64,000 nt of DNA from Candidatus Methylomirabilota bacterium. Its GTDB lineage: Bacteria > Methylomirabilota > Methylomirabilia > Methylomirabilales > 2-02-FULL-66-22. The stretch lies in contig JACQVN010000009.1 in NCBI GenBank assembly GCA_016209735.1, positions 30,381 through 94,380 of the forward strand, in the 5' to 3' direction. The translations under genes and the position numbers were made by a program. Numbering within the stretch: position 1 is the first letter of the stretch; each line of letters starts with the position of its first letter. Below are positions 1-64,000 of the stretch, in pieces. Under the pieces are notes generated by a model that made no database searches, had not been told where the DNA came from, and saw only the letters and a list, made by a program, of their open reading frames with translations.

Positions 1-22
1 GAGGGAAGACACGAGGGAAGAG

Positions 23-391
23 ATGCCGCGCATCATGGTGGTGGACGACGAGCCGGATGCCGTGGAGTTGCTGCAGGAGTTCCTGGTGGCCAAGGGCTAC
101 GAGGTCCTGACGGCGACCGCGGGCGAGGAGGCCTTGCAGAAGGTCCGCGAGGAGCGACCGCACCTGATCCTGCTGGACGTGCGGATGCCCGGGATGAACG
201 GGCTGGAGGTTCTCCGCCGAGTGCGACAGATCGATCAGGAGGTCGGGGTCATCATGGTCACTGCGGTCAACGAAGAGGAAACCGGCCGGGAGGCTCTGGC
301 CCTCGGGGCCTTCGATTACGTGGTGAAACCTCTGGATCTTGCCTACCTGGAACGCAGCCTCTGGTACAAAATCACCACCATGCTGTTGTAA
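23..391 (+). CDS. Stand-alone response regulator receiver (CheY-like REC) protein
   Basis: 122-aa ORF. It has the MVVDDEP acidic pocket, the phospho-acceptor context LILLDVRMPGMNG and the conserved Lys in VVKPLD. There is no output domain. Confidence 0.9.
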   Translation: MPRIMVVDDEPDAVELLQEFLVAKGYEVLTATAGEEALQKVREERPHLILLDVRMPGMNGLEVLRRVRQIDQEVGVIMVTAVNEEETGREALALGAFDYVVKPLDLAYLERSLWYKITTMLL

Positions 392-415
392 GAGCAGTCA
401 GCATTCAGCAGTCAG

Positions 416-642
416 CTGGTTTTTGCGCTGAGCGCGCAAAAACCAAACTGGTGGGGCAAAGAACTTTTTGCACGGGGCTTCCGAACAGTCTCATCAAGGG
501 CACGCGTGATGGGAGGTGCCCCCTGCGATTCGGGTCGTGTTCCATTGTGCGTGAACCACGGGGGGACCTCCTTCTGGAATGGTCGGTGTTTACTCCCAGC
601 GAATCCCACAGGGGTTCCCTGAAGCCTTCGGCGAACACCAGG
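416..642 (+). mobile_element. MITE/PATE-like element, copy 1 (left-end hairpin GGTTTTTGCGC-N5-GCGCAAAAACC; right end degenerate)
   Basis: Aligns end to end with the reverse complement of 15537-15788 and with both ends of 33680-33818. It begins 25 nt after the REC gene stop. Confidence 0.7.
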
Positions 643-743
643 AGACGGTAGTGCTCTAGGCCGCCGGTGCCCTGGGAGCGGTGGGGCTGAGCGGGGATGC
701 CGTCGCGGGGCCTGTTTATCCCCCCGGCGACACGTGAAGCGGC

Positions 744-1118
744 TTGCGGCATGCCTATTGTGGGTTGACAATGGTGCGTGCTATCATCCGGGGTATCCAC
801 GACCACCCGCAGGGGCGGGAGTACCATGTTGCCGCTGGCTCGTCCGTTCTCCGGGTCCTCCTCACGTTCCACGCGCTAGACAGGATGGGAAGGTGGGGGT
901 TGACGGATCGCAAGGTGGTTCAGGCTCTGCTTGGCCCCGAGGAAGTTCTCCGCGGGCACCGGGGTCGGTTCATTGCCCACCGCCGATCCGGGGAACACGT
1001 CGTTCGGGTAGTCGATGAGTACCAGGCGCGGATGCCTGTGGTGATTACGGTGTACTGCCCCTACGCGGAGCGGTACTTCCGGGGGGGAGGGACCTATGAG
1101 GATCGCGTATGCTCCTGA
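744..1118 (+). CDS. DUF4258-like putative toxin (start uncertain; ATG at 771 is an alternative)
   Basis: Motifs TFHALDRM...GLTDRKVV and HVVRVV...VVITVYCP match the DUF4258 pattern. It overlaps the downstream DUF2283 gene by 23 nt. Confidence 0.6.
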   Translation: MRHAYCGLTMVRAIIRGIHDHPQGREYHVAAGSSVLRVLLTFHALDRMGRWGLTDRKVVQALLGPEEVLRGHRGRFIAHRRSGEHVVRVVDEYQARMPVVITVYCPYAERYFRGGGTYEDRVCS

Positions 1119-1305
1119 GGCGGATGTCATGACAATTCAGCTCCGCGAGGGAAAACCCGCCGACTCTCACGATCTGGCGGAGGGGATCATTGTGCATCTG
1201 TCGGCGAGTGGGCAACCACTAGAGATCGAGATTCTGGACGCGTCGAAGGTGGTGCAGAAGAAGGGAATCGAAATCTCCATGGAGGCCCTCTTCTCCGCGG
1301 CATAG
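1096..1305 (+). CDS. DUF2283 family protein (putative antitoxin partner)
   Basis: 69 aa. MRIAYAPEADVMTIQL...GIIVHL...GQPLEIEILDASK is the typical DUF2283 signature. [11 protein letters not shown] lies upstream. Confidence 0.75.
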   Translation: MRIAYAPEADVMTIQLREGKPADSHDLAEGIIVHLSASGQPLEIEILDASKVVQKKGIEISMEALFSAA

Positions 1306-1412
1306 ACTGCCTTCGTTCAATCCCGACCGGTCGCCGATAGCTCCGATTCATGCTTGTTTTGTACTCGTGGTTCCTGGAGCGTGGCGGTTCGAGGGGTGGG
1401 GGAATTGGCACT

Positions 1413-3266
1413 ATGATGCTGAACATGCGCTACAGAGTGGTCGGCTTGCTGGCACTCCTCTTGGCGCTCGGCCCGAGCATGGCCGGTGCGCAGGAGGCCG
1501 CGTACGGCAGCGCGGCGGCGGAGATCGCGGAGAAAGTCGCCCAGGCTTTCCCCAAGGTGGAGGGCCGGGTCATCGGCCTGGAGAAGGAGCGGGTCCTCCT
1601 CGACCTCGGCCAAAAAGAGCGGGTCATCCCCGGTCTGGAGCTGCAGGTCTTCCGGGAAGGGCAGGAGTTCAAGCATCCCTACACCGGCCAGGTGCTGGGG
1701 AAGTTGGATCGGGACGTCGGGCGGGTGCGCATCGTGGAGGTGCGGCCCAATTTCTCCCTGGCCGAGGTCATCCAGCAGTCCGAAGGGACCATGGTCCAGC
1801 AGGGGGATCACGTCCGCGTCACCTCGGCCCGGGTGATCCTGGCCCTGCCCAACGTGGACGTGAGCGACGTGGCCGGGGCCAACACGCGCGCGGTCACCCG
1901 CGACCTCACCAACGCCCTCGTCAAGACCAACCGCTTCGAGGTGATGACCGACCAGCGCATCCGGGGCGCCCTGCAGGAAGAGAAGGTGGCCGCCCCCGAC
2001 CAGTTCACGGATCCCGTTGCGCTCCAGGCCCTGTGGAAGCGGCTGCGAGTCTCGGCGGTCCTGCTGGGAAAGCTCAGCCTGATGGAGAAGGGAGTCCAGT
2101 GGGACGTCCAGGTGATCTCCACCGTGCGGGGGGATTCGGTCACGCTGGCCAGCGCCGAGGTGCGGGGGGCGGCTCCGCGACCGGCCCCCGAGCGGTCGGG
2201 GGCAATGGGCCCCGATCGACCCGCCGACCGGTTCGGGCAGGTCGTGATGCGCTCCCAGGATCTGCCGTATCGCGGGCAGGCCATGGCGGCGGGCGATCTG
2301 ACCGGCGACGGGTCGGTGACGCTGGCCATCTCCGACGGCCAGGACGTGTACCTCTATGCCATCGGGAAGGCGGGCCTGAAGGAGCTGGCCAAGATCTCCG
2401 GCTATCCGACTGACAGCATCATCGCGCTGGACGCCGCCGACATCAACAAGAATGGGGTGGCGGAGATCTTCGTCACCAACACCACCGACCAGGGCCTCCG
2501 GTCCTATGTGCTGGAGTATCTGCAGGGGAAGTTCACCAAGATTCTGACGGATCTCCCGCTCAATTTCCGGGTGCTGACGGGGACCGACGGGGTCCCGCGA
2601 CTCTACGGCCAGGAAGGAGCGCGGGACGAGCCGTTCCGCGGCGACGTGCGGGAGTACACGTGGCAGGGGAAGGCGTACGTGCCGGGCCAGGCGGCGGTCC
2701 GGCTTCCCAAGGAGCACAAGCTGCTGTACGGCTTCGCCGTGGCCGATCTGGACGGGGACGGCGTAGAGGAGATCCTGGTCCTGGACCAGCAAGATCGCCT
2801 CAGCATCTACGATCGCGGGGGGACCGAAGTGTACCGCACCACAGACCGCTACGGCGGCTCGGAGACCGTTGTGGAGTACTATCCACGGGGGACGGCACCG
2901 CACACCAGGAGCGGCCTGGAGCCCATCCGGATCATGGTGCAGGGACGGATCATGGTCCATGACATCTTCGGCGATGGCAAGCGCAGCATCGTGCTGCCGC
3001 AAAACACGGCGTCGACCGGCTACATGTTTCGTACCCGCCTGTACAACAAGGGGAAGGTTTTCGGCATCGCCTGGGACGGGGTCGGCGTGTTGCCGATGTG
3101 GGAAAGCCGGGAGTTCCCCGGCTACCTCGCCGACTTCGCCCTGGTGGATTTCGACGGGAGCGGACAATGGCGCCTGGTGGGGCTGTCCGTGAGGAACACG
3201 CTGTTCGGTGTCGCCCGGATCCAGAGCATGGTTGTCGTTTTCGACCTCAAGGCGCCAGGGAAGTAG
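1413..3266 (+). CDS. Secreted FG-GAP/VCBS-repeat protein with an N-terminal LpoB/CsgG-like domain
   Basis: Signal peptide MMLNMRYRVVGLLALLLALGPSMAGA. Repeated GDLTGDG, DINKNGVAEI, DLDGDGVEEI, FGDGKRS and DFDGSG motifs. The stop TAG is part of a GTAG REP element. Confidence 0.75.
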   Translation: MMLNMRYRVVGLLALLLALGPSMAGAQEAAYGSAAAEIAEKVAQAFPKVEGRVIGLEKERVLLDLGQKERVIPGLELQVFREGQEFKHPYTGQVLGKLDRDVGRVRIVEVRPNFSLAEVIQQSEGTMVQQGDHVRVTSARVILALPNVDVSDVAGANTRAVTRDLTNALVKTNRFEVMTDQRIRGALQEEKVAAPDQFTDPVALQALWKRLRVSAVLLGKLSLMEKGVQWDVQVISTVRGDSVTLASAEVRGAAPRPAPERSGAMGPDRPADRFGQVVMRSQDLPYRGQAMAAGDLTGDGSVTLAISDGQDVYLYAIGKAGLKELAKISGYPTDSIIALDAADINKNGVAEIFVTNTTDQGLRSYVLEYLQGKFTKILTDLPLNFRVLTGTDGVPRLYGQEGARDEPFRGDVREYTWQGKAYVPGQAAVRLPKEHKLLYGFAVADLDGDGVEEILVLDQQDRLSIYDRGGTEVYRTTDRYGGSETVVEYYPRGTAPHTRSGLEPIRIMVQGRIMVHDIFGDGKRSIVLPQNTASTGYMFRTRLYNKGKVFGIAWDGVGVLPMWESREFPGYLADFALVDFDGSGQWRLVGLSVRNTLFGVARIQSMVVVFDLKAPGK

Positions 3267-3290
3267 GGGCGGCCCTGTGTGGCCGCCCGG
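3263..3290 (+). repeat. GTAG-REP hairpin (GTAGGGGCGGCC-N6-GGCCGCCC), copy 1
   Basis: GTAG followed by the inverted repeat GGGCGGCC/GGCCGCCC. Its TAG is the stop codon of the upstream CDS. Confidence 0.8.
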
Positions 3291-3372
3291 CACAGGGCAC
3301 AGCGCACAGGGCACAGCGCACAGGGCACAGCGCACAGGGCACAGCGCACAGGGCACGGGGCACAGCGCACGG
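3290..3372 (+). repeat. Octamer tandem array (GCACAGSG)n
   Basis: About ten consecutive GCACAGGG/GCACAGCG units read directly. Confidence 0.9.
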
Positions 3373-3377
3373 GGTTG

Positions 3378-3408
3378 GGTGTAGGGGCGGCCCCATGTGG
3401 CCGCCCGG
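3378..3408 (+). repeat. GTAG-REP hairpin, copy 2
   Basis: GGTGTAGGGGCGGCCCCATGTGGCCGCCCGG. Confidence 0.85.
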
Positions 3409-3431
3409 CAGCAGGCAGAAGTCAGCGTTCG

Positions 3432-3462
3432 GGTGTAGGGGCGGCCCCATGTGGCCGCCCGG
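3432..3462 (+). repeat. GTAG-REP hairpin, copy 3
   Basis: Identical 31-mer to copy 2, in direct orientation 54 nt downstream. Confidence 0.85.
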
Positions 3463-3760
3463 CAGCAGGCTGGGGAACAGACTGTGGACCATGGACAATG
3501 GACAGCAGGGCGCGGTGAACGTGAAACGTGGAACGTTGAACGTGCGAAGGGCCCCGAACCCCCGAACCCGCCTGCGGCGGATCTCCGTCCCGCCACAGGC
3601 GGGACTCCGACCCGTACTGCCGTACCGTCGCACTCCCGAACCCGTTCCTGTTCCTGTATCGTCCTACCCCCGTACCCCCGTACGGTCTTTACCATGCGCT
3701 TTGCGCCATGCGCCTTGCGCTTTGCGCCACGCGCCACCTGTGGCGGGGGTGCGATAGGTG
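3463..3760. repeat. Composite spacer of short repeat modules
   Basis: Module order is GGACCAT units, AACGTGR units, a CCCGCC...GGCGGG hairpin, CCGTACC units, then CATGCGC/TTGCGCC units. The same order is seen at 6937-7215 and 34716-34810. Confidence 0.8.
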
Positions 3761-4252
3761 CTGTGGCGGGGAGGCCACGCGGGGGGCGGGTGACAGGGTG
3801 GGGCGCCTGCGGGATCCCTTGATTTGGCGCGATATTCCTGATTCCGATGGCCGTGGCATGGCCGGTGCATCTTGCTCGAAGGCCCAGGGAGACTACAGCC
3901 TGTTGACAACGGCAACTTGTTGGACGTTCCAACGGAAAAAAAGTGTTGACAAAGCCGCGGAGTAGTTGGTAAGGTCGCGCCCGTTATCGGGATTATCCCT
4001 GTCCGTGGATTTTCGGCAGGGGCTTTTCATACAGTCGCCGGGGCGGCGTCTGAGACTGTGAAGACAGGAAACACGGGCTTCTATTCGGTTCGTCGGAAGT
4101 GGGTAACGCCTCGGCTGTGGCGAGGGCGACAGCAACAGGGAAAAGGGGGGATGTGAAACCGCGAGAGACGATGAGAGACTTGCACAAGGGCTTTACCCAG
4201 AAGGTCCGCAAAACGTCCGAAAAGGGTTGACTTCTGAATGGAGGGTGACCTG

Positions 4253-5611
4253 ATGAGAAAGTTCTTGCAGGTAGTGGGCATCGCGGCTCTCGCGATCCTC
4301 GTTGCCGCACCGGCTATGGCGATCGATTTCCAGATGAGGGGGTCGTACCGGGTGCGCCTTTACAGTGCCGATGCGTACGGGACTGAGACGGCCACCGTGG
4401 CAACCAGCCCGTTCGTGAAGAGCACCCCGAACGCGCGGAACCAGGCCGATATCCGCTTCCGGCCGTGGTTCATTGCCCGGGATGACAAGGGGAACCTCGA
4501 GAGCGGCGTCCGCTTCGAGATCGGCGACATCAACTTCGGGTCAGCCGGCGGCGGCGGGACGGGCACTGACGGCATCAACGTCGAGACCAAGTGGGCCTAT
4601 ATCGACTTCCAGCTTCCCTTTGGCCTGCCGGCCCGGCTGCGCGGCGGCCTTCAGGGCTTCTACCTGCCCAAGGGCATGATCCTGGACGACGACGCGGGCG
4701 GCCTCCGGCTCTACGGCAAGTCCGGGATGGTCGGCTACGAGGCTTTCTGGTTTGTCGTCAACGATATCGTGAACGGCGGCACGCAGGCCGTCGGCGGGAC
4801 CCTCGTCGGTCCGGCCAACGACGACATCGATGTGTACGGGGCGAAGGTCGATCTGGCGCTGGGCCCGGCCTTCAACCCCTACGTCTATGGCGTCTATCGC
4901 CACGGTAGCGTGGTGCAGGCGGTGAATATCGGCACGACCCCGAATACCGCCTCGTCCGACGGCTACTGGCTTGGGGCCGGGGCCACGGGCAAGCTGGGCA
5001 TGGTTGTCTACGATATCGACGTGGTCTACGGCTACGACGAGCCGCACCTGGCGGATGGCGTCGGGGCTGCTGCCAAGCGCAGGGGCTGGCAGATGGACGG
5101 CGGCGTGGAGTTCCCGATCGGTCCGGCGGCGATCGGCCTCCGCGGCACGTATGCCAGCGGCGACAACGCCGCCACGGCGACCACGAACGAGGACCTCCCC
5201 AGCCTCCGGAACACGCCCGGCACCGGCAGCATGGGCAGCTACACGCCCAAGGGCGTCCAGGTCTTCTGGAACTCGAATGGCAGCGCCTACTGGCGCGGCG
5301 GCTACGCGTCCACCGCCGGCAACATCTGGGGTATCGGCGGCTACGTGCAGTACTACCCGGTGAAGGCGTTGCTGACGCGCATCGCCTACTTCTATGCGGG
5401 CGCATCGAAGTCGAACACCAACTTCTTCACCGGCAAGGCGACCTACGGCCAAGAGATCAACCTGCTGGGTGAATACACGATTTGGACCGGCATGAAGGTG
5501 TGGGGTTTTGCCGGCGTGTTCCTCGTCCCCAGCAAGGGCCGGGCGCCGGGTGCCGAAGTTGACCTGAAGGATGCGGTGGTATTCTCCACTGGTGTCCAGC
5601 ACGACTTCTAA
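4253..5611 (+). CDS. Outer-membrane porin-like beta-barrel protein
   Basis: Signal peptide MRKFLQVVGIAALAILVAAPAMA. Alternating Gly/aromatic-rich strands and a C-terminal ...GVQHDF ending in Phe. A GGAGGG RBS lies 7 nt upstream of ATG 4253. Confidence 0.7.
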   Translation: MRKFLQVVGIAALAILVAAPAMAIDFQMRGSYRVRLYSADAYGTETATVATSPFVKSTPNARNQADIRFRPWFIARDDKGNLESGVRFEIGDINFGSAGGGGTGTDGINVETKWAYIDFQLPFGLPARLRGGLQGFYLPKGMILDDDAGGLRLYGKSGMVGYEAFWFVVNDIVNGGTQAVGGTLVGPANDDIDVYGAKVDLALGPAFNPYVYGVYRHGSVVQAVNIGTTPNTASSDGYWLGAGATGKLGMVVYDIDVVYGYDEPHLADGVGAAAKRRGWQMDGGVEFPIGPAAIGLRGTYASGDNAATATTNEDLPSLRNTPGTGSMGSYTPKGVQVFWNSNGSAYWRGGYASTAGNIWGIGGYVQYYPVKALLTRIAYFYAGASKSNTNFFTGKATYGQEINLLGEYTIWTGMKVWGFAGVFLVPSKGRAPGAEVDLKDAVVFSTGVQHDF

Positions 5612-5640
5612 CCCAGGCCCGCGAGCTTCAGCCTTCAAGA

Positions 5641-5674
5641 GCCCCAGGGGAGCGATCCCCTGGGGCTTTCTTTT
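5641..5674 (+). terminator. Rho-independent terminator of the porin gene
   Basis: GCCCCAGGGG-agcgat-CCCCTGGGGC followed by TTTCTTTT. Confidence 0.85.
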
Positions 5675-5780
5675 ATTGGCGAGCGTTCACCAAAAATAGG
5701 GGACGTTGCGCTACAAGTTCTATAACTCCTCCCCCCTCACTCGAGGCATTGAGAACCTTCGGCTCGGGGCCTCATGGCCT

Positions 5781-5857
5781 TATCAGCGATCAGCGATCGG
5801 CTTTCAGCGAAGGGCTAGAGATGCGGGCTGATAGCTGAATACTGAACGCTGATAGCC
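5781..5857. repeat. Heptamer (ATCAGCG)n with a partially inverted partner (GCTGATA)n
   Basis: tatcagcgatcagcgatcgg ... gctgatagctgaatactgaacgctgatagcc. Confidence 0.6.
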
Positions 5858-5921
5858 TTCCTTTTCCCTTGCGGCGCCGTTTCGCGGCGTGGTAGACTCG
5901 CTTTGCGACGAGGGAAAAGGC

Positions 5922-6317
5922 ATGAGCGTTTACGATCAGATCAAGCAAGCCTTTCAGGATATCGTTGCGCCGGAAATCCGGACCCTCCAGTCCGAGATTC
6001 GGCGTCTCGACGAGAAGATCGACTCGGGGTTGAAGCATCTCGACGAGAAGATCGACTCGGGATTGAAGCGCCTCGATGAGAAGATGGACACAGGCTTCAA
6101 GGCGCTGGACGGAAAACTGGACGCCAGGTTTGCGCACCTCGACGAGAAGATCGGCATCACGTCCCAAAGCCTGGACGGCAAGCTCACTTCGTTTCGGGGG
6201 GAGATCCTCTCCGAGATTCGCCGATTGGACGGGCGGCTCGACTCGCTGGAGCGAGAACTGAAGCTGGCCATCGAGATTCGGGAGCGTCTGGCGCTGTTGG
6301 AGGGGAAGATTCGCTGA
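5922..6317 (+). CDS. Small coiled-coil protein built of 11-residue repeats (function unknown)
   Basis: LDEKIDSGLKH / LDEKIDSGLKR / LDEKMDTGFKA / LDGKLDARFAH / LDEKIGITSQS / LDGKLTSFRGE. ATG 5922 is preceded by GAGGGAAAAGG. Confidence 0.6.
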   Translation: MSVYDQIKQAFQDIVAPEIRTLQSEIRRLDEKIDSGLKHLDEKIDSGLKRLDEKMDTGFKALDGKLDARFAHLDEKIGITSQSLDGKLTSFRGEILSEIRRLDGRLDSLERELKLAIEIRERLALLEGKIR

Positions 6318-6340
6318 GGCCGGATATCGTTCGTCTCGTC

Positions 6341-6958
6341 TTGCGCGTTGGACTGTTCGGCGGCCTCCTCGTCCTGCCGTGGGTATCTTTGCTCGAATCG
6401 AGCCTTCCGGCTCTCCCACCCGCTTTCCGGCAATCGCCGGCCATCCAAACAGCCATGCAGGCGATCACCCATCTCGGCCTCGGGTGGGTGGACATCGGCC
6501 TGTTCGTAGCCCTCCTGACTGCTGGCTGGTGGCGGCGGTGGCCGGAAGGTCGCAGGATCGGCCTGTACGGCGCGCTGGCGGTGTCCGGCGCGGGGCTTCT
6601 GGATCAGCTTCTCAAACAGTTCTCCTGCCGCGCACGTCCCAACGCAGCCGAAGCCGGTCTTTTCTTCGCCAAGTTTCCGTGTGTTTTCGATGGCTATGCC
6701 TATTCCTCTTTTCCGTCCGGTCATGCGACCACGGCCTTCGCAGCAGCCGCGTTCCTGGCGCTCTGGAGGCCCCGGCTGGCGATCCCGGCCTTCCTGCTGG
6801 CCGCGCTGGTCGCCCTGTCCCGCGTCTATCTCGGCGCGCACTTCCCGTCCGACGTCCTGGCGGGGGCGCTCCTGGGGACCAGCGCGGCCATGGCGGGATG
6901 GCGGTGGGTCGAGCGGAAGGGAGGAGGGGAGCAGAGAACGTTGAACGTGGAACGTTGA
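6341..6958 (+). CDS. PAP2-family phosphatase (type 2 phosphatidic acid / undecaprenyl-diphosphate phosphatase family)
   Basis: Has the PAP2 motifs SFPSGHAT and SRVYLGAHFPSDV plus multiple TM segments. The C-terminal residues and the stop are encoded by the AACGTG repeat. Confidence 0.8.
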   Translation: MRVGLFGGLLVLPWVSLLESSLPALPPAFRQSPAIQTAMQAITHLGLGWVDIGLFVALLTAGWWRRWPEGRRIGLYGALAVSGAGLLDQLLKQFSCRARPNAAEAGLFFAKFPCVFDGYAYSSFPSGHATTAFAAAAFLALWRPRLAIPAFLLAALVALSRVYLGAHFPSDVLAGALLGTSAAMAGWRWVERKGGGEQRTLNVER

Positions 6959-7215
6959 ACGTGCGAAGGCCGCCGTACCGCCGTACCGCCGTACTGCTTT
7001 TACCATGAGCTATGAGCCATGAGCCCGGTCCAGGGAAGCAGGGAGCAGAGGGGCACGGGAGCTGGGGGAGCGGAGGGGCGAAGGAGCAGGGAGGGACGGA
7101 CCGTGGACCATGGACGATAGACCACGGACAATGGGAACGCATAGGGGCAGAGGGGCTCAGAGGAACGGATCATGGACCATAGACCATGGACCATGGATGA
7201 TGGACGATGGACCGC
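6937..7215. repeat. Composite spacer: AACGTGR units, CCGTACCG units, CATGAGC units, G-rich stretch, GGACCAT units
   Basis: Tandem units read directly. The module order matches 3516-3735. Confidence 0.8.
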
Positions 7216-7419
7216 CGGCGAACCTTTGGCCGCCCGCGGCGGTTATGCATTGAGAGGGACTGGCGAACCAGAGGCAATGCAAAACTGGCAACCGGCAGAG
7301 GAAGTGCCGACAACGGACCACTGACTGCTTAGAGGCTGTGGAAGAATCCCAGGAGCAACCAGTGGTGCGATGGCTCGCATCTGCCTGGACACGACATCGC
7401 CGTACAGCTAACCCGGGTT

Positions 7420-7583
7420 AAATCCCCCTAACCCCCCTTTACAAAAGGGGGGCGGAGGGGGGATTGCGAAAGGGGGGCGGAGGCCTGTGTGCGCCAAGCG
7501 AAGCGCCTGCCTGCCCCGCCCGCGGCGCAGGCAGATCGCACGCAGACAGGCGATGCAGACAGGCGGCAGGCAGGGGGGATTTC
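7420..7583. repeat. AATCCCCC...CCCCCTTT-N-AAAGGGGG...GGGGGATT palindrome carrying a nested CCTGCCTG/CAGGCAGG element (7484-7574)
   Basis: The right arm ...GCGGAGG / GGGGATTT is interrupted by about 90 nt. The same architecture occurs at 33535-33623. Confidence 0.75.
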
Positions 7584-7734
7584 GGGTGGTTGAGATGGTC
7601 TGAGCAACGAGCCTTTGCTTCCCACGGCTGCCGCAAGCGGTGACCGCCGGTCCAGCGATCGGTCTTGTCGTGCGGACGGGGGGAGTGGCTTTACCTGAAT
7701 CTTCCACCGCTGTCCGTTTTACCCCCCCAGATAG

Positions 7735-7939
7735 TGCAAAGATATCTTTCTACGGCGCTTTCGAGCAGTTCCACCGAGTGAACGCGTGGTGGGGCGCGAA
7801 ATTCGGGTCTCCTGCGGTCGCGCGTAACCGTCGGGGTTACCTGCTCTCGGGTTGGCCGTTGGTTGCTCCCGATCGATCTAACGGAGGTTCCCCGAGGTCT
7901 TTCACTCCTGATTTTTTGCGCGCTCAGCGCAAGAACCAG
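7735..7939 (+). mobile_element. MITE/PATE-like element, copy 4 (diverged; only the right-end hairpin is retained)
   Basis: Collinear similarity to the core of copy 1/2. Ends in TTTTTTGCGCGCTCAGCGCAAGAACCAG. Confidence 0.5.
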
Positions 7940-8010
7940 ATTTTTACATTTTGCATTCTCCGTTGTCTGTCTTTCCATAGGGCCGCATGCCATGCGGCTT
8001 GGAGGGTGAG

Positions 8011-8547
8011 ATGTCCACGAAGGTTCTCTCACTGGCGGCGGGGATCCTCCTTCTGGCGGGTTGCGCGGGGATGGGGGCGGGAGGGAGCAGTAGCTCTGTC
8101 TTTGCCCCGTATCCTCCGCCGGGCATGGACCATCAAGTGGGCGCAGAACACGTCGAGCTGTTCTGGCGCTGCCTTCGGCCGGAGCCGGGACTGCTCAGGC
8201 TGGACGGGCTGGCGATGAATCGCAGTTCGCCACATCCGGTGCAATTCTTCAAGGCGGAGCTCGTCGGCGTGGATGCTGGTGAGCGGACACGCTCCTCCGG
8301 CCGAGCGGAGGCGCGGGACATCGTGATCCGCACCTACGAGGCGTCCCCCTTCGAGATCGTGCTCAGGGAGGGTGGGGACGAGGTGCGCTTTGACCTTTAC
8401 TACGATTACCAGGCTCAGATCCCGGATCATATTATCCTCTCTGCTGGTGCGCGGTTTCGCATGTTCGCTTACTATCAGCGCTACCTAGCGAGGGATGCCT
8501 GCAATCCCGCAGCGCACCGGTCAGGTCCCAGTTCGATCACGCAGTGA
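8011..8547 (+). CDS. Lipoprotein of unknown function
   Basis: MSTKVLSLAAGILLLAGC lipobox. A GGAGGG RBS lies 5 nt upstream of ATG 8011. The stop overlaps the ATG of the PAP2 fragment. Confidence 0.6.
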   Translation: MSTKVLSLAAGILLLAGCAGMGAGGSSSSVFAPYPPPGMDHQVGAEHVELFWRCLRPEPGLLRLDGLAMNRSSPHPVQFFKAELVGVDAGERTRSSGRAEARDIVIRTYEASPFEIVLREGGDEVRFDLYYDYQAQIPDHIILSAGARFRMFAYYQRYLARDACNPAAHRSGPSSITQ

Positions 8548-8804
8548 TGCAGGCGATCACCCGGCTCGGCCTCGGCTGGGTGGACATCGGCCTGTTCGTA
8601 GCCCTCCTGACCGCTGGCTGGTGTCGGCGGTGGGCGGAAGGTCGCCGGATCGGCCTGTATGACGCGCTGGCGGTGTCGGGCGCGGGGCTTCTCGATCAGC
8701 TTCTCAAACAGCTCTCCTGCCACGCGCGTCCCAGCGCGCCCGAAGCCGGTCTCTTCCTCGCCAAGTTCCCTTGCGTCTTCGATGGCTATGCCCATTCCTC
8801 GTGA
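8544..8804 (+). pseudogene. Truncated paralogous copy of the PAP2 gene N-terminal half (lacks the catalytic motifs)
   Basis: 8547-8800 is about 90% identical at the nucleotide level to 6456-6712. The reading frame stops just before the SGH motif. Confidence 0.65.
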
Positions 8805-8847
8805 GTTGACCGCAGTGCCGGCAGAAGGGCACGGACCATGAACGACT

Positions 8848-9040
8848 GGCTCGTGGCTGATGGCTGATGGCTGATGGCTCATGGGGGACCGGTCTCTACC
8901 ATGAGCTATGAGCCATGAGCCCCATCCGGGGAAGTAGGGAGCAGGGGCGCAGGGGAGCGGAGGGTAACGGACGATGGATGGGGGACCAGGGACGATGGGC
9001 GATGGACCAGGGACGATGGACCGTGGACGTGGCAGCCTGG
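8848..9040. repeat. (GGCTGAT)n / (CATGAGC)n imperfect foldback, followed by GGACSAT-type units
   Basis: ggctgatggctgatggctgatggctcatgg ... ccatgagctatgagccatgagcc. The downstream flank parallels 7003-7215. Confidence 0.7.
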
Positions 9041-9334
9041 CACAACGGGAAACGGCTACCCTCGTGAGCCTGGCGGTAATCCTTCTCTTTTATTCTTCAG
9101 TTGATCCCACCGCCGCGGCGTTTGCGGTTGAACGCCCAGCCCCGCTGTGATAAGAAATGGACAGCTCCGCGAGCGACGAGGAATACGCCGAGGAGGGGCG
9201 GCCACTGCCACCGGACGTCTGAACCTTGGTCGATCATGCCAACCATGCGAAAGGTTGCCGCCATTCTTCAACAGGCCGGTATCGATGAAGAGGTATTTAG
9301 AAATCTGACTCGCCAGGAGGCTGGTGAAAAGCAT

Positions 9335-9470
9335 CCGCTCACCCTTCGACGGGCTCAGGGTGAACGGGTTCGGCTCTGACCAGGTCGAGGTGAGCGGGCC
9401 CCGACGGGCTCACCCTTCGATCCCGCCTGGGCGGGACTCAGGGTGAGCGGGTCGAGATTCGTCGCCGAGA
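9335..9470. repeat. GCTCACCCTTCGAC...CTCAGGGTGAGCGG palindromic repeat family
   Basis: Two to three copies here. The same family occurs at 11600-11915 and 17790-17860. Confidence 0.7.
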
Positions 9471-9627
9471 TCATGGCTCACCGTACCAAGCACTCTTGGT
9501 CGCAATTCCGGTGGCGTATTCTGAAGCGGAAGAGTCATGAGAGATCCGGTTTACCTCCCGCATTGTCCCTTACAGCATGGGGGGAGCAGTAACGTGACCT
9601 GTTGGCCGTTCAGACCCGTGGAACTCT

Positions 9628-11535
9628 TTGGCTGCTAAGCGCACGACCCTCATCCTGCTCGTCGTCTCGGGCACACTCTTCTTCACGCAACTGGGCGGGA
9701 CCGGCCTCTTTGACGCGGACGAGCCGGCCTACGCCCAGGCGGCGCGGGAGATGCTCGCACGCGGGGACTGGATCACGCCGACCTTCAACGGGGCCCCCCG
9801 CTTCGACAAGCCCGTCCTATTCTACTGGCTGATCATGGGAAGCTACGCGGGCTTCGGGGTGAGCGAGTTTGCCGTGCGCCTTTGGTCGGCGCTGGCCGGG
9901 ATGGCCCTGGTCCTGCTGACGGCCTGGGCGGCTCGGCGCTGGCTTCCGCCATCGGCGGACTTCTGGGCAGGCGTGGCCCTGGCCACCTGCTTTCTCACCG
10001 CGCTCCTGGCGCGGGCCGCGGTGACGGACATGCTCCTTGCCCTCTGCGTCACGGCAGCCATCCTGGCGGGAGTCGCGGCCCTGGAGGTGCCAGACCGCGC
10101 AGAGCGCATGGCGCACAGGGCACAGGGCACAGGGCATGGCGCACAGGGCATGGCGCACGGCGCAGAGCGCACGGCTTACGACGCACAGGGCACAGTGCTC
10201 GACGCACAGGGCACAGCGCTCGGCGCACAGCGCACGGCGCACGGTGCACAGCGCTCGGCGCGCGGCGCTGGAAGCTGGGCTCTCTTCGCCTGGGCCGCCA
10301 TGGCGTTGGCCGTCCTGGTGAAGGGCCCCATCGGTCTTGTGATCCCCGCGATCACCTTCGGCCTCTCCCTGCCGGCAACCCGGGAGGTCCGCTTCGGCCT
10401 CCGGCGGCTCGTCCCCTGGCAGGGTCTGTTGCTCTTCCTGTGTCTCACCTTGCCCTGGTACCTTCTGGTCCTCCGGGCCAACGGCTGGGCCTTCGTCGAG
10501 GGTTTCGTCATCAAGCACCATTTCACCAGGTACACGGGGGTGGTCTCCAGCCACGCGGGGCCGTTCTGGTTCTACCTTCCCGTGCTCCTGATCGGCTTCT
10601 TTCCGTGGAGCGGGTACCTGCCGTCGGCCGGCTGGCGGGCCTGGCAGATCCTGCGGCGGCGGAGGGCCGAGCGGCATGGAGATCGGTTGATCGTTGTCTG
10701 CGCCTGCTGGGCGGCGGCGGTGTTCGTCTTCTTCTCGCTGGCCGGGACCAAGCTTCCGAGCTACCTGTTCCCCGCCTTCCCCGCCCTCGCCCTGCTGGTT
10801 GCGGGGCTCGGAATTTCAAATGAAAAATGCAAAATGAAAAACCGGCCAACGGAACAGACGGTTGCCCGGTTTTCCATTCTCAATTTTTCGTTTTCCATTG
10901 ACCAGCCGCGCATCGACGCGCGCCTGGTTCGCCTGGCGCCGTGGCTCATCGGCGGCGTCGGCGCGGCGCTGGCCATCGGCTTCGCCCTGCTTCCGTGGAT
11001 CCTGGAATTGGCGCGACCGGCCGCCCGGGGGATCCTGGATGGAGTCGAGGCGCCCACCGCCCTGGCCTTCGGGCTGGCGGGGCTTCTGGGTGTGGGCACG
11101 ACTACAGGCCTTTGTGCGTCGGGCTGGCGGCGCCCGTCCATCCTGGCAGCCATGATGGTCGGAGTGATTCTGGCGGCCGCGCTGCTGGCGGCGCCCAAGG
11201 CGCATGCCATCTTGCAGGGTGCGCTCAGGGAGTTTAGCGACGATGCTCGCCGCCTGGTGCCGCCGGACGGCACGGTGGTCGCGTATGGACTGAATGCCCC
11301 AAGCATAGTATTCTACGCGGAACGCCGGGTTCTCCCGTTGGGGCCCGGCACCCCGGACGGTCTCGATCGGATCCAGCGCCTGCTCGCCGAAGGCCGGCCC
11401 ATCGTGGTCATCTCCCGCAGCGCGCACGCCCCGATCCTGGATCGCGTTCCCGGGCTGATTCGCGGGAAAGCCCGTAGCGGGTTCGCGATATATTGGCCTC
11501 GGGCGGCTAGTCAGATTTCCGCTGCCCCACGGTAA
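9628..11535 (+). CDS. GT39/ArnT-like (PMT_2) membrane glycosyltransferase with two in-frame repeat insertions
   Basis: N-terminal LFDADEPAYAQAAREM...GDWITPTFNG.PRFDKPVLFYWL is characteristic of ArnT/PMT-family enzymes, and the protein has many TM segments. At 635 aa it is about 85 aa longer than expected, matching the two inserts. Confidence 0.8.
   Translation: MAAKRTTLILLVVSGTLFFTQLGGTGLFDADEPAYAQAAREMLARGDWITPTFNGAPRFDKPVLFYWLIMGSYAGFGVSEFAVRLWSALAGMALVLLTAWAARRWLPPSADFWAGVALATCFLTALLARAAVTDMLLALCVTAAILAGVAALEVPDRAERMAHRAQGTGHGAQGMAHGAERTAYDAQGTVLDAQGTALGAQRTAHGAQRSARGAGSWALFAWAAMALAVLVKGPIGLVIPAITFGLSLPATREVRFGLRRLVPWQGLLLFLCLTLPWYLLVLRANGWAFVEGFVIKHHFTRYTGVVSSHAGPFWFYLPVLLIGFFPWSGYLPSAGWRAWQILRRRRAERHGDRLIVVCACWAAAVFVFFSLAGTKLPSYLFPAFPALALLVAGLGISNEKCKMKNRPTEQTVARFSILNFSFSIDQPRIDARLVRLAPWLIGGVGAALAIGFALLPWILELARPAARGILDGVEAPTALAFGLAGLLGVGTTTGLCASGWRRPSILAAMMVGVILAAALLAAPKAHAILQGALREFSDDARRLVPPDGTVVAYGLNAPSIVFYAERRVLPLGPGTPDGLDRIQRLLAEGRPIVVISRSAHAPILDRVPGLIRGKARSGFAIYWPRAASQISAAPR
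10096..10265 (+). repeat. (GCACAGSG)n-type array inside the ArnT-like CDS, in frame
   Basis: Encodes AHRAQGTGHGAQGMAHGAERTAYDAQGTVLDAQGTALGAQRTAHGAQRSARG. The units are the same as in the intergenic arrays at 3290-3372 and 34444-34650. Confidence 0.85.
10812..10900 (+). repeat. AT-rich AAATGCAAAA-type hairpin inside the ArnT-like CDS, in frame
   Basis: aaatgaaaaatgcaaaatgaaaaaccgg ... ccggttttccattctcaatttttcgttttccatt. Same family as 36141-36230 and 38596-38688. Confidence 0.85.
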
Positions 11536-11599
11536 GTGGAGAAGCGCCCCGTGACATGGATTGCTGGAATTGCGGTCGAGAACACTTGGCGGTCCGCTG

Positions 11600-11915
11600 A
11601 AGAGAGGTTGTCGATATTTCGACGGGCTCACGCTTCGACGGGCTCATGCTTCGACGGGCTCATGCTTCGACGGGCTCAGCATGAGCGGATGGTGCGTCAA
11701 GCCCGCTCACCCTGAGCCTGTCGAAGGGCGACGGGCTCATGCTTCGCCCCTTCGACCCTTCGACAAGCTCAGGACTCAGGGCTCAGCATGAGCGGAAATA
11801 CATCGGCGCAGTCAAGGTTTCCCCCGCTCACCCTTCGGCCCTTCGACGAGCTCAGGACTCAGGGCATGCCCTGAGTCTCGCGCAGGCGGGATCGAAGGGT
11901 GAGCGGAGGGTTTTC
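11600..11915. repeat. Cluster of GCTCA(C/T)GCTTCGACGGG / CTCAGGGTGAGCGG-type repeats
   Basis: Tandem cgacgggctca(c/t)gctt units are followed by inverted copies, filling the spacer between the ArnT-like gene and ispB. Confidence 0.75.
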
Positions 11916-11968
11916 GGCATCCTGCGAGGAACGCAGGGTGGCACCGGCAGCAGGTTCACACACACGCC

Positions 11969-12955
11969 ATGACCGAGCTTGCACAACAGAACGGTCTCTT
12001 CGGCCTCGTCGCCGAGGAGCTCCGGGCCGTCGAGACGTGCCTCCAGGCGCCGGTGGGGGGGAACGGTCTCCTGTCTAGCGTGGCCCGCTACGCCATCGCT
12101 TCCGGGGGCAAGCGAGTCCGCCCGGCCCTGGTCCTCCTGGCGGCCCGGGCCTGCGGCGCAAAGGAGGCCACCCGGATGGTGATGCTGGCCTCAGTGGCAG
12201 AGATGATGCATGCTGCCACGTTGATCCACGACGACATCGTGGATCGCTCCCCCACCCGCCGGGGCCGGCCGTCCACCATGGCCCGCTGGGGGGCGGAGGT
12301 GTCCGTGCTGGTCGGGGATTTCCTCTACTCCCGGGCCGTGCAGATGCTGGTGGCAGACGAGGACCTCCGGATCATGCGGGGTTTCGCGGATGCCACCGTG
12401 GCCATGACCGAGGCGGAGGTGCTCCAGTTACAGCACCTCTGGAACCTCACGATGCCCGAGCCGGACTACCTCAAGATCGTGCGCGGGAAGACGGCGGCCC
12501 TCATGTCCGCCTCCTGCCGCGGCGGGGCGCAGGTGGCGGGGGCCCCCGAGGCGGTCATCGAGGCCCTGGCCGCCTATGGCCTGCAGCTCGGCATCGGCTT
12601 TCAGTTGGTGGACGACGCCCTGGACTATGCCGCCCGGGAGGAGCGACTAGGCAAGCCCGTCGCCAGCGATTTCCGCGAGGGGAAGATCACGTACCCGATC
12701 CTTCACGTCATGGCCGTGGCCTCGGAGGCGGATCGTGCCGCCTTGGTGCGGCTGGCGGGACAGCAGTCGATCGAGGAGGGGGATGTGGCCTTCCTCCGCG
12801 CGCTGGTCGAGCGGTACGCTGCGATCCCGGCCACGATGCGCCTGGTGGATGGCTACCTGGCGCGGGCGCGGGCGTCCCTGGGAGCCCTCCCCGACTCCCC
12901 CGCCCGGGAGAGCCTGCTCCGACTGGTGGACTTTGTGCGGGAACGCGATTGGTGA
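11969..12955 (+). CDS. ispB: Long-chain polyprenyl diphosphate synthase (IspB-type)
   Basis: First DDxxD motif in LIHDDIVDRSPTRRGRPS and second in GFQLVDDALDY. 328 aa. Confidence 0.85.
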   Translation: MTELAQQNGLFGLVAEELRAVETCLQAPVGGNGLLSSVARYAIASGGKRVRPALVLLAARACGAKEATRMVMLASVAEMMHAATLIHDDIVDRSPTRRGRPSTMARWGAEVSVLVGDFLYSRAVQMLVADEDLRIMRGFADATVAMTEAEVLQLQHLWNLTMPEPDYLKIVRGKTAALMSASCRGGAQVAGAPEAVIEALAAYGLQLGIGFQLVDDALDYAAREERLGKPVASDFREGKITYPILHVMAVASEADRAALVRLAGQQSIEEGDVAFLRALVERYAAIPATMRLVDGYLARARASLGALPDSPARESLLRLVDFVRERDW

Positions 12956-12964
12956 ATGCTGTTG

Positions 12965-13148
12965 CGGTTCACGGTGCGGCGGTTCACGGTGCGGCGGTTG
13001 GGGCTCCAGCGGTTCACGGTGCGGCGGTTCAAGCCTCGAAGTGTCAACCTTGAACCTTGAACCTCGAACCGTCAGCCTCGAACCCTGAACCTCGAACCTT
13101 CAACCGTGAACCGTCAACCTCGAACCTTGAACCGGAAACCTTGAACCC
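12965..13148. repeat. (GGTTCACGGTGCGGC)n followed by (GAACCTYG)n arrays
   Basis: Three 15-mers, then about 12 GAACC-containing octamers, running up to the lepA start. Confidence 0.85.
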
Positions 13149-13152
13149 CCGT

Positions 13153-14955
13153 ATGGATCACATCCGCAACTTTTCCATCATCGCCCACATCGACCATGGC
13201 AAATCCACGCTGGCGGACCGCCTGCTGGAACAGACGGGGACCCTCAACTCCCGCCAGATGGCGGACCAGGTCCTGGACAGCATGGATCTGGAGCGGGAGC
13301 GGGGGATCACCATCAAGGCCAAGGCGGTCCGCCTGCACCACAGAGGATCCGACGGCCAGGAATACCTGCTGAACCTGATCGACACCCCGGGTCACGTGGA
13401 CTTCAGCTACGAGGTCTCCCGAAGTCTCTCGGCGTGCGAGGGGGCGCTGCTAGTGGTGGACGCCGCCCAGGGGGTGGAGGCGCAGACGCTGGCCAACGTC
13501 CACCTGGCCATGCAGAATAACCTGGCCATCCTCCCAGTCATCAACAAGATCGATCTCCCCAGCGCCGACGTGGAGCGGGTCAAGGGTCAACTGGAGGAGA
13601 TCCTGGCCCTAGACAGCCGGGAGGCCGTCCTGGTCAGCGCCAAGTACGGCACGGGCACGGCGGAGACGCTGGAGGCCATCGTCCGGCAGATCCCGCCGCC
13701 GAGGGGCTCCGTGGCCGCGCCGCTCAAGGGGCTGATCTTCGACTCCTGGTTCGACAGCTACCAGGGGGTCATCGTCTACGTGCGTCTCTTCGACGGCGTG
13801 GTGGCGCCGGGGATGCGAATCCTGTTGATGTCCAGCGGCGCCGTATACGAGGTGACGCAGGTCGGGGTATTCACGCCGGCGATGCGGCCGGTGGATCGCC
13901 TGTCGGCCGGCGAGGTGGGCTACGTCATCGCGGGGATCCGGGACGTCCGGCAGAGCCGGGTGGGCGACACTATCACCGAGGCGAATCGCGCCACGGCGCG
14001 ACCGCTGCCCGGGTTTCGGGAGGTGCTGCCCATGGTCTTCGCCGGCCTCTATCCGGTGGAGAGCGCCGACTATCTGAGCCTCAAGGGGGCCCTGGAGAAA
14101 CTCCAACTCAACGACGCCTCCTTCTCCTTCGAACCCGAGACGTCCCTGGCCCTGGGGTTCGGCTTCCGCTGCGGCTTCCTGGGCCTCCTGCACCTGGAGA
14201 TTGTCCAGGAGCGGCTGGAGCGGGAGTTCGGCCTGACGCTCCTCACCACGGCGCCCACCGTGGTCTACCGGGTCACCACGACGGACGGAAGGGTGCTGGA
14301 GGTGGAAAACCCCAGCAAGCTTCCGCCGCCCCAGGAGATGCTTCGCATCGAGGAGCCTTTCATCACGGCCTCCATCATGTCCCCGACCGAGTACGTCGGG
14401 CCGATCCTCTCCCTCTGCCAGGAGAAACGGGGGGTGCACAAGGGGATCGAATACCTGAAGGACGCCCGGGTCGTCGTCGCGTACGAGCTGCCCCTCAACG
14501 AAATCGTGCTGGATTTCTACGACCGGCTGAAGTCGGTGAGCCGCGGCTATGCCTCTTTCGACTACGACTTCCTGGAGTACCGGGAGAGCCCCCTGGTCAA
14601 GCTGGACATTCTGGTGAACGGGGAGCCGGTGGACGCCCTCTCCTTCATCGTCCATCACCATCACTCCCAGGCCCGCGGCCGTCTCCTGGCCGAGAAGATG
14701 CGGGAATTGATTCCGCGCCAGCTCTTTGAGGTGGTCATCCAGGCGGCGATCGGCAGCAAGGTGATTGCGCGCGAGCGCATCGCCCCGCTGCGCAAGGCGG
14801 TCACGGCCAAGTGCTACGGAGGGGACATCACGCGCAAGCGGAAACTTCTGGAGAAGCAGGCCGCGGGCAAACGGCGGATGAAACAGGTGGGTCGCGTCGA
14901 GATCCCCCAGGAAGCCTTCATGGCCGTCCTCGCGGTGGGGAAAGAGTCAAGTTAG
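13153..14955 (+). CDS. lepA: Translation elongation factor 4 (LepA)
   Basis: [25 protein letters not shown]..., [13 protein letters not shown] and the C-terminal LepA_C region. The annotated upstream 32 codons are encoded by the tandem repeat. Confidence 0.95.
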
Positions 14956-15092
14956 AATGCAAAACCGACAACCGACAAGTTAAAATGCAAAACGGACAAC
15001 CGGCAAGTTAAAATGCAAAACCGGCCTGCCTGCGCCGCGGGCGCGGCAGGCAGGCAACCGACAAGTTAAAACCGACAAGGGACGACCGGCGA
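14956..15092 (+). repeat. Left arm of an AT-rich foldback (AAAACCGACAACCGACAAGTTAAAA units, with an embedded CCTGCCTGCGCCGCGGGCGCGGCAGGCAGG palindrome)
   Basis: Starts at the lepA stop codon. A 25-nt identity to the reverse complement of 15787-15837. Confidence 0.85.
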
Positions 15093-15486
15093 ATGGTTGG
15101 ACGACAGCCGCTCGATGAGCAAGACAGGAAACGCGGGGACGAGCTTGCCGAGCGCTTGCTCGATTTCTCCGATCAAAATCATCGCCTTGGCGTCCCGCCT
15201 TCCCGGTGATCCAGTTGGCCGGCACATCTCCAACCAGATGGTCAGGGCCGGGACATCGGTCGGCGCTCACTACGAGGAAGCGCGGGGAGCCGAAAGCCGA
15301 GCCGATTTCGTCCACAAGCTTGGCGTGGCACTGAAAGAATGCCGGGAGGCGCGGTACTGGCTCAGGGTTGTCCACCGCGCCAAGATGATTCCGGACGATC
15401 TTCCCGGGGCCCTCATCTTGAAGGCCAACGAGCTGTGCGCGATCCTCGGACAGTGTATCCTCACCGCGAAGTCTCGACAGGACTGA
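15093..15486 (+). pseudogene. Four-helix-bundle protein (23S rRNA IVS protein / Avd-like, PF05635 type) with an apparent 1-nt frameshift near 15168-15176
   Basis: Frame A from ATG 15093 gives ...DELAERLLDFSDQ. The frame of ORF 15097 gives IIALASRLPGDPVGRHISNQMVRAGTSVGAHYEEARGAESRADFVHKLGVALKECREARYWL. Together they reproduce the family pattern ER.IDF..RII.L...LP. The shift lies in gatcaaaatcatc. Confidence 0.65.
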
Positions 15487-15536
15487 AGGTTCGCAGTGTG
15501 CCTGTGACTCCATCGCGCAGTCGGATATCGGTTTTA

Positions 15537-15788
15537 CCTGGTTTTTGTGCTGGCGCGCAAAAACCATAACTGAAAGGCATCAGGGAACCCCTCCGGGATT
15601 GGCTGGGAGGAAACAACGACCATCCCGGAAGGAGGTAACCCCGAGGGGTACGCGCCTTGGAACACGGGCCGAATCGCAGGGGCGACCTCTCATCACGCGT
15701 TCCCTTGATGAGACTCTACGGAAGCCCCGTGCAAAGAATTCTTTGCTCCACCAAGTTTGGTTTTTGCGCACCCAGCGCAAAAACCAGG
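15537..15788 (-). mobile_element. MITE/PATE-like element, copy 2 (full length, hairpins at both ends)
   Basis: CCTGGTTTTTGTGCtggcGCGCAAAAACC ... TGGTTTTTGCGCacccaGCGCAAAAACCAGG. The core is the reverse complement of 445-630. Confidence 0.75.
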
Positions 15789-15850
15789 TTTTAACTTGTC
15801 GGTTGTCGGTTTTGACTTTTAACTTGTCCGTTGTCTGTTTTTCGTTGACG
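15785..15850 (-). repeat. Right arm of the AT-rich foldback
   Basis: ggttttaacttgtcggttgtcggttttgacttttaacttgtccgttgtctg is the reverse complement of the left-arm units. Confidence 0.85.
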
Positions 15851-15883
15851 GGTGCGTTCAGGAAGCAGAGGATAAGCACGGAC

Positions 15884-16552
15884 ATGGCACCGAAGACAAA
15901 GGAAAACGAAGTAGCGGTTGGGACGCGGCCGGTGGCCACGCCGAAGTCGGTCCTCCGGGAGTACGCGGAGGCGCTGATCATCGCGGTCCTGCTGGCCTTG
16001 GTGATCCGGACCTTCGTGGTCCAGGCGTTCAAGATCCCCTCTGGGTCCATGCTCCCCACCCTCCAGATCGGCGATCACATCCTGGTCAACAAGTTCCTGT
16101 ATCACTTCCGCCCCATTCAGAGGGGCGACATCATCGTCTTCAAATTCCCGCAGGACGAGAGCCGAGATTTCATCAAGCGGGTGATCGGTCTGCCGGGGGA
16201 AACGCTGGAGGTGCGCGGGACGCAGATCCTCATCAACGGCCAGCCCGTGAAAGAGCCCTACGCGGTGTTCAGCGATGGAGCCTTGGGATCATCCGGCGAA
16301 CGGGACCGGATGGGGCCCATCACGATTCCGCCGAACCGACTGTTCATGATGGGGGACAACCGGGATCACAGCATGGACAGCAGGTACTGGGGTCTCTTGG
16401 ATGAGGCCAAGGTCAAAGGCAAGGCCTTCCTGATCTACTTCTCGGTGCGGAGTGATGATATTCCCACCGACTCCTCGCTGGGGAGCGTCGCCTACGTCCT
16501 TGTGCATCCATCCTTGATCCGCTGGGGACGGTTCGGCCACCTGGTGGAATGA
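15884..16552 (+). CDS. lepB: Signal peptidase I
   Basis: IPSGSMLPTL (catalytic Ser), GDHILVNKF, KRVIGLPGE (catalytic Lys box) and GDNRDHSMDSRYWG. Confidence 0.9.
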   Translation: MAPKTKENEVAVGTRPVATPKSVLREYAEALIIAVLLALVIRTFVVQAFKIPSGSMLPTLQIGDHILVNKFLYHFRPIQRGDIIVFKFPQDESRDFIKRVIGLPGETLEVRGTQILINGQPVKEPYAVFSDGALGSSGERDRMGPITIPPNRLFMMGDNRDHSMDSRYWGLLDEAKVKGKAFLIYFSVRSDDIPTDSSLGSVAYVLVHPSLIRWGRFGHLVE

Positions 16553-16554
16553 GA

Positions 16555-16628
16555 TCAATGCAAAACGGACAATGAAAAATGCAAAACCGGCCATTGACGG
16601 AGGGATGGCTGTCGCTTTTTCATTAGCC
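16555..16628. repeat. AAATGCAAAA-type AT-rich repeat directly after the lepB stop
   Basis: atcaatgcaaaacggacaatgaaaaatgcaaaaccggccattgacgg... Confidence 0.7.
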
Positions 16629-16658
16629 CTGCCCGCCGCGTTTTGGCGGGCAAGGCTG

Positions 16659-16687
16659 TTGACAACCCGAGGGCCCTTGATTATATT
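16659..16687 (+). promoter_or_regulatory. Sigma-70-like promoter of hrcA (TTGACA-17 nt-TATATT)
   Basis: The -35 TTGACA is at 16659-16664 and the -10 TATATT at 16682-16687. Confidence 0.6.
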
Positions 16688-16695
16688 GGAAGGAG

Positions 16696-16722
16696 TTAGC
16701 ACTCTGGGCATTGGAGTGCCAA
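16696..16722 (+). promoter_or_regulatory. CIRCE operator (HrcA binding site)
   Basis: TTAGCACTC-tgggcattg-GAGTGCcAA versus the consensus TTAGCACTC-N9-GAGTGCTAA. It lies between the promoter and the hrcA start. Confidence 0.85.
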
Positions 16723-17772
16723 GTGATTGAAGATATTGATCTTTTGTCGGGGAGACAGCGAAGCGTTCTGCGGGCCATTATTCAGGATTACATCCGGACG
16801 GCAGAACCGGTTGGCTCCCGGACGGTGGTAAAGCGGTACGGATTCTCGCTGAGTCCGGCCAGCATCCGGACTATCATGTCCGATTTGGAGGAGCTTGGCT
16901 ACGTGGCCCAGCCCCACACCTCGGCGGGGCGCATTCCCACGGATAAGGGGTATCGGGCTTTCGTGGATGCCCTCATGGAACGCGCCCCTCTGAGCCAGGA
17001 AGAGGTTGAGCGGATCGAGCAGGGGATGGCTCCCTCCACGGCGGATCCGGGGGATCTCTTGAAGGAGACGGGCAGGCTATTGGCCGCTCTGTCGGCCTAT
17101 GTTGCCGTGGCCCTGTCCCCGCGCTTTCAGACCATGCACTTCCGGCGGGTAGAATTGGTATCGCTCAGCCGGGAACGCGTCATGGTGATCCTCCTGGCGG
17201 ATTCGGGGTTGGTGCACCACAGGGCCGTGGCGGTTCGCGAGCCGATGAGCCAGGAGGATCTGGACCGCGGCGCCCGCTACCTCACGGAGTTGATGCGCGG
17301 CAAGACGCTGACCGAGGTGCGCGACCTCCTCATCGCCCAGATGGCCGAGGAGAAAGAGCAGTACGACCGGATGCTGGCAGAGGCATTGCGCCTTGGCGCC
17401 CAGGCCCTGGAGGGAGAGGCGGAAGCCGAGGTGGTGGTGACCGGCGCTGCCCACATCGCCGATCAGCCCGAGTTCGCCAACATCACCAAGATGAAGGCCC
17501 TCTTCTCCGCCTTCGAGGAGAAGTCGAAGCTCGTGCAGATCCTCAACGAGTGCCTGCGCGGGGAGGGCTGCCGGGTCTTCATCGGGCGCGAGCTGTCTCT
17601 CAGCGACATGCAGGACCTGAGCCTCATCGCCTCCCCGTATCGGCGCAAGGACCAGGTGCTGGGCGTGGTCGGGATCATGGGGCCGACCCGCATGGATTAC
17701 GGGCGGGCGCTGGCACTGGTGGAAACCACCGCCAGCCTGCTGACCCGAACGCTGACCGACCAAGCGGTTTAG
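16723..17772 (+). CDS. hrcA: Heat-inducible transcription repressor HrcA
   Basis: LSGRQRSVLRAIIQDYIRTAEPVGSRTVV...SPASIRTIMSDLEELGY...HTSAGRIPTDKGYR. GTG 16723 has a GGAG 7 nt upstream; the ORF track starts at TTG 16711, inside CIRCE. Confidence 0.9.
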   Translation: MIEDIDLLSGRQRSVLRAIIQDYIRTAEPVGSRTVVKRYGFSLSPASIRTIMSDLEELGYVAQPHTSAGRIPTDKGYRAFVDALMERAPLSQEEVERIEQGMAPSTADPGDLLKETGRLLAALSAYVAVALSPRFQTMHFRRVELVSLSRERVMVILLADSGLVHHRAVAVREPMSQEDLDRGARYLTELMRGKTLTEVRDLLIAQMAEEKEQYDRMLAEALRLGAQALEGEAEAEVVVTGAAHIADQPEFANITKMKALFSAFEEKSKLVQILNECLRGEGCRVFIGRELSLSDMQDLSLIASPYRRKDQVLGVVGIMGPTRMDYGRALALVETTASLLTRTLTDQAV

Positions 17773-17951
17773 TACTGCGTGGCACCAATAGGATGAGGCT
17801 TTCCCATCCGTTCGTGGTGAGCCTGTCGAACCATCCGCCGGTCCGCATCCCGCCGAGCGGGACGGACGCCTTCGGGGCGGCGGACCGTCATTGTCCCACA
17901 TCACGTGAACGGTACGAGGGCTAGACCCTCCCGTTCCGTCTGTCAGGAGCG

Positions 17952-18557
17952 ATGGAACCATATAGCGATTCGATCCCCGTCAAATCCGACACTGGGCCGG
18001 TGCAGCCCGGCGAAGCGGCCGCCACCGCTCCGGCTGCTTCTGGAGAGGCCCCGGCCGCCCCCCTGGAAGAGGCCCTGGCGGCCAAGGCCCTAGAGGTGGA
18101 GCGGCTGCAGGACCGCCTGCTGCGCCTTCAGGCCGAATTCGAGAATTACAAGCGGCGGACCGCCCGCGAGAAGGCGGAGTTCGTGAAGTTCGCCAACGAG
18201 GGGCTGCTGCTCAACGTCCTCCCCGTCCTCGACAGCCTGGAGCGTGCCCGCGCCTCGGCTCCAGCCGATCCGGCGATGCTCCCGTTCCTGGACGGGGTCG
18301 ACATGATCATCCGCCTGTTTCGGATGAGTTTGGAGAAGGTGGGAGTCACGCCCGTGGAGGCACTGGGCCAGCCCTTCGACCCCGATCTCCACCAGGCGGT
18401 GGCCCAGGTGGAAAGGCCGGACGGGGAGGACCATCAGGTCGTGGAAGTGGTGCAGCGCGGCTACCTCCTGGAGGGCCGCGTCCTGCGCCCGGCCATGGTC
18501 AAGGTGTCCCGCAAGCTGGCCGGGGTCGATCCGGCAGGTGAGGGCGAGCCGGCGTGA
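17952..18557 (+). CDS. grpE: Nucleotide exchange factor GrpE
   Basis: [18 protein letters not shown]..., [11 protein letters not shown] and the C-terminal ...[16 protein letters not shown]. Confidence 0.9.
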
Positions 18558-19663
18558 AGCAGAAGCGGGACTACTATCAGGTTCTCGGAGTCTCACGCGA
18601 GGCGACCCCTGAGGAGGTCAAGAAGGCCTACCGAAAGCTCGCCCACCAGTACCACCCGGACAAGAATCCCGGCGACCGGAACGCCGAGGAGCGCTTCAAG
18701 GACATCGGCGAGGCCTACGACGTCCTGAGCAATCCGGAGAAGCGGGAGGCCTACGACCGCTTCGGCACGGCCGGACCAGGGACGCGCTTCGAAGGCTTCG
18801 GCGATTTCGAGCCGGGATTCGGCAATATCTTCGACGACATCTTCGAAGGCTTCTTCGGTGGGCGCGCCGGACGCGGCGGGAGAACCAGCCACCGGGGCGC
18901 CGATCTCCGCTACAATCTGGAGATCGGGTTCGAGGAGGCGGCCACCGGCGTCGAGAAGGAGATCGTCATCCCGCGCCTGGAGCCGTGCGGCACCTGCCGG
19001 GGCAGCGGCGCTACGGCGGGGAGCCAGCCGGTGGTGTGCCGGGCCTGCCGCGGGACCGGCCAGGTCCGCTATTCCCAGGGCTTCCTGACCGTGAGTCAAA
19101 CCTGCGGCCAGTGCCGGGGAGAGGGGCGAACGATCGAGCATCCCTGCCAAGCCTGCCGCGGGCTCGGGCAGGTGAAGGCAGAGCGTACGCTCACGGTGAA
19201 GATTCCCGCGGGTGTCGAGACCGGAACGCGTCTCAGGCTGGGGGGCGAGGGCGAGGCCGGGGTGCGCGGGGGTCCGCCGGGCGACCTGTACGTGGTCGTG
19301 GCGGTGAAGGAACACCCCATCTTCGTTCGTCACGGTGACGACATCTACTGCGAGGTGCCGATCAATTTCACGCAAGCCGCCTTGGGGGCGCAAATCGAGA
19401 TTCCCACCATCGCGGCGCGGACGACCCTGAAGATCCCGGCAGGCTCGCAGACCGGAGCCGAGTTCCGAATGAAGGGGAAGGGCTTCCCGAATGCCCGCGG
19501 GTACGGGCAGGGGGATCTGGTCGCCCGGATCTTCGTTGAGGTTCCGACCCATCTCTCCGCCAAGCAGCGCGACCTGCTGGAGCAGTTCGCCCGACTCGAG
19601 GACGGGGCCGGCAGCCCGCTGGTCCAGGGGTTCTGGGACAAGGTCAAGTCTCTGTTCAACTGA
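18554..19663 (+). CDS. dnaJ: Molecular chaperone DnaJ
   Basis: J domain DYYQVLGV...YHPDKNP, a G/F region, and four CxxCxGxG zinc motifs ([32 protein letters not shown]). Confidence 0.95.
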
Positions 19664-19664
19664 C

Positions 19665-19700
19665 CTGGATTCTTCACGGACAAGACCGTGAAGAATCCAG
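19665..19700 (+). terminator. Strong hairpin after dnaJ (15-bp stem; no clear U tract)
   Basis: CTGGATTCTTCACGG-acaaga-CCGTGAAGAATCCAG. Confidence 0.5.
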
Positions 19701-19784
19701 AATTATCATACCAATTTCACGTTCCGAGCCTTGGAGACCTTTGGCCACAAGATGTCTTGGTCACTTTGCCCACCCGCGCCGCAT

Positions 19785-19840
19785 GAAAATCCCCCCTCGC
19801 CCCCGCGCCGGGGGAGAGGGCCAGGCTGAGGGGGATTTTC
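19785..19840. repeat. GAAAATCCCCCTC...GAGGGGGATTTTC palindromic repeat
   Basis: Inverted 13-mers flank gcccccgcgccgggggagagggccaggct. Related to 35948-36023. Confidence 0.65.
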
Positions 19841-20043
19841 TGAGCAGATGCACAAGAGGCGCGAATGTTCCGGAGTCACGAACTCATGGGGAAACACGGG
19901 TCTGAGCCCAGCGACTCCTTGTGCCTCTCTTGTGCTTTTTGTGGCTAATCCCGTTCCCAGCGGTGCCCAGGTGTCTTGGCGGTTAAGAGTTTTGGGTGGA
20001 GGTTAGGTCGCGATCCCCCCGGATCGCGATCCGGTAAAGGCGG

Positions 20044-20811
20044 ATGGGCCGGACGCACCACCACCGTTTCTTCGTTCCCCCGGCGGAGATCCGGGACGGC
20101 CTGGTGAGGTTCTCCCCGGCGCAGACGCACCAGATCGCGCGGGTCCTCCGCCTCCGTCCGGGAGATCCCGTGCAGGTCTTCGACGGGACGGGACGGGAGC
20201 TGTCGGGGGAGCTGGTGACGGTGGCGCCCATGCAGACCGCCGCCCGCGTGAAAGCGATGAGCCGGCGGCCGACCCAGAGGGTGCGCATCAGCCTGGCTCA
20301 GGTGGTGCCGCGAGGGCTCCACATGGACCTGATCGTGGCGAAGGCCACGGAGCTGGGCGTCGGCCGGATCGTGCTCCTGGAGAGCGGGCACAGCGTCCGC
20401 CGGGGGACGGAGGGCCTGGCGCGCTGGTGGAGAATCGCCGTCGAGGCCGCGGAGCAGAGCGGGCGCGGCGAGGTGCCGGAACTGGTGAGCCTGGGCGCGC
20501 TGGACGGCTTCCTGGCCGGCCACCCCCCGAACGAGCCGCTGATCCTCTGCCACGACGGGAGCGGGGCGGCTCCTCTCTCCGAGTTGTGCACGAGCTTCAC
20601 AGGGGTCAGCGCCCTCAGCCTGCTGGTCGGAGGCGAAGGGGGCTTCAGCCCGGACGAGGTGGCCCGTTGCCGGGCGGCGGGAAGCTGTCTGGCCTGGCTG
20701 GGGCCGCGCCGGCTCCGCGCTGAGACGGCGGCCCTGGCGGCACTGGCCGTCGTGCAGGCCTCCCTGGGGGATTGGCGGCGGCCGGACGAGCAGCAGGCAG
20801 CAGGCAGCTAG
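20044..20811 (+). CDS. rsmE: 16S rRNA (uracil1498-N3)-methyltransferase RsmE
   Basis: HRFFVPP...L..Q.HQIARVLRLRPGD.V.VFDG, and the C-terminal LLVGGEGGFSPDEV...LGPRRLRAETAALAAL. Confidence 0.85.
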   Translation: MGRTHHHRFFVPPAEIRDGLVRFSPAQTHQIARVLRLRPGDPVQVFDGTGRELSGELVTVAPMQTAARVKAMSRRPTQRVRISLAQVVPRGLHMDLIVAKATELGVGRIVLLESGHSVRRGTEGLARWWRIAVEAAEQSGRGEVPELVSLGALDGFLAGHPPNEPLILCHDGSGAAPLSELCTSFTGVSALSLLVGGEGGFSPDEVARCRAAGSCLAWLGPRRLRAETAALAALAVVQASLGDWRRPDEQQAAGS

Positions 20812-20841
20812 CAGCGGGCACAGGGCACAGGGCAGTGGTCG

Positions 20842-20872
20842 GGTGTAGGGGCGGCCCTATGTGGCCGACCGG
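20842..20872 (+). repeat. GTAG-REP hairpin, copy 4
   Basis: GGTGTAGGGGCGGCCCTATGTGGCCGACCGG. Confidence 0.8.
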
Positions 20873-20910
20873 GCAGAGGTCCAAGGTCAGAGGGCACAGG
20901 GCAGGGATTG

Positions 20911-20942
20911 GGTGTAGGGGCGGCCCCATGTGGCCGGCCCGG
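20911..20942 (+). repeat. GTAG-REP hairpin, copy 5
   Basis: GGTGTAGGGGCGGCCCCATGTGGCCGGCCCGG. Confidence 0.8.
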
Positions 20943-21329
20943 CGGGCGAGCTGGCAGCTGGCAACGGGCCGAGCCGCAGCGGGCAGGGGAACAGACCATG
21001 GACCGTGGACCATGGACCGTGGACCATGGACGATGGACCGTGGACCATGGACCACGGGAGAGCAGGGGAGCAGAGGAGCGGGGGGCCGAGGGGCGTAGCG
21101 CACAGGGCAGCGGGCAGAAAGCAGAAGGCAGCGGGCGACAGGTGATCCGGAGGCGGTGACGCGTAGCACGTAACGCGTAAGACGTAAAGCGTGAAACGTG
21201 AAACGTAATACGTAAAACGTAAATCGTAAAACGTGAGAGGCAGCGATGCTTCCTGCGGGTGTTCGTTCGCTGCCTGCTGCCCGCTGTATCGTGCTGCCGG
21301 CTGCCTGCTGATTTCCGCTGGGAGAACGG

Positions 21330-22445
21330 ATGCCGAGCATCTTGATCGTGGACGACGAAGAAGGCCTCCTGAACTCCCTGGCGGCGGCCTTCCGCTTCCA
21401 GGGCTATCGAGTGGAGGCCGCGGAGACGGCGCAGGCCGCCCTGGAGGTGCTGGGACGGGAACCCTTCGACGTTCTCTTGACGGACGTGGTCATGCCGGGC
21501 ATGGACGGCCTGGCGCTCATGGAGCGCAGCCAGTCCCGCTTCCCCCGCATGCCTGTGGTCCTGATGACCGGCGGCACCACAGTGGAGACGGCCGTCCAGG
21601 CCTTGAAGGGCGGGGCCGCGGATTACGTCCTCAAGCCGTTCACCCTCACGGAGATCTTCCATGTCGTCGAGCAGGCCCTGGAGCAGGACCGCCTGCGACG
21701 GGAAAACCTGGAGCTCAGTGAGCTGAACCGCCGCCTAGGGGAGCTGGACCAGGTCAAGTCGAACCTCCTGTCGGCGATGACGCACGAGTTTCGCACCCCC
21801 TTGACCGTCATCCAGGGCTGGCTGGACCATCTCATGGGGGCCGAGGCCGAGGCGCTGACCCAGGGGCAGCGGGAGAGCCTGACCGCCATCCGCCAGAGCG
21901 TGCTCCGGCTGAGCCGGCTCATCGCCAACCTGCTGGCCTTGGTGGAGAGCCATGCCGGGCAGGGAACCGAGGGGGCCGGCCCGGTCAGCCTCTGGGAGCT
22001 CCTGCGGTCCGCCGCGGAGTTGGTCTCCGCCGAAGCCGCGAAGCGCGGCGTGGCGGTTTCCATCGGCGAGGCGGAGGGGATGTACGCGGTGGTCGGTGAC
22101 GGGGCGCGGCTCGGCCTCCTCTTCCTGAACCTGCTGGAGAACGCGGTCAAGTTCAGCGAACGGGGCGGAGCCGTCCGGGTCGCCGTCTCGAAGAGCGAGC
22201 GGGAGCTGGAGGCCTGCATCACCAACACCTCGGGCGAGATCCCGGCGGACCAGATCCCGCGCCTCCTCCAGCCTTTCACCCAAGGAGATATGGGGCTCAC
22301 GCGGGCCGCGGGGGGCCTGGGTCTGGGTCTGGCCGTGGTGCGCGCCATTGTGCACCGTCACGGCGGGGCGCTCTTCGTCGAGACGGGAAAGGGGCGGGGG
22401 ACCACGGTCCGGGTGCGCCTCCCGAGGGCGCCCCGGGAGGGATGA
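21330..22445 (+). CDS. Hybrid response regulator / histidine kinase (REC-HisKA-HATPase_c)
   Basis: N-terminal ILIVDDEE...LLTDVVMPGMDG...LKPF. H-box SAMTHEFRTPLT. N, G1 and G2 boxes LLENAVKF, ...GLGLGLAVVRAIV. Confidence 0.85.
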   Translation: MPSILIVDDEEGLLNSLAAAFRFQGYRVEAAETAQAALEVLGREPFDVLLTDVVMPGMDGLALMERSQSRFPRMPVVLMTGGTTVETAVQALKGGAADYVLKPFTLTEIFHVVEQALEQDRLRRENLELSELNRRLGELDQVKSNLLSAMTHEFRTPLTVIQGWLDHLMGAEAEALTQGQRESLTAIRQSVLRLSRLIANLLALVESHAGQGTEGAGPVSLWELLRSAAELVSAEAAKRGVAVSIGEAEGMYAVVGDGARLGLLFLNLLENAVKFSERGGAVRVAVSKSERELEACITNTSGEIPADQIPRLLQPFTQGDMGLTRAAGGLGLGLAVVRAIVHRHGGALFVETGKGRGTTVRVRLPRAPREG

Positions 22446-23362
22446 CCGTGCCCCCGGCTTCCCGACTCGTGCTGGTGGACGGGACCGGCTCGGCCTACCG
22501 GGCCTTTTACGCCCTTCCGCCCCTGACAGCGTCGTCGGGAGTTCCGACCAATGCGGTGTTGGGGTTCGCCACCATGCTCCTCAAGCTTCTTCGGGAGGAG
22601 GCGCCGGAGGCGGTGGCCGTGGCCTTCGATGGCCCCGGCCCGACCACCCGCCACCGGGAGTTCGCGGCCTACAAGGCCAATCGTCCGGAGACGCCGGTGG
22701 CTTTGGTGGAGCAACTGCCCTACATCCTCCGCTTCCTGGAAGGGCTGCGCATCCCTGCCCTGCGCCTCCCGGGGGAGGAGGCGGACGACATCCTGGGCAG
22801 CGTGGCCGTCCAGGCCGCAGCCCAGGGAGTCCTCGTCACGCTGATCACCGGCGACAAGGACCTCCTGCAGTTGGTGGGCGAGCAGGTAACGGTGCGCGAT
22901 CCGGTCAAGGGTCGGCGCACCGGCCCGGCCGAGGTGCGGGAGAAGTTCGGCGTGCCTCCTGCGGGAGTCCCGGACTTCCTGGCCCTGATGGGGGACAGTG
23001 TGGACAACATCCCGGGGGTGCCGGGGGTCGGGGAGAAGACCGCTCGGGAGCTCCTGGAGCGGTTCGGGAGCCTGGAGGCCGTGCTGGACCGCGCCGCGGA
23101 GATCCCGAAGGCCAAGCTCCGCGAAGCCATTCGCTCCCACGCGGAGCAGGCCCGCCTCAGCAAGCGGCTGGCAGTGATCCGGACCGACTTGCCCTTGCCC
23201 TGGTCGCTGGCCGACTTCGCCCGCCGCGATCCGGACACCGGCCTCGTCCTGGACCTCTGCCGGGAGCTCACGCTCACGCGGCTGGCGGCGCAGTTCGTCC
23301 AGCCCTCGCTGGAGGAGGGGCGGCCAGCAAGCGGTCCGCCTTCTGCGGGGGGAAGCCCATGA
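22442..23362 (+). CDS. Stand-alone 5'-3' exonuclease (Pol I N-terminal-domain-like, FEN family)
   Basis: LVLVDG...YRAFYA, AFD....FRHE.F..YKA.R, GEEADD, TGDKDLLQLV, and the H3TH motif GDSVDNIPGVPGVGEKTA. Confidence 0.85.
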   Translation: MTVPPASRLVLVDGTGSAYRAFYALPPLTASSGVPTNAVLGFATMLLKLLREEAPEAVAVAFDGPGPTTRHREFAAYKANRPETPVALVEQLPYILRFLEGLRIPALRLPGEEADDILGSVAVQAAAQGVLVTLITGDKDLLQLVGEQVTVRDPVKGRRTGPAEVREKFGVPPAGVPDFLALMGDSVDNIPGVPGVGEKTARELLERFGSLEAVLDRAAEIPKAKLREAIRSHAEQARLSKRLAVIRTDLPLPWSLADFARRDPDTGLVLDLCRELTLTRLAAQFVQPSLEEGRPASGPPSAGGSP

Positions 23363-23991
23363 TCGTGGTCGGCCTCACCGGGGGCATCGCCACGGGGAAG
23401 TCCACGGTCGCCGCCATGCTCGCCGCCCGCGGTGCGGCCGTGGTGGACGCGGATCGGATCGCCCGCACGCTCCAGGAGCCCGGACAGCCTTGCCTCCGAC
23501 AGATAGTGGAGGCCTTCGGGACGGAGGTGGTGGGCGCCGACGGCCGGTTGGATCGCTTACGGCTGGCAGGCCTGGTCTTCGGCGACGCGGCTGCCCGGCG
23601 GCGACTGGAGGCCATCATGCACCCCGCCATCCGCCAGACGGTGTCCGCCGAGCTATGGCGGGCCGAGGCGGCGGGCGCGTCCGTCGGCGTGGTCGAGGCC
23701 GCGCTAATCCTGGAAGCAGGCCAGCGGGAGCGCTACGATTGCCTGGTGGTGGTGGCCGCGCCGGCCGAGGTGCAATTGGAGCGCCTGATGCGGCAGCGGG
23801 GCCTGGGGGAGGCGGAGGCGCGTCGGCGCATCGCGGCCCAGTGGACGACCGAGAGGAAGGCCGCCCTGGCCGATTATGTCATCGACAACGGCGGGGAGCC
23901 AGCGGCGACTGCTGCCCAGGTGGACGCCCTCCTGGCGGCGCTGGCCGGGCGGATGTCCGCCCCCGCCGACGGCGGGGCAAAAAGGGCTTGA
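23359..23991 (+). CDS. coaE: Dephospho-CoA kinase
   Basis: MIVVGLTGGIATGKSTV P-loop and DADRIAR. ATGA overlap with the upstream stop. Confidence 0.9.
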   Translation: MIVVGLTGGIATGKSTVAAMLAARGAAVVDADRIARTLQEPGQPCLRQIVEAFGTEVVGADGRLDRLRLAGLVFGDAAARRRLEAIMHPAIRQTVSAELWRAEAAGASVGVVEAALILEAGQRERYDCLVVVAAPAEVQLERLMRQRGLGEAEARRRIAAQWTTERKAALADYVIDNGGEPAATAAQVDALLAALAGRMSAPADGGAKRA

Positions 23992-24016
23992 CAACGAGTG
24001 GAGCCCTCTTTATGCT
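23988..24016 (+). promoter_or_regulatory. Candidate sigma-70 promoter upstream of rho (TTGACA-17 nt-TATGCT), giving a leader of about 215 nt
   Basis: The -35 is at 23988-23993 and the -10 at 24011-24016. Confidence 0.4.
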
Positions 24017-24231
24017 TTCCCCAACTTCGAGACGTCCTCGCATCACCCCACTGACGGTTTCCACTCTAGAGGCTTCGAAGGTCAAGAATAGCCGCAACAG
24101 TGTCGGTGCCCAGTCGTGAGTTTTGGACCGTCCGACAATCATTCGTGCATCCCATGACGTGCGGCCCCCGGCGGTTTCCCGGCGCGGGCCGGGGCCGGTG
24201 GGTCGCCTCTCAACCCTTAGAGTAGCCGAGG

Positions 24232-25563
24232 ATGGTTATGCCAGCCAATGGTGCGGAAAAGCCCTCCCGTGTCGTGCGCGAGCGTGAACAGCCGGAGGCC
24301 TCCTCCGGGTCGGCCATGAATCTGGCCGAGCTGAAAGAGAAGACCATCGCCGAGCTGAATGCCATTTCCAGGAACCTGGGCCTCACCGGCATGAGCGGCC
24401 TCCGGAAGCAAGAGGTCATCTTCAAGATCCTGGAGGGTCAGACCGAGAAGAACGGCCTGATCTTCGCCGAGGGGGTGCTGGAGATCCTGCCGGACGGCTT
24501 CGGGTTCCTGCGGGCCCCGAACTACAACTACCTGCCGGGCCCGGACGACATCTACGTCTCCCCGTCCCAGATCCGCCGGTTCGATCTGCGGACCGGCGAC
24601 ACGGTGTCGGGGCAGGTGCGACCGCCCAAGGAAGGGGAGCGTTACTTCGCCTTGCTCAAGGTGGAGGCGGTCAACTTCGAAAACCCGGAGTTGATCAAGG
24701 ACAAGGTCCTCTTCGACAATCTGACGCCGCTCTTCCCCAACCAGCGGTTCCACCTGGAGACCGCGGGGGACGAGATCTCCATGCGCATCATGGACCTCAT
24801 CACCCCCCTGGGGAAAGGGCAGCGCGGCCTCATCGTCTCGCCCCCCCGGACCGGAAAGACGGTGCTCCTGCAGAAGATCGCCAACAGCATCACCCGGAAC
24901 CACCCGGAAGTGATCCTGATCGTGCTCCTGATCGACGAGCGGCCGGAAGAGGTGACCGACTTCCAGCGCTCGGTCAAGGCGGAAGTGGTCAGCTCCACCT
25001 TCGACGAGCCGGCCACCCGCCACGTGCAGGTCGCCGAGATGGTCATCGAGAAGGCCAAGCGACTGACCGAGCACAAGCGGGACGTGGTCATCCTCCTGGA
25101 TTCCATCACCCGCTTGGGCCGGGCCTACAACACCATCGTTCCCCCCAGCGGCAAGGTCCTCTCGGGCGGCGTGGACAGCAACGCCCTGCAGCGGCCCAAG
25201 CGCTTCTTCGGGGCGGCGCGGAATATCGAGGAGGGCGGGAGCTTGACCATCATTGCCACCGCCCTGATCGATACCGGCAGCCGGATGGACGACGTGATCT
25301 TCGAGGAGTTCGAGGGCACCGGCAACATGGAACTCCACCTCGACCGGCGGCTGGTGGACAAGCGCCTCTTCCCGGCCATCGACATCTTCCGCTCCGGCAC
25401 CCGGCGGGAGGAGCTGCTGCTGAGCTCGACCGAGTTGAACAAGATGTGGGTTCTGCGCAAGGTCCTGGGGACCATGGGGGTGGTCGAGGCCATGGAGCTT
25501 TTGCAGGAGAAGATGAAAGAGACCAAGAGCAACGAGGACTTTCTGCGCGCCATGAACCAGTAG
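24232..25563 (+). CDS. rho: Transcription termination factor Rho
   Basis: N-terminal [15 protein letters not shown]-like GFGFLR, Walker [17 protein letters not shown] and the C-terminal [11 protein letters not shown]. Start could be ATG 24238 or 24316. Confidence 0.95.
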
Positions 25564-25668
25564 GTCCGCACCCCGGGCGCCGGCGGTGGTCCGCAGTTTT
25601 CTGTTGTGGGTTCCGGCCTGCTTGGCTATTATTTCCGGCTGATACCGTTGCATCATCGGAGGGCATCC

Positions 25669-25902
25669 ATGAAATCGGGAATCCACCCGCAGTACGGTCC
25701 GGCCACCGTCAGTTGCGCGTGCGGCGAGACGTTCCTCACCCGCTCGACGCTCCCGGTCCTCAAGGTCGAGATCTGCTCCAAGTGTCACCCGCTGTTCACC
25801 GGGCGCCAGAAGCTGATCGATCCCGAAGGTCGTGTCGAGCGGTTCCAGCGGAAGTATGGGCGAAAGCCACTGGTGACCGGCCCGACGCCGACCCAAGGGT
25901 AA
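25669..25902 (+). CDS. rpmE: 50S ribosomal protein L31
   Basis: MKSGIHPQY....V.CACG..F.T.ST......[21 protein letters not shown] upstream. Confidence 0.9.
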
Positions 25903-26105
25903 GCCGTAAGGGTCCACCCCCGCGCGGCGGCGTGGGGGTGGATCGGGAACACGCCAAGATGGTTGCCTCTGCCCTCGCCGTCGTCCTGCCCCGCCATCCC
26001 GCGCACCCCGACCCGGCCGCGCGCCGTCACCACCATTAGCGCGCAGGCTAAAGCGTCCCGTCTCTCGTCCGGCCGACTCCGTTCCCTGTATCGAAGGGTA
26101 GACCG

Positions 26106-27178
<1,073 letters not shown>

Positions 27179-27182
<4 letters not shown>

Positions 27183-28333
27183 AGGTGCGGGGCTATTTCT
27201 CCCGGAGGGCGGGCTTCGCTGCCGATCGCGTGACCCTGCCGTCGACCCCTCCGCCCACCGTGGAAGAGGCCCTCGGCAGCGGCGCGTTTCTCCTGGAGCA
27301 GGCCGGCATCGAGAGCGCTCGCCTGGATGCCGAGTGCCTGTTGGGGCATGCCCTCAGCCTGCCGCGCTGGAGGCTGGCCGCGGCCCCGCAGCGCCGCCTC
27401 AGCCCCGAGGCGTTCGTGGCCTACCTCAGCCTGCTGGAGCGGCGCGAGCGGCGGGAGCCCCTGGCCTACCTGGTGGGTGGGCGGGAGTTCTGGTCGTTGC
27501 CCCTGGCGGTGAGCCGGAATGTCCTGGTGCCGCGTCCGGAGACCGAAACCGTGGTGGAAGTCGCCCTGGCGGTCTGCTACGGGACAGACCCGCTGGGGCT
27601 CGAGCCGAGCGCCGAGCGCCGAGCGCCAAGCGCCAAGCGCCAAGCGCCGAGCGCCGAGCGCCGAGCGCCGGGGACCGGGGACGGCGGGCGGCCGTCACCC
27701 TCGAACCGCGAATCCCGCCTGGCGGCGGGATCTGCGTCCCGCCGAGGCGGGACTTCGACCGCGAACCTGGAACCTCGAACTTGGAACCTGAAACCTGAAA
27801 CCTCGAATCTCTTGATCGTGGACCTGTGCACGGGGAGCGGGGCCATCGCCATTGCCCTGGCCCGCGAGCTCCCCTCGGCCACGGTGCTGGCCTCCGATAT
27901 CTCCTGGCGGGCGCTCCGCGTGGCGCGCGCCAACGCCGCCGAGCAAGGGGTTGCGGAGCGGATCACGTTCCTGCGGGGGAGCGTCTGGCGGGCGGTGGCC
28001 GGGGCCCTGGGGGACCGGCAGGCAGACGTGGTGGCCGCCAATCCTCCCTACATTCCCAGCGGCCGGATCCCGGCCTTGATGCCCGAGGTGCGCTGGGAGC
28101 CGCGGCGGGCCCTGGACGGCGGCCCCGACGGCCTGGCGATCATCCGGGACATCGTGGCGGGGGCCCCGCAGCACCTCCGGCCGGGCGGCGTGCTGCTCCT
28201 GGAGGTCGGGGCAGATCAGGGGAACGCGGTCACCGCGATGCTGGGGATCGCGGGCGCGTTCGAGGCCTGGCGCGTCGTGCCGGACCTGGCAGGGCTTGAC
28301 CGCGTCGTCGTGGCGCGACGACGCGGCAAGTGA
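27179..28333 (+). CDS. prmC: Release-factor glutamine N5-methyltransferase PrmC, with a roughly 70-aa in-frame repeat insertion
   Basis: LAYL.GGREFW...L.V...VLVPRPETE, then the insertion, then [15 protein letters not shown] and ANPPY (NPPY motif). ATGA overlap with prfA. Confidence 0.85.
27601..27808 (+). repeat. Three repeat modules inside prmC: (GCCGAGC/GCCAAGC)n, a CCCGCC..GGCGGG hairpin, and (GAACCTSG)n
   Basis: Units identical to the intergenic families at 37551-37590, 3575-3615 and 13040-13148. Confidence 0.85.
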
Positions 28334-28680
28334 AAAGTTAAAACCGACAACCGACAAGTTAAAACCGACCTGCCGGCGCCGCTGGCGCGGCAGGCAGGCA
28401 ACCGACAAGTAAAGCCGACAACCGACGAGGCAAGAGTGACTAAAGACAAGGCAAGAGGCAAGATGGACAACCGATCCTGCGGTCCGCAAGGCAAACCGAT
28501 GAATGGATTGCTGTCGTAGATGCTCCCGCCTTCGCCGGACTGCTCTTACATTTTAACTTGTCGGTTGTCGGTTTTGCATTTTAACTTGTCCACCCGGGGC
28601 GGATCGGCTTTTCATTTTGCCTTGTCGGTTGTCGGTTTTAACTTTTGACTTGTCGGTAGTCCGTTTTGCATTCCGCCGGA
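28331..28680. repeat. AT-rich foldback filling the prmC-murA spacer
   Basis: 28331-28359 (gtgaaaagttaaaaccgacaaccgacaag) pairs with 28621-28649 (cttgtcggttgtcggttttaacttttgac) at 28 of 29 positions. Further inverted units lie inside, plus a CCTGCC..GGCAGG palindrome. Confidence 0.85.
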
Positions 28681-28687
28681 GGCGTGA

Positions 28688-29944
28688 GTGGATCAGCTAG
28701 TCATCCGCGGCGGGCGGCCCCTTGCCGGGACAGTGACGGCCAGCGGCGCAAAAAATGCGGCGCTGCCTTTGATGGCGTCCTGTCTCCTCACGTCCGAACC
28801 GCTCAGGCTGGAGAACGTTCCGCGCCTGATGGATGTGCGAACCATGGCCAGGCTGCTGCGCCATGTGGGGGCGGAGGTGACCGAGGAAGGGCCCGCCAGC
28901 CTGCGCCTGCAGGCTGAAGCCCCGGGCTGCCCGGAGGCGCCCTACGATCTGGTCAAGACCATGCGGGCCTCCGTGCTGGTCCTGGGGCCTCTGGTGGCAC
29001 GCCTGGGGCGGGCCCGGGTCTCGCTCCCGGGCGGCTGCGCCATCGGGCCCCGGCCCATCAATTTACACCTCATGGGTTTGGAGCGGCTGGGCGCGCGCAT
29101 CCGCCTTAGTCACGGCTACGTCGAGGCGGAGACGGACGGGCTGACGGGGGCGCGCATTGCCTTCGATCTCCAGACGGTCACGGGCACCGAGAATCTGATG
29201 ATGGCGGCAGCGCTGGCCCGCGGCACGACGACCCTGGAGCACGCGGCCTGCGAGCCGGAGGTGGCCGACCTGGCAAGCCTGCTCAACGCCATGGGAGCGA
29301 AGATCGAGGGGGCCGGCTCCGCCACCATCACGATCCACGGCGTCCCCGCGTTGCGGGGCGCGACGCACCGGACCATCCCCGACCGGATCGAGACGGGCAC
29401 CCTGGCCGTCGCCGCGGCCATCACCGGCGGCACGGTGACGATCGAGGAGTGCCGGCCCGTGCACCTGGAGGCGGTGCTGGTCAAACTGGAGGAGAGCGGC
29501 GCCGCCCTCACCACCGGCCCGGGGACGCTCACGGTGCGAGGGGCGAGCCGGTCCCGGGCGGTGAACGTGCGCACGCAGCCGTTCCCCGGATTCGCCACCG
29601 ACATGCAGGCCCAGATGATGGCCCTCATGGCCGTGGCCTCCGGGCGGAGCGTCATCACCGAGGCGGTCTTCGAGAATCGGTTCATGCACGTCAACGAACT
29701 GTTGCGCATGGGGGCGGACATCACGACCGCCGGCAACACGGCCGTAGTGCAAGGGGTGCCGGGGCTCCTGGGCGCCCCGGTGATGGCCACGGACCTTCGC
29801 GCCAGCGCCTCCTTGGTGCTGGCCGCCCTGGCGGCGCGCGGGACCACCACGGTCTCTCGAATCTACCACCTGGACCGCGGCTACGAGGCCCTCGAGGAGA
29901 AGCTGCGCCTCCTGGGCGCAGATATCGAGCGGGTGAAAGCGTGA
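28688..29944 (+). CDS. murA: UDP-N-acetylglucosamine 1-carboxyvinyltransferase
   Basis: L.IRGG.PL.G.V..SGAKNAALP, LPGGCAIG.RPI (active-site Cys), and the C-terminal IYHLDRGYE. Confidence 0.95.
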   Translation: MDQLVIRGGRPLAGTVTASGAKNAALPLMASCLLTSEPLRLENVPRLMDVRTMARLLRHVGAEVTEEGPASLRLQAEAPGCPEAPYDLVKTMRASVLVLGPLVARLGRARVSLPGGCAIGPRPINLHLMGLERLGARIRLSHGYVEAETDGLTGARIAFDLQTVTGTENLMMAAALARGTTTLEHAACEPEVADLASLLNAMGAKIEGAGSATITIHGVPALRGATHRTIPDRIETGTLAVAAAITGGTVTIEECRPVHLEAVLVKLEESGAALTTGPGTLTVRGASRSRAVNVRTQPFPGFATDMQAQMMALMAVASGRSVITEAVFENRFMHVNELLRMGADITTAGNTAVVQGVPGLLGAPVMATDLRASASLVLAALAARGTTTVSRIYHLDRGYEALEEKLRLLGADIERVKA

Positions 29945-30428
29945 CATGTTAAAATGCAAAACCGACAACGGACAAGTCAAAAGTTAAAACCGACAACCGA
30001 CAAGTGAAAAATTGAGGCCGCAACCGACAACGGACAAGTGAAAAGTTAAAGCCGAGAATGGACAGCGGTGTCGTGTCTCCCTGCAGAATTGCCCGACATA
30101 TCCAGGGCGTATCCTCCCGGCGTCATTCCCGCGCAAGCGGGAATCCAGATTTGGGCCATCCCCGAGTGAGGCATTCGGAGACGGGTGGGCTTCCGCTCCC
30201 CGATAGGGGCTTTCTGGGACAGGCTTCACGGGAGCGATGAGAGTTTTCATGACCGCACTCGTGCAAACGCAGAGATGTTGCCGGATATATCGAGGAGTGC
30301 TGCTATCAGACACCAGTCCTACTCCTTCGGCTGGTATCACTTTTGACTTGTCGGTTGTCGGTTTGAACTTGTCGGTTCGCACTTGTCGGATTTGACTTGT
30401 CGGTTGTCGGTTTTGCATTTTAACTTGA
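29945..30428. repeat. AT-rich foldback filling the murA-hisG spacer, with a unique core of about 270 bp
   Basis: 29948-29978 (gttaaaatgcaaaaccgacaacggacaagtc) pairs with 30394-30424 at 30 of 31 positions. The core contains a GTCATTCCCGCGCAAGCGGGAATCCAG hairpin. Confidence 0.85.
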
Positions 30429-30437
30429 GTGCTGTCC

Positions 30438-31097
30438 ATGACTTCTGATCGGATTGCCATTGCCCTCCCCAAGGGCCGCCTGTTCGACGAGACGACCGGT
30501 CTCTTCATTCGCCTGGGGATAGGCGGGGTGGAGACCTTGGCGGATACGCGGCGGTTGACCTACGAGGATGCCGACGGCCGGTTTCGCTTCCTGAACTTGA
30601 AGCCCGTGGACATCCCGGTTTACGTGGAGCACGGCGCAGCGGATCTGGGGATCGTGGGCAAGGACCTTTTGCTGGAACAGGGGCGAGACGTGTACGAGCC
30701 GCTGGACCTGGGCTTCGGCCGCTGCCGGTTGGTGGTGGCGGAGCCGGTGGATCTCTCCCGACGGGACGACCCCGCCTCCTGGGCCTGCCTCCGGGTGGCC
30801 ACCAAGTACCCCCGGCTGGCCGAGCGGCACTTCAACCAGAAGGGAGTTCAGGTGGAAATCGTCCACCTCTCCGGCTCCGTAGAGCTGGCCCCGGCCATGG
30901 GGCTGGCCGAGCGGATCGTGGATCTGGTGGACAGCGGGCGGACCCTCCGGGAAAACGGCCTGGTGGAGGTGGAAGAGATCCTCAGGACCTCGGCCCGGCT
31001 CATCGTGAACCGGGCCAGCCTGAAGACCCGCTATGGCGCGGTGCAGGAGCTGATCGACGGCCTGCGGAAAGAGACGGCGGGGAGGATGGCGGCATGA
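30438..31097 (+). CDS. hisG: ATP phosphoribosyltransferase, short form
   Basis: IAIALPKGRL..., DIPVYVEHGAADLGIVGKD, and LVDSGRTLRENGL. Confidence 0.9.
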   Translation: MTSDRIAIALPKGRLFDETTGLFIRLGIGGVETLADTRRLTYEDADGRFRFLNLKPVDIPVYVEHGAADLGIVGKDLLLEQGRDVYEPLDLGFGRCRLVVAEPVDLSRRDDPASWACLRVATKYPRLAERHFNQKGVQVEIVHLSGSVELAPAMGLAERIVDLVDSGRTLRENGLVEVEEILRTSARLIVNRASLKTRYGAVQELIDGLRKETAGRMAA

Positions 31098-32389
31098 GGC
31101 TTCTGATGGCGGATTCGGAGGATTGCCGGAGATTCCTGGCCGCCCTGGCCGCCCGCGCCCAGGCGCCGGATCCCGAGGTGGAGGCGTCGGTCCGGCGCAT
31201 CCTGGAGGCTGTGCGGCAGCGGGGGGATGCCGCCCTCTTCGAGTACTGCGAGAAGTTCGACGGCCTGCGCCTGACCGCCGAGACCGTTCGCGTGCCAGAC
31301 GCGGAGATGACGGCCGCGGCGGCGGCCCAGCCGGCGCCGCTCCTCGCGGCCCTGCGCCTGGCGGCGGATCGCATCGCGGCCTTCCACCGGCGGCAGCTCC
31401 GGCAGTCCTGGCTTTCCGAGGAGGGCGGGATCGGTCTCACCGGCCAACTGGTCCGGCCCCTGGCGCGCGTCGGTCTCTACGTTCCCGGCGGCACCGCGGC
31501 CTATCCCTCGTCGGTGCTCATGAACGCCATCCCCGCGGTCGTGGCGGGTGTCGCCGAGATTGCCGTGTGCACACCGGCCGGCCGAGACGGGCGCATCCCG
31601 AGCGCGGTCCTGGCGGCGGCCCAGCTTGCCGGGATCCGCGAGGTCTACCGCGTCGGCGGGGCGCAGGCCATCGCGGCGCTGGCCTTCGGAACGAGAAGCA
31701 TCCCGCGCGTGGACAAGATCGTCGGCCCGGGGAACATCTACGTGGTGACGGCCAAGCGTCTGCTCTTCGGGGTGGTGGGCATCGACATGGTGGCCGGGCC
31801 GAGTGAGGTGCTGGTCATCGCCGACGAGACGGCCGTCCCCTCCTTCGTGGCTGCGGACCTCCTGGCGCAGGCCGAGCACGACCCGCTGGCCTCCGCGGTC
31901 TGTCTGACCCCGTCCCGCAGGCAGGCCGAGGCGGTGCGGGCCGAAGTCCTCCGCCAGCTTGCGGACTTGCCTCGACGCGAGACGGCGCAGCGCGCCCTGG
32001 CGCAGTACGGGGCGGTGGTGCTGGTGCCCGATCTCCCGGCGGCGGCGGCGCTGGCCAACCGCATCGCTCCCGAGCACCTGGAGCTCTTGGTGGCGGATCC
32101 GTGGGGGCTCCTCCCCGCGCTGCGCGCGGCCGGCGCCCTGTTCCTGGGGGCCCATAGCCCGGAGGTGGCCGGCGACTATCTGGCGGGACCCAACCACGTG
32201 CTGCCCACGGCCGGCTCCGCCCGCTGGGGCTCGCCCCTGTCGGCGGAGGATTTCCAGAAGCGCTCCTCGCTGGTCTGCCTCCGGCCCGAGGCGCTCAGGG
32301 ACTGGCGGGAGCCGCTCCTCCAACTGGCGCGACAGGAAGGGCTGGAGGCCCACGCCCGCTCCATCGCGATCCGGACGGAAGCCCCATGA
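31094..32389 (+). CDS. hisD: Histidinol dehydrogenase
   Basis: YVPGG.AAYPSSVLM, AGPSEVLVIAD, AQAEHD, and GDY.AGPNHVLPT. Confidence 0.95.
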   Translation: MRLLMADSEDCRRFLAALAARAQAPDPEVEASVRRILEAVRQRGDAALFEYCEKFDGLRLTAETVRVPDAEMTAAAAAQPAPLLAALRLAADRIAAFHRRQLRQSWLSEEGGIGLTGQLVRPLARVGLYVPGGTAAYPSSVLMNAIPAVVAGVAEIAVCTPAGRDGRIPSAVLAAAQLAGIREVYRVGGAQAIAALAFGTRSIPRVDKIVGPGNIYVVTAKRLLFGVVGIDMVAGPSEVLVIADETAVPSFVAADLLAQAEHDPLASAVCLTPSRRQAEAVRAEVLRQLADLPRRETAQRALAQYGAVVLVPDLPAAAALANRIAPEHLELLVADPWGLLPALRAAGALFLGAHSPEVAGDYLAGPNHVLPTAGSARWGSPLSAEDFQKRSSLVCLRPEALRDWREPLLQLARQEGLEAHARSIAIRTEAP

Positions 32390-33486
32390 GCTTCGATCTC
32401 ACGCGCGCCCTCCGCCCGGAGGTGCGGGCCCTGACGGCCTACCACGCGGGTCCGGGTCCGAGCGGGCGGCCGGTGAAGCTGGACGCCAACGAGAGCCCGT
32501 TCCTCCTGGGGGAGGCCATCCGCGGCGAGCTGGCGGCGGAGCTGGCGGCGGCCCTGGGAAGCGTCGAGCTGCACCGCTACCCGGATCCCGAGGCGCGCGA
32601 GCTGAAGGCGCTGCTCGCCCGCGAGCTCCGCGTCCCCGCGGAACAGCTCCTGGCGACGAACGGCTCGGACGAAGGGATCCATCTCCTCCTCTCGGCGGCG
32701 GTGGGACCGGTGCTGGCGCCGGTGCCGACCTTCGTCATGTACGAGCTGGGGGCGCGGGCCCTGGCCCGGGGTTTCGTGGGGGTGCCGCTCATGGCGGACT
32801 TCCGCTTCGATCTGCCGGGCTTCCTGAAGGGGCTGGAACAGGCGCGGCCCACGCTGGTCTTCCTGGCCTGGCCCAACAACCCCACGGGGGGGCTCATCGA
32901 GGAGGAGGCGCTGGAGGCCATCTTGCGGGCCTGCGCCGGATCCGTCTGCCACGCCCTGGTGGTGGTGGACGAGGCCTACACAGAGTATTCCGGGCGGACC
33001 GTCCTCTCCTGGCTCGGCCGCCATCCCAATCTGGTCATCCTGCGGACCCTCTCGAAGATCGGACTGGCGGGGATTCGCCTCGGCATGCTGATCGCCGCGC
33101 CGGCCCTGGTGGTGGAGATCGACAAGATTCGCCCGCCATACAACGTCAACGCCCTCAGCCAGGCGGCGGCACGCGTGGTGCTGGCCTATGGGGAGGTGGT
33201 GGCCCGCCATGCCGCCACCATCGTTGCCGAGCGGGAGCGCATTCTTGCCGCCCTGGCGGAATTGGCGGGCGCCACGGCCTTCCCCAGCCGCGCCAATTTC
33301 TTTCTCCTGCGCACGGCTCGGCCGGGCGATCGCGTCTTTCAGGGGCTCTTGGAGCGCGGGATCCTGGTGCGGAACTTTTCCCGGGCGCCCTACCTGGCAG
33401 ACTGCCTCCGCGTGACCGTCGGCACGCCCGAAGAGAACGACGCCTTCCTGGCGGCGCTTCGCGCCGTGCTGGAAGCGGAGAGGTGA
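32386..33486 (+). CDS. hisC: Histidinol-phosphate aminotransferase
   Basis: KLDANESP, NNPTG, VVDEAY.EY, and TLSKIGLAGIRLG (PLP Lys). Confidence 0.9.
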   Translation: MSFDLTRALRPEVRALTAYHAGPGPSGRPVKLDANESPFLLGEAIRGELAAELAAALGSVELHRYPDPEARELKALLARELRVPAEQLLATNGSDEGIHLLLSAAVGPVLAPVPTFVMYELGARALARGFVGVPLMADFRFDLPGFLKGLEQARPTLVFLAWPNNPTGGLIEEEALEAILRACAGSVCHALVVVDEAYTEYSGRTVLSWLGRHPNLVILRTLSKIGLAGIRLGMLIAAPALVVEIDKIRPPYNVNALSQAAARVVLAYGEVVARHAATIVAERERILAALAELAGATAFPSRANFFLLRTARPGDRVFQGLLERGILVRNFSRAPYLADCLRVTVGTPEENDAFLAALRAVLEAER

Positions 33487-33534
33487 TCTCAATACGGTTT
33501 CCTTTACCGCACGGCACGACGCCACCGTTAGAGC

Positions 33535-33623
33535 AAATCCCCCCAACCCCCCTTTGCCAAAGGGGGGCGAGGCCTGCCTGCGCCAGGCGAAGCGCCTGCC
33601 TGTGCGTGCCGCACGCAGCCAGG
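33535..33623. repeat. AAATCCCCCC...GGGGGGATTT palindrome with a nested CCTGCCTG...CAGGCAGG element (33573-33614)
   Basis: The interruption is at the same position (GCGAGG / GGGGATTT) as in 7420-7583. Confidence 0.75.
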
Positions 33624-33679
33624 CGGCAGGCAGGGGGGATTTCGCCGGGTGATGGCCTACGCGAGCTGAATTGGGGGTA

Positions 33680-33818
33680 CCTGGTTTTTGCGCTCGGCGC
33701 GCAAGAACCAAACAGGGTGGAGCAGAGAATTTTGGTCGGTGTTCACTGCCGGCGAGTCCCCCAAGGGTTCCCTGATGTGTTTCAATTATGGTTTTTGCGT
33801 GCCAGCGCAAAAACCAGG
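33680..33818 (+). mobile_element. MITE/PATE-like element, copy 3 (internal-deletion derivative, both terminal hairpins intact)
   Basis: Shares the first 55 nt and the last 70 nt with copy 1/2 and lacks about 115 nt of core. Its right end ...AAAACCAGG runs into AGGTAGC-ATG of hisB. Confidence 0.75.
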
Positions 33819-33825
33819 AGGTAGC

Positions 33826-34422
33826 ATGGGCCGCTCCGCGAGTATCGTCCGGACCACCTCGGAAACCGACATTCGCATCCAGCTCGAGCTCGACGGCCGC
33901 GGAGAGCACCAGATCGCCACGGGCATCCCCTTCCTGGATCACATGCTGGCCCAGGTGGCGCGCCACGGCCGGTTCGACCTTCGGGTGCAGGCGGCCGGCG
34001 ATCTGCCCGTGGACCTGCACCACACCGTGGAGGACGTGGGGATCGCCCTGGGCGACGCCTTCACCTCTGCGCTGGGGGACAAGGCGGGCATCGTCCGCTA
34101 CGGCGCCGCGCGCGTTCCCATGGACGAGGCTTTGGCCGGCTGCGTCCTCGACCTGTCCGGCCGGCCCTACCTGGCGTTCCAGGCTCCCCAGATCCGGGGC
34201 GGCCGCATCGGGGGGTTCGACGCCGACCTGGTGCGGGAATTTTTTCAGGGGCTGACCAATCACCTGCGGGCCAACCTGCATCTCCAGGTAGAGTACGGGG
34301 GCAACCTCCACCACATGGTGGAGGCGGCCTTCAAGGCGCTGGGCCGGGCCCTGGACCAGGCCACCCGGCTGGATCCGCGGATGGAGGGGGTTGTTCCCTC
34401 TACCAAAGGGAGCCTCGGGTAA
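33826..34422 (+). CDS. hisB: Imidazoleglycerol-phosphate dehydratase
   Basis: R.T.ETDI...L.LDG......[23 protein letters not shown], and HHMVEA.FKA. Confidence 0.9.
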
Positions 34423-34531
34423 GGATTTGCGATTGCCGATTGGGGCACAGCGCAAAGCGCACGGAGCACAGCGCACAGCGCGCGGGGCACAGAGCACAGG
34501 GCAGCGATTACGGGGCAGCGAGCAGCTGGCA

Positions 34532-34562
34532 GGTGTAGGGGCGGCCCTGTGTGGCCGCCCGA
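34532..34562 (+). repeat. GTAG-REP hairpin, copy 6
   Basis: GGTGTAGGGGCGGCCCTGTGTGGCCGCCCGA. Confidence 0.8.
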
Positions 34563-34949
34563 CACCGGGCGCGGGGGACGGGGCAGCGGTTAGCTGGCAG
34601 CGGGTAGCGGGCACAGCGCACGGGGCACGGCGCACAGCGCACAGGGCATAGGGTAGCTGGCAGAAGTCAGGGGTCAGTAGTCAGCGGGCAGCGGGCGGTG
34701 GAGCGGGGGGAACGGACCATGGACCATGGATAGCAGGGCGCGTTGAACGTGGAACGTGGAACGTTGAACGTTTAACGTGCGAAGCAGGCCGTACCGTTCT
34801 TATCATGAGTGGGCGGGCATGAAGCCCACCCCTACGCAACCACAACCGATCACGGCCCACGGGAGTCGTCGTAGGGGAGGAGTGTATCCCCTCCCGACGG
34901 GTTGCGCGTTCATGGCGTAGGGATGTGGGTGGAAGCCGGCAGCGGGCCA

Positions 34950-34981
34950 GGTGTAGGGGCGGCCCCATGTGGCCGGCCCGG
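34950..34981 (+). repeat. GTAG-REP hairpin, copy 7
   Basis: GGTGTAGGGGCGGCCCCATGTGGCCGGCCCGG. Confidence 0.8.
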
Positions 34982-35267
34982 CACAGGGCACGGGGCAGCG
35001 GGCAGGAGGGCGAGCCGCAGCGAGATCCCGCCGGGAGGCGGGACAGCGGGCAGCCGGCAGGAAGGCAGGGGGCAATCGGGTAACCCATGATCCGAAGGCG
35101 GCGATGCGTAACGCGTAACACGTAACACGTGAAACGTGAAGCGGTAAAACGGGAAAGGCGGAGATACTGCCTGCGGTTATTCGTTCGCTGCCTGTTGCGA
35201 GCTGCCTGTTGCCTGCTGGAACGGATGCCCCTCTTGCGACTCTGGTTGTTTTCGTGCGAGGTATTTG

Positions 35268-35903
35268 ATGATCGCTATCATCGACTCGGGGATCGCCAAC
35301 CTGCGGAGCGTGGAGAAGGGCTTCGCCCGGCTGGGCGTACCGGCGGAGATCGTGGAGGCGCCCGAGCGTCTGGCGGAGGCTGCCGGGATCGTCCTCCCCG
35401 GCGTGGGGGCCTTCGCCGACGGGATCGCCAAGCTCCGCGGCCACGGCTTCATCGAGCCCCTCCAGCGCGCCATCGAAAAGGGGACGCCGGTCTTGGGAAT
35501 CTGCCTCGGCCTCCACTTCCTCTTCTCCGAGAGCGAGGAGTTCGGCCGGCACCGGGGCCTCGACCTACTGTCGGGACGGGTGCGTCGCTTCGGCGACGCC
35601 ATGCCCGACCCGCGCGTGCCGGCAGCGCGGCTCAAGGTGCCCCACATGGGCTGGAACCGGGTGCGGATCGAGCGAGACGCTCCCATTTTCCGGGGGCTGC
35701 CCGAGGAGCCGTTCTTTTACTTTGTTCACTCCTACTATGTCGAGCCGGCGGATCCGGAGGTCACGGCGGCGACCGCCGAGTACGGGCTGCGCTTCACCGC
35801 GGCGATCTGGCGGGACAACCTCTTCGCCACGCAGTTCCATCCGGAGAAGAGCCAGGCGCTGGGCCTCAAGCTGCTGGAGAACTTCGCGGCGCTGGCCCGG
35901 TAG
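35268..35903 (+). CDS. hisH: Imidazole glycerol phosphate synthase, glutamine amidotransferase subunit
   Basis: IAIIDSG.ANLRSV, LPGVGAF, GICLGLH (catalytic Cys), and QFHPEKS. Confidence 0.9.
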   Translation: MIAIIDSGIANLRSVEKGFARLGVPAEIVEAPERLAEAAGIVLPGVGAFADGIAKLRGHGFIEPLQRAIEKGTPVLGICLGLHFLFSESEEFGRHRGLDLLSGRVRRFGDAMPDPRVPAARLKVPHMGWNRVRIERDAPIFRGLPEEPFFYFVHSYYVEPADPEVTAATAEYGLRFTAAIWRDNLFATQFHPEKSQALGLKLLENFAALAR

Positions 35904-35947
35904 TGTCGTGCTGCGCGATGGCCTTGCCGGTCTCCCGCCGGCCGGTT

Positions 35948-36023
35948 TCCCCTCACCCCAGCCCTCTCCCCCGCCCCGCCTCTGGCGGGGTACCCGGCGG
36001 GGAGAGGGAGAGAGGGTGAGGGG
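35948..36023. repeat. CCCCTCACCCC...CTCTCCCC-N-GGGGAGAG...GGGTGAGGGG palindromic repeat
   Basis: Inverted arms around gccccgcctctggcggggtacccggc. Confidence 0.65.
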
Positions 36024-36140
36024 CGAAGAACGAGCGGAAAGCTCCTTGGGGCACACTATTTTACTGGGCCACGGGAATCCGGCGATTCGGCAATTCGCCC
36101 GGGCCCGAGGGAACCGGTTCATCGCTTCGGATCGTGGCAA

Positions 36141-36230
36141 TGTAAAATTGAGAATGCAAAATGGAAAACCGGCCAACGGAGGCCGGCCATTGGACGGTTT
36201 TGAATTGTCAGTTTTACCTTTTGCATTTCG
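36141..36230. repeat. AAATGCAAAA-type AT-rich hairpin
   Basis: tgtaaaattgagaatgcaaaatggaaaaccggcc ... ggccattggacggttttgaattgtcagttttaccttttgcatt. Confidence 0.75.
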
Positions 36231-36332
36231 CATGGGTGGCGTCCTGGCGGTTTCGCCGTGTTGAATCGGAGTCAGCGCCAATACTGTTCACATAGCTCGC
36301 ATAGCGTCGGACACTGGCGCTTGCGTTCGAGC

Positions 36333-36380
36333 AAATCCCCCTGTCCCCCCCTTTGTCAAAGGGGGGCGAGGGGGGATTTC
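36333..36380. repeat. AAATCCCCC...CCCCCTTTGTCAAAGGGGGG...GGGGGGATTT palindrome, uninterrupted copy
   Basis: Compare 7420-7583, 33535-33623 and 40400-40446. Confidence 0.75.
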
Positions 36381-36422
36381 ATCCGGCGGACGTGTTAAGT
36401 AAACCGCGTTGGGGTTAGCGCC

Positions 36423-37148
36423 ATGGAGATCATCCCGGCGATCGATGTCAGGGGTGGGCGGGTTGTTCGCCTCGTGCAGGGCGATCCCGCCCGGGAAACC
36501 CGCTACGGCGATGACGCGGCGGCCGCGGCTTGCGAGTGGGAGCGGCGCGGGGCCAGGCGGCTCCACGTGGTGGACCTGGACGGGGCCTTGGCCGGGGCGC
36601 CGGCGAATCGCCAGGCCGTGCGGGCCATCCTGGCGTCGGTGCAGATTCCCATCCAGGTCGGCGGCGGCCTGCGCAGTCTCGAGGCAGTACGGGATCTTCT
36701 GGGATCGGGCGTGACGACGGCTGTCCTGGGAACGGCGGCAATACGGGACCCCGCATTTCTGGCGGCGGCCTGCGCCGCCTTTCCGGGGCGGGTCGCCCTG
36801 GGGCTGGACGCCCGTGCCGGCATCGTGGCCGTGTCGGGCTGGGCCGAGACAACCTCCGTCCTGGCGGCCGACCTGGCGCGGCAGGCCAGCGGGCTTCCCC
36901 TGGCGGCCATCATCTATACCGACATCAGCCGCGACGGCATGCTCTCGGGGCCGGACCTGGACGGGCTCCGTGCCATCGCGGAGGCGGCCCGGCTCCCGGT
37001 CATCGCCTCCGGCGGAATCGCTTCCGCGGCAGACATTGCCGCGCTCCGCAGCCTGGTGCCCTTGGGGCTCCGCGGGGCTATCATCGGCAAGGCCCTGTAC
37101 GACGGCCGCCTGAGTCTGGAGGCGGCGCTGGCGGCGGGAGGGGGCTGA
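36423..37148 (+). CDS. hisA: 1-(5-phosphoribosyl)-5-[(5-phosphoribosylamino)methylideneamino]imidazole-4-carboxamide isomerase
   Basis: [31 protein letters not shown], and ASGGI. Confidence 0.9.
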
Positions 37149-37972
37149 TGCTGGCCAAGCGAATCATTCCGTGTCTGGATGTGAAGGATGGCCGGGTGGT
37201 GAAGGGTACTCGCTTCGTGAACCTGCGGGATGCGGGCGACCCGGTCGAGGTGGCGGCGCTCTACGATGCGCAGGGGGCCGACGAGCTGGTCTTCCTGGAC
37301 ATCACGGCCTCCCACGAGCGCCGCCGGATCATGATCGACGTAGTCGCGCGGACGGCCGACCAGGCTTTCATGCCCCTCACGGTGGGGGGCGGGATTCGCT
37401 CCCTGGAGGACATCCGGGATCTCCTGAAGGCCGGCGCCGACAAGGTGTCGCTGAACACGGCGGCGGTGGAGCAGCGGGAGCTGATCCGACGGGCCGCCGA
37501 GCGGTTCGGCAGCCAGTGCATCGTTCTGGCCATCGACGCCAAGCGGCGCGGAGAGCCGAGAGCCGAGCGCCGAGCGCCGAGCGCCGGGGAGGAGTCTCGG
37601 CGCCCGGTGCCCGGTGCCCGGTGCTCGTGGGAGGTGTTCGTTCACGGGGGGCGGACGCCCACGGGAAAGGATGCCGTGGCCTGGGCCGTGGAAGGGGAGC
37701 GGTTCGGCGCGGGGGAGATCCTCCTGACCAGCATGGATCGGGACGGGACCAAGAGCGGATACGACCTGGATCTCACCCGTGCCATTGCCGAGGCCGTGGG
37801 CATTCCCGTGATCGCCTCGGGCGGGGCGGGGACGCTGGCCCACCTCTACGACGGCCTGACGGCAGGCAAGGCGGACGCGGCGCTGGCGGCATCTATGTTC
37901 CACTATCGCGAGGTCACGGTCGCGGAGGTGAAGCGGTATCTGGCAGAACGCGGCGTGCCGGTGAGGCTCTGA
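37148..37972 (+). CDS. hisF: Imidazole glycerol phosphate synthase cyclase subunit, with a roughly 25-aa in-frame repeat insertion
   Basis: [54 protein letters not shown], and IASGGAG. ATGA-type overlap with hisA. Confidence 0.9.
37551..37627 (+). repeat. (GCCGAGM)4 plus (GCCCGGT)3 heptamers inside hisF
   Basis: gagagccgagagccgagcgccgagcgccgagcgccgg...cgcccggtgcccggtgcccggtgctcg. Encodes [24 protein letters not shown]. Confidence 0.85.
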
Positions 37973-37983
37973 CCACGGACGGC

Positions 37984-38089
37984 AGACCATGGACCATGGA
38001 CGATGGACCATGGACGGGGGACCGCGGACCATGGGACCCGCGGTTAATCCGATGTGCTCCTATGGTCCATCGTCCATGGTCCATGGTCG
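37984..38089. repeat. Long hairpin whose arms are (GGACCAT)n tandem repeats
   Basis: 37984-38013 (agaccatggaccatggacgatggaccatgg) matches the reverse complement of 38060-38089 at 28 of 30 positions. The loop is about 46 nt. It lies directly after the hisF stop. Confidence 0.85.
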
Positions 38090-38110
38090 CTTCTCGGAAG
38101 GAGGTCGCTC

Positions 38111-38593
38111 ATGGAATTCCAGGCGGTGAAGATCGAGACTCCGGAGGGGGCCAACGTCATCCTGGGGCACAGCCACTTCATCAAGACCGTCGAGGACCTT
38201 TACGAGATCCTTGTCACCACGCTGCCCGGGGGCAAGTTCGGCCTGGCTTTTTCCGAGGCCTCGAGTCCCTGTCTCATCCGATCTGCGGGAAACGACGAGA
38301 CCCTGCGCGAAGTCGCGGTGCGCAACACCCAAGCGGTTGCGGCAGGCCACTTCTTCGCGGTGGTTCTCAAGCAGGCCTTCCCCATCAACGTGCTGAACGC
38401 TCTCAAACAGTGTCAGGAGGTCTGCAGTATCTTCTGTGCATCGGCCAATCCGGTGGAGGTCATCGTGGCGGTCACGTCCCAGGGACGGGGGGTCATGGGG
38501 GTGGTGGACGGCTTCCCGCCGAAGGGGGCAGAGTCCCCCGCGGATGTCGCGGCTCGGAAGGAGTTCTTGCGGAAGATCGGATACAAGATGTAA
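38111..38593 (+). CDS. Adenosine-specific kinase family protein (PF04008-like)
   Basis: GHSHFIKTVEDLYE, FGLAFSEAS.P.LIR..GND, AFPINVLNALK, NPVEVIV...QGRGVMGVVDG, and FLRKIGYKM match the archaeal/bacterial PF04008 pattern as I recall it. Confidence 0.7.
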   Translation: MEFQAVKIETPEGANVILGHSHFIKTVEDLYEILVTTLPGGKFGLAFSEASSPCLIRSAGNDETLREVAVRNTQAVAAGHFFAVVLKQAFPINVLNALKQCQEVCSIFCASANPVEVIVAVTSQGRGVMGVVDGFPPKGAESPADVAARKEFLRKIGYKM

Positions 38594-38595
38594 GA

Positions 38596-38688
38596 GCAAT
38601 GCAAAATGAAAAATGCAAAATGAAAAACCGGTCAATGCTGCTGGCCATTGCTCGGTTTGCAATTTTTCATTGTCCGTTTTGCATTGAT
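38596..38688. repeat. AAATGCAAAA-type AT-rich hairpin directly after the stop codon
   Basis: gcaatgcaaaatgaaaaatgcaaaatgaaaaaccgg ... ggtttgcaatttttcattgtccgttttgcattg. Confidence 0.8.
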
Positions 38689-38708
38689 TGTCTTGCCCAG
38701 AGGGGCAG

Positions 38709-39440
38709 ATGGAGAGCGCTGTGAGCGTACAACTGTCGGAGGTGCTCAAGTATGACGCGAATGGGCTCATCCCGGCCATTGCCCAGGATGCGGAGAATGG
38801 GGACGTCTTGATGCATGCCTACATGAACGCCGAAGCGGTCGCGCGCACGCTGGAGACCGGCCTGGCGCATTACTACAGCCGGTCCCGCGGCCGCATCTGG
38901 CGCAAGGGGGAGGAGTCAGGCCACGTGCAGCGCATCCGGGAAATCCGCTACGACTGCGATGCGGACACGCTCCTCCTCCGCGTGGACCAGGAGGTCGCCG
39001 CCTGCCACACCGGAAACCGCTCGTGCTTCTACCGATCGCTCGGCTCGGAGAGGCGCGACGGGACCGGGCCGGCGGACCGGCGTTTCGATCCCGCGGAGGT
39101 CTATCGCGGCCTCGGCATCCTGGCGAGCCTCTTCGCCGTCATCGAGGAGCGCCGCCGGGAGCGGCCGGCCGGATCCTACGTGGCCTCGCTCTTCGCCAAA
39201 GGCGGGGATCAGGTCATGAAAAAGGTGGCGGAAGAAGCCGCCGAGGTGCTGCTGGCGGCAAAAGGCGGGGATCGGACGCAGGTGGTTTACGAGATGGCAG
39301 ACCTCTGGTTTCACTGCCTGGTCCTCCTGGCGCAACACGGCATTCGCCCGGAGGAGATTGCCGGCGAGCTGGGCCACCGCTACGGAAAGCAGAAGGCGGA
39401 CTACGGAGGACCACCGCCTCGGGATGAGACCGGCCACTGA
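38709..39440 (+). CDS. hisIE: Bifunctional phosphoribosyl-AMP cyclohydrolase / phosphoribosyl-ATP pyrophosphatase
   Basis: GLIPAIAQD...G.VLM.AYMN, YYSRSR...W.KGE.SG, DCD.D.LL..V.....ACHTG..SCF, then the HisE part SY...L...G.D.V.KK..EEA.E. Confidence 0.9.
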
Positions 39441-39446
39441 GTTTGC

Positions 39447-39476
39447 TTGACAGAGGGTTACGGGCTGAAGTAATAT
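39447..39476 (+). promoter_or_regulatory. Sigma-70-like promoter of the rpsU operon (TTGACA-18 nt-TAATAT)
   Basis: The -35 is at 39447-39452 and the -10 at 39471-39476. Confidence 0.6.
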
Positions 39477-39560
39477 CAAAGCTTAATTTTCAGCTAATTA
39501 CCGCTCTCCCGGCGGCAGGGAGCGGGGGGACTCTTGCGGCGTAAAGGGGGTGTAGAGCTC

Positions 39561-39761
39561 ATGCCGAGCGTAACCATCAAGGAGGACGAATCCTTCGAGA
39601 GCGCGTTGCGCCGTTTCAAGAAGCAGTGTGAGAAGGCAGGCATCCTGTCCGAGCTGCGCAAGCGGGAGCACTACGAGAAGCCCAGCGTCCGGCGGAAGAA
39701 GAAGATGCTGGCGGCCCGGAAGAAGGCCATGAAGCGGCTGCGAATTCACTCGCGGGACTAG
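39561..39761 (+). CDS. rpsU: 30S ribosomal protein S21
   Basis: [48 protein letters not shown]. Confidence 0.9.
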
Positions 39762-39762
39762 G

Positions 39763-40215
39763 ATGGGCGACCTCAGGAGCCAACTGAACGACGACCTGAA
39801 GTCGGCGCTCCGCTCCGGGGACAAGCTCCGGCTGTCGGTAGTGCGGCTCCTCTCCGCCGTGATCAAGAACCGTGAGGTGGAGAAGCGTGGCCCGCTCAGC
39901 GATGCGGAGGTGCTCCAGGCCATCGTTGCCTCCTGCAAGCAGCGGCAGGAATCCATCGAGCAATTCCAGCAGGGAGGACGTGCGGATCTGGTCGAGAAGG
40001 AGAGCGCCGAGCTCAGCATCCTGCGATCCTACCTCCCGACGCCGCTCACGGGGGAGGAATTGCGGGCACTGATCGGGCAGACGATCCGGGACGTCCAGGC
40101 CGCCTCACCCAAGGACATGGGGAAGGTCATGGCGGCTCTCATGCCCAAGGTAACCGGACGGGCCGATGGCAAGGCGGTGAGCGCCTTGGTGCGGGAAATG
40201 CTGGCTGCGACCTGA
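39763..40215 (+). CDS. yqeY: GatB/YqeY domain protein
   Basis: L..DLK.A.R.GDK.RL.V.RLL.A.IKN.E, with LSILRSYLP and PKDMGKVM..L. Confidence 0.85.
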   Translation: MGDLRSQLNDDLKSALRSGDKLRLSVVRLLSAVIKNREVEKRGPLSDAEVLQAIVASCKQRQESIEQFQQGGRADLVEKESAELSILRSYLPTPLTGEELRALIGQTIRDVQAASPKDMGKVMAALMPKVTGRADGKAVSALVREMLAAT

Positions 40216-40399
40216 GTGGCGGTGAGGCAGGGGGGATGGCCGCCGGCAGCGACCGGGACCCATCGGGACGGCGGCGCGAGCAGTCGTGGCAAGGGACTCG
40301 ATGCACGGGTCCCTTGCTTTTTTCTTCTGGAACACCGCGCGGGGCAAGGCCCCCGACATTTCACCACGGAGGCACGGAGGCCACGGTGCGATGCTTTGG

Positions 40400-40446
40400 A
40401 AATTCCCCCTCCGCCCCCTTTGACAAAGGGGGGGACGGGGGGATTT
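40400..40446. repeat. AATTCCCCC...CCCCCTTTGACAAAGGGGG...GGGGGGATTT palindrome
   Basis: Same family as 36333-36380. Confidence 0.7.
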
Positions 40447-40521
40447 GGTGGACAGACTCCTTCGGAGAGGCGCACCACCATTGTCCAACGTGATGTGAAC
40501 GGTACTCGGGTTACGTAGCAC

Positions 40522-42945
40522 ATGGATGGGCATTCGTTAGGGGTGTTGGAGTTTCCGGCTGTCTTGGACCTCTTGGCGGCCGAGGCGGCCTCGGTCCTGG
40601 GGCGACAGCGTGCCGCCTCCCTCCGACCGACGAGCGTCGCGGAGGAGGTCGGTCGTCGGCTGGCCGAAACTCGCGAGTGCCGGAGCCTTCTCCGGCGCGG
40701 ACCTTTCGCCGGCCTGGAGCGGGCCGCCGACATCCGGCCGGCCTTGGCCCGGGCGGCCATCGCCGGGGCGCGGCTCGCCCCCGCGGATCTTCTGGCCATC
40801 GCCGACACGGTGGAGGCCGCCGTGACGCTCCGCCGGCAACTCCGTCAGGGAGACCTGCCGCTTCCGACGCTCCTGCGATACGCGGAGCGTCTGCGCCCGC
40901 CCGCCGAGGTGGGTGGGCGGATTCGCCAGTGCATCCTCCCGGACGGGACGGTGGCGGATGCGGCCAGCCCCACGCTTCTCCGGCTGCGCGGTCGGGCCCG
41001 GCAGCTCAGGGAGGGGGCGCGGGAGATCCTGCAGGGGCTTCTTTCGGCCCCGCGCCTCGCCGGGGTCATCGCGGAGCCCGTGATCACCTTGCGGAACGAC
41101 CGCTACGTCATCCCGGTGACGCCCGCCTACCATGGGCTCCTGCCGGGGGTGGTGCAGGATCAGTCGGGCAGCGGGCAGACTCTCTTCCTGGAGCCGATGG
41201 CGGTCGTGGAGGCGAACAACCTCATCCGGCGAGTGGAGCGGGAGGCCGAGGCGGAGGTGGATCGGCTCTTGGCCGAGCTGACGGAGCTGGTGCGGTCCCA
41301 CGGGGAGGCCGTGGCAGAAACGGTAGAAGCCGTGGCCGACCTCGATCTGGCCCAGGCCAAGGCGCGACTGGCCGAGCGCTGGGACGCGGCGGAGCCGACG
41401 GTGGCTCCCGGCGCCCGGCTGCAACTCTTCCGGATCCGCCACCCGCTCTTGCTGGAGGCCCGGCGGGCCAAGGGAGCGCTGGCAGAGCCGGTCGTTCCCA
41501 TCGATGTGGTGTTGCCGCCGGATGTGCGGGTCCTGGTGATCACCGGGCCGAATACGGGGGGCAAGACCGTGACCCTCAAGACCGTGGGGCTGACCGCCCT
41601 CATGGCCCAGGCAGGGATGCACCTTCCGGCTTCTGCCGATTCCGTCCTCCCGCTCGTCTCGGCGGTGTACGCCGATATCGGCGACGAGCAGAGCATTGCC
41701 CAGGACCTCAGCACCTTCTCGGCGCACGTCCTGCGGCTTAAGAGCGTGCTCGCGCAGTCGGATGCCACCAGCCTGGTGTTGATGGACGAACTGGGGGCGG
41801 GCACGGATCCCGGGGAGGGCGCGGCCCTGGGGGCCGCGGTGCTGGAGGAATTGGCCGAACAGGGATGCCATGTGCTGGCCACCACCCACCTGGACGGCCT
41901 CAAGCTTTTCGTGACCCAGGACCCCCGCATGGTCAATGGGGCGGTGGAATTCGATCTTGACAGGTTCCAACCAGGGTATAAATTACATATAGGGATCCCG
42001 GGTCGCAGTTTTGCCTTGGACATCGCCTCCCGCCTCGGCATTTCTCCCACGACCATCGCGCGCGCCCGACAACTGGTGGGAGAAACCTCTGCGGGGATCG
42101 CCGCGCTCTTGGATCGCCTGCACGTCTTGGAGCGAGAGCGATCGGCAGATGCCGAGGCGGCGGCGCGGGAACGGGAGGCCTCGCAGGCGTCCCGATTGGC
42201 GGTGGAGGCACTGCTGGCCGACCTGCGGGACCAGCGGGATAGTCTCAAGACCCGGGCGGAGCGGCTGGTGGCGCAAATCGCCGCGGAGGCCAGGCGGCGG
42301 GCGGAGGCGGCCGTGGCCGGGCTCAGGCAGGGGCAGCCCATCCAAGCGGCTCGCCAAGCCATTGCGGACATTCGTGGGGTGGCGGAAGAAATCCTCGCCG
42401 ATCTCCCCGAACTGTCCGAGGCGCCGGAAAAGGGGGGGAGCCTCGACGCCGTGGTGTCTGGGCAGCGGGTTTGGGTCCGCCACCTCAACCAAGCGGGGAC
42501 CGTGCTCACGCCGCCCGGTCCGCAGGGCCTGGTCGAAGTCCAATTGGGCGTGGGGCGAACCCGCGTGCCCCTGGAGAAGCTCGCCTCTGCTTCTCCGTCC
42601 CCTGTCAAGCGCGAGACGGTGATCAGTTGGAGAGCGGGGGCGGGTGATGCCCTCCAGGCCGAGATCAATGTGATCGGTTGCACCGTCGAGGAGGCCTCGG
42701 GGCGCGTGGGCCGCTATCTCGAGGACGCGATGCTGGGGGGGCTCACGCGGGTACGGATCATTCACGGCAAGGGCACCGGGCGGCTGCGGCGCGGGCTGGC
42801 TGCATTCTTGCACACGCACCCCCTGGTAGCGAGTTTCCAGTTGGCCTCCTTCGAAGCAGGGGGTGCCGGGGCCACCGTCGTGGATTTGGGGAGCAAGCCG
42901 GCCCCGGCCGGGGAGGCCGCGACCGGCGAGGCGGGGGTCGCATGA
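40522..42945 (+). CDS. mutS2: Endonuclease MutS2 (MutS ATPase domain plus C-terminal Smr domain)
   Basis: Walker A ITGPNTGGKTV, DELGAGTDP.EGAAL, coiled-coil middle region, and the C-terminal Smr domain (IIHGKGTGRLR). Confidence 0.9.
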   Translation: MDGHSLGVLEFPAVLDLLAAEAASVLGRQRAASLRPTSVAEEVGRRLAETRECRSLLRRGPFAGLERAADIRPALARAAIAGARLAPADLLAIADTVEAAVTLRRQLRQGDLPLPTLLRYAERLRPPAEVGGRIRQCILPDGTVADAASPTLLRLRGRARQLREGAREILQGLLSAPRLAGVIAEPVITLRNDRYVIPVTPAYHGLLPGVVQDQSGSGQTLFLEPMAVVEANNLIRRVEREAEAEVDRLLAELTELVRSHGEAVAETVEAVADLDLAQAKARLAERWDAAEPTVAPGARLQLFRIRHPLLLEARRAKGALAEPVVPIDVVLPPDVRVLVITGPNTGGKTVTLKTVGLTALMAQAGMHLPASADSVLPLVSAVYADIGDEQSIAQDLSTFSAHVLRLKSVLAQSDATSLVLMDELGAGTDPGEGAALGAAVLEELAEQGCHVLATTHLDGLKLFVTQDPRMVNGAVEFDLDRFQPGYKLHIGIPGRSFALDIASRLGISPTTIARARQLVGETSAGIAALLDRLHVLERERSADAEAAAREREASQASRLAVEALLADLRDQRDSLKTRAERLVAQIAAEARRRAEAAVAGLRQGQPIQAARQAIADIRGVAEEILADLPELSEAPEKGGSLDAVVSGQRVWVRHLNQAGTVLTPPGPQGLVEVQLGVGRTRVPLEKLASASPSPVKRETVISWRAGAGDALQAEINVIGCTVEEASGRVGRYLEDAMLGGLTRVRIIHGKGTGRLRRGLAAFLHTHPLVASFQLASFEAGGAGATVVDLGSKPAPAGEAATGEAGVA

Positions 42946-44897
42946 TCCCGGAAGACGTGGTCGCCGAGATCCTCCAGCGCACCGATATCGTGGAGCTGAT
43001 CGGGAGCTACTTGCCCCTGCGGGCGGCCGGGAAGGCCCACAAGGCGCTCTGCCCATTCCACACCGAGAAGACGCCGTCCTTCGTCGTGAACCCGGAGCGG
43101 CAGATCTTCCATTGCTTCGGCTGTGGAGAGGGGGGGGACGCCATCGCCTTCCTGGTCAAGCACGAGCGATTCACCTTCCCCGATGCGGTACGTTTCCTGG
43201 CGGAGCGGGCCGGCGTGCCCCTCCGGCTCGAGCGGGGAGCGGCGGGACCGGACCGGGACGGCCGGCTCTTGCTCTTCGAGGTCCAGCGGGAAGCCGCCGC
43301 CCATTTCCGGGCGAACTTGCTGGGTTCCGAGGGCGCCGGGGCTCGCAACTATCTGGCCAACCGTGGCCTCACGCCGGAGGTGGCCGACCGGTTCCAGTTG
43401 GGCTATGCTCTGCCGCGCTGGGACGGGCTGCTTCGCGCCCTGCGCTCCCGGACCTACTCGGAGAAGGTTCTCGAGGCCGCCGGCCTGATCGTGCCCCGGC
43501 AGAACGGCTCCGGCCATTATGACCGGTTTCGACACCGGGTCATGATTCCCATCTGGGATGTGAGCGGGAAGGTGGTGGCCTTCGGGGGTCGGGCGCTGCC
43601 GCCTGCCGCCACCCTGTCGCCGGGCCAGCCTGGCGCGGGGCAGACCGGCGACCTGTCTGCGCCTGCCTGTCCCGCTCCGGAGCGGGACGCAGACAGGTGC
43701 AATGCACAGGCAGGCGGCAGACAGGAGGCGCGGGCAGGCCTGCCTGGCCGCGGGACGCAGGCAGGGGACGTCCAGGAGGTCAAGTACCTCAACTCCCCCG
43801 AGACGGCCATCTACCGGAAGGGGACGCACCTGTACGGCTTGAACCTGGCCGCCCGCGCCATCCGCGAGCGCAAGCAGGCGATCGTGGTGGAGGGCTACTT
43901 CGACGCCATCGCGCTGCATGCCGCGGGCGTCGAACAGGCCGTGGCAACCCTCGGCACCGCGCTGACGCCGGAGCAGGCGCGCCTCTTGGGCCGCTACACG
44001 GGGACGATCATCCTGCTCTTCGATCCCGACGCGCCGGGCATTGGCGCGGCCCGCCGGAACCTGGAGCAATTGATCAACGTCGAGTTGGACTGGCGGATTG
44101 TCCTCCTGCCGGACGGGCTCGACCCGGACGAATTCATCCGCAGAAACGGCGCGGAATCCTTCGCGGAGGCGCTAGGGCACGGGCAGGATCTGGTGGAGTT
44201 CTTCCTGGACCAACGCGTGTCCGGTTTGGATCTCAAAGATCCGGTCCAGCGGGCACGGGCCACCGACCGGTTGATCGAGGTCGTGGCCCTCATCGACAAC
44301 CCGATCCGCCGCCAGGGGTATCTCCAGCGCATTGCGCAGAAGACCGGCATGCCCGATCGGGTGCTGGGCGAGGCCGTGGGGCGGCAGCGAGGACGGGCCG
44401 GCCGCCAAGATGCGGCACTGCCCCCGGCTCCGCCGCCGGCCATGCCGCCGACGGCGGAGGAACAGTTGATCTTCATCGCGCTTAGTTATCCGGAGTGGCG
44501 AGCCCGGATCGCCGCGGCTCTCAAGCCGGAGGACGTGGAGGAGCCGATGCTGCGGCGGATCTTCACCGAGTATGTGCTGCAGCCTGCCACCGGAGCGGGG
44601 CCGCGCCCCACCAGCCTCCTGCCGCCGGAGGTGGAGCGTCGGCTGGCCTCGTTGTGGCTCCGCGACGCGCACCTGGGCGGAGAGGAGCCGCCCCAGGAGG
44701 CGGCGGAAACGACCGTTGCCCGCACCGTCGGGGACTGCATGGCCAAGATAGCCCAACGCTCGATCCGGGCTGCGCAACAGTCGCGCCAGCAAGCGCTGCA
44801 GGCGGCGGCCCGTGCTGGGGACAACGAGCGCGCGCTCGCCTTGCTACAAGAGCAACTTTCGGCTCGAAGCCGCGACAAGACCCAAGAGGGGGGATGA
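42942..44897 (+). CDS. dnaG: DNA primase DnaG, with a roughly 57-aa in-frame repeat insertion
   Basis: Zinc ribbon CPFH.EKTPSF.V......FHCFGCG..GD, DRFR.R.M.PI.D..G.V.AFGGR, then the insertion, then [14 protein letters not shown] and the TOPRIM motif VVEGY.D. Confidence 0.9.
43598..43772 (+). repeat. CCTGCCTG/CAGGCAGG-type palindromic repeats inside dnaG
   Basis: gcgcctgcctgtcccgctccggagcgggacgcagacagg...cacaggcaggcggcagacagg...gggcaggcctgcctggccgcgggacgcaggcagg. Same family as 15020-15055, 28365-28400, 7484-7574 and 33573-33614. Confidence 0.8.
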
Positions 44898-44901
44898 CCA
44901 T

Positions 44902-46974
<2,073 letters not shown>

Positions 46975-46984
46975 CGGTACAATC

Positions 46985-47069
46985 ACCAAGGACCAAGGAC
47001 CAAGGACCAAGGACCAAGAACAGGGGCACCTTCGGGTCCGTCTCCATTGGGATTTGGTCATTGGTCATT
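46985..47069. repeat. (CAAGGAC)n and (TTGGTCA)n heptamers after the rpoD stop, forming an imperfect foldback
   Basis: caaggaccaaggaccaaggaccaaggaccaag ... gatttggtcattggtcattg. Confidence 0.7.
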
Positions 47070-47088
47070 GAGAATTCGCACAGCGATT

Positions 47089-47165
47089 GGGCCCATAGCT
47101 CAGTTGGTTAGAGCCACCGGCTCATAACCGGACGGTCGCAGGTTCGAGTCCTGCTGGGCCCACCA
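47089..47165 (+). tRNA. tRNA with CAT anticodon (elongator Met, or Ile2 if lysidine-modified), CCA encoded
   Basis: Hand-folded cloverleaf: acceptor GGGCCCA/TGGGCCC, D arm GCTC-AGTTGGTTA-GAGC, anticodon arm CCGG-CTCATAA-CCGG, T arm GCAGG-TTCGAGT-CCTGC, then A-CCA. Confidence 0.9.
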
Positions 47166-47179
47166 CCAAAATCCCCAAG

Positions 47180-47214
47180 AAAAGCCCGTCTGACGCCATG
47201 TTAGACGGGCTTTT
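47180..47214 (+). terminator. Rho-independent terminator just after the tRNA
   Basis: AAAAGCCCGTCT-gacgccatgtt-AGACGGGCTTTT. Confidence 0.8.
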
Positions 47215-47421
47215 GCATTCAGGAGAAGTGGGGTGCCGTTATGCGCGTTCTTGCACTTTCTTGCCGTTTTTCTGTAGCGAACCGGCACCTGTACCGGCAC
47301 TTGAGGCCATACCCCTGGGGAGTATACATGGGGGCACCTACCCCCCCGGCAAGGCCAGGGGGGCATAGGCAGGGACAGGTGGTCTTCGGTATCGAAAGGC
47401 TGAAACGCCTGGAGGTGTAAC

Positions 47422-47658
47422 GTGCGGCTATTCGGGCGGGTTGCCATCATGCGGTATCTCGGCTACAGCGGGACTTGCCATCACACCTGGGCGAGCATCC
47501 GCCAGCGGTTCTCCGGCGCGATCTACCGTGACGTGGACAATGGCCGGGTGTGGGCAGAGGGGGAACATCTAGATGCTTTGCGGTCTGCCGGCGATCCTGC
47601 GGCGGCCCTGCGGCGACTCCAGCGCCAAGTTGAGCGGTTCGAGACGCGGAGATCGTGA
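47422..47658 (+). CDS. Hypothetical small protein (island-borne)
   Basis: 78-aa ORF with a GTG start. No recognisable motif. Confidence 0.3.
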   Translation: MRLFGRVAIMRYLGYSGTCHHTWASIRQRFSGAIYRDVDNGRVWAEGEHLDALRSAGDPAAALRRLQRQVERFETRRS

Positions 47659-47832
47659 CGGGGACCTGTTTACGCCGTCTTGCGGACTATCGAAACGCCA
47701 CGGGCTTGCAAGCATCGCAGACAAAGTGTAGCGTGTGAAGCACTCCCCTGGCCTAGGGTAGCTCCCGAAAAGCCGCTTCCCGAGCGGCCTGGCCGGGGAA
47801 CCTCTCGGGGCTCTGCATCAGGGAGGAGCATC

Positions 47833-48453
47833 ATGCCACGTCGCCCTGACCGGCCGCTGCCCCCGCCACACTTGGTTTTCCCCGCGCTTTTTGGTGAAGC
47901 TGCTCAAGATGAGCGGCCGATGGATGCAGGCACGCGTGAAAGATTCTCCGACGCCTGCATAGAGGGCCTGCTGTCCCGCCTGGAAGCCAAGGATGACAAG
48001 GAGAAATTCCTCCGGGAGCTGATACCTGAGTTGCAACGGAGATTTGAACGGGGAATCACCGGGGGGGCGGTTTACCGTATTCTTCGACACGCAAAGCCCG
48101 CCCGCAAGAACGAACGCCCTAGCTGCAAGCCTGGCCTGCTACTCTATCACTACGCCCTAGCGGAGAAATTGCTGAGGGGCATTCTCGTTTCAAATCGGCA
48201 AGCAGCAAAACGCGCAGACGCTCTAGTGAAATACGCCGATGCACTCAATACACGCCTGAATGAGGAGTATCGCTGCGACGACTGCGGACGCAAAACCATT
48301 CCTCCAGACGACTTCAGAGAATGGGCTCTCAGGAAACATACAGAGCGGGAGATAATCCTGAAGCTCTTGGCCTACCACCACCACGGCTTTTCTCCCGACA
48401 GCCTGCGCCGGCTACTCGACAAGGCCGCTCAACAGAATCGGCCTCTCCGCTGA
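47833..48453 (+). CDS. Hypothetical protein (island-borne)
   Basis: ATG preceded by GGGAGGAG. 206 aa, with a CDDCGRK motif. GC is lower than the chromosome in its 3' half. Confidence 0.4.
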   Translation: MPRRPDRPLPPPHLVFPALFGEAAQDERPMDAGTRERFSDACIEGLLSRLEAKDDKEKFLRELIPELQRRFERGITGGAVYRILRHAKPARKNERPSCKPGLLLYHYALAEKLLRGILVSNRQAAKRADALVKYADALNTRLNEEYRCDDCGRKTIPPDDFREWALRKHTEREIILKLLAYHHHGFSPDSLRRLLDKAAQQNRPLR

Positions 48454-48582
48454 CAATCTCGCTACTTATTTGATACGCGAAGCTTCCTGAAAAAGTCGCC
48501 AAACCTGGTTTGTGCGCCACGTACCCTTCGTGCAGGCACCATTTGCAGATTATCACGGTTTGCCGCATGGAGGAGACAAGCG

Positions 48583-48783
48583 ATGGATTACATCACGGTT
48601 GACGAGGCTGCTGAACTGACGGGATGGACACGGGCCACATTGTATTCGAAAGCGAGCAGAAGGCAGATCCCGAGCTACCGGATAGGACGGTCCTTGCGTT
48701 TTCGTCGGCAGGACATGCTAAACCTGTTCAGGCCCCGCCCCGCCCTGCGCCCGCTGGCCGACAAGGAAGGGGGCGAGTCATGA
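48583..48783 (+). CDS. Excisionase-family / MerR-like helix-turn-helix DNA-binding protein
   Basis: ITVDEAAELTGWTRATLYSKASRRQIPSYRIGRSLRFRRQDM matches the excisionase-type HTH pattern. GGAGGAG RBS. The stop overlaps the next start. Confidence 0.7.
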   Translation: MDYITVDEAAELTGWTRATLYSKASRRQIPSYRIGRSLRFRRQDMLNLFRPRPALRPLADKEGGES

Positions 48784-50843
48784 GCGCCCCCACCATTGCC
48801 CCCACGAAGACCAAGACGCACCTTGACGCGGCTCTTGACTATCATGCACTCGACTGGACCGTCATTCCGGTGAGTGCCGACAAGAAACCCCTAGACTTCA
48901 TAAAGTGGGGACGCTGGCGCAACCAGCGCCAAACCGAGGCCGAGGTGCGGGCCCTGCCGTGGCATCGGGCCTATGGTATCGCCCTACTTACCTGGCCCGT
49001 CTCCGACTTGGTGGTGGCGGACTTCGACGGTCCGCACGCCGAGGAAGCGTGGCAGGTGAAAGGCAAGCCGCTCCCCGACACGGCGCGGACCCGCACTAGG
49101 AGCGGGGGGAAGCACCTGGTTTATCATCCCCCCGCTGGCATCGAGCAGTTCACGGACGACAACGGCGGAAAGCCCAAGCGCAAAATACGACTGATCGAGG
49201 CCGACTGCGACTGCATGAAGGACGGCCACCCGAAACCGTGCGGGGTGGATGTTCTGGTCAACGGCTATTTCATTGTTCCGCCGTCTCCGGGGTATGTGGA
49301 GGACCCTGACTGGCCCCTTGAACCCACGAACATTGTCACCATCCCGCACGAAGTCTTAGACCTTGCCCGTGGGACTCAGGGTTCGCCCAGGAAAGCGGAG
49401 GTGTCATCCGAGCCTAATTGGTACGGGGAGGCCATGCGGGGGCCCGTCCCGCAGGGTCAGCGGAACGAAACTGCCACCCGGCTGGCAGGACTGCTACTTG
49501 CGAAGGGGTTGAGCGCCGACTATGTGACGGACACCTTGACCCCGTGGGCTGAGCGAACATGCGCCCCGCCGATGGACCTGCGCGAGCTGCGGGCCACGGT
49601 GCAGAGCGTGGCGCGGCGGGAAGCCACCAAGCCCACGTTTGCCGATGAGCCCGACCCGGAGCCGAGCGACACGGTGCTAGGGCGGTTCCCTGAGAAAGCA
49701 TGGCGCGGCATCTTTGCCACCTACCGCGAGGCCATGCGGGAGGCCACCCACGCGCCCGAGGTGGCGATCTTCACCGGGTTGTGGGCAGCGGCAGCGGCAA
49801 GCCTGGCCCGCCGTGTCCACTTCTACCTCGGCATGGAGATATTTCCCAATGTGGCCCTCGCGGTGTACGGCGACACAGGCGACGGCAAGACGACCGGGAC
49901 ACGCCACGGGGTAGACCGGCTGCGCCTCCTGGGCGATCACGTCGGCGTGCTGCGTGGAAGCGGTAGCGGCGAGGCGGTGGTGGACTGGCTGCGCGGCGAA
50001 AAGGACGCTCACTTGTGGTACGCCGAAGAATACTCCGAGATCCTGATCCGGGCCGGGTGGGACGGGGCCACGATCAAGAGCACGATCACCACCCTGTACG
50101 ACTGCCCTGAGACGTTCGAGTTGAAATTCCGGCGCGACAAAGACGCTACGCCACTCACTAGGCCGACGCTCAACCTGTTGGTCTGCACGACGCCGGCGAC
50201 GTTCTGGAAATACCTGCGGGACGACGATATAGAAAGCGGGTTCGGCAACCGCTGGCTGTACCTGGCAGGGGACCAGCGCCCGACCATCCCACGGCCCGCC
50301 CGCCCGGATGAAAAATTGCTGGCCGTGGTGGAAGAGGCCCTGGCGCGGCTCACCGGGTTGACCCCGACCGAGTGCGCCCTGGCGCCCGACGCGGAACCGC
50401 TTTGGGATGAATTCTACCGGGCGTGGGAAGCGGAGAAGCTGCAACCATTGACCCGCATGGCAGCCAAGCGGGTGCCGCAGTATGTCCTGAAACTGGCCAT
50501 GCTGTACGCGGCCCTTGAGGGGACGGTGCCCACCCTGACGGCCGAGCAATTGGTGGCGGCGATCATGGTAGGGAAGTATGCGACCGACTGCGCGGACCGG
50601 CTCATGCGGGACCTAAAGCCTGGGGGGTTTCGGAACCGGCTGGAGATCCGCGTTCAGGAGATCCTGAAACACGATCCACTGCCCATGTACAAGATCCAGC
50701 GTCAGGTGGGGGGCAACGTGGCGGTGGAAGATCTTGACCGGACGATCCGGGCGCTGGACCGGGCGGGAATGATCGAGGTGATAGGCAAAACACCGAAGCA
50801 ACTGCCCGTCTGGGGCCGGGTGGGGGTGGACTATGGGAAATAG
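48780..50843 (+). CDS. Bifunctional primase-polymerase (Prim-Pol) with PriCT-like and P-loop helicase (DUF3987-like) domains
   Basis: W.VIPV...KKP...W, VVADFDG (DxD), SGGKHLVY, GQRNETATRLAGLLLAKG (PriCT-like), and the Walker A-like GDTGDGKTT. Confidence 0.8.
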   Translation: MSAPTIAPTKTKTHLDAALDYHALDWTVIPVSADKKPLDFIKWGRWRNQRQTEAEVRALPWHRAYGIALLTWPVSDLVVADFDGPHAEEAWQVKGKPLPDTARTRTRSGGKHLVYHPPAGIEQFTDDNGGKPKRKIRLIEADCDCMKDGHPKPCGVDVLVNGYFIVPPSPGYVEDPDWPLEPTNIVTIPHEVLDLARGTQGSPRKAEVSSEPNWYGEAMRGPVPQGQRNETATRLAGLLLAKGLSADYVTDTLTPWAERTCAPPMDLRELRATVQSVARREATKPTFADEPDPEPSDTVLGRFPEKAWRGIFATYREAMREATHAPEVAIFTGLWAAAAASLARRVHFYLGMEIFPNVALAVYGDTGDGKTTGTRHGVDRLRLLGDHVGVLRGSGSGEAVVDWLRGEKDAHLWYAEEYSEILIRAGWDGATIKSTITTLYDCPETFELKFRRDKDATPLTRPTLNLLVCTTPATFWKYLRDDDIESGFGNRWLYLAGDQRPTIPRPARPDEKLLAVVEEALARLTGLTPTECALAPDAEPLWDEFYRAWEAEKLQPLTRMAAKRVPQYVLKLAMLYAALEGTVPTLTAEQLVAAIMVGKYATDCADRLMRDLKPGGFRNRLEIRVQEILKHDPLPMYKIQRQVGGNVAVEDLDRTIRALDRAGMIEVIGKTPKQLPVWGRVGVDYGK

Positions 50844-51255
50844 GCTACCAACCTACCAACCTGTAAGTGTGGTTGCCAACCGGGGTTCCGGGGTTGGCAG
50901 GTTGGCAACCATATCTCCGTTGCAAGCCCTGGTGGACCGATTGGAGAATGCGCCACCACCGGAAAGAGGATCGGGCGACCCCCTGGCCCTTCTCCTGGTG
51001 ACCCGACTTGACCATTTGGCCGAGCCGCTGGCGGTGGTGTCGTCTGTCCTGCGTGAGACCATATACCTGGTGGCGAATGATCGGCAGGCAGCGGCGGTCA
51101 GGGCGAAGGGCGGGACCCCGTACACCCCGCCCGAGGTGGCGATCCTGCGGGACCTGTACGCGGCGGTACGCCCCGAGGTGTGGGCCGAACGGTTGCGGCT
51201 GATCCACCAGGCCAAGCGCACATTTGATGGCGACGTGCGCGGGAGCGCGGCATGA
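50833..51255 (+). CDS. Hypothetical protein (start uncertain; the 5' end overlaps a cluster of CCAACC iterons)
   Basis: 140-aa ORF with no motif recognised. Confidence 0.3.
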   Translation: MGNRLPTYQPVSVVANRGSGVGRLATISPLQALVDRLENAPPPERGSGDPLALLLVTRLDHLAEPLAVVSSVLRETIYLVANDRQAAAVRAKGGTPYTPPEVAILRDLYAAVRPEVWAERLRLIHQAKRTFDGDVRGSAA

Positions 51256-51301
51256 GAAGCGAGGCGCGTCCACCCCCTCCGGGAGCGAAATGGTGAGCAA
51301 C

Positions 51302-52363
51302 CTACCTCAGAAGGTTTGGGAAAAAGCGGATGAGCAGCAACAAAAGGACACCCATTCCAATTGTGATGACCCAGACCCGAAGCGAGCGGAGAGCCCATGA
51401 CACGCTTTGAAGCTCACTCTGCACTTCGTCTCGAAACTCTACGAGGTTCTCATCTGCTGGAGGCTTTCGTGGCTCCCGCGACGTGGAAATAGCGGCTTCA
51501 CGGCATGCACTATCAGAATCTTCCCTCCCCAGTTTTAGGGTTTCCTTGTCGCGGAAGTCGCAGCTATAAAGGATTACCTGCCGGAGATCGGGGTCTTTCT
51601 GGGCTCGGTAGACCTTGGCCTTTGTCGAATCGGGCGCAACAACGGTTTCATAAATCGCACATGGTATCCCACTCTTGGCCGGCCACGTTCCGGCAAGCTC
51701 CCAGAGGCGCAAGAGGTATTGTTCGACCCCCCCGGCATAATCAATCAGGTGCTCGTCATAGCCGGTCTCGTCAATGAGCGTTTTCCTTCTTCGTTGAAAC
51801 TTGTTCTGTTTCACCAGGCTCTCGTTCGTGAGGTAGGCAACAATCAACCCCGTACGCTCTTTAGTGCTGATGCCAAGCTCTTTCTTCTGGTAGTCAAAGA
51901 GTTTCTCGATGAATAGTTCAGGTACTTCTGGATTCCGAACTAACGCGAGACGTTCCAAGGGGCTGGATCTCTGAAACCGCTCCCCGAAGTCCGACCAGAG
52001 CGCTGACAGGCCAGGGCAAATGACTTTGTTCTCAAGCAAACAAGCACGAACGAATGGGTCCGGATCGTTCTGAAGACGCCCCTCTAGGTTCCGTTCCGGG
52101 AGGCTGTATGTCAGCTTATCACCGTCGGAGTGACACTCACGGAAATCGAGGATCTTGCCATGGCGGGCGATCCATGCCCTAAGCTGTGGGTTTGGATCTT
52201 CGACGGCACGGAGCACGATCTCGTAAGGGGGCCCAATCAGAGGAGTTCTGTAGACCTTTCGTAACAGACGAATGCGGCCCACAACGTCAGACGCTTCGTA
52301 CTCCCGCCGCACTTCCTCCAGAGTGTAGGCATCATAGATTGAGTACCTCGTCAGCCTGTTCAT
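51302..52363 (-). CDS. HEAT/LRV-like repeat protein with a C-terminal transmembrane anchor (island cargo)
   Basis: Repeats EDPNPQLRAWIARH, NDPDPFVRACLLEN, VRNPEVPELFIE and KDPDLRQVILYS. C-terminal VWVITIGMGVLLLLLIRFF. Visibly lower GC than its surroundings. It is the only intact minus-strand gene in the window. Confidence 0.6.
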   Translation of the reverse strand: MNRLTRYSIYDAYTLEEVRREYEASDVVGRIRLLRKVYRTPLIGPPYEIVLRAVEDPNPQLRAWIARHGKILDFRECHSDGDKLTYSLPERNLEGRLQNDPDPFVRACLLENKVICPGLSALWSDFGERFQRSSPLERLALVRNPEVPELFIEKLFDYQKKELGISTKERTGLIVAYLTNESLVKQNKFQRRRKTLIDETGYDEHLIDYAGGVEQYLLRLWELAGTWPAKSGIPCAIYETVVAPDSTKAKVYRAQKDPDLRQVILYSCDFRDKETLKLGREDSDSACREAAISTSREPRKPPADENLVEFRDEVQSELQSVSWALRSLRVWVITIGMGVLLLLLIRFFPNLLR

Positions 52364-52519
52364 GGTCGCACCTCTCGGTGGATGGGAGTGAAGATGCGGC
52401 AGGTAATTCGGACCACGGTTACGGCCGGGACGTTATCAGGAGGCGGATGCCATGTCAAATATCCCCCTGGGGCAAGTTACCCCTTGACAGCGCAATAGAG
52501 AGTGCTTATGATAATAATC

Positions 52520-52771
52520 ATGCCACTCAAGACGATAGCGCAGCAAGTGCAAACCTGGCGGGAACACCGAGAGTTGAGTCAGCGGGCGCTGGCGAAAGCG
52601 GCGGGCGTGGCCCCGGTGTTGGTGCAGAAGATCGAGGCCGGGGCCATCGTTGACCCCCGCCTGTCCAGCCTGCGCAAGCTGGCGGGGGCCCTGGGCGTGA
52701 CGGTGGGCGAGTTGGTGGACGGGAGCCCGGCGAAGGCCAAGAAGCGGCCCACGAAGCGGGCCGGGAGGTAG
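52520..52771 (+). CDS. XRE-family helix-turn-helix transcriptional regulator
   Basis: WREHRELSQRALAKAAGVAPVLVQKIEAG...PRLSSLRKLAGALGVTVGELV. Lies immediately upstream of int and diverges from the cargo gene. Confidence 0.75.
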   Translation: MPLKTIAQQVQTWREHRELSQRALAKAAGVAPVLVQKIEAGAIVDPRLSSLRKLAGALGVTVGELVDGSPAKAKKRPTKRAGR

Positions 52772-54040
52772 GTGAACATGGACGCGAAGGCCGAGCACGT
52801 GATCGTGATCCCGGAAGCGTGGGCCGAGGCCCAAGTCAACGCCGTCGCCGTCGAAGTGGAGAAGCGGACGAAGCGGAAGGGGAAGAAGGAGGAGCCCCCC
52901 GCCAAGGTGCGCGGGGTGTTCTTCCGACCGAACGCGAACGGCCAAGTCAAGGACCATCTCGGCCGACTCGGAGACTGGTGGTGCCGCTACACCGACCTGG
53001 CTGGCATGGAGCATCGGGAGAAGGCCGGAAGCCGACCTGCAGCCATTGACTTGTACGGGCGGCGACGGTCGGAGGTACGCCAGGGGAAGCAATTCCCCGA
53101 GAGCCTGCGGAACCTGCGGAAAGCCTCACTGGCCGAAGTCTGCCACGACTACCTTGTGTCGCTGGCGGCGAACGGGCGGGACGCCAGGGGCCAAGCGGCG
53201 TTTCGACTATCCGAGGTGCAGAGCATTCTCGGTGCGGTTGCGGCGGAGACGGTGACGCCCCAGGAGATCGAGAAGCTGAAGGCGAAGTTGGCCGAGACTC
53301 CGGCCCGTGGGCGGAAGGATCCCCAGGACCCGAAGAAAGAGCGCCCCCGAGCCCCAGGCAGCGCAAACCGCTACCTGCAAGACCTCCGGGCGGCGTTCAA
53401 CGTGGCCCGACGCAACGGGAAGGTGGAGAAGAACCCCGTGGGTGACGTGCGGCTGCTGCGGGAGAACAACAAGCGCGTGCGGGAGATCACAGCCGACGAA
53501 GAAAAGGCCATCCTGACGGCGCTGGACCCCCAAGAGCGGCGGTTTCATACCGATCTGCGCCCGATGGTAAAGCTTCTGCTGGAGACCGGCCTACGGGCCG
53601 GCGAGGCGTGCCGCCTGCGCTGGCCTGACGTGGACTGGCGGGCCGAGGTGGCGACCCTGCCCAAGACGAAGGCCGGGGCGGCGCAGCATGCGGCCCTGAA
53701 CGCCGCTGCCCTGGCGATCCTCCGGGCCCTCGGCCCCCAGGGTGACGGTTACGTGTTCGCGTGGAAGGGCGGGCGGCCGTGGACGGTGGGCTACCTGACT
53801 CACGCCTTCCACAAGGCGGCCCTCAAGGCGGCCGTGGTGGACGTTCACCCTCACGACTGCCGCCACACGTTCGCCTGTCGGCGTCTGCGGGCCGGCGTGG
53901 ACATCTTCGCCGTGTCGAAGCTGCTCCGGCATGCATCGGTGACGATGAGTGAGCGGTACGCGCACCTTTCGCAAGCGGACCTGAAGGCGGCGGTTGAGCG
54001 TGCATCTCCGACGCCGACCGGCACTCCAACCGGCACCTGA
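52772..54040 (+). CDS. int: Tyrosine-type site-specific recombinase / integrase
   Basis: C-terminal catalytic region ...LLLETGLRAGEA (Arg I), HDCRHTFA (HxxR), and LLRHASVTMSERYAHL (catalytic Tyr). ATG 52778 is the more likely start. Confidence 0.9.
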   Translation: MNMDAKAEHVIVIPEAWAEAQVNAVAVEVEKRTKRKGKKEEPPAKVRGVFFRPNANGQVKDHLGRLGDWWCRYTDLAGMEHREKAGSRPAAIDLYGRRRSEVRQGKQFPESLRNLRKASLAEVCHDYLVSLAANGRDARGQAAFRLSEVQSILGAVAAETVTPQEIEKLKAKLAETPARGRKDPQDPKKERPRAPGSANRYLQDLRAAFNVARRNGKVEKNPVGDVRLLRENNKRVREITADEEKAILTALDPQERRFHTDLRPMVKLLLETGLRAGEACRLRWPDVDWRAEVATLPKTKAGAAQHAALNAAALAILRALGPQGDGYVFAWKGGRPWTVGYLTHAFHKAALKAAVVDVHPHDCRHTFACRRLRAGVDIFAVSKLLRHASVTMSERYAHLSQADLKAAVERASPTPTGTPTGT

Positions 54041-54094
54041 AAAACGGGGCGGCTGTAAATGCTTGCCATTGCGACGGTTCAAGAGATAGACCAT

Positions 54095-54143
54095 CCGGCT
54101 CATAACCGGACGGTCCCAGGTTCGAGTCCTGGTGGACCCACCA
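54095..54143 (+). repeat. attR: duplicated 3' half of tRNA(CAT)
   Basis: CCGGCTCATAACCGGACGGTCcCAGGTTCGAGTCCTGgTGGaCCCACCA. It has three differences from the tRNA, two of which are a compensatory T-stem pair swap. Confidence 0.85.
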
Positions 54144-54203
54144 CAGTCGCGTAAAATATGTACTTATGCTACCTTGCTCCTCAACGAACAAGTGGAGGTG
54201 CGT

Positions 54204-55208
54204 ATGCCCCGTGGCCCGCGACTGGATGCCCCCGGCGTTCTGCACCATGTCATGGTGCGAGGCCTGGATCGGCAGGTCATTTTCCGAGATGACCGGGACC
54301 GGGACGACTTTGTCGCGCGCCTCGCCGGTCTTGTTGAGGCAGGCGCGTGGACGATTTATGCCTGGACGCTTCTCCCAAATCACGCCCACCTGCTCGTGCG
54401 GACGGCCCGGCGTCCACTGGCACGTACCATGCGCTCGCTCCTCACCGGGTATGCGGGCACCTTCAATCGGCGGCATAAGCGGAGCGGACACCTCTTCCAG
54501 AACCGCTACAGATCCATCGTGGTCGAGGAAGATCCATACTTTCTCGAACTCGTCCGCTACCTCCACCTCAATCCATTGCGGGCCGCTATCGTCACTGACT
54601 GGCGGGCATTGGAGCGTTATCCGTATTGTGGGCACGGAGCGATCCTCGGGAAGCAGGAGGTTGACTGGCAGGAAACAAGTGCGGTCCTCCGCCAGTTCGC
54701 AGAGCGCCTGCCCACCGCGCGGGCACGATACCGGACCTTCGTGGCGGAGGGTGTCTCTCGCGGGCGACGGCATGATCTGATGGGGGGCGGCCTCATTCGT
54801 AGCGCTGGAGGGTGGGCCGCCGTAGCCGTCCTTCGCCGCGGGCGTGAGCGGTATGCAGGCGACGAACGGATTCTGGGCAGCAGTGAATTCGTCGAGACGT
54901 TGCGTGGGGAGATCGAGCGGACGGAAGCCGGGCGCCTGCACGCGAGGTGGCGCAAGCTCACCGCAGCTGCTCTGATAGCACGGATAGCTACTGCCGAGAA
55001 GGTCCCTGTGGAGCGTCTTCTGGGCTCGGGCAGGCCCCGGACAGTCTCTCGGATCCGTCGGGGCCTCGCCTACCTTTGGGTCGAGGAACTGGGCAGGAGC
55101 GGCCGGGCCCTTGCCCGGGAGCTTGGAATCTGTCCGGAAGCAATCTACCACGCGGCAGTGCGGGGACGGAAGGAAGCCGTGTATTGGCAAGCAATGCTGG
55201 AATCGTAA
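54204..55208 (+). CDS. IS200-like Y1/HUH transposase of the REP-associated (RAYT) type, with a C-terminal DnaA_C-like HTH
   Basis: HVM.RG..R..IF.DD.DR..F, the HUH motif LLPNHAHLLV, GHLFQNRY.S, and the catalytic Tyr region YFLELVRYLHLNP. The C-terminal RIRRGLAYLWVEELGRSGRALARELGI is HTH-like. GGAGG RBS. Confidence 0.75.
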   Translation: MPRGPRLDAPGVLHHVMVRGLDRQVIFRDDRDRDDFVARLAGLVEAGAWTIYAWTLLPNHAHLLVRTARRPLARTMRSLLTGYAGTFNRRHKRSGHLFQNRYRSIVVEEDPYFLELVRYLHLNPLRAAIVTDWRALERYPYCGHGAILGKQEVDWQETSAVLRQFAERLPTARARYRTFVAEGVSRGRRHDLMGGGLIRSAGGWAAVAVLRRGRERYAGDERILGSSEFVETLRGEIERTEAGRLHARWRKLTAAALIARIATAEKVPVERLLGSGRPRTVSRIRRGLAYLWVEELGRSGRALARELGICPEAIYHAAVRGRKEAVYWQAMLES

Positions 55209-55233
55209 AAGTACACATTGTACGCAACGTCCC

Positions 55234-55800
55234 CTATCCTCTGGCCGGCGCTCCGACTCGACTCCGGGGTCCGCGCCGCTCCCCGTACGTTCCCCAGCGC
55301 GGTTCCCGCACGAACGCGCGCTGCCACCTCTTGCAGGTCGCGCCGTCACCGAGGTGGTCCAACTCCTGCGCGGCGGCCACCTTGGGCTTGAGGTCGGCCG
55401 GGGGCGGCGCCGCCCTAGGCGGATGGCCCTGCGGCAGGATGCGGGCGCCGCGCACGGCGAGATCTTCTCGCCTGCGGGTTGGGGCCGCCGTGTACCGATC
55501 CGCGATGCCGCGGCCGCGGGTGTCGGTCGTTCCCACCGCTGGACCGTTCGAGCCAGGCGCCGTCCGGCCGTTCCCGGAAGACCCACGGGCTGGAGTTCTC
55601 GCCCCGGGGAAAGTCGAAGGCGTCGTCCGTCACCTCCGGGCCGGTCAACGCGGATTGGCACTCGACGGCCGCCTTGACGCCCCGGCCGCCGACGTGGTCG
55701 CCGGCGAATGCGGCGACACCCATTGCGGTCCCCTCGCGGGCGGAGGCGTATTCGCGATCGGCGGCGACGCGCCCCGAGCCGCGCACGATGACCGTCGCCG
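55234..55800 (-). pseudogene. Possible frameshifted remnant of a minus-strand gene (unknown family)
   Basis: Two abutting minus-strand frames (55415-55786 and 55234-55536) both show the high third-position GC typical of coding sequence here, and they switch near 55530. Confidence 0.3.
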
Positions 55801-55931
55801 GCTGGCGACCCGGGATTCCTCATGGCGCGATCGGCTTGACAGCTCTCACCGCGGATGGTAGCGTCCCCGCCGACATGCCATCGCGCGCCGCTGCTGGCCC
55901 CGTTTTTCGGACACCGGTGAGGGAGTGTGCT

Positions 55932-56909
55932 ATGCAACAGGCTGCCAGGTGTTTCGCTTCCGTCGCGTGCGCCATCCTCGTGTGGGTTCCGGCCGCCGCT
56001 TCCGCGCAGGGAACCGACGAGCTCTGGCAGATCACCACCAAGGTAGAGATGCCGGGCATGCCCATGGCCATGCCGGAGCAGATGCAGACCGTCTGCCTGC
56101 CCAGGGGCCACCAGGGAGAGGCGGAGAGGGTCCCGAAGGACAAGAACTGCCGGATGACCGATGTCAAGCAATCCGGAAACCAGATGACGTTCACCATCGT
56201 CTGCGAGGGGAAGGACCGGATGACGGGCACGGGTGACATCGTCTCCACGCCCGACAGCTACCGGGGCAGCATGCGGCTGCAAGGCACCATGGAGGGCCAG
56301 CCTGTGAGCATGACCCAGGCTTTTTCCGGCCGGCGCACAGGCACCTGTACCTACGAGGCGCCCGAGAAGCGAGTGCAGCAGCAGATGGCCGCCACCTGTC
56401 AGCAGGGATTGGACCAACTCGCCAGCGCGATGTTCGTCGGCGACCAGGCCATCTGCAAGGACAGGCGAGAGGCGTTCTGCGGGCGCGTGAGCGGCCTGGC
56501 CCAGGAGATGCGCGAGCCGGCCCGCTACCAGGAGACGGTGAGCCGGCGGGGCGACTGGCGGCAACTCCTGGGGGCCTGCGGCCAGGACGCGCAGGCCGTC
56601 ACGCGGGACGCCTGCAGCCGAGCCATCGGCGGGAAGTCCTGGGATTTCGCCGTGCGGTACTGCGAGGAAGAGGCCAAGGCCGTGGCCAGGCAGCAGTGCG
56701 AGGGCCGGACCTACACGGCTGCCCTGTCGGCCGAGTACGGCCCGCTCTGCCAACGCTACGCCGCGAGACCGGGCCGGGAGTATACCGCCTCGCCGGCGAT
56801 CCGGGCCACCACGCCGGCTCCCCCTGCGGCCACCGCGCCCCCGCCGCCGACGGCAACCGATGTGCTCAAGGAGGGCACGCAGAAGCTCCGGAAGTTCCTG
56901 GGCTTCTGA
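55932..56909 (+). CDS. DUF3617-like secreted protein with a Cys-rich C-terminal extension
   Basis: Signal peptide ...VWVPAAASAQG. LWQITTKVEMPGMPMAMPEQMQTVCL, KNCRMTDVKQSGNQMTFTIVCEG and G.G......Y.G match the DUF3617 pattern. Confidence 0.65.
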   Translation: MQQAARCFASVACAILVWVPAAASAQGTDELWQITTKVEMPGMPMAMPEQMQTVCLPRGHQGEAERVPKDKNCRMTDVKQSGNQMTFTIVCEGKDRMTGTGDIVSTPDSYRGSMRLQGTMEGQPVSMTQAFSGRRTGTCTYEAPEKRVQQQMAATCQQGLDQLASAMFVGDQAICKDRREAFCGRVSGLAQEMREPARYQETVSRRGDWRQLLGACGQDAQAVTRDACSRAIGGKSWDFAVRYCEEEAKAVARQQCEGRTYTAALSAEYGPLCQRYAARPGREYTASPAIRATTPAPPAATAPPPPTATDVLKEGTQKLRKFLGF

Positions 56910-56911
56910 GC

Positions 56912-57730
56912 GTGCGGTGGTTGCAGGTGGTTCCGGTTCGGTTGCTGGCGGCATTCCTCTTGGCGGGCGCGACAGCGCATGCCGCCGAGGACCGCTTTCC
57001 CGACGTCGCCTCCGCCTATCTGGTGCGCGTCCGGGAGCAGGTCCTGTGGGCGGGCCATCCCACGAAACGCCTCCCGCCCGCCAGCCTCACCAAGCTCATG
57101 ACGGCCCTCCTCGTCCTGGAAAACTACCGGCCCGAGGCGGTGGTCAGCGTCGGCAGGGCGGCGGCCGCCGAGACCGGCGCCCGCCTCGGGCTCAAGGCGG
57201 GCGAGCGGATGCGGGTGAAGGATCTGCTCGCCGCAACCCTTGTGCGCTCCGCCAACGACGCCTGCCACGCCCTCGCGGCCTGGCGGGCGGGGAGCCAGGC
57301 CCGCTTCGTGACGTGGATGAATCGCCGCGCGGCCGAGCTTGGTCTCACGGATACCTGGTTCGCCAACGCCTGCGGCCTGGACGCGCCGGGCCACTACTCC
57401 TCCGTCCAGGACCTGGCCGTTCTCGCCGACGCCGCCATGCGCCATGCCACGCTCGCCGACCTGGTCGCCCGGACGGAGGCCGTGGTCCGGACCGCGGATG
57501 GCCGGCGCACGTTCCGGTTCAAGAATCGGAACGCGCTCATCGGCCGGCTTCCCGGCGCCATCGGGGTGAAATCCGGATACACCCGAAAGGCGGGGCCTTG
57601 TGTGGTGGCCCTGGCGGAGCGGGAGGGGGTCCGGGTGCTCTTGATCATGCTCAACGCGTCGAACCGCTGGTGGGACGCCCACGGGATGATCGAGCGGGCC
57701 TTCGCCGAGGCGGGGCGGCGGCGTGAGTGA
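56912..57730 (+). CDS. D-alanyl-D-alanine carboxypeptidase (S11, DacA-like)
   Basis: SxxK motif PPASLTKLMT, SxN motif VRSANDA, and KTG-like KSGYT. Signal peptide after GTG 56912. Confidence 0.85.
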   Translation: MRWLQVVPVRLLAAFLLAGATAHAAEDRFPDVASAYLVRVREQVLWAGHPTKRLPPASLTKLMTALLVLENYRPEAVVSVGRAAAAETGARLGLKAGERMRVKDLLAATLVRSANDACHALAAWRAGSQARFVTWMNRRAAELGLTDTWFANACGLDAPGHYSSVQDLAVLADAAMRHATLADLVARTEAVVRTADGRRTFRFKNRNALIGRLPGAIGVKSGYTRKAGPCVVALAEREGVRVLLIMLNASNRWWDAHGMIERAFAEAGRRRE

Positions 57731-57793
57731 CCGCGGGGGCTGAGCCATCCTCCTGATTTTCGACAGGATGAACAGGAGGGGCAGGATTATCGC

Positions 57794-59128
57794 GTGAGTG
57801 ACCGCCGGGCCGTCGCCATCCTCCTGACCGCGGTCGGCATCGCCTACCTGAATGCGCTTCGCGGCGTCTTCCAGTTCGACGACTTCAACGTCATCGTGCA
57901 CAATCCCGCGGTGCATTCCTGGGGGGCCTGGCTCCACTCCATGCCGGGCATCCGGCCGCTGCTCAAGTTGTCGTACACGCTGAGCTGGACGCTGGACCGC
58001 GGCGCCGCAGGGTTCCTGCTGGTGAATGTGCTCTGCCACGGAACAAACACGCTCCTGGTGTACGCGCTGGCCGTGCGCTGGGCGGGGGCGCAGGCTCCGC
58101 GAAGCGCCGCCCCCCACGCCGTGGGTCTCGCCGCCGCGCTCCTCTTTGCCCTGCACCCTGCCAACAGCGAGGCAGTGACCTACATCTCGGGACGATCGGT
58201 GTCCCTGATGGCCACGTGCTACCTCGGCAGCCTGCTGGCCTACCTCCGGGGGTGGGAGCGCGAATCGCATGCCCTGACGAACCTGGCCTCACCGGTCTTG
58301 TTCCTGGCCGCCCTGGCCGTGAAGGAGACCGCCTGGACGCTGCCGCTTGCCCTCCTGCTCTGGGAGGCGGGCCGACCCGGCGGCGGATGGGAGGCGGGAC
58401 TTCGCCGGACATGGCTGCACTGGGCGGCGCTCGGCCTGGGAGCGACCGCCATCCTGGCTCTGCCGGTCTATCGCAGGCTCCTGGAGGTGAGCCTCGCCAC
58501 GCGCAGTCTGACGGAGAATCTGCTCACCCAGATCGGAGGGCAATTCTATCTGTTGACGCGGCCCCTCCTCCTGCTCTGGCTCAACATCGACCCGGACCTC
58601 CCCGTCCACACGGCCCCCAGCGCCGGACTGATCTTGCAGGGAACGGTCCTGGCAGGGCTGGTCGCCCTGGGATTGGCACAGCTCCGCCGCCGGTCCTGGT
58701 TCGGGGTCGGACTGCTCTGGTTCTTCCTCCACCTGCTCCCCACCAATGCCATCCTCCCGCGGCTGGACGTGGCCAACGACCGGCAGCTCTACCTGGCGAT
58801 GATCGGCCCGGGATTCCTCGTCGCTGCGGCCCTGGTCCGCCTCCCGGGATGGTATGCGCGAGTGGCCGTAGCCGCCCTGGTGGTTGTCCTCGGCGGGGCG
58901 ACGGTCCTACGCAACCACGAATATCGCAGCGAGGTGGCGCTCTGGGAGGCAACGGTCAAGGCTTCCCCGGGAAAGGCTCGGGCCTGGAACAACCTGGGCT
59001 ATGCCCACCAGCTCGCCGGCAATCCCGAGCTGGCGCGCCAGGGGTACCTGAGGGCCCTGGCCCTCCAGCCCGACCACCCCAAGGCGCGCGCCAATCTGGA
59101 GGCCCTTCCACCGCAACAGGCCCCCTGA
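57794..59128 (+). CDS. Polytopic membrane protein with C-terminal TPR repeats (TMTC/PMT-like putative glycosyltransferase)
   Basis: N-terminal YLNALRGVFQFDDFNVIV.NP, about 9 TM segments, and the C-terminal AWNNLGYAHQLAGNPELARQGYLRALALQPDH.KA. Confidence 0.7.
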   Translation: MSDRRAVAILLTAVGIAYLNALRGVFQFDDFNVIVHNPAVHSWGAWLHSMPGIRPLLKLSYTLSWTLDRGAAGFLLVNVLCHGTNTLLVYALAVRWAGAQAPRSAAPHAVGLAAALLFALHPANSEAVTYISGRSVSLMATCYLGSLLAYLRGWERESHALTNLASPVLFLAALAVKETAWTLPLALLLWEAGRPGGGWEAGLRRTWLHWAALGLGATAILALPVYRRLLEVSLATRSLTENLLTQIGGQFYLLTRPLLLLWLNIDPDLPVHTAPSAGLILQGTVLAGLVALGLAQLRRRSWFGVGLLWFFLHLLPTNAILPRLDVANDRQLYLAMIGPGFLVAAALVRLPGWYARVAVAALVVVLGGATVLRNHEYRSEVALWEATVKASPGKARAWNNLGYAHQLAGNPELARQGYLRALALQPDHPKARANLEALPPQQAP

Positions 59129-59317
59129 GGCGCGGGGGAGGGGGCCGCGAGCGATCGCCCTCGGAGCGCGATTTCTCCCATGGCTCTCCCGACAATATCC
59201 CTCCTCGCAGACACGCTTCGCCTTGTCCTTGACAGGTCTGTCGCGGTCTGGGTAATCTGCCGAGGACTCCCCACAGGCTACACGCCTTTCACCCGTCACG
59301 TACAGGAGGAGGCTCCC

Positions 59318-60331
59318 ATGGAGTACCGGCCGTTCGGCCGAACCGGGGTCATGGTCTCGCCGTTTTGCCTGGGGACGCTGAACTTCGGCGGGCCCACCGA
59401 CGAAGGGGCGTCGATGGCCATCATCGAGCGGGCCGTTGCAGGTGGCATCAATTTCATCGACGTGGCCAATTCGTACAACAAAGGGGAGAGCGAGCGGATT
59501 GTCGGCCGCGCCCTCAAGCAGATGGGGAACAGGGATCAGATCTTCCTGGCCACCAAGGTGTTCAATGCCATGGGGGGCGGGCCCAACGACCGAGGCCTCT
59601 CGCGGCTCCACATCCTGCGCGAGTGCGAGAACTCGCTCCGCCGCCTCCAGGTGGACCACGTGGATCTCTACCAGCTCCATCGCGTAAGCTTCGAAGTGCC
59701 CCAGGACGAGACACTCCGCGCCCTGGACGACTTGGTCCGCGCCGGCAAAGTGCGCTACTTCGGGAGCTCCACCTTTCCCGCCTGGAAGGTGATGGAAGGC
59801 CTTGCCATCAGCGAGCGGCTGGGACTCAACCGCTACGTGTCGGAGCAGCCTCCCTACAACCTGCTGGATCGCCGGATCGAGAACGAGCTGATCCCGCTGG
59901 CCCAGGCCCATGGGCTGGCGATCATGAGCTGGTCGCCCCTGGCCGCCGGCGTCCTGACCGGCCGCTACCCGGTCGAAGGGCCGATGCCCGAGGACAGCCG
60001 GGGCGCCCGAGGTGCCCGGGTCTGGGTGGAGCGCATCAGCCGCTCCGGCAGGCAGGTGGGAGAGAAGCTGGCGGAGCATGCCGAACGCCGCGGCATGACG
60101 GCAGCCCAGCTCGCGCTCCTCTGGGTCAAGGAGCAGCCGGGGATCACCGCGCCCATCATCGGGCCACGGACCCAGGAGCACCTGGAGGCGGCGCTGTCGG
60201 TGATCGACAAGAAGCTGGAGCACGAGGACGCCGCCTTCTGCGACAGCCTGGTGCCGCCCGGCTCCGCCGTGGTGGACTACCACAACACCTCTCGCTGGAT
60301 GAAGATGCGACTGGGCGGGGAGGAAAGCTGA
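59318..60331 (+). CDS. Aldo/keto reductase
   Basis: MEYRPFGRTG..VS.FCLGT..FGG, INFIDVANSYN.GESE, VDLYQLHR, VRYFG.S, and IIGPRT.EHL. Confidence 0.9.
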   Translation: MEYRPFGRTGVMVSPFCLGTLNFGGPTDEGASMAIIERAVAGGINFIDVANSYNKGESERIVGRALKQMGNRDQIFLATKVFNAMGGGPNDRGLSRLHILRECENSLRRLQVDHVDLYQLHRVSFEVPQDETLRALDDLVRAGKVRYFGSSTFPAWKVMEGLAISERLGLNRYVSEQPPYNLLDRRIENELIPLAQAHGLAIMSWSPLAAGVLTGRYPVEGPMPEDSRGARGARVWVERISRSGRQVGEKLAEHAERRGMTAAQLALLWVKEQPGITAPIIGPRTQEHLEAALSVIDKKLEHEDAAFCDSLVPPGSAVVDYHNTSRWMKMRLGGEES

Positions 60332-60659
60332 GTTTGAGGCTGTTCACTGCTGCAACGGTGGCGCCGTGTCGTGCGGTGCGGTGAACAGATTGTAGCCGAA
60401 GGCCGCCGAGATCGGACGCCCGGCGGGTCGTGGACAGACCCGTCCTGCCGAGCGCGGCGCGGCCAGGGGCCCCCGGGCTTTTGGCTTGACAAGACGAAAG
60501 GCGTCCGGCTAGCGTGATCCCGTCGGCGAGATGCGAGCCGGCTTCGCATGGTGTCTGGCAGTCCTCTCGTTCAGTGAATGCCTTGGAGGTGTCGGTCCGG
60601 ACGGACTCCGTTAGGACGTGGGACGATCGAGGCAGCCCACGGAGGCGAAGGAGGGGATC

Positions 60660-61058
60660 GTGGCGGGAGAGAAGGCACGGATCGAGGTTGTCAAAACGGA
60701 CAAGGCGGGACCGCCGGTGGGGCCGTACAATCAGGGGATCAGGGCCGGCGGGTTTGTCTTCGTGGCGGGGGAGAAGGGGATCGATCCGGCAACCGGGAGG
60801 ATCGTGTCGGGGGGGATCGAGGCCGAGACCCGGCGCACGCTGGAGAACATCAAGGCCATCCTGGAGGCGGCCGGCTCCAGGATGGATCTGGTGGTGAGCA
60901 CGTTCGTCTTCATGACGGACCTGGCCGAGTTTCCCCGCATGAACGCCATCTACGCCGAGTATTTCACCGCCAATCCGCCGGGCCGGACGACCGTGGAAGT
61001 GAAGGCGCTCCCCGCCGGAGCCCACATCGAGATCACCGGTACCGCGCTGGCCGGATAG
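60660..61058 (+). CDS. ridA: RidA/YjgF-family reactive-intermediate deaminase
   Basis: PVGPYNQGIRAG.FVFVAGE.G.DP.TG, ET...L.NIKAILEAAG, F..D...F..MN.IY.EYF...PPGRTTVEV..LP.GA.IEI. GTG 60660 follows an AGGAGGGG RBS. Confidence 0.85.
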   Translation: MAGEKARIEVVKTDKAGPPVGPYNQGIRAGGFVFVAGEKGIDPATGRIVSGGIEAETRRTLENIKAILEAAGSRMDLVVSTFVFMTDLAEFPRMNAIYAEYFTANPPGRTTVEVKALPAGAHIEITGTALAG

Positions 61059-61070
61059 GCGAGGCACCCC

Positions 61071-61418
61071 GTGAGGCGCCTGCGGCGACTGCGGGACCTG
61101 GATGCGAGCCTGGCCCAGGGTATCGCGGTGTGGGTGGGCTGGATCCTGTTCGGCATCACGTTGCTGAATACCCTGGCCCTGGCGTTTAGCGGCTGGGCGG
61201 TGAGCGCCCGGGCGCTGGGCGTCCGGGACATGGGACGCGGCCTCTTCTTTGCCGGCTTTTATGCAGCAACTCTGACCGCCTCCGTCAACCTCGCTCTCTT
61301 CTGCACGGTCCTGGCCGCGGGAGCCTGGTTCTTCAGCGGCCGGGCTGCCCTGTGGCTCCTCGCCGCCGCCCTGATGAGCGGCCTTCCCCTCGGCCTCCTG
61401 ACCCTGCTGGGGCGCTGA
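61071..61418 (+). CDS. Hypothetical small membrane protein (3-4 TM segments)
   Basis: Hydrophobic stretches WVGWILFGITLLNTLALAF, LFFAGFYAATLTASVNLALF and AALWLLAAALMSGLPLGLL. Confidence 0.45.
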   Translation: MRRLRRLRDLDASLAQGIAVWVGWILFGITLLNTLALAFSGWAVSARALGVRDMGRGLFFAGFYAATLTASVNLALFCTVLAAGAWFFSGRAALWLLAAALMSGLPLGLLTLLGR

Positions 61419-61534
61419 CCCGGATCATTCGCGAAGGCGTTCGCGTACGATAACAGGAATGTCGGTGGGCGCGTGGAACGCCCCGTTAGGGGACTCGTCA
61501 GGCAATCCCCTCAACCCCCCTTGTCGGGGTTGCA

Positions 61535-62566
61535 ATGGAAAAGGAGCTGGCCATGTCCGAGCCGCTGAAGCCCTCCGCTCCTCCGTTTCAGCGCATTCTG
61601 GAGACAGCCTCGGCCTTCCAGGCCAGCCGGGTATTGCTCACCGCCGTCGAACTTGACCTCTTCACGCTGCTGGATGTGGCGCCCCGCGCCTCGGCCGAGG
61701 CGGCCCCCGTCATCAACGCAGACCCCCGGGGGCTGGATCGTCTCATGAACGCCCTCGCCGCTCTGGGATTCTTGGTGAAGCGGGAGGGGCGATTCGCCAA
61801 CGCCCCCGAGGCCTCCCGGTTCCTGGTCCGCGGGAAACCCGGCTACATCGCGAGCCTGATGCACTGGGTGCACCTGTGGGAGACGTGGGGCACGCTCACG
61901 GCGGCCGTGCGCAGGGGGGGGCCCGTCGACCGGGCGGCCGTGGGCGAGCGGGGAGAGGCCTGGCTGGAGGCCTTCATCGCGGCCATGCACTGGCGGGGGA
62001 CGCAGCACGCTCCCGGGGTCGTGGGCAGCCTGGACCTCACGGGGGTTGCCCGTGTGCTGGACGTGGGCGGAGGATCCGGCGCCTACGCCATGGCATTCGT
62101 CCGGGCAAAGGCGGGGCTCCGGGCCACTGTCTTCGACCTGCCGGGCGTCCTTCCCCTCACACGACGCTATGTCGCCGAGGCGAACCTGACGGGGGCCATC
62201 GAGTTCGCGGCGGGCGATTACGGCACGGATCCCTTCGGCCCGGGCTTCGACCTCGTCTTCCTGTCGGCGATCGTGCACAGCAACTCGCCGGACGAGAACC
62301 GGCACCTCCTGCGACGCTGTGCGGCAGCCCTGGCACCCGGCGGGCAGATGGTGATCCAGGACTTCCTCATCGACGAGGCCCGATCCGGGCCGGTCTTTCC
62401 CGCCCTCTTCGCCCTCAACATGCTGGTCGGCACACTGGCCGGGGACACCTACACGGAGACCGAGATCCGGACGTGGATGGCGGAGGCCTCCATCGAGGCG
62501 ATCAGCCGCCGCGACACGCCCTTCGGGACGAGCCTGCTGGTCGGACGCAGAGGCAGAAGTGCTTAG
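61535..62566 (+). CDS. Class I SAM-dependent O-methyltransferase (PF00891-like, with N-terminal dimerisation/winged-helix domain)
   Basis: A..VLL.AVELDLFT.L, the SAM motif VLDVGGGSGAYA, and DL.FLS.I.H. An alternative start is ATG 61553, after AAGGAG. Confidence 0.8.
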   Translation: MEKELAMSEPLKPSAPPFQRILETASAFQASRVLLTAVELDLFTLLDVAPRASAEAAPVINADPRGLDRLMNALAALGFLVKREGRFANAPEASRFLVRGKPGYIASLMHWVHLWETWGTLTAAVRRGGPVDRAAVGERGEAWLEAFIAAMHWRGTQHAPGVVGSLDLTGVARVLDVGGGSGAYAMAFVRAKAGLRATVFDLPGVLPLTRRYVAEANLTGAIEFAAGDYGTDPFGPGFDLVFLSAIVHSNSPDENRHLLRRCAAALAPGGQMVIQDFLIDEARSGPVFPALFALNMLVGTLAGDTYTETEIRTWMAEASIEAISRRDTPFGTSLLVGRRGRSA

Positions 62567-62604
62567 GTCTGCTTTTCGCAATTACGGTCACGTGAGCCGG
62601 ATAA

Positions 62605-62640
62605 CCGTTCGCCCTCAGTAGGGGCGACGCATGCGTCGCC
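62605..62640. repeat. Perfect palindrome GTAGGGGCGACGCATGCGTCGCCCCTAC (GTAG-REP variant)
   Basis: 28-nt perfect inverted repeat with GTAG/CTAC at both ends. Confidence 0.8.
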
Positions 62641-62786
62641 CCTACATGTCGAAGGGCGACGCGACGTTCGTGGTTCGATCCCGCCCGGGCGGGGCTCGCC
62701 ACGAACGGGTGGAATACCTTAGCGTAATAACGACCGAGAGCGCTTACTGCTCCCGGACGAAACCTGCGGCGAACCGCACGGGGAAA

Positions 62787-62815
62787 TTGACCCGACCGCC
62801 GAGCTGTGCGATACT
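62787..62815 (+). promoter_or_regulatory. Candidate sigma-70 promoter (TTGACC-17 nt-GATACT)
   Basis: The -35 is at 62787-62792 and the -10 at 62810-62815, about 40 nt upstream of ATG 62854. Confidence 0.45.
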
Positions 62816-62853
62816 CACACCCCTCGGCCTCGTCGTAGCCCTGGAATGGTGGA

Positions 62854-63555
62854 ATGTGGAACGGATTCGACAAACTGCTTGAACTCCAGAAGCTGGACGT
62901 GGCCATCGCCAAGCTGGAGGCGGAAGCTCAGGCCCTCCCCCGAGCCATCCAGGCGCTGGAGGCGAGGCTCACCCAGGCCCGATCCGGATTGGACGCCGCC
63001 ACGGCCAGCGCCGACCAGCTCCAGAAGGAGCGGCGGAGCAAGGAACGGGAGCTGGAGGAGGCCGCCCAGGGTGTCAGAAAGAAGCAAGCGCGCCTCTACG
63101 AGATCAAGACCAACGAGGAATACAGCGCCGTCCTGAAGGAGATCGCGGTCCTCAAGGAGAAGTCCTCCGGCCTGGAGACCGAGATCCTCGAGCTCCTGGA
63201 GAAGAGCGACGGGGTTGCCAAGGTTGTGGGCCAGGCCGAGACCGTGTTCCAGTCTGCCGAGGCCTTGCACCGGAAGGAGCGCGGCGAAAAGCAGGCCCAG
63301 CTCGACGGCGTCAAGCGCGAGCTGGAGCGGATCCGGGAGGCGCGCAAGGGCCAGGCCAGTCGGCTGGATGCCGAACAGCTGCAACAGTACACCCGCCTGA
63401 TGCGATCGCGGGGCCTCGTCGTGGTGCCCGTGAAGGATGGCTCGTGCGGAGGCTGCGGCGTGTCCCTGCCTCCCCAGACGTTCGTCGAGGTCCGCCGGAA
63501 CGACCGCATGTACACTTGCCCCTCCTGCAGCCGCATTCTGTTTTACGCCGGATAG
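62854..63555 (+). CDS. Zinc-ribbon coiled-coil protein (COG1579 / DUF164 family)
   Basis: LLELQ.LD..I..LE......P..I..LE at the N-terminus, a long coiled coil, and the C-terminal V.DG.CGGCGV.LPPQ.....R......CP.C.RILFY. Confidence 0.8.
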   Translation: MWNGFDKLLELQKLDVAIAKLEAEAQALPRAIQALEARLTQARSGLDAATASADQLQKERRSKERELEEAAQGVRKKQARLYEIKTNEEYSAVLKEIAVLKEKSSGLETEILELLEKSDGVAKVVGQAETVFQSAEALHRKERGEKQAQLDGVKRELERIREARKGQASRLDAEQLQQYTRLMRSRGLVVVPVKDGSCGGCGVSLPPQTFVEVRRNDRMYTCPSCSRILFYAG

Positions 63556-63558
63556 CTC

Positions 63559-64000
63559 ATGGAGTCCACGGAACTGCTCTCCCGCCTACGCCGCCTCGTC
63601 GAGGCCGAGGCCGGCGCCGGGGTGCTGCGCCTTCCCCTGGATCTGCCGGCCGACGCCGCGCTGGAGGCGGCGCGAGCGGCCCTGGCCGCCCTGGAGGATC
63701 GAGCGGTCCGTCCGCCGCCGACGCGCCGGGGAGCGGGGAGCCGCTCGGCGATCCGCATCCACATCGACGGGGCGGCTCGGGGAAATCCGGGGCCGGCCGG
63801 TCTGGGCGTGGCCATTTTCCGGGCGGACGGCGAGGTGCTGGAGCGGCTCTCGCGATACATCGGCCGGGCCACGAACAACGTGGCGGAGTACCGGGCGCTT
63901 CTCCTGGCGCTGGAGCGGGCCGAAGCCCTCGGCCTGACGGATGTGGAGATCTACTCGGATTCGGAGTTGCTGGTCCGCCAGCTCCACGGGCGCTACCAGG
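63559..64000 (+). CDS. RNase H-domain protein (RNase HI-like), 3' end truncated by the window
   Basis: Translated by hand from ATG 63559: ...IRIHIDGAARGNPGPAGLGVAIF....GEVL...S.YIG.ATNNVAEYRALLLALERA..LG...VEIYSDSELLVRQL.G.Y. No stop before the window end, and not present in the ORF track. Confidence 0.75.
   Translation, partial: MESTELLSRLRRLVEAEAGAGVLRLPLDLPADAALEAARAALAALEDRAVRPPPTRRGAGSRSAIRIHIDGAARGNPGPAGLGVAIFRADGEVLERLSRYIGRATNNVAEYRALLLALERAEALGLTDVEIYSDSELLVRQLHGRYQ

Follow-up and report, generated by a model that had tools for sequence, protein, structure and literature searches.

Heptamer repeats of the STRR type are found in Calothrix and Nostoc. Heptamer arrays have been known for decades from cyanobacteria, Xanthomonas and Beggiatoaceae, and to our knowledge no origin or function for them is generally accepted. 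The units GGGAATC of Xanthomonas and GGGGAYT of Nostoc are intergenic heptamers with a preference for four units, and, as with the arrays described here, a position close to stop codons is reported for them (Rehm et al. 2015, PMC4692102); the heptamer repeat of Beggiatoaceae is TAACTGA (MacGregor 2015, PMC4679880).

The arrays presented here are like STRR in being tandem 7-nt units, mostly non-coding, with a median length of 3.9 units and a range of 2-24 copies. Unlike STRR, more than 100 unit families coexist in the one genome, they are mixed within a single spacer with REPs and foldbacks, and blocks of several families have been copied between spacers. In comparison with the G-quadruplex subclass of Rehm et al., G-quadruplex-type runs (at least four runs of three or more G with short loops, as read from the sequence) are confined here to arrays of the GGGAGCAG type and are absent from most families. 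The palindrome denoted REP1 is, like the REP/BIME sequences of enterobacteria, a multi-copy intergenic GTAG palindrome, and the REPs form mosaics with specific linker motifs, both within operons and at the ends of genes. Unlike in BIMEs, the REP1 copies are mostly in direct rather than alternating orientation, and their mosaic partners are tandem heptamer arrays instead of A/B/L/S motifs. REP2 and REP3 form a fixed inverted doublet, as in a REPIN. In contrast to REP/RAYT systems, the three Y1-transposase homologues of the assembly (matches to PF01797) have no copy of REP1, REP2 or REP3 within 2.5 kb, in a genome that is 69% complete and in which a flanked copy may be missing. Finally, the inverted GCAGSGG arrays that surround a loop in two of the spacers form foldbacks with tandem-repeat arms (IVS-like).

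The window and its repeats

The window is a stretch of 64,000 nt (contig C55:30381-94380) from an assembly of 1.69 Mb in 62 contigs, with 66% G+C and a completeness rated at 69%; gene calls are our own rough calls, based on GC3. Four spacers, S1 to S4, were analyzed, all of them between co-directional genes on the plus strand. S1 follows the gene for an FG-GAP/FlgT_C protein, and its repeats are followed by ~480 nt of ordinary, promoter-like DNA before the next gene. S2 lies between a PAP2 gene and an unknown gene, S3 between rsmE and a REC-HisKA-HATPase kinase gene (Pfam matches Response_reg, HisKA and HATPase_c), and S4 between hisB and hisH, which starts at 35268. An Rfam scan of the whole window returned two tRNAs and int-alpA only, with no match in the spacers.

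A first-pass annotation of this DNA had proposed that the four spacers share one ordered series of repeat modules. The modules it named were all found at their places, in arrays far above Markov expectation, and the ordered series was recovered in S1 and in the left half of S4 (34430-34810); S3 and S2 depart from it, as described below.

In the assembly, Tandem Repeats Finder reports 487 period-7 and 270 period-8 arrays, far above the 70 and 69, respectively, in a first-order Markov simulation of the genome. The units cluster into 118 families, and a single spacer can contain up to eight or more of them next to each other, along with REPs and foldbacks. Only 212 of ~840 tokens lie within predicted genes, though genes make up 77% of the assembly. 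The first repeat follows the stop codon at a median distance of 22 nt (5 nt or less in 65 of 220 cases), and several repeats themselves provide the stop codon of the upstream gene, as do TGA-ACGTT and the GTAG of REP1. REP1 consists of GTAG and GGGCGGCC-N6-GGCCGCCC, an imperfect, intergenic palindrome of 26-30 nt with 23 copies in the assembly; neighbouring copies are direct in three cases and convergent in one, and their flanks are heptamer arrays. The REP2/REP3 inverted pair has the same arrangement at all 14 adjacencies genome-wide, and ACGYRTAA arrays elsewhere in the genome form inverted pairs around a conserved loop. Arrays are over-represented at contig ends (20/124 versus 6.5% in random windows), so the census of long composites is a lower bound.

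Organization of S1, S2 and the left part of S4

The features of these spacers are as follows.

3263-3740, plus strand: S1, composite A, from motif, array and inverted-repeat scans; the spacer extends to 3760
S1, left part, plus strand: REP1 (its GTAG holds the upstream TAG stop), GCACAGS x12.3, REP1 x2, GGACMAT x2.9, AGCAGGGCGCG
S1, right part, plus strand: AACGTGR x4, CGAAGG, CCCCGAAC, REP4 palindrome (3567-3614), CCGTACYG, TACCCCCG, TTTACCATGCG, CCATGCG x6.4
6936-7213, plus strand: S2, from repeat scans
S2, left part, plus strand: AACGTKG x4 (supplies the TGA stop of the PAP2 gene), CGAAGG, CCGCCGTA x3.1, TTACCATGAG
S2, right part, plus strand: CCATGAG x3.3, GGGAGCAG-type arrays, GGACCAT arrays (7098-7134, 7167-7213)
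34445-34810, plus strand: S4a, composite A, from the BLAST match to S1
S4a, left part, plus strand: GCACAGC x8.4, REP1 (34535-34562), GGGCAGC, GCACAGS x6.4, GGACCAT x2.4 (34714-34730)
S4a, right part, plus strand: AGCAGGGCGCG, AACGTKG x5.6 (34741-34779), CGAAGC, CCGTACCG, TTATCATGAG
34811-34895, plus strand: REP2/REP3 inverted pair, a separate dispersed doublet, from an inverted-repeat match

S1 and S4a have in common the series GCACAGS, GTAG-REP, GGACCAT, AGCAGGGCGCG, AACGTGR, CGAAG, CCGTAC and TTAyCATG. Their junctions are conserved (93% over 58 nt, E=1e-18 by BLAST) and include the non-repetitive stretches GGGGAAC(A)GAC-GGACCAT..., GGAyAGCAGGGCGCGkTGAACGTG and GAACGTGCGAAG; CCGTACnGnTnTTAyCATG is common to S1, S2 and S4a. 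The spacers are thus built from homologous multi-module blocks with conserved junctions, and the view that they are not independent simple repeats is borne out. So is the proposed expansion and contraction of the internal arrays: GGACCAT is present in 2.4, 2.9 and 8.7 units in different spacers, and the ACGYRTAA array described below in ~7 or ~11. The unit sequence itself differs at homologous positions (CCCCGAAC versus CCGCCGTA, CCATGCG versus CCATGAG), a sign that arrays were homogenised internally once copied.

S2 does not follow the claimed order, as its GGACCAT arrays come after CCATGAG and not before AACGTG; its block of CCATGAG, GGGAGCAG and GGACCAT recurs at 8897-9022 and on other contigs. 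S4, which had been taken for one series, is made of two composites (S4a and S4b) with the REP2/REP3 pair between them. Global folds are not significant for S1 (z -1.1) and S2 (z -1.3), and S1, S2 and S4a mostly contain no foldback; a significant fold was obtained only for the near-palindromic AACGTK array (z -2.75).

Order and orientation of the modules

The conserved junctions of S1 and S4a, with five to seven modules in the same order, are what would be expected of one long composite mobile element, similar to a MITE and of fixed order, that transposed into spacers and whose internal microsatellites then expanded and contracted. The seven main modules of the first-pass annotation were coded as patterns and scanned over the assembly. 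The order of module pairs is concordant in 51 cases and discordant in six within the spacers of the window, and concordant in 13 and discordant in six elsewhere, where there are 16 clusters with at least two module kinds. In none of these 16 clusters do more than two kinds of module follow one another, so the long series amounts to two copies, S1 and S4a, which lie 31 kb apart and differ at their ends.

For a wider comparison, arrays and REPs were tokenised into chains across the assembly and subjected to three randomisation tests. The concordance of neighbour family and configuration is 197, compared with 78.6±7.5 for random configuration and 19±4 for shuffled tokens. Flipping relative orientations gives 77±6, and none of 3000 shuffles reaches the observed 131; flipping the order gives 118.4±7.8, and 131 is reached by 223 of 3000 shuffles. 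As orientation flips never reach the observed value and order flips do, the property conserved genome-wide is co-orientation, not order, and the expectation that module order would exceed chance across the genome fails. Individual pairs illustrate this. GGACCAT and GGGAGCAG are on the same strand in 17 cases to none but stand in either order (9:8), and GCACAGS and REP1 are on the same strand in nine cases to none with an order of 4:5. A few pairs do have a preferred order, AACGTT arrays preceding the C-rich octamers CGAAC and CCGTAC (19:5) and REP1 preceding GGACCAT (5:0), and these preferences are not accounted for by composition alone. Linkers between arrays recur between different array families (47 matching pairs versus 1-6 in shuffles), and the same linkers are flanked elsewhere by different arrays; the system is therefore recombinant rather than fixed.

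The common direction of the modules has a more general basis. Within co-directional spacers, sense-strand preferences are 18:0 for GGACCAT, 13:2 for REP1 and 13:3 for GCACAGG. Of the 20 informative families, each with at least six arrays in such spacers (a 21st was tied), 18 favour the sense orientation for the purine-rich strand of their unit (binomial ~2e-4), a strand rule in which transcription and replication are not separable, since too few spacers have differing local and regional gene direction. The rule is general and explains why modules from different families share a direction although they do not belong to one element. Across families the strength of the polarity is related only weakly, and not significantly, to GC or purine skew (Spearman 0.23-0.32).

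The S3 spacer and its hairpin

The spacer between rsmE and the kinase gene contains the following features.

20789-20824, plus strand: GCAGCAG/GCAGGCA heptamer array, outer left arm of S3, inverted-complementary to 21269-21319
20816-20834, plus strand: GCACAGG heptamer array of 2.7 units, from a repeat scan
20845-20943, plus strand: REP1 (GTAGGGGCGGCCCnnTGTGGCCGnCC) in two direct copies (20845-20872 and 20914-20943) with a G-rich linker between them
20994-21054, plus strand: GGACCAT (GGACCRT) array of 8.7 units, preceded by GGGGAACAGAC, as in S1
21058-21095, plus strand: G-rich octamer array of the GGGAGCAG type, co-oriented with GGACCAT as in the 17 versus 0 cases above
21105-21138, plus strand: GCAGCGGGCAG...GGCAGCGGGCGA, 5' arm of the inner long hairpin, from inverted repeats and the two-copy consensus
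21159-21236, plus strand: ACGYRTAA heptamer array of ~11 units, the predicted hairpin loop; its S4b homologue is shorter
21263-21319, plus strand: TTCGTTCGCTGCCTGCTGCCCGCTG...GCTGCCGGCTGCCTGCTGATTTCCGCT, 3' arms of the inner and outer hairpins (folds with z=-3.7 and z=-3.6)
21320-21334, plus strand: GGGAGAACGGATGCC, native Shine-Dalgarno, spacer and Met-Pro start (ATG 21330), from comparison with relatives

The outer left array overlaps the last rsmE codons and the TAG stop (20809-20811), and the alignment of rsmE with its relatives stops at about residue 243-248 of 255. S3 does not contain the full series, since the CCGTACC and TTACCATGAG modules attributed to it are absent. It had also been suggested that two of the spacers end in a shared terminal module of 60-80 nt. 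This stretch, TTCGTTCGCTGCCTGCTGCCCGCTG...GCTGCCGGCTGCCTGCTG, is indeed common to S3 and the right part of S4 (S4b), but it is the 3' arm of a hairpin, the reverse complement of the upstream GCAGSGG arrays (21105-21138 and 20789-20815). Similarly, the series end abuts a start codon in S3 only (ATG 21330); in S1 it is followed by the ~480 nt of promoter-like DNA, and in S4 it falls short of hisH by 38 nt.

For both S3 and S4b a long hairpin is predicted whose loop is the ACGYRTAA array (z -3.7 and -3.6). In the two-copy consensus, 52 pairs are predicted, none of which is broken, with two compensatory and ~10 wobble changes. Among the four spacers, foldbacks with arms made of inverted arrays from a single unit family are confined to the S3 and S4b block; they carry no cargo gene, and the loop itself is a heptamer array.

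The stability of the hairpin, its retention in both copies with compensatory changes, and its position in S3, where it ends 10 nt before the Shine-Dalgarno, are compatible with a functional structured leader, in which hairpin and terminal motif would act as a cis-regulatory RNA or as a promoter/RBS module for the REC-kinase and hisH genes. There is no Rfam family match, and in S3 and S4 promoter and terminator scans gave nothing above shuffled controls and no sigma-70-like promoter. The Shine-Dalgarno sequence GGGAG lies outside the shared part, in 13 nt that are absent from the other copy. Promoter or RBS activity of the terminal module itself is not supported. The S4 copy, moreover, ends 38 nt before hisH with its ATG out of frame, the block is absent upstream of the kinase and hisH orthologues in 40 of 40 relatives, and a palindrome made of inverted arrays keeps its pairing without selection on the RNA. 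We consider a dedicated leader improbable.

The S4b copy and the direction of copying

The right part of S4 is a second copy of the S3 block.

34948-35229, plus strand: S4b, ectopic copy of the S3 block, from alignment to S3 and hairpin fold
S4b order, plus strand: REP1, GCAGSGG arm (35038-35060), GATCCGAAGGCGG, ACGYRTAA arrays (35107-35156), 3' arm (35173-35218), GGAACGGATGCC

The homology between S3 and S4b covers ~300-420 nt, from a 33-nt identical stretch at REP1 to GGAACGGATGCC. Whole arrays are present in one copy and absent from the other: S4b has no GGACCAT array, and its ACGYRTAA array numbers ~7 units compared with ~11 in S3. S4b ends five nucleotides into a copied REC-kinase start, with AACGGATGCC at 35219-35229, and stops 38 nt short of hisH; its ATG is not in frame with that gene, in agreement with the first-pass annotation. 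The 13-nt stretch of S3 that holds the Shine-Dalgarno GGGAG is missing from S4b.

The nature of AACGGATGCC is informative about the origin of the block. In repeat-free relatives the orthologous kinase starts with ATGCC (MPSIL; genomes G004, G010 and G012), and G012, which has no repeats at the kinase start, reads ggaggaacggATGCCGAGC where gggagaacggATGCCGAGC is found here; conservation of GGAACGG upstream of ATGCC rests on this one relative, and that of ATGCC on four or five. Because it also occurs in relatives without repeats, AACGGATGCC is native kinase sequence, comprising the RBS spacer of the REC-kinase gene with its first five coding bases, and not as the end of an element. The kinase's native start region thus sits upstream of hisH, which gives the direction S3 to S4b; the S4b block was copied from the rsmE-kinase spacer, carrying native gene sequence along. 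As each block has only two or three copies, copying is deduced from few events: the unique junctions are found in the assembly in these two or three copies only, all within 32 kb of one contig.

S3 itself is a mosaic, with a left part common to S1 and a right part common to S4b. This bears again on the single composite element of fixed order. The clustering of repeats at contig ends, where further copies may be hidden, leaves some room for such an element, and the hisB-hisH and rsmE-kinase spacers are insertions relative to other genomes, as it would require. What is seen is two or three mosaic copies within 32 kb, with no terminal inverted repeats or target duplications, an order broken in S2 and S3 and not above its null genome-wide (131 versus 118.4±7.8), and a block whose right end in S3 and S4b is native kinase sequence. 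Transposition of one long element is on this evidence a rather unlikely origin of the spacers, and the original proposal to this effect is not retained.

Comparison with related genomes

Most of the 29 relatives compared have 0-13 nt between hisB and hisH, versus 845 nt here, and a few have other heptamer foldbacks or AGAGCCG arrays at this junction. The distance between rsmE and the kinase is ~30-190 nt in relatives, without arrays, versus 521 nt here. Both spacers are therefore derived. In none of the 40 relatives does the block occur upstream of the orthologous kinase or hisH, nor were the unique junctions found in any of them, and two junction patterns gave no hits in JGI metagenome contigs. 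The pattern AACGTT-to-CGAAC has 21 matches in the present genome (G000) and none in the 40 relatives, whereas heptamer arrays as such are found order-wide, at ~55 per 100 kb in sampled loci of relatives versus 45 here. It is the combinations of arrays, rather than the arrays, that are species-specific. The nearest genomes compared ('same genus') have ~75-81% HisH identity, and for this reason the insertion events are not datable; an RsmE search of genome contigs found no close relative, the best match having 41% identity.

Assembly support was obtained from an independent Logan contig (SRR12113390), found by exact look-up of the kinase protein, whose sequence matches the right 321 nt of S3 exactly and breaks off within the GGACCAT array. 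The same look-up with the HisH protein found no contig.

That related genomes have different arrays at the same junction could suggest that each spacer grew its own arrays in situ by slippage, the resemblance reflecting a shared mutational or selective 'grammar' and no copying. The strand rule and the frequent position of arrays at stop codons are general constraints that could yield similar layouts. They do not account for the shared non-repetitive junctions (GGAyAGCAGGGCGCGkTGAACGTG, GATCCGrAGGCGG, CTGCGGnTnTTCGTTCGC and the 33-nt identical REP flank), nor for the kinase's own start region in the hisH spacer. For these four spacers independent growth is contradicted, and as a general account it is very improbable; for many simple two-module spacers it may still hold.

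A mosaic probably spread by copying between spacers

The evidence is best explained, with a probability of about 0.6, by a mosaic of STRR-like heptamers and REPs, subject to a common strand rule, whose growth comes from slippage and from non-reciprocal copying of blocks among nearby spacers. The spacers would be patchworks of species-specific intergenic repeat DNA, composed of families of 7-8-nt tandem arrays, GTAG-type REP hairpins and foldbacks, which invaded gene junctions that were once short. Blocks of several modules would then have been copied non-reciprocally from spacer to spacer, probably through gene conversion or template switching initiated at arrays or REPs that the spacers have in common; the arrays would afterwards have been altered by slippage and homogenised. 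With all arrays obeying the strand rule (purine-rich strand on the sense or leading strand), the patchwork would acquire its uniform direction. In the block at 20910-21334, a long hairpin (GCAGSGG arm, ACGYRTAA loop, complementary arm) would have been inserted just upstream of the REC-kinase RBS, and a copy of it, together with the kinase RBS spacer and the first five coding bases, pasted into the hisB-hisH junction.

The anatomy of the spacers, the paralogy of their blocks, their derived state, the strand rule and the direction in which the block was copied are direct results of the analysis, while the mechanism of recombination and a possible influence of the spacers on mRNA are what we infer; the hairpins are probably tolerated, or may serve as stability or processing sites in the transcript. 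The assembly being 69% complete, more copies, or a true multi-copy element, could lie in unassembled DNA.

A further reading, which we regard as speculative and on balance unlikely, is that repeat-laden spacers are recombination substrates that copy neighbouring blocks, including translation-initiation regions, into other operon junctions, and that the polarity of the arrays reflects strand-specific (replication- or transcription-coupled) copying and not selection on composition.

The repeat class itself is known; what is new is that a translation-initiation region was copied along, and this reveals in which direction the copying went. The case adds to what has been observed on the spread of heptamer arrays that a block with the RBS spacer and start codon of a neighbouring gene has been copied elsewhere, and a copied block that includes a native gene start points to recombination or template switching and not to transposition. 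It also illustrates that similar-looking spacers need not be one element and that one strand rule can explain the impression of a 'same polarity'. If the spacers do act as recombination substrates, they would provide a route by which ribosome-binding sites and structured hairpins move between genes.

Foldback and inverted-repeat families

Two further hairpin-forming families occur in the assembly. ACGYRTAA arrays (ACGTAAC/ACGCGTAA) elsewhere than in the spacer upstream of the kinase gene (S3) and the distal part of the hisB-hisH spacer (S4b) are inverted pairs flanking a conserved loop (…GAAGCAACGACGGGGACCGGGCC…), and constitute a foldback family. They are found in the source assembly (G000) at:

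Contig C9, 912-1008: inverted ACGYRTAA array pair
Contig C9, 6306-6388: inverted ACGYRTAA array pair
Contig C47, 13374-13472: inverted ACGYRTAA array pair
Contig C53, 9039-9120: inverted ACGYRTAA array pair
Contig C57, 3751-3883: inverted ACGYRTAA array pair

In S3 and S4b the ACGYRTAA array is without an inverted partner, and forms the loop of a different foldback.

The second family combines two dispersed hairpins, REP2 (GGGCGGGCATGAAGCCCACCCCTAC) and REP3 (GTAGGGGAGGAGTGTATCCCCTCCCGAC), which lie in a single fixed inverted doublet in all 14 of their 14 adjacencies in the assembly. The doublet is a REPIN-like element, separate from the GTAG-type palindrome REP1.

34811-34895 (window): REP2/REP3 doublet, with at least 17 further loci in the assembly

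The assembly encodes three Y1 transposase homologues, one of them in the window, where it adjoins a tRNA-like match at 54076-54140. Within 2.5 kb of any of the three, no copy of REP1, REP2 or REP3 was found in the assembly.

54166-54780 (window): Y1 transposase homologue (IS200/IS605-type, RAYT-like), with the Y1_Tnp match at 54243-54566

Repeats at and within genes

Repeat units also reach into coding sequence. Three genes take their stop codons from them: rsmE from the unit GCAGCTAG (20789-20811), the FG-GAP protein gene from the GTAG of REP1 (3263-3266), and the PAP2 gene from the TGA of AACGTTGAACG (6956-6958). The C-terminal 8-10 residues of RsmE are without counterpart in relatives.

10097-10268 (window): GCACAGS array with a 21-nt period and some 8 units, in frame within the PMT/ArnT-type glycosyltransferase ORF 9628-11535

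This array and the first module of the series proposed in the first-pass annotation belong to one repeat family. Its translation reads ...AHRAQGTGHGAQGMAHGAERTAYDAQGT..., and it breaks the Pfam PMT_2 match at approximately residue 153; the ORF is a case of intragenic translation of an intergenic-type repeat.

46985-47070 (window): ACCAAGG array (4.9 units) and inverted TTGGTCA array (2.4 units)

A tRNA gene (47089-47162) lies directly 3' of these arrays. TTGGTCA is the unit of cyanobacterial STRR2.

The hisB-hisH junction in relatives

Insertions at the hisB-hisH operon junction have arisen independently in further genomes of this order. Two relatives (L099 and L108) carry AGAGCCG arrays within an inverted repeat, two others (L116 and L117) heptamer foldbacks, and one (L114) an insert of 967 nt with ORF-like sequence.

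Follow-up and report, generated by a model that had tools for sequence, protein, structure and literature searches.

Two arrays of seven-nucleotide units inside the hisF gene of this genome probably form a translated and tolerated heptamer foldback island, which belongs to a genome-wide repeat class and whose units slip under purifying selection for the HisF reading frame. The two tracts are the arms of one island of tandem 7-nt units, which lies in frame after the AIDAK strand and is predicted to be read as a disordered surface loop of about 24 residues. Heptamer (and octamer) arrays would fill the intergenic spacers of NC10/Methylomirabilota, whereas within genes only permissive loops and linkers would let them survive, and there they could persist only with units that are stop-free in any frame and with a total length divisible by three. 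The arrays may lengthen and shorten by unit slippage, and the complementarity of the arms is probably maintained or renewed by intrastrand template switching. Out-of-frame variants would be removed by purifying selection on HisF, so that relatives would mostly differ by three units at a time (21 nt, or 7 residues), by changes that compensate one another or by turnover of the entire island. As such, slippage appears to happen and to be able to break hisF, and it resembles a mutational burden that selection purges more than an adaptive switch of phase. The preliminary description of this DNA had noticed two separate heptamer tracts; their pairing as one hairpin and the genome-wide and clade-wide extent of the repeat class go beyond it.

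The island in hisF and its protein

The window is the whole stretch of DNA analysed, 64,000 nt in length (1-64000). Gene calling by codon usage places about 52 genes in it, every one on the + strand. Within it, hisF is a single-copy housekeeping enzyme gene in an intact his operon (Table 1). Its product matches TIGR00735 over the full length with 391 bits against a curated cut-off of 294.55 and has the (beta/alpha)8 barrel fold in the AlphaFold2 model, the two features by which membership of HisF was judged, and it aligns with the PDB structure HisF-LUCA 4evz at E=3e-105. Close homologues carry the names Candidatus Methylomirabilis, candidate division NC10 or Methylomirabilales, and the genome is assigned to NC10/Methylomirabilota on this ground. 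The operon spacers hisB-hisH (840 nt; 34445-35218) and hisH-hisA (520 nt; 35950-36168) are both crowded with diverse heptamer arrays, including GCACAGC, GGGCAGC, GGACCAT, CGTGGAA, CGTAACA and TGCCTGT.

Table 1. Coordinates of the hisF island, the his operon and related repeats in the window.
Feature	Position	Strand	Basis
prmC island: (GCCGAGC/GCCAAGC)x9.6, GCCGAGCGCCGGGGA junction as in hisF, then (GAACCTG)x6.4	27604-27807	+	TRF, sequence, Pfam
hisB (his operon)	33826-34422		Pfam
hisH (his operon)	35265-35903		Pfam
hisA (his operon; overlaps the hisF start)	36423-37148	+	Pfam
hisF CDS, imidazole glycerol phosphate synthase cyclase subunit (275 codons plus stop)	37148-37972	+	Open translation, TIGR00735
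5' arm: six heptamer units GCGGAGA GCCGAGA GCCGAGC x3 GCCGGGG, 13 residues encoded	37548-37589	+	Direct reading, TRF
24-codon in-frame insert (residues 137-160), also the core stem-loop	37556-37627	+	4evz alignment, AF2 model, fold
Hairpin apical loop AGGAG	37590-37594	+	RNA fold
3' arm: TCTCGGCGC, then GCCCGGT x3.3 (lineage-specific array)	37595-37624	+	Direct reading, TRF, fold
Intergenic hairpin of the same class, just 3' of the hisF stop: (GGACCAT)n opposite (ATGGTCC)n	37984-38089	+	TRF 37985-38034 and 38062-38088, sequence
PF04008 gene (his operon)	38111-38593		Pfam
hisIE (his operon)	38709-39440		Pfam

Direct reading and Tandem Repeats Finder (TRF) both find the heptamer tracts where they had first been noticed, in a repeat block flanked by AIDAKRR and SWEVFVHGG inside an uninterrupted frame. 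TRF delimits the 5' array at 37546-37586 (period 7, 5.9 copies, 91% matches) and the 3' array at 37598-37624 (period 7, 3.9 copies, 95% matches). The 5' units read directly are followed by AGGAG and then by TCTCGGCGC (37595-37603), the reverse complement of GCGCCGAGA. Positions 37602-37624 are GCCCGGT x3 plus GC, and together with TCTCGGCGC they read TCTCGGCGC-CCGGTGC-CCGGTGC-CCGGTGC. The tracts are short and impure, with no perfect run longer than 3 units on the 5' side or 3.3 units on the 3' side. The earlier view that copy numbers preserve the frame needs one correction: the 72-nt total length of the insert preserves it, whereas the 28 + 21 nt of the single arrays are not a multiple of three.

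In a fold of 37536-37640 both arrays pair as one hairpin, a single long stem in which 5' units face 3' units with one mismatch per unit. The TCTCGGCGC segment is exactly complementary to the 5' unit, and GCCCGGT pairs with GCCGAGC at 6 of 7 positions when G-U is counted. The fold energy of this segment is -63.4 kcal/mol, compared with -52.8 +/- 3.8 for shuffles (z=-2.77). Searches for terminator-like sites, promoter-like sites and Rfam families in the hisF island returned none.

In the protein, residues 2-136 align to residues 1-135 of 4evz and residues 161-275 to 137-251. The 24 insert residues stand for one residue of the reference HisF, right after the AIDAK strand, in the turn after strand beta-5. 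The equivalent strand of T. maritima HisF bears the catalytic Asp130. An AlphaFold2 model, for which 63 aligned sequences were used, has high overall confidence (mean pLDDT 87, pTM 0.87) and agrees with solved HisF structures at TM 0.92-0.94; it renders residues 135-161 as coil at a pLDDT of about 48-51, between strands 126-134 and 162-166. The insert is accordingly predicted by the model to be a disordered surface loop, and we infer that it is actually translated and that the loop is neutral for catalysis.

Heptamer arrays across the genome

The source assembly comprises 1.69 Mb in 62 contigs, is 69% complete and has 66.4% G+C; gene calling by codon usage gave 1411 genes and 79% coding sequence. 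Exact arrays of at least three copies number 52 for heptamers, 4 for hexamers and 11 for pentamers over the whole genome, and exact heptamer arrays number 0 in three Markov-1 simulated genomes, so that the heptamer count far exceeds what chance would give. TRF finds 487 period-7 and 270 period-8 arrays genome-wide, with 176 canonical heptamer units. By place, 359 of the 487 heptamer arrays are intergenic (74%), 51 lie at gene edges and 77 inside genes. The arrays are therefore tandem, over-represented genome-wide and mainly intergenic, the features by which bacterial heptanucleotide long simple-sequence repeats are recognised. Units are stop-free on both strands in 90% of genic arrays compared to 64% of intergenic ones. 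A TRF-detectable inverted partner lies within 150 nt of only 19% of heptamer arrays, and the foldback form is thus a subset of the heptamer class.

In-frame islands also occur in linkers or loops of other genes identified by Pfam, namely those for an E2 acyltransferase, PrmC, a PMT-type glycosyltransferase, a histidine kinase and a Cu P-type ATPase. There are 14 GCCGAG[ACG] arrays in G000, of which 7 touch genes, all 7 in sense orientation; the genes with sense arrays include hisF, prmC and those for the E2 acyltransferase and the Cu-ATPase. The GCCGAGC unit family had been said to be common to hisF and prmC, and it does recur at 27604-27670, as the GCCGAGC-unit part of the prmC island, which keeps the reading frame and separates PrmC_N from the methyltransferase domain.

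Several further observations concern this repeat class. The hisF (37583-37592) and prmC (27667-27676) islands both have a GCCGAGC-GCCGGGGA junction that extends past the repeat unit, so the two may share an origin or one may have been copied from the other. A (GCGCACG)x23.6 array of 165 nt (10104-10268) lies in frame in the PMT-type glycosyltransferase gene (9628-11535), whose Pfam match covers residues 25-153 only, upstream of the array. In addition, arrays of TTGGTCA (47054-47070), the cyanobacterial STRR2 unit, and of ACCAAGG (46985-47018) are found in this non-cyanobacterial genome of 66% G+C.

Length and content of the loop among relatives

A hisF gene is present in 62 of the 66 genomes of the order, and in all 62 the loop is read through in one open frame with no stop. 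The 55 loops that were extracted range from 21 to 171 nt, in keeping with the earlier suggestion that the site is permissive and length-variable. Families f5 and f6 have loops of 21-24 nt (KRAGVGW, KARPGGGW) and no island, and families f1, f2, f4 and f7 mostly have loops of 60-171 nt with a clear period of 7 and lineage-specific heptamer arms. The arrays are usually inverted pairs: GCCGAGA/TCTCGGC in f1, GTTCACA/TGTCAAC in f2, GTTCAGG/TGAACCA and AAGTCCG/CGGACNT in f4, and GTTTCGA/TCGAAAC and GTTCCAG/GGAACTC in f7. Some lineages (G040, G060) have a single arm, and non-complementary arms occur in f4 (CAGAGTC/CCTCAGC).

The content of the loop is also patchy at short range. Some f7 genomes lack an island, with empty 30-nt loops in G056 and G053 compared with a 93-nt (CCCCCAA)5 island in G052, and island types differ between near-identical genomes (G033 versus G036, G025 versus G029). 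A maximum-likelihood tree built from the HisF flanks nests f5 and f6, the families with no insert, within a clade that also holds f2, f4 and f7, and several events would be required under either a single ancient insertion or repeated gains. From these comparisons the HisF loop appears to be occupied order-wide, by lineage-specific heptamer hairpins in most of the 62 genomes, with a content that turns over fast. Outside NC10, heptamer hairpins occur in the same loop in Omnitrophota L050 and in metagenome contigs L121, L123, L132 and L191, among the matches listed.

Two side observations bear on hisF in public assemblies. The hisF gene of G037 is split at the loop over two contigs (C29:43-444 and C40:4718-5206), and short-read assembly seems to fail at the repeat island. 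Furthermore, tblastn matches span 1050-1150 nt instead of the usual ~760 at the hisF loci L061, L102, L104, L105, L113 and L115 (Binatia, Peptococcaceae, Gammaproteobacteria), which seem to bear inserts of ~300-390 nt.

Close relatives also differ in copy number. The 5' GCCGAGM array has 2 units in L211 (loop of 81 nt), 5 in L010 (102 nt) and 11 in L020 (144 nt), while the spacer and 3' arm are identical across the series; about 17 units may be inferred for P0048, known as protein only, from its loop of 62 residues. All of these copy numbers (2, 5, 11 and ~17) are 2 mod 3, which corresponds to steps of three units or 21 nt. Loop lengths among 120 homologues form the series 27/34/48/62, 22/29/36/43 and 26/33/40 residues. 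When pairs with flanks at least 92% identical and loops of different length are compared, the difference is a multiple of 7 residues in 232 of 701, where about 1 in 7 would be expected; the pairs are relatives and non-independent, and the enrichment is therefore descriptive and carries no test statistic. The nearest relatives, L209 and L210, have the 5' array and the TCTCGGC turn and lack the GCCCGGT array, which can thus be read as a recent local amplification. Taken together, the sequence comparisons indicate that heptamer arrays in the hisF loop slip, as a slippage-prone tract was expected to do, and that loop length varies between relatives mostly in 21-nt steps.

In-situ slippage alone hardly explains patchy island types and empty beside filled sites, so that replacement, recombination or insertion must also act, and slippage in place is only part of the story. 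A possible but doubtful extension is that a dedicated process common to several uncultured phyla (NC10, Omnitrophota) makes and spreads heptamer arrays, repeatedly seeding and rewriting foldback islands at the same permissive housekeeping loops such as that of HisF. Candidates for it could be a template-switching or nick-and-extend activity in 7-nt register, or a protein each of whose subunits binds a single heptamer. If true, such a process would be a natural loop-insertion mutagenesis, with hisF as a convenient marker locus.

It is unlikely that a discrete mobile element, MITE- or RPE-like, inserts repeatedly at a hot spot here instead of a microsatellite having grown in place. The differing island types in near-identical relatives and the empty f7 sites beside filled ones would suit such an element, as would the recurrence of unit types at many loci per genome (80-155 arm matches in G012 and G013, up to 155 in G013), the GCCGAGCGCCGGGGA junction common to hisF and prmC, and the sense orientation of all seven genic GCCGAGM arrays. 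However, no second full-length island (arms plus spacer) was found in G000, G051, G012 or G013, where arm units only recur, and a discrete transposable copy was rejected on this ground. Moreover, the f7 comparison of filled and empty loops, one site pair, revealed no evident target-site duplication, length varies by whole units within an otherwise constant island, and unit types intergrade (GTCCAGA, GTCCAAA and GTCCGAA in f4).

Selection for the hairpin itself, as RNA or DNA, is distinctly improbable. The structure would then serve mRNA stability or processing, a translational pause, protein binding or replication, and the peptide would be a by-product. The arms are indeed complementary in many lineages despite differing unit sequences, the window hairpin is more stable than its shuffles, and similar hairpins stand after stop codons and in operon spacers. 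However, in 31 of 41 islands the more stable fold is that of the antisense strand and not that of the mRNA strand (mean -46.0 versus -40.5 kcal/mol), which argues against a selected mRNA structure and led to the rejection of mRNA-hairpin selection. In addition, the arms are very unequal, with 2 to 11 units on the 5' side (17 inferred from one protein) facing a constant 3' arm; one-armed, non-complementary and island-free lineages exist (the last being f5, f6 and some f7); and the island matches no terminator-like site or Rfam family. Translated and tolerated repeat DNA remains the more probable reading of the hisF island.

Frame loss and comparison with known repeat systems

A repeat unit that is not divisible by three, present in frame as two 7-nt arrays, raises the question of out-of-frame alleles, and a check for such alleles at low frequency had been proposed. 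Because an initial protein search scored the full-length sequence and so disfavoured broken genes, it was repeated with residues 1-134 only. In this search the HisF frame is lost after the loop in 4 of the 120 best clusters, and among the species genomes 0 of 62 are out of frame at the loop. One of the four shifted alleles is a unit-sized change and the other three look like sequencing errors.

The first of these is the environmental contig L238 (JGI 3300057025, contig Ga0568893_0425039, 1.1 kb). It shares 96% identity with L240, which is in frame, and the two genes differ in whole length by exactly one heptamer, L238 being the shorter. Where L240 reads GCCGAGG GCCCAGG GCTGCGA GCCGAGG, L238 reads GCCGAGG GCCCAGG GCCGAGG, and the 7-nt loss splits hisF into 171 + 94 residues. 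Synonymous and non-synonymous differences between them stand at 6:4 upstream and 8:6 downstream of the shift, and the similar ratio on both sides suggests that the shift is recent. On sequence evidence, one putative unit-sized knock-out allele therefore appears at a rate of roughly 1 in 120 clusters.

The remaining alleles (P0122, P0152 and P0162) come from ENA 'contig_N' assemblies and share a recurrent change of GCCGAGA to GCCGACGA. They were ruled out as evidence of slippage on account of several 1-2-nt indels in the island and of broken hisA or hisH genes nearby, and they look like long-read indel errors. The contigs L236 and L237 (ENA ERZ25039554 and ERZ25039519) have the identical 1-nt insertion, GCCGAGA to GCCGACGA, in heptamer arrays, together with other 1-2-nt indels and broken neighbouring his genes. 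The change is probably a systematic long-read base-calling error at such repeats, and such an error could mimic frameshifts in public MAGs. A chimeric query joining the N-terminal half to both out-of-frame tails found no frameshift product at E<=0.001, a weak negative since tails so rich in G and R have few exact words in common with those of relatives.

These data bear on the suggestion that the tract acts as a phase-variable on/off switch. Contingency loci of host-adapted bacteria combine long, pure tracts with OFF alleles that are frequent among sequenced genomes, and they serve in surface structures or modification. Neisseria pglE is a 7-nt case, and Haemophilus influenzae hmw1A/hmw2A reportedly have phase-variable 7-nt promoter repeats. 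As an adaptive contingency locus, hisF would be toggled at high frequency by the gain or loss of single units, and part of the population would become auxotrophic for histidine, for instance as cheaters within a syntrophic consortium. The likeness to contingency loci lies in a non-triplet repeat unit in or near a gene whose slippage can switch it: a 7-nt unit shifts the frame, copy number changes between relatives (2/5/11 units), and L238 is a unit-sized out-of-frame allele that looks recent. In contrast, the hisF tracts are short and impure, and out-of-frame alleles are rare among relatives (OFF in 0/62 genomes and, by unit-sized change, in about 1/120 cluster representatives ranked blind to the C-terminal half), the other three shifted alleles having scattered indels and broken neighbours; length steps are enriched for multiples of 7 residues, hisF is a single-copy core biosynthesis gene, and the same repeat class occurs in many other housekeeping genes where switching would be senseless. 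An adaptive switch is thus very unlikely, and we favour an island whose slipped variants are purged by selection on HisF.

Among known systems, the cyanobacterial STRR/HEP heptanucleotide arrays are said to have been described by Mazel et al. in 1990 and Elhai et al. in 2008. Heptanucleotide repeats have also been reported in Xanthomonas and Nostoc (GGGAATC/GGGGAYT; PMC4692102) and in Beggiatoaceae (TAACTGA; PMC4679880). The present arrays resemble such bacterial repeats in their tandem 7-nt units, their strong over-representation throughout the genome, their mainly intergenic position close to the ends of genes and their variable copy number. However, the known genomes have one or a few dominant units, whereas 176 canonical units coexist here. 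Furthermore, the known repeats are reported as under-represented in coding sequence and not described as translated paired inverted arrays, whereas the present islands lie in frame in conserved proteins.

Rickettsia palindromic elements (RPEs) are inserted into protein-coding genes without disturbing the frame (Ogata et al. 2000, reviewed in PMC10969869). As that review presents them, they too are in-frame hairpin repeat DNA in unrelated housekeeping genes, with a fold-compatible extra peptide and also intergenic copies. In the fold, the alignment and the predicted structure, the hisF island is likewise an in-frame hairpin-forming insert in a surface loop of a conserved protein. In that same account, RPEs form dispersed consensus families of ~150 bp with a conserved peptide, whereas the hisF island has no conserved full-length element, and no second full-length copy was found in G000, G051, G012 or G013, the arm units alone recurring. 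Also unlike RPEs, so far as they are characterised there, the island has tandem 7-nt arms, varies in unit and copy number between close relatives, and occupies the same site across the order and in other phyla. A full-text literature search found no paper on heptamer foldbacks in Methylomirabilis/NC10 genomes.

To summarise, the case shows the fate of frame-shifting 7-base microsatellites inside an essential enzyme gene. The gene would survive because only 21-base or compensated changes are kept, and the cost shows in a rare allele that the change of one unit has broken. Throughout the order and in other phyla the HisF loop holds such arrays, with units that differ in near-identical relatives, and hisF could thus be a simple, universal locus at which to measure the origin, spread and turnover of heptamer repeats. 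Moreover, a position in the HisF barrel that tolerates 20-57 extra residues would be useful for protein engineering.

Follow-up and report, generated by a model that had tools for sequence, protein, structure and literature searches.

On a modest balance of probability, the hairpin that follows hisF in this contig is a member of a genome-wide set of non-coding foldback inserts, each armed with tandem arrays built of 7- or 8-nt units. We interpret the set as the NC10-lineage counterpart of the heptamer arrays of Xanthomonas and Nostoc, with a likely origin in slippage and template switching. Hairpins of this class have already been described in Xanthomonas and cyanobacteria but are poorly understood, and the present genome provides a clear example in a new lineage. 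Heptamer and octamer foldbacks are thereby extended to an uncultured GC-rich lineage distant from both groups, where the same rules apply: the inserts follow stop codons, lead with the G-rich arm and consist of arms that are inverted relative to each other. In addition, dozens of unit families can coexist in one genome, and a spacer can retain its hairpin from genus to genus even as the repeated word is replaced in full. The hisF locus supplies one reconstructed case of hairpin insertion into a tight operon spacer.

The window, meaning the whole 64,000-nt stretch of DNA that was analyzed, contains hisF followed by a gene of the adenosine-specific kinase family. The parts of this locus are as follows.

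37148..37972, + strand: hisF, 274 aa (gene call; tblastn to relatives, 75-87% amino acid identity)
37970-37972, + strand: hisF stop codon TGA, overlapping the first repeat unit
37971..38034, + strand: left heptamer array of about nine GGAC-NNN units (TRF periods 7 and 21; direct-repeat family)
37985..38011, + strand: 5' stem arm, 27 nt, purine/G-rich (inverted repeat, 100% complementary)
38012..38061, + strand: hairpin loop, 50 nt, with an inner 7-bp stem of ACCGCGG (38021-38027) and CCGCGGT (38038-38044) in the predicted fold
38062..38088, + strand: 3' stem arm, (ATGGTCC)n, about four units, pyrimidine/C-rich (TRF, inverted repeat, fold)
38100..38104, + strand: Shine-Dalgarno sequence GGAGG of the kinase gene, paired in the predicted fold with the final codons of hisF (37967-37970)
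38111..38593, + strand: adenosine-specific kinase family gene, 160 aa (PF04008, E 1e-73)

The original prediction described a stem of two 30-nt arms matching at 28 positions. This hairpin is real: the 30-nt arms match at 28 of 30 as claimed, and the inner arms (37985-38011 and 38062-38088) are complementary at 27 of 27 positions. The left array reads, in order, GACCACG, GACGGCA, GACCATG, GACCATG, GACGATG, GACCATG, GACGGGG, GACCGCG and GACCATG. When folded as RNA, the region reaches -91 kcal/mol, compared with -57.6 ± 4.4 for dinucleotide shuffles (z -7.5; 0 of 200 shuffles equal). Pairing of the Shine-Dalgarno sequence with the end of hisF at the hairpin base has a predicted probability of 0.64-0.85 (ViennaRNA MFE and partition function). 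Rfam 15, searched at the gathering score over the whole window, returned two tRNA matches and int-alpA, and none at any hairpin. An exact-protein look-up of the kinase gave no record.

Synteny at this site is complete, with hisF and the kinase gene adjacent in 22 of 22 relatives having both. The spacer between them measures 139 nt here and 11-43 nt in 17 of the 22 relatives, where it holds an AGGAGG ribosome-binding site alone. The hisF hairpin is therefore an insertion of about 115 nt into the spacer of an operon. The nearest sequence, metagenome contig L109 (87% amino acid identity for hisF and 91% for the kinase), has a homologous, shorter hairpin at the same site; its left GGAC-type units are fewer and different, its right arm holds two CATCGTC units, and the loop core GGGACCCGCGG is common to both hairpins. 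The homology indicates that the hisF hairpin was inherited and that both arms changed in copy number and unit variants. The arms are perfectly complementary here despite the changes in both of them relative to L109. Other lineages have unrelated palindromes in the hisF spacer. One of these, MITE-like, starts with CAGGCTGCTGAAAAAGGCC directly after the hisF stop, and the site is filled in one contig (L136) and empty in another (L131) with otherwise identical hisF 3' ends. These unrelated palindromes make the site look tolerant of inserts more than dependent on a particular structure.

Further repeat-armed loci are present in the window, including the four weaker hairpins that were listed in the original prediction.

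38597..38686, + strand: hairpin of (AATGCAA/AATGAAA)n with a degenerate partner, 4 nt past the kinase stop (TRF, inverted-repeat catalogue)
46985..47070, + strand: hairpin of (ACCAAGG)4.9 and (TTGGTCA)2.4, with one mismatch per unit (TRF)
8847..8921, + strand: hairpin of (TGGCTGA/TGGCTCA)n and (CCATGAG)n (TRF, fold)
5781..5857, + strand: hairpin of (ATCAGCG)n and (GCTGATA)n, 170 nt past the preceding stop and some 30 nt short of the following start
12964..13147, + strand: (GCGGTTCACGGTGCG)4.5 and (GAACCTY)14.6, a weak foldback, paired via GGTTC/GAACC cores, in the spacer that separates a 328-aa gene from lepA
28327..28652, + strand: foldback with AACCGAC/TTGTCGG arms and a loop of 262 nt, upstream of an EPSP-synthase gene (PF00275), inverted-repeat score 29
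30022-30363: second foldback of the AACCGAC/TTGTCGG type, downstream of the EPSP-synthase gene, inverted-repeat score 19

The four listed loci all fold beyond their shuffles, with z of -5.2 at 8840-8930, -4.5 at 5775-5865 and -4.1 at 46978-47078; the weakest of them, 12960-13100, reaches z -2.6, with 3 of 200 shuffles equal. The hairpin at the 3' end of the kinase gene (38594-38700) has a fold z of -2.8. The hairpin at 46985 lies between the stop of a 597-aa gene (46974) and tRNA-Met (47089-47165); from its position, we take this gene to be rpoD-like.

To place these loci in context, arrays were catalogued across the genome, a 1.69-Mb MAG of 62 contigs with 66% GC and 69% completeness. Genes were called with a crude codon-usage caller of our own (coding density 79.5%), and stop codons are therefore exact and start codons approximate. 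Among TRF arrays with periods of 7, 8, 14, 16 and 28, 10-19% are in genes and 81-90% outside; the period-7 rows number 487 (82% outside genes), and merged heptamer arrays number 516. Merging of 7- and 8-nt-unit arrays together gave 805, in 341 unit families, and the common families occur in both orientations in near-equal numbers. A universal unit core (the GNAC idea) was sought over the 341 families and none was found, with GAAC/AACC and ATGG modestly enriched.

Inverted pairing of these arrays is far in excess of expectation. Same-unit arrays in inverted orientation no more than 100 nt apart form 35 pairs, compared with 3.65 expected by label permutation (maximum of 10 in 300). An inverted match with a score of at least 12 within 250 nt on either side was found for 169 of the 805 arrays, compared with 11-12 in the complement and reverse controls; direct matches in the same flanks are likewise enriched (107). 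In 41 strong inverted repeats (score at least 14), both arms lie in TRF arrays. Co-occurrence of arrays with their inverted partners is thus about 10-fold above the chance level against which the original prediction was to be judged. For about 80% of arrays no inverted partner was detected, which indicates that hairpin formation is not obligatory. In 400 kb of a genome of the same genus (G014), arrays are 3-fold sparser with a few inverted pairs, and 400 kb of a genome from another family (G039, 60% GC) yielded 47 arrays, none of them in a complementary pair; the size of either sample is insufficient for the polarity test.

Arrays favor certain positions. Their share of the spacer bases is 0.061 where the flanking genes are co-oriented, 0.059 where they converge and 0.031 where they diverge. 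In co-oriented spacers with arrays (n = 233), the first array begins within 15 nt of the stop in 47%, and the last array ends within 15 nt of the next start in 22%. In spacers of at least 300 nt, the median distance of arrays is 48.5 nt from the stop and 181.5 nt to the start. The tandem-armed hairpins between co-oriented genes (n = 32) lie a median of 13.5 nt from the stop, with 62% within 20 nt. The statement that such hairpins stand directly after stop codons therefore holds statistically, but not for each locus named with it, as the hairpin at 5781-5857 begins 170 nt past its stop. Enrichment at gene 3' ends, which the original prediction suggested as a check, is supported, since arrays, hairpins and G-rich arrays all concentrate just after stops.

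The polarity of the hairpins is fixed: the G/purine-rich arm is 5', just past the stop, and the C-rich arm adjoins the downstream gene. A G-rich arm precedes a C-rich one in 21 complementary pairs and follows it in 4 (p 9e-4). The order of purine-rich then pyrimidine-rich is seen in 27 versus 5 complementary pairs, and, when counted by unit family, the polarity is 28 versus 3. Neighboring arrays that are not complementary have the same G-first order (47 versus 24, p 0.009). On the sense strand, G-rich arrays outnumber C-rich ones 65 to 20 no more than 50 nt from a stop, and C-rich arrays outnumber G-rich ones 50 to 17 no more than 50 nt from a start (odds ratio 9.6 by Fisher test, p 2.6e-10). 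Because a palindrome reads alike on both strands, the polarity of the pairs is intrinsic and is not an orientation relative to genes. The lengths of the arms show no significant asymmetry, the 5' arm being the longer in 19 versus 13 (p 0.13). On both strands, the G-rich strand runs 5' to 3' toward the dyad center, a form of polarity to which we return for the case of a dedicated process.

Comparison of two spacers among relatives shows that hairpins persist at given sites in different species, whereas the sequence of the unit and its copy number are subject to turnover. Between the rpoD-like gene and tRNA-Met, repeat-armed hairpins with a fold z of -4.2 or lower are present in 7 of 19 measured relatives, including family f7, and a weaker one (z -2.5) is present in family f4 (L249). 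The units differ by lineage (GGCAAYT, AATGACC, GAGTTCA, GTTCACA), and three relatives (G001, G003, G011) have a GC stem with a T-rich tail instead. Two others (G012, G013) have (AATGACC)n and (TTGGTCA)n followed by GGGAATTCG. In the present genome, all five left units at 46985-47018 are ACCAAGG and the right arm retains the AATGACC/TTGGTCA type of G012 and G013. By this comparison, the left arm has undergone a concerted change that was not copied to the right arm.

In the spacer between the 328-aa gene and lepA, most members of the genus have foldbacks armed either with GTTCRAC and GAACCTY or with AACCGAC. The AACCGAC arms surround an ORF of about 400 nt in G004 (L221), whereas the same arms enclose a short loop in G015 and G001 (L212, L232); the loops of G008 and G007 are intermediate. 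Hairpins of the rpoD-like/tRNA-Met spacer occur also in other families of the order, and those of the lepA spacer within the genus.

The slippage and template-switch origin preferred here combines several processes. Arrays would lengthen and shorten through slipped-strand mispairing, and intrastrand template switching, in the form of snap-back copying and quasipalindrome correction, would both make the arms and keep them complementary. The concerted change of the five left units at 46985 counts in favor of this account. Adjacent complementary array pairs number 50 and fall in 39 unit families; given that so many families pair with their own complement, purely independent expansion of the two arms cannot explain them. 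Template switching is documented in bacteria and both creates and maintains stems (PMC7202029, PMC8794818). Correction that starts at the 5' base can make G(5')-C(3') pairs more frequent than expected (PMC8794818), and the predicted excess is seen here. Quasipalindrome correction is a mutational mechanism and not an element family (PMC7202029, PMC8794818). We infer that inverted copying or correction by template switching is the most plausible means by which the 27/27 stem has been kept.

Some observations restrain this reading. It had been argued that for both arms to share one unit, an array seems to have been copied in inverted orientation, yet the shared unit does not amount to proof: a test with mirrored variants was null, the GGACCAT-GGACGAT-GGACCAT block is recurrent and arms can diverge, as at 46985. 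The mirrored variant in question (GACGATG on the left, CATCGTC on the right) was dropped as proof of inverted copying, as permutation of unit order gave no signal at hisF (p = 0.63), and p ≤ 0.05 was reached by a single hairpin of the 26 that were informative. The drift of arms at the 46985 locus counts against correction between arms. In addition, the block just mentioned recurs at at least six loci here and in G002, G007 and G018, and composite array blocks are duplicated (7003-7213 and 8899-9028). With unit families and multi-array blocks at many loci, local slippage is insufficient, and spread between loci is hinted at.

Tolerance of the inserts may depend on their fold. By folding into a stem, an insert in a tight spacer would leave the stop near the next Shine-Dalgarno sequence and so keep translational coupling. 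The spacer that remains after removal of the hairpin is no longer than 60 nt in 13 of 32 cases, which fits the tolerance of only self-folding inserts in coupled spacers. G-first polarity may likewise be favored, because a C-rich arm that emerges second would pair at once and offer no loading site to Rho. Both the coupling and the Rho-avoidance arguments draw on a predicted fold and on reasoning, and may apply here. The class is a good natural system for studying how stems evolve by template switching and for exploring the reasons that bacteria put up with, or favor, a long stem where two genes are coupled.

A tangible, if doubtful, alternative is that the hairpins are selected 3'-end RNA elements, serving as terminators devoid of a U-tract, barriers to 3'-exonucleases or processing sites (for example between the rpoD-like mRNA and tRNA-Met), for which repeat arms are an easy route to a long stem. 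Their position right past stops accords with this, as does their retention at the rpoD-like/tRNA-Met spacer across families despite complete unit turnover, with the GC stem and T-rich tail in the three relatives. Canonical terminators are few in the genome (19 by a crude count), STRR hairpins have been proposed to act in stabilization or coupling (PMC2670836) and Xanthomonas repeats are mostly transcribed (PMC4692102). However, no U-tract follows the 3' arm: the next 10 nt hold a mean of 2.25 T, and five or more T are found in 2 of 32 hairpins. The hisF hairpin is also intra-operonic, relatives manage with their 11-43 nt and no stem, and other lineages fill the spacer with unrelated palindromes, as expected of a permissive site. 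Nor is there a bias of G:U over A:C on the sense strand (26 versus 20, not significant and of low power), and hence no signature of selection on RNA pairing. The hairpins may act as mRNA 3' stems, either as stabilizers or as processing sites. The narrower class of intrinsic terminators was rejected for hisF on the lack of a U-tract, a loop of 50 nt that is not short and a consensus scan that found no terminator at this hairpin.

It is rather unlikely, but not negligibly so, that the hairpins descend from small mobile foldback cassettes, either as relics without the gene or as non-autonomous forms, and are related to them much as MITEs are to IS elements. Such cassettes would consist of inverted arrays of 7-9-nt units bracketing a small gene, for example one for a four-helix-bundle protein of the 23S-rRNA-IVS type or for a small nuclease. 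The series at the lepA spacer, from the ORF of G004 through the intermediate loops to the short ones, can be read this way, and the genome contains six PF05635 matches, one of which lies in the window (15178-15447) between AACCGAC arrays. The recurrence of unit families and of the GGACCAT-GGACGAT-GGACCAT block across loci and species, together with the duplicated composite blocks, also speaks for mobility. The short loops speak against it, since those of hisF and the other short hairpins have 0 non-self blastn matches in the genome, and inspection of the borders of the hisF insertion revealed no visible target-site duplication. Moreover, the GGACCAT family is seen flanking no gene, and the 39 pair-forming unit families are far above the number of cassette genes found. 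The recurring unit families and composite blocks and the series at the lepA spacer make a mobile-cassette origin conceivable for some unit families; whole-element copy-paste transposition is unlikely for the short hairpins. Assignment to MITEs was rejected because the loops of the short hairpins are single-copy and the hisF site has no visible target-site duplication. Considered together, the lack of a U-tract, the lack of a G:U bias and the unique loops indicate that these are neither canonical terminators nor copy-paste MITEs. In annotation, repeat-armed inserts should not be labelled as terminators, MITEs or small ORFs.

Instead of slippage with selection, a dedicated process could lie behind the polarity, the limited shared repertoire of units and the recurrence of the design in many phyla, although we consider this improbable. 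Breaks or nicks at gene 3' ends might, for example, be healed through templated addition of repeats to both 3' ends followed by joining, or small cassette-borne proteins might carry out integration and excision. If true, this would be an undescribed and widespread bacterial DNA transaction.

There is little reason to regard the arrays as sites of DNA or RNA that form G-quadruplexes or bind proteins, a role put forward for GGGAATC repeats, with the hairpins incidental. G-rich arrays do lie on the sense strand past stops, as in Xanthomonas (PMC4692102), and many G-rich units hold Shine-Dalgarno-like GGAG or GGAGG, such as (AGGAGGC)n on contig C27. However, most units, GGACCAT among them, are devoid of G3 tracts, the 341 families have no common core, and full replacement of the unit between relatives at one site is hard to reconcile with a specific binder. 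Finally, an artefact of short-read MAG assembly, through false palindromic joins or collapsed repeats, can practically be dismissed: repeat copy numbers can be wrong in a 62-contig, 69%-complete MAG, but the hairpins lie within long contigs between conserved syntenic genes, and homologous or analogous hairpins occupy the same spacers in independent assemblies, including the 1- and 6-contig assemblies G014 and G005 and contig L109.

Among repeat classes already known, the closest are the GGGAATC heptamers of Xanthomonas campestris and X. axonopodis, whose genomes have about 65% GC. These favor co-oriented ORFs and are rare between divergent ones (Rehm et al. 2015, PMC4692102), and they form 70-75 close 'convergent' pairs on opposite strands that are able to fold into stem-loops (PMC4692102). 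The arrays described here resemble them as dispersed non-coding heptamers with a preference for co-oriented genes, a G-rich-after-stop polarity and convergent complementary pairs (PMC4692102). Persistence of the site with turnover of the unit is seen here and is not described for the Xanthomonas repeats (PMC4692102). Xanthomonas has essentially one unit family, capable of forming G-quadruplexes, whereas at least 39 pair-forming families with 7- and 8-nt periods are found in the present genome. The GGGNATC-type G-tract unit of Xanthomonas, with its preference for four units, likewise sets those repeats apart from the diverse 341 families here, which mostly lack G3.

The likeness to the STRR heptamers of cyanobacteria, suggested in the original prediction, is apt. 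Canonical STRR1-3 units are said to be those of Mazel et al. 1990, and an STRR reportedly occupies helix P12 of RNase P RNA, as told by Vioque in 1997. The AATGACC/TTGGTCA family, presumably the STRR2 unit, accounts for 14 arrays here, and most families of this genome are different. As in STRR, highly repetitive intergenic heptamer arrays can fold between genes of one operon. In Nostoc and Anabaena, such hairpins stand between operon genes such as hupS and hupL, and roles in stability or coupling have been proposed (PMC2670836). STRR are described from heterocystous cyanobacteria and comprise a few unit sequences, whereas the present families are many and come from a different phylum and base composition. 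The non-cyanobacterial context that had been presumed is upheld by the 66% GC and by a scan of the species collection, in which 0 of the top 80 hisF relatives are cyanobacterial. These 80 belong to distant phyla only.

Two further classes are more distant. The TAACTGA repeats of marine Beggiatoaceae are abundant intergenic heptamers, some of which overlap upstream stops (MacGregor 2015, PMC4679880). They consist of one unit in 169 direct sets and one inverted set, and are oriented to starts, ending 1 nt upstream (PMC4679880), whereas inverted pairs are found here. REP and BIME elements, which come with RAYT transposases, are likewise mosaics of intergenic repeats that form hairpins, located within operons and where genes end. 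REP and REPIN sequences, however, have a GTAG head and a conserved imperfect palindrome; the repeat-armed hairpins have neither, their arms are tandem arrays and no association with RAYT-like genes emerged for them. The genome also contains three RAYT-like Y1 genes, and GTAG-headed GC-rich palindromes adjoin arrays.

AACCGAC/GTCGGTT arms enclose an ORF in one relative and form a hairpin without a gene in two others. In the spacer upstream of lepA in L221 (a sequence of relative G004), an ORF of ~400 nt, similar to 23S-rRNA-IVS four-helix-bundle proteins, lies inside the arms. At the same site in L212 and L232 (relatives G015 and G001), the arms form a hairpin without a gene. The window contains a related arrangement:

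15178-15447: PF05635 match, flanked by AACCGAC-type arrays

Repeat arrays also occur in larger combinations. A composite block, (CCATGAG)3 - (GGGAGCAG)n - (GGACSAT)n, is present twice, 2 kb apart (window 7003-7213 and 8899-9028), with clear homology between the two copies. Contigs C50 and C51 of the source genome, and the window at about 21000, likewise have (GGAGCAGR)n and (GGACCRT)n arrays side by side. In another hairpin of this genome, the 5′ arm is an (AGGAGGC)n tandem array of Shine-Dalgarno-like words and the 3′ arm is (CCTCCTG)n, with anti-SD-like words:

Contig C27, 8917-9022: hairpin with SD-like and anti-SD-like repeat arms, 5 nt from a stop codon

Palindromes of other types also occur. 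GC-rich palindromes with GTAG at the head (GTAGGGGCGGCCC..ATGTGGCCGCCC) were located in the window as follows:

3266-3290
3378-3410
3435-3465
about 20860-20990

They alternate with (GGCACAG)n arrays and resemble classical REP units within a mosaic of BIME type. ARAGORN called a 98-nt tRNA-Thr within a repeat-array region (window 3538-3635, - strand); this is probably a false positive, since Rfam yielded no tRNA match there. A MITE-like palindromic element (CAGGCTGCTGAAAAAGGCC ... GGACCTTTTTGAGCAGCCTG) lies directly 3′ of the stop codon in several species. It is present in L092, L110, L112 and L134-L137 in the hisF spacer, and in L248 in the rpoD-like spacer. In the hisF spacer, the filled site of L136 and the empty site of L131 have identical hisF 3′ ends.

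The source genome encodes three Y1-transposase-like genes, for which no connection to the heptamer hairpins was found:

Window 54174-55208, + strand: Pfam Y1_Tnp, 31.5 bits
Contig C61, 39211-39534
Contig C60, 40869-41189

The window copy scores 61 bits against the NCBIfam model ‘REP-associated tyrosine transposase’, under the 80-bit cut-off. Three matches mark out a further region:

47089-47165: tRNA-Met
47746-47810: int-alpA RNA match, after tRNA-Met
54076-54140: second, weak tRNA match, ~7 kb farther along

The weak match is a repeat of the 3′ half of the tRNA, and the interval 47089-54140 has the appearance of an integrated island whose attachment site is duplicated.

Within hisF itself, matches in relatives L082, L095 and L098 span 861-900 nt per about 273-275 aligned residues, compared with 825 nt for the window gene, which suggests in-frame insertions in these relatives. 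The + strand carries all 52 genes called in the 64-kb window; across the whole genome, 935 gene pairs are co-oriented, 86 divergent and 74 convergent.

Follow-up and report, generated by a model that had tools for sequence, protein, structure and literature searches.

Small repeat elements that enter bacterial genes and leave them readable have been described before. Rickettsia palindromic elements (RPEs) are about 100-150 bp long, belong to defined sequence families and, within a single genome, occupy dozens of genes that are unrelated to one another (PMC10969869, summarising Ogata et al. 2000). Intragenic MITEs (ERIC, BOX and the Anabaena MITEs) are small and non-autonomous, have terminal inverted repeats and may be fused in frame with a host gene (PMC10969869).

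Here we describe a palindromic insert in the primase gene dnaG of a Methylomirabilota (NC10) MAG. The window, that is, the whole stretch of DNA that was analysed, comprises 64,000 nt of contig JACQVN010000009.1, and all coordinates are those of the window. The analysis draws on 64 kb of this genome and on 2-22 kb for each relative. The original prediction, made from the letters of the window, held that a palindromic repeat had entered the conserved core of dnaG in frame, as RPEs do. In the literature searched, we found no paper linking Methylomirabilis or NC10 to palindromic repeats.

Results

The window encodes a DnaG primase with an enlarged loop

The dnaG product is 100% identical to an NCBI 'DNA primase' from a candidate division NC10 MAG, and the gene lies in the usual neighbourhood, rpsU-yqeY-mutS2-dnaG-rpoD, with the his operon upstream (Table 1). 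The protein is a bacterial DnaG primase, having the GGR and KYxNSPET motifs and the Pfam domains Zn_ribbon_DnaG, DNAG_N, Toprim_2/4 and DnaB_bind (Pfam hits 2e-35, 8e-34, 9e-21 and 3e-13). DNAG_N is matched in two separate pieces, of which the first ends at residue 220 (profile position 99 of 128), and the Zn ribbon, Toprim and DnaB_bind domains are intact. The open frame and intact TOPRIM region of the original prediction are thus confirmed by ORF and Pfam analysis.

In this protein, 63 residues lie between FGGR and KYLNS, whereas about 100 of the best 120 homologues have only 7 there, in a stretch like ALDPKEV. The gap is also 7 residues in E. coli and B. subtilis, and 7-10 residues in about 55 DnaGs of other phyla, one of which has 18. 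When the protein is aligned by sequence with solved primases (5guj, 5vaz and 1eqn), only 2-4 residues are left unaligned at the insert point. The net insert determined from these comparisons (Table 1) agrees within a few bases with the interval proposed at the outset, 43598-43772. Downstream, the K-Y of KYLNSPET aligns with K229 and Y230 of E. coli primase (alignment to 1eqn and 5guj), and only five residues separate it from the end of the insert. In E. coli, K229 and Y230 are residues of the basic ridge that are needed for primer initiation (PMC7367122).

Table 1. Coordinates, strand and basis of the features discussed in the text.
Feature	Position	Strand	Basis and remarks
dnaG (DNA primase), 651 aa	42942..44897	+	ORF, Pfam, NCBI identity; start overlaps mutS2 stop
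Left flank of the insert, codons G-G-R-A-L	43584..43598	+	Empty/filled nucleotide comparison; relatives read GGCGGGCGGGCGCT
Net in-frame insert, 168 nt / 56 aa	43599..43766	+	Homologue comparison, codon alignment
24-nt block	43626..43649	+	In window, not in 85%-identical L081 (codon alignment)
36-nt palindromic unit CCTGCCTGTCCCGCTCC/GGAGCGGGACGCAGACAGG	43662..43697	+	Missing in L081
19-nt motif CAGGCAGGCGGCAGACAGG	43707..43725	+	Common to intergenic modules at 7556 and 33616
Terminal hairpin unit CCTGCCTGGCCGCGGGACGCAGGCAGG	43739..43765	+	Kept in L081 and L083
KYLNSPET codons	43782..43805	+	Alignment to 1eqn and 5guj
62-nt module CCTGCCTG...CAGGCAGG inside AAATCCCCCC...GGGGGGATTT repeat (33535-33646)	33573..33634	+	hisC-hisB spacer
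Longer filled copy of composite repeat (7420-7586), extra nested blocks	7484..7574	+	Repeat comparison
Empty copy of AAATCCCCC...GGGGGGATTT repeat	36333..36379	+	GCGAGG joined straight to GGGGATTT, without CCTGCC module
Second empty copy of AAATCCCCC...GGGGGGATTT repeat	40400..40446	-	GCGAGG joined straight to GGGGATTT
30-nt hairpin CCTGCCTGCGCCGCGGGCGCGGCAGGCAGG in AAAACCGR^CAACCGACAAGTT repeat unit	15025..15054		Fold z = -2.78
Sister copy of 30-nt hairpin, same position in same repeat unit	28369..28398		Fold z = -2.19
Y1 (IS200-like / RAYT-like) transposase gene	54204..55208	+	PF01797, 31.4 bits vs. cut-off 23

The insert is palindromic and built of units

The insert is made up of CCTGCC...GGCAGG hairpin units. 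It has a GC content of 77%, is free of stop codons in all six frames and contains perfect inverted repeats of 10-12 nt. As DNA it folds to -68.6 kcal/mol, compared with -56.1 ± 3.3 kcal/mol for dinucleotide shuffles (z = -3.75), none of the 200 shuffles matching it, and the corresponding RNA folds with z = -3.64. This was also true for the long inserts as a group, all three of which gave z between -3.3 and -3.75; the short inserts fold no better than shuffles. Together with the inverted repeats and the gap of 63 rather than 7 residues, the fold of the insert bears out the original claim of a palindromic segment lying in frame in dnaG.

The sequence of the relative L081, which has a loop of 43 residues, differs from that of the window by the 24-nt and 36-nt blocks of Table 1, indicating that the insert grows by the addition of units. 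The right end of the 36-nt block is the exact reverse complement of its left flank (43651-43661), and the block opens with 11 nt that are also present 45 nt downstream.

A minority of NC10 primases carry the insert, always at the same nucleotide

Thirteen of 119 NC10 DnaGs carry an insert in this gap, resulting in loops of 15-63 residues (15, 18, 19, 24-27, 43, 48 or 63). All of the carrier loops follow the pattern AL + [PPA...(Q/R)AG] + [D/E]xxEV. NC10 loops are either 7 or 9 aa long or at least 15 aa, and no intermediate scars were seen. An ancestral conserved loop is ruled out, since most orthologues lack the segment and those that have it differ in its length; the majority of NC10 DnaGs have a loop of 7 aa, and DnaGs of other phyla one of 7-10 aa. 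Thus, the outcome that would have spoken against an insertion, namely a homologous segment of the same length in distant orthologues, is not what we found in the 119 NC10 DnaGs or in the other phyla.

We compared the DNA of ten carriers, which represent seven of the eight groups. The shortest insert, CCCGCCTGCCGCGGCGCGGGCAGG, is a hairpin of 24 nt, and in the other carriers the units are arranged in tandem (two) or nested, with left arms of the CC(C/T)GCC type and right arms of the GGC(A/G)GG type. Only the unit ends are conserved (6-10 nt each), and the interiors vary among carriers. Two pairs of close relatives provide an empty and a filled site each. L093 (empty, GGGCGGGCGCT^GGACGAC) and L087 share 92.2% nucleotide identity, and L087 has 24 nt more, the hairpin just described; L092 (empty) and L091 share 93.7% nucleotide identity, and L091 has 51 nt more. 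Both insertions occurred at the identical nucleotide, without target duplication, just past the CT of GGCGGGCGGGCGCT in the relatives, which is the CT of the Leu codon after GGR. Most inserts start with the hexamer CCCGCC, which is reverse complementary to the GGCGGG of the GGR codons, 4 nt further upstream.

In a neighbour-joining tree of a single protein (DnaG, with the loop removed), the carriers are scattered over 7-8 separate places. Fitch parsimony accounts for this distribution with 8 changes (7-8 over 100 bootstraps), compared with one gain and 17 exact losses. Identical alleles recur in three assemblies each (L081, L082 and L180 with the 43-aa loop; L087, L101 and L171 with the 15-aa loop). 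A genome scan for DnaG relatives, which was saturated by the generic primase motif, yielded four NC10-type loci, all without the insert, and a metagenome scan for the filled junction yielded 87 stretches, 3 of which are dnaG. With the 59-aa insert peptide as query, the protein collection gave a single candidate without a score, probably owing to the treatment of low-complexity sequence.

Among 10 syntenic genes in 5 genomes (disregarding the rpoD column of the comparison, which is in the wrong frame for the window), motif-bearing indels occur in dnaG only. In L088, a second palindrome of the family, CCCTGCCTGCC/GGCAGGCAAGG (21-24 nt), lies in another dnaG loop (RQN[ALPAGRQ]GTGHYDRF).

Related modules occupy intergenic sites in the window

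The motifs of the insert are overrepresented in the window: CCTGCCTG has 16 copies (4.8 expected) and GCAGRCAGG has 15 (2.45 expected), with 4 copies of each in the dnaG insert. The 19-nt motif CAGRCAGGCGGCAGRCAGG is found at 7556, 33616 (one mismatch) and 43707, giving 3 matches vs. 0.02 expected, and also in the dnaG inserts of L081 and L082. The original prediction had placed intergenic copies at 15020-15055, 28365-28400, 7484-7574 and 33573-33614, and all four sites do hold the motif as hairpins. The dnaG insert has only 8-19 nt in common with the intergenic copies, and the interiors differ.

Four copies of a composite repeat, AAATCCCCCC...CCCCCCTTTGNCAAAGGGGGG...GGGGGGATTT, are present in the window, two of them empty and two filled. 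In the filled copies (33535 and 7420), the CCTGCCTG...CAGGCAGG module sits exactly at the GCGAGG/GGGGATTT junction, and the junctions are clean. The hisC-hisB spacer that holds one of these copies is about 340 nt long, and in relatives hisC and hisB adjoin directly. The 30-nt hairpin lies within one unit of an AT-rich AAAACCGACAACCGACAAGTT array, the neighbouring units of which are without it. Neither the 62-nt module nor the hairpins in the AT-rich units are copies of their own flanks. The presence of both empty and filled intergenic sites indicates that CCTGCC...GGCAGG palindromes act as insertional modules here, without target duplication. No target sequence common to the three insertion contexts was found.

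In the other carrier lineages, flanks of 13-22 kb contained no intergenic members of the family, and the dispersed family is therefore documented for the genome of the window only. Genic matches to CCTGCCTG or the hairpin seed at 41608 and 42324 (both mutS2) and at 60049 (aldo/keto reductase) were set aside as lone chance occurrences in ordinary, conserved codons, as was a lone match at 19143, which belongs to a DnaJ-like CxxCxGxG zinc-finger motif read from the translation. A further match to the motif is present in the raw sequence at 31918.

The window also contains a gene for a Y1 transposase (Table 1), which scores 61.3 bits against the NCBIfam model of the REP-associated tyrosine transposase, under the cut-off of 80. 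No CCTGCC hairpins were found in the flanks of this gene. Its product is only a candidate for a trans-acting enzyme. A different repeat in the window, GTAGGGGCGGCCC..., bears a GTAG head, and this REP-like repeat would be the more canonical partner for the Y1 transposase.

The insert is predicted to form a disordered loop

In the AlphaFold2 model, built from a 60-sequence alignment, pLDDT falls to 28-43 at residues ~228-276 and exceeds 88 on both sides. The model superimposes on the primase cores of E. coli, B. subtilis and S. aureus (1eqn, 5guj and 4edg) with target-normalised TM scores of 0.83-0.87 (Foldseek). Thus, the insert is predicted to be a disordered loop in an otherwise intact primase fold, in agreement with the original expectation of a large new loop if the insert is translated. 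The 56 residues are probably translated, as a surface loop near the active site that would be tolerated rather than required, and their gain may have been selectively neutral.

The sequence of the insert gives little reason to expect its removal. An intein is ruled out, as the Pro/Ala/Gly/Gln-rich peptide has 56 aa where at least ~130 aa are needed. A self-splicing intron or ribozyme is likewise ruled out, since the insert matches no Rfam family; a search of both strands returned only sub-threshold matches resembling microRNA precursors, which reflect the hairpin shape. The insert is thus too short for an intein and without an Rfam match, and a removal mechanism is not indicated.

Discussion

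Origin of the insert

We consider it somewhat probable that a dispersed family of insertional hairpins, with a preference for a half-site, entered dnaG, and we prefer this explanation to a purely local hotspot. GC-rich palindromic CCTGCC...GGCAGG modules would make up a repeat family dispersed through this genome, some of which would have entered dnaG at a single nucleotide, behind the CT of the Leu codon next to GGR, with later growth at this site by nested and tandem addition of units. Only additions in multiples of three would survive, and because the palindromes bring no stop in any frame, dnaG stays open. At least 7-8 NC10 lineages would have gained inserts at this position independently of one another. 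The GGR codons, GGCGGGCGGG, are located 4 nt upstream of the entry point and resemble one arm of a hairpin, and from this we infer that insertion was directed by a single-stranded DNA hairpin at a half-site; GGCGGGCGGGCGCTGGAC is a candidate target for the hairpin inserts. The CCTGCC/GGCAGG signature recurs in independent gains, and it is found nowhere within ~90 nt of the empty sites, so that it was not copied from the flank. The original claim that a mobile repeat has colonised the gene holds in that the insert belongs to the same hairpin family as the intergenic insertions, whereas strict mobility, with a transposase acting in trans, we only infer.

A local mutational hotspot is a serious contender, although on balance we doubt it. 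Template-switch (quasi-palindrome) mutations copy a nearby complementary strand and so create or perfect a hairpin. In dnaG, the G-rich GGCGGGCGGG of the GGR codons would promote snap-back or template switching during replication, leaving an inverted copy, CCCGCC (Pro-Pro-Ala), and then further inverted or direct copies of neighbouring sequence, with no mobile element involved; the likeness of the intergenic modules would reflect the same mutational process elsewhere. This mechanism and insertion by hairpins would share one step, in which, on single-stranded DNA, an arriving arm pairs with the G-rich half-site beside the entry point. Across a 4-nt loop, the insert indeed begins with the reverse complement of the GGR codons (exact over 10 nt in the recent 51-nt gain of L091, 9/10 in L101), and the 36-nt block has ends that repeat sequence nearby, one the inverted left flank and one, of 11 nt, a stretch 45 nt downstream. 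The inverted flank copy in L091 and the ends of this block fit template switching rather than transposition. A hotspot would also suit the occurrence of every event at one nucleotide, the untouched state of the other genes in the syntenic block and the lack of family copies in the flanks of other carriers. However, template-switch events copy local sequence only, and CCTGCC/GGCAGG has T/A where the flank has C/G; the empty site therefore cannot template the signature. Over most of their length, the 51-nt and 24-nt inserts lack a local template of at least 9 nt beyond chance, and neither the intergenic 62-nt module nor the hairpins in AT-rich units derive from their flanks.

The distribution of the insert could in principle go back to one insertion in the NC10 ancestor, followed by vertical descent with many precise deletions or by short-tract homologous recombination between lineages. 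We regard this as improbable. It would explain why position and ends (ALPPA...AGD) are common to all carriers, and palindromes are prone to deletion; but ~17 independent, nucleotide-exact deletions would be needed vs. 8 gains, and among the loops, of 7 or 9 aa or at least 15 aa, no intermediate scars were seen. Direct repeats at the junctions, which would favour exact excision, are absent, and slippage in the CGGGC repeat would give GGRAGD, a form never seen in the sequences we read. Recombination is opposed by the flanks of the filled alleles, in which there is no imported tract. An assembly artefact, in which mis-assembled, repeat-rich reads gave rise to the segment or to the two blocks that only this contig has, is very unlikely indeed. 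A single known contig encodes exactly this 651-aa protein, and hairpin repeats are difficult to assemble, but the 15- and 43-aa loop alleles are each identical in three independent assemblies, both window-unique blocks (24 and 36 nt) are multiples of three that keep the frame, and the flanks are colinear with those of relatives.

A more far-reaching reading can be put forward as speculation, and a rather unlikely one. A minimal hairpin of 12-24 nt, with the core CCTGCC/GGCAGG, would insert seamlessly and repeatedly across the phylum at the half-site GGCGGGCGGGCGCT^GGA, which lies in the part of an essential replication gene that encodes the catalytic domain. It would amount to a homing-like, translated mini-palindrome, far smaller than any known mobile unit, and may use a single-stranded DNA route via a Y1/RAYT-type enzyme or some undescribed route.

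Implications

Our results extend selfish palindromic DNA in protein genes from Rickettsia to the free-living, high-GC NC10/Methylomirabilota, where the units are modular and much smaller. They also suggest that the catalytic core of primase tolerates 8-56 extra residues at a point only five residues ahead of the Lys-Tyr pair of the basic ridge, which positions the initiating nucleotide. Recurrent gains that are exact to the nucleotide, together with empty and filled alleles in near-isogenic pairs, constitute a natural experiment on hairpin insertion and target choice. In practice, the insert could serve as a lineage marker for NC10 MAGs, and it calls for caution when dnaG is aligned, assembled or searched for domains automatically.

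Comparison with known systems

As far as RPEs are characterised in the summary cited above, the insert resembles them in being palindromic DNA that lies in frame in a housekeeping gene, leaves the ORF open, adds a peptide and has intergenic copies too. Unlike RPEs as described there, the units are 24-36 nt long and conserved only at their ends, have no sequence relation to RPEs and belong to another phylum; they accumulate at a single site, up to 168 nt, and different lineages have been hit there time and again. Nor did we meet the insertions in many unrelated genes that the summary reports for RPEs. Both in the 64-kb window and across the 10 syntenic genes of 5 genomes, dnaG alone is affected, which does not point to a genome-wide colonisation of genes as in Rickettsia. 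The original analogy with RPEs therefore stands for the in-frame position, the open ORF and the way in which the insert works, and falls for membership, given the unit size, the sequence family and the multiple genes of RPEs.

By size and extragenic behaviour, REPs are the closest known system. Like REPs and BIMEs, the units are imperfect, GC-rich palindromes of 20-40 nt with several intergenic copies, clustered and nested, and insertion without target duplication is as expected of hairpin-specific single-strand transposition of the REP/RAYT kind. In contrast to REPs, which are extragenic almost by definition, they also occur inside dnaG, and they begin with CCTGCC or CCCGCC in place of the GT[AG]G head. 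With in-frame MITEs the insert has in common its inverted ends and its position in frame in a host gene. MITEs normally duplicate their target, however, and there is no target-site duplication at the two dnaG pairs or the intergenic pair; an identifiable parent IS was not seen either, and MITEs are several times larger than these units. Template-switch mutations would account for insert ends that are complementary to the flank, but leave unexplained a signature common to unlinked loci. What is new here is the very small size of the modular units, their accumulation to 168 nt within a catalytic domain, and the way in which gains recur across a phylum at exactly one nucleotide. By analogy, then, the dnaG insert appears to work like RPEs and in-frame MITEs, while being a member of neither.

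Length variation elsewhere in dnaG

NC10 primases carry a second length-variable loop, which in other lineages is enlarged by 4-23 residues. Some of these expansions read PAGR, that is, CCTGCCGGCAGG translated in frame 1, and others are TGTTGTRG-type repeats. Separately, dnaG of the window contains a 32-nt palindrome, CTCCGCCGCCGGCCATGCCGCCGACGGCGGAG (44428-44459), which codes for 14 residues of the linker that joins the primase core to the helicase-binding domain.

Other repeats and a Y1 transposase gene

A GTAG-headed, REP-like repeat, GTAGGGGCGGCCC[CT][GA]TGTGGCCGCCCGGC, occurs on the + strand (n = 7), and its copies usually adjoin arrays in which GGGCACAG/CGCACAG-type units are repeated in tandem. 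Positions 62618-62645 form a perfect GTAG...CTAC palindrome. Hairpins of a separate family, TGGTTTTTGCGC-loop-GCGCAAAAACCA, sit in intergenic spacers and are frequently paired, at a spacing of ~100-220 nt. Short tandem arrays of many differing units (e.g. GGACCATGGACCGT, GAACGTTGAACGTG, GCTTCGACGGGCTCAT, CCGAGCG, GCGGTTCACGGTGCG and ACCAAGG) are unusually abundant, filling parts of many spacers. Positions 6455-6700 and 8547-8792 (~250 nt each) have long identical runs in common, such as the 35-mer TGGGTGGACATCGGCCTGTTCGTAGCCCTCCTGAC, and look like a local duplication; the ORFs involved had no Pfam match.

Between lepA and lepB lies a ~900-nt cassette (14950-15840), bordered by AACCGACAAGTTAAAA arrays on the left and by inverted copies of these on the right (15785-15840). 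Similar arrays are present at 28327-28684 and 29948-30427. The product of the Y1 transposase gene has a long C-terminal extension, and no sequence match to it was found in the PDB.

Features of the window and of related NC10 primases (window coordinates, except where a protein or locus is named)
Feature	Position	Strand	Remarks
GTAG-head REP-like repeat	3263-3470, 20816-20943, 34530-34997; also 10106-10261	+	
TGGTTTTTGCGC-loop-GCGCAAAAACCA hairpins	417-445, 15539-15566, 15758-15786, 33682-33710, 33789-33816; also 7913-7932		
Spacers with short tandem arrays (examples)	6936-7214, 8854-9028, 11632-11907, 12964-13031, 20994-21053, 27589-27674, 37560-37624, 37984-38088, 46985-47018		
PF05635 gene	15070-15486		23S rRNA intervening-sequence protein; in lepA-lepB cassette
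tRNA	47089-47162		Start of probable island
int-alpA RNA	47746-47810		Inside island
Prim-Pol/PriCT/DUF3987 protein	48624-50840		Inside island
Phage-type integrase	52772-54037		Inside island
Y1 transposase gene	54204-55208	+	IS200-like/RAYT-like; HUH (PNHAHLLV) and NRY motifs
Second-loop expansion, NC10 DnaG	Proteins P0057, P0058, P0062, P0066, P0067, P0071, P0079, P0102, P0109, P0113; DNA at 10570-10600 of L088, a relative's locus		

A probable island at a tRNA, and another downstream of rpoD in a relative

The ~7 kb between 47089 and 54140 are probably an integrated island. Its GC content is lower (0.58-0.63), and the 3' part of the tRNA at its start recurs at 54076-54140, with an identical 21-mer at 47117/54095 and an identical 15-mer at 47139/54117. 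In a relative (locus L089), a different island lies downstream of rpoD (14398-21875) and contains HicAB, a DUF927/Zn-ribbon primase-like protein and a resolvase. Integration in NC10 genomes seems to recur at the site that follows rpoD and its tRNA.
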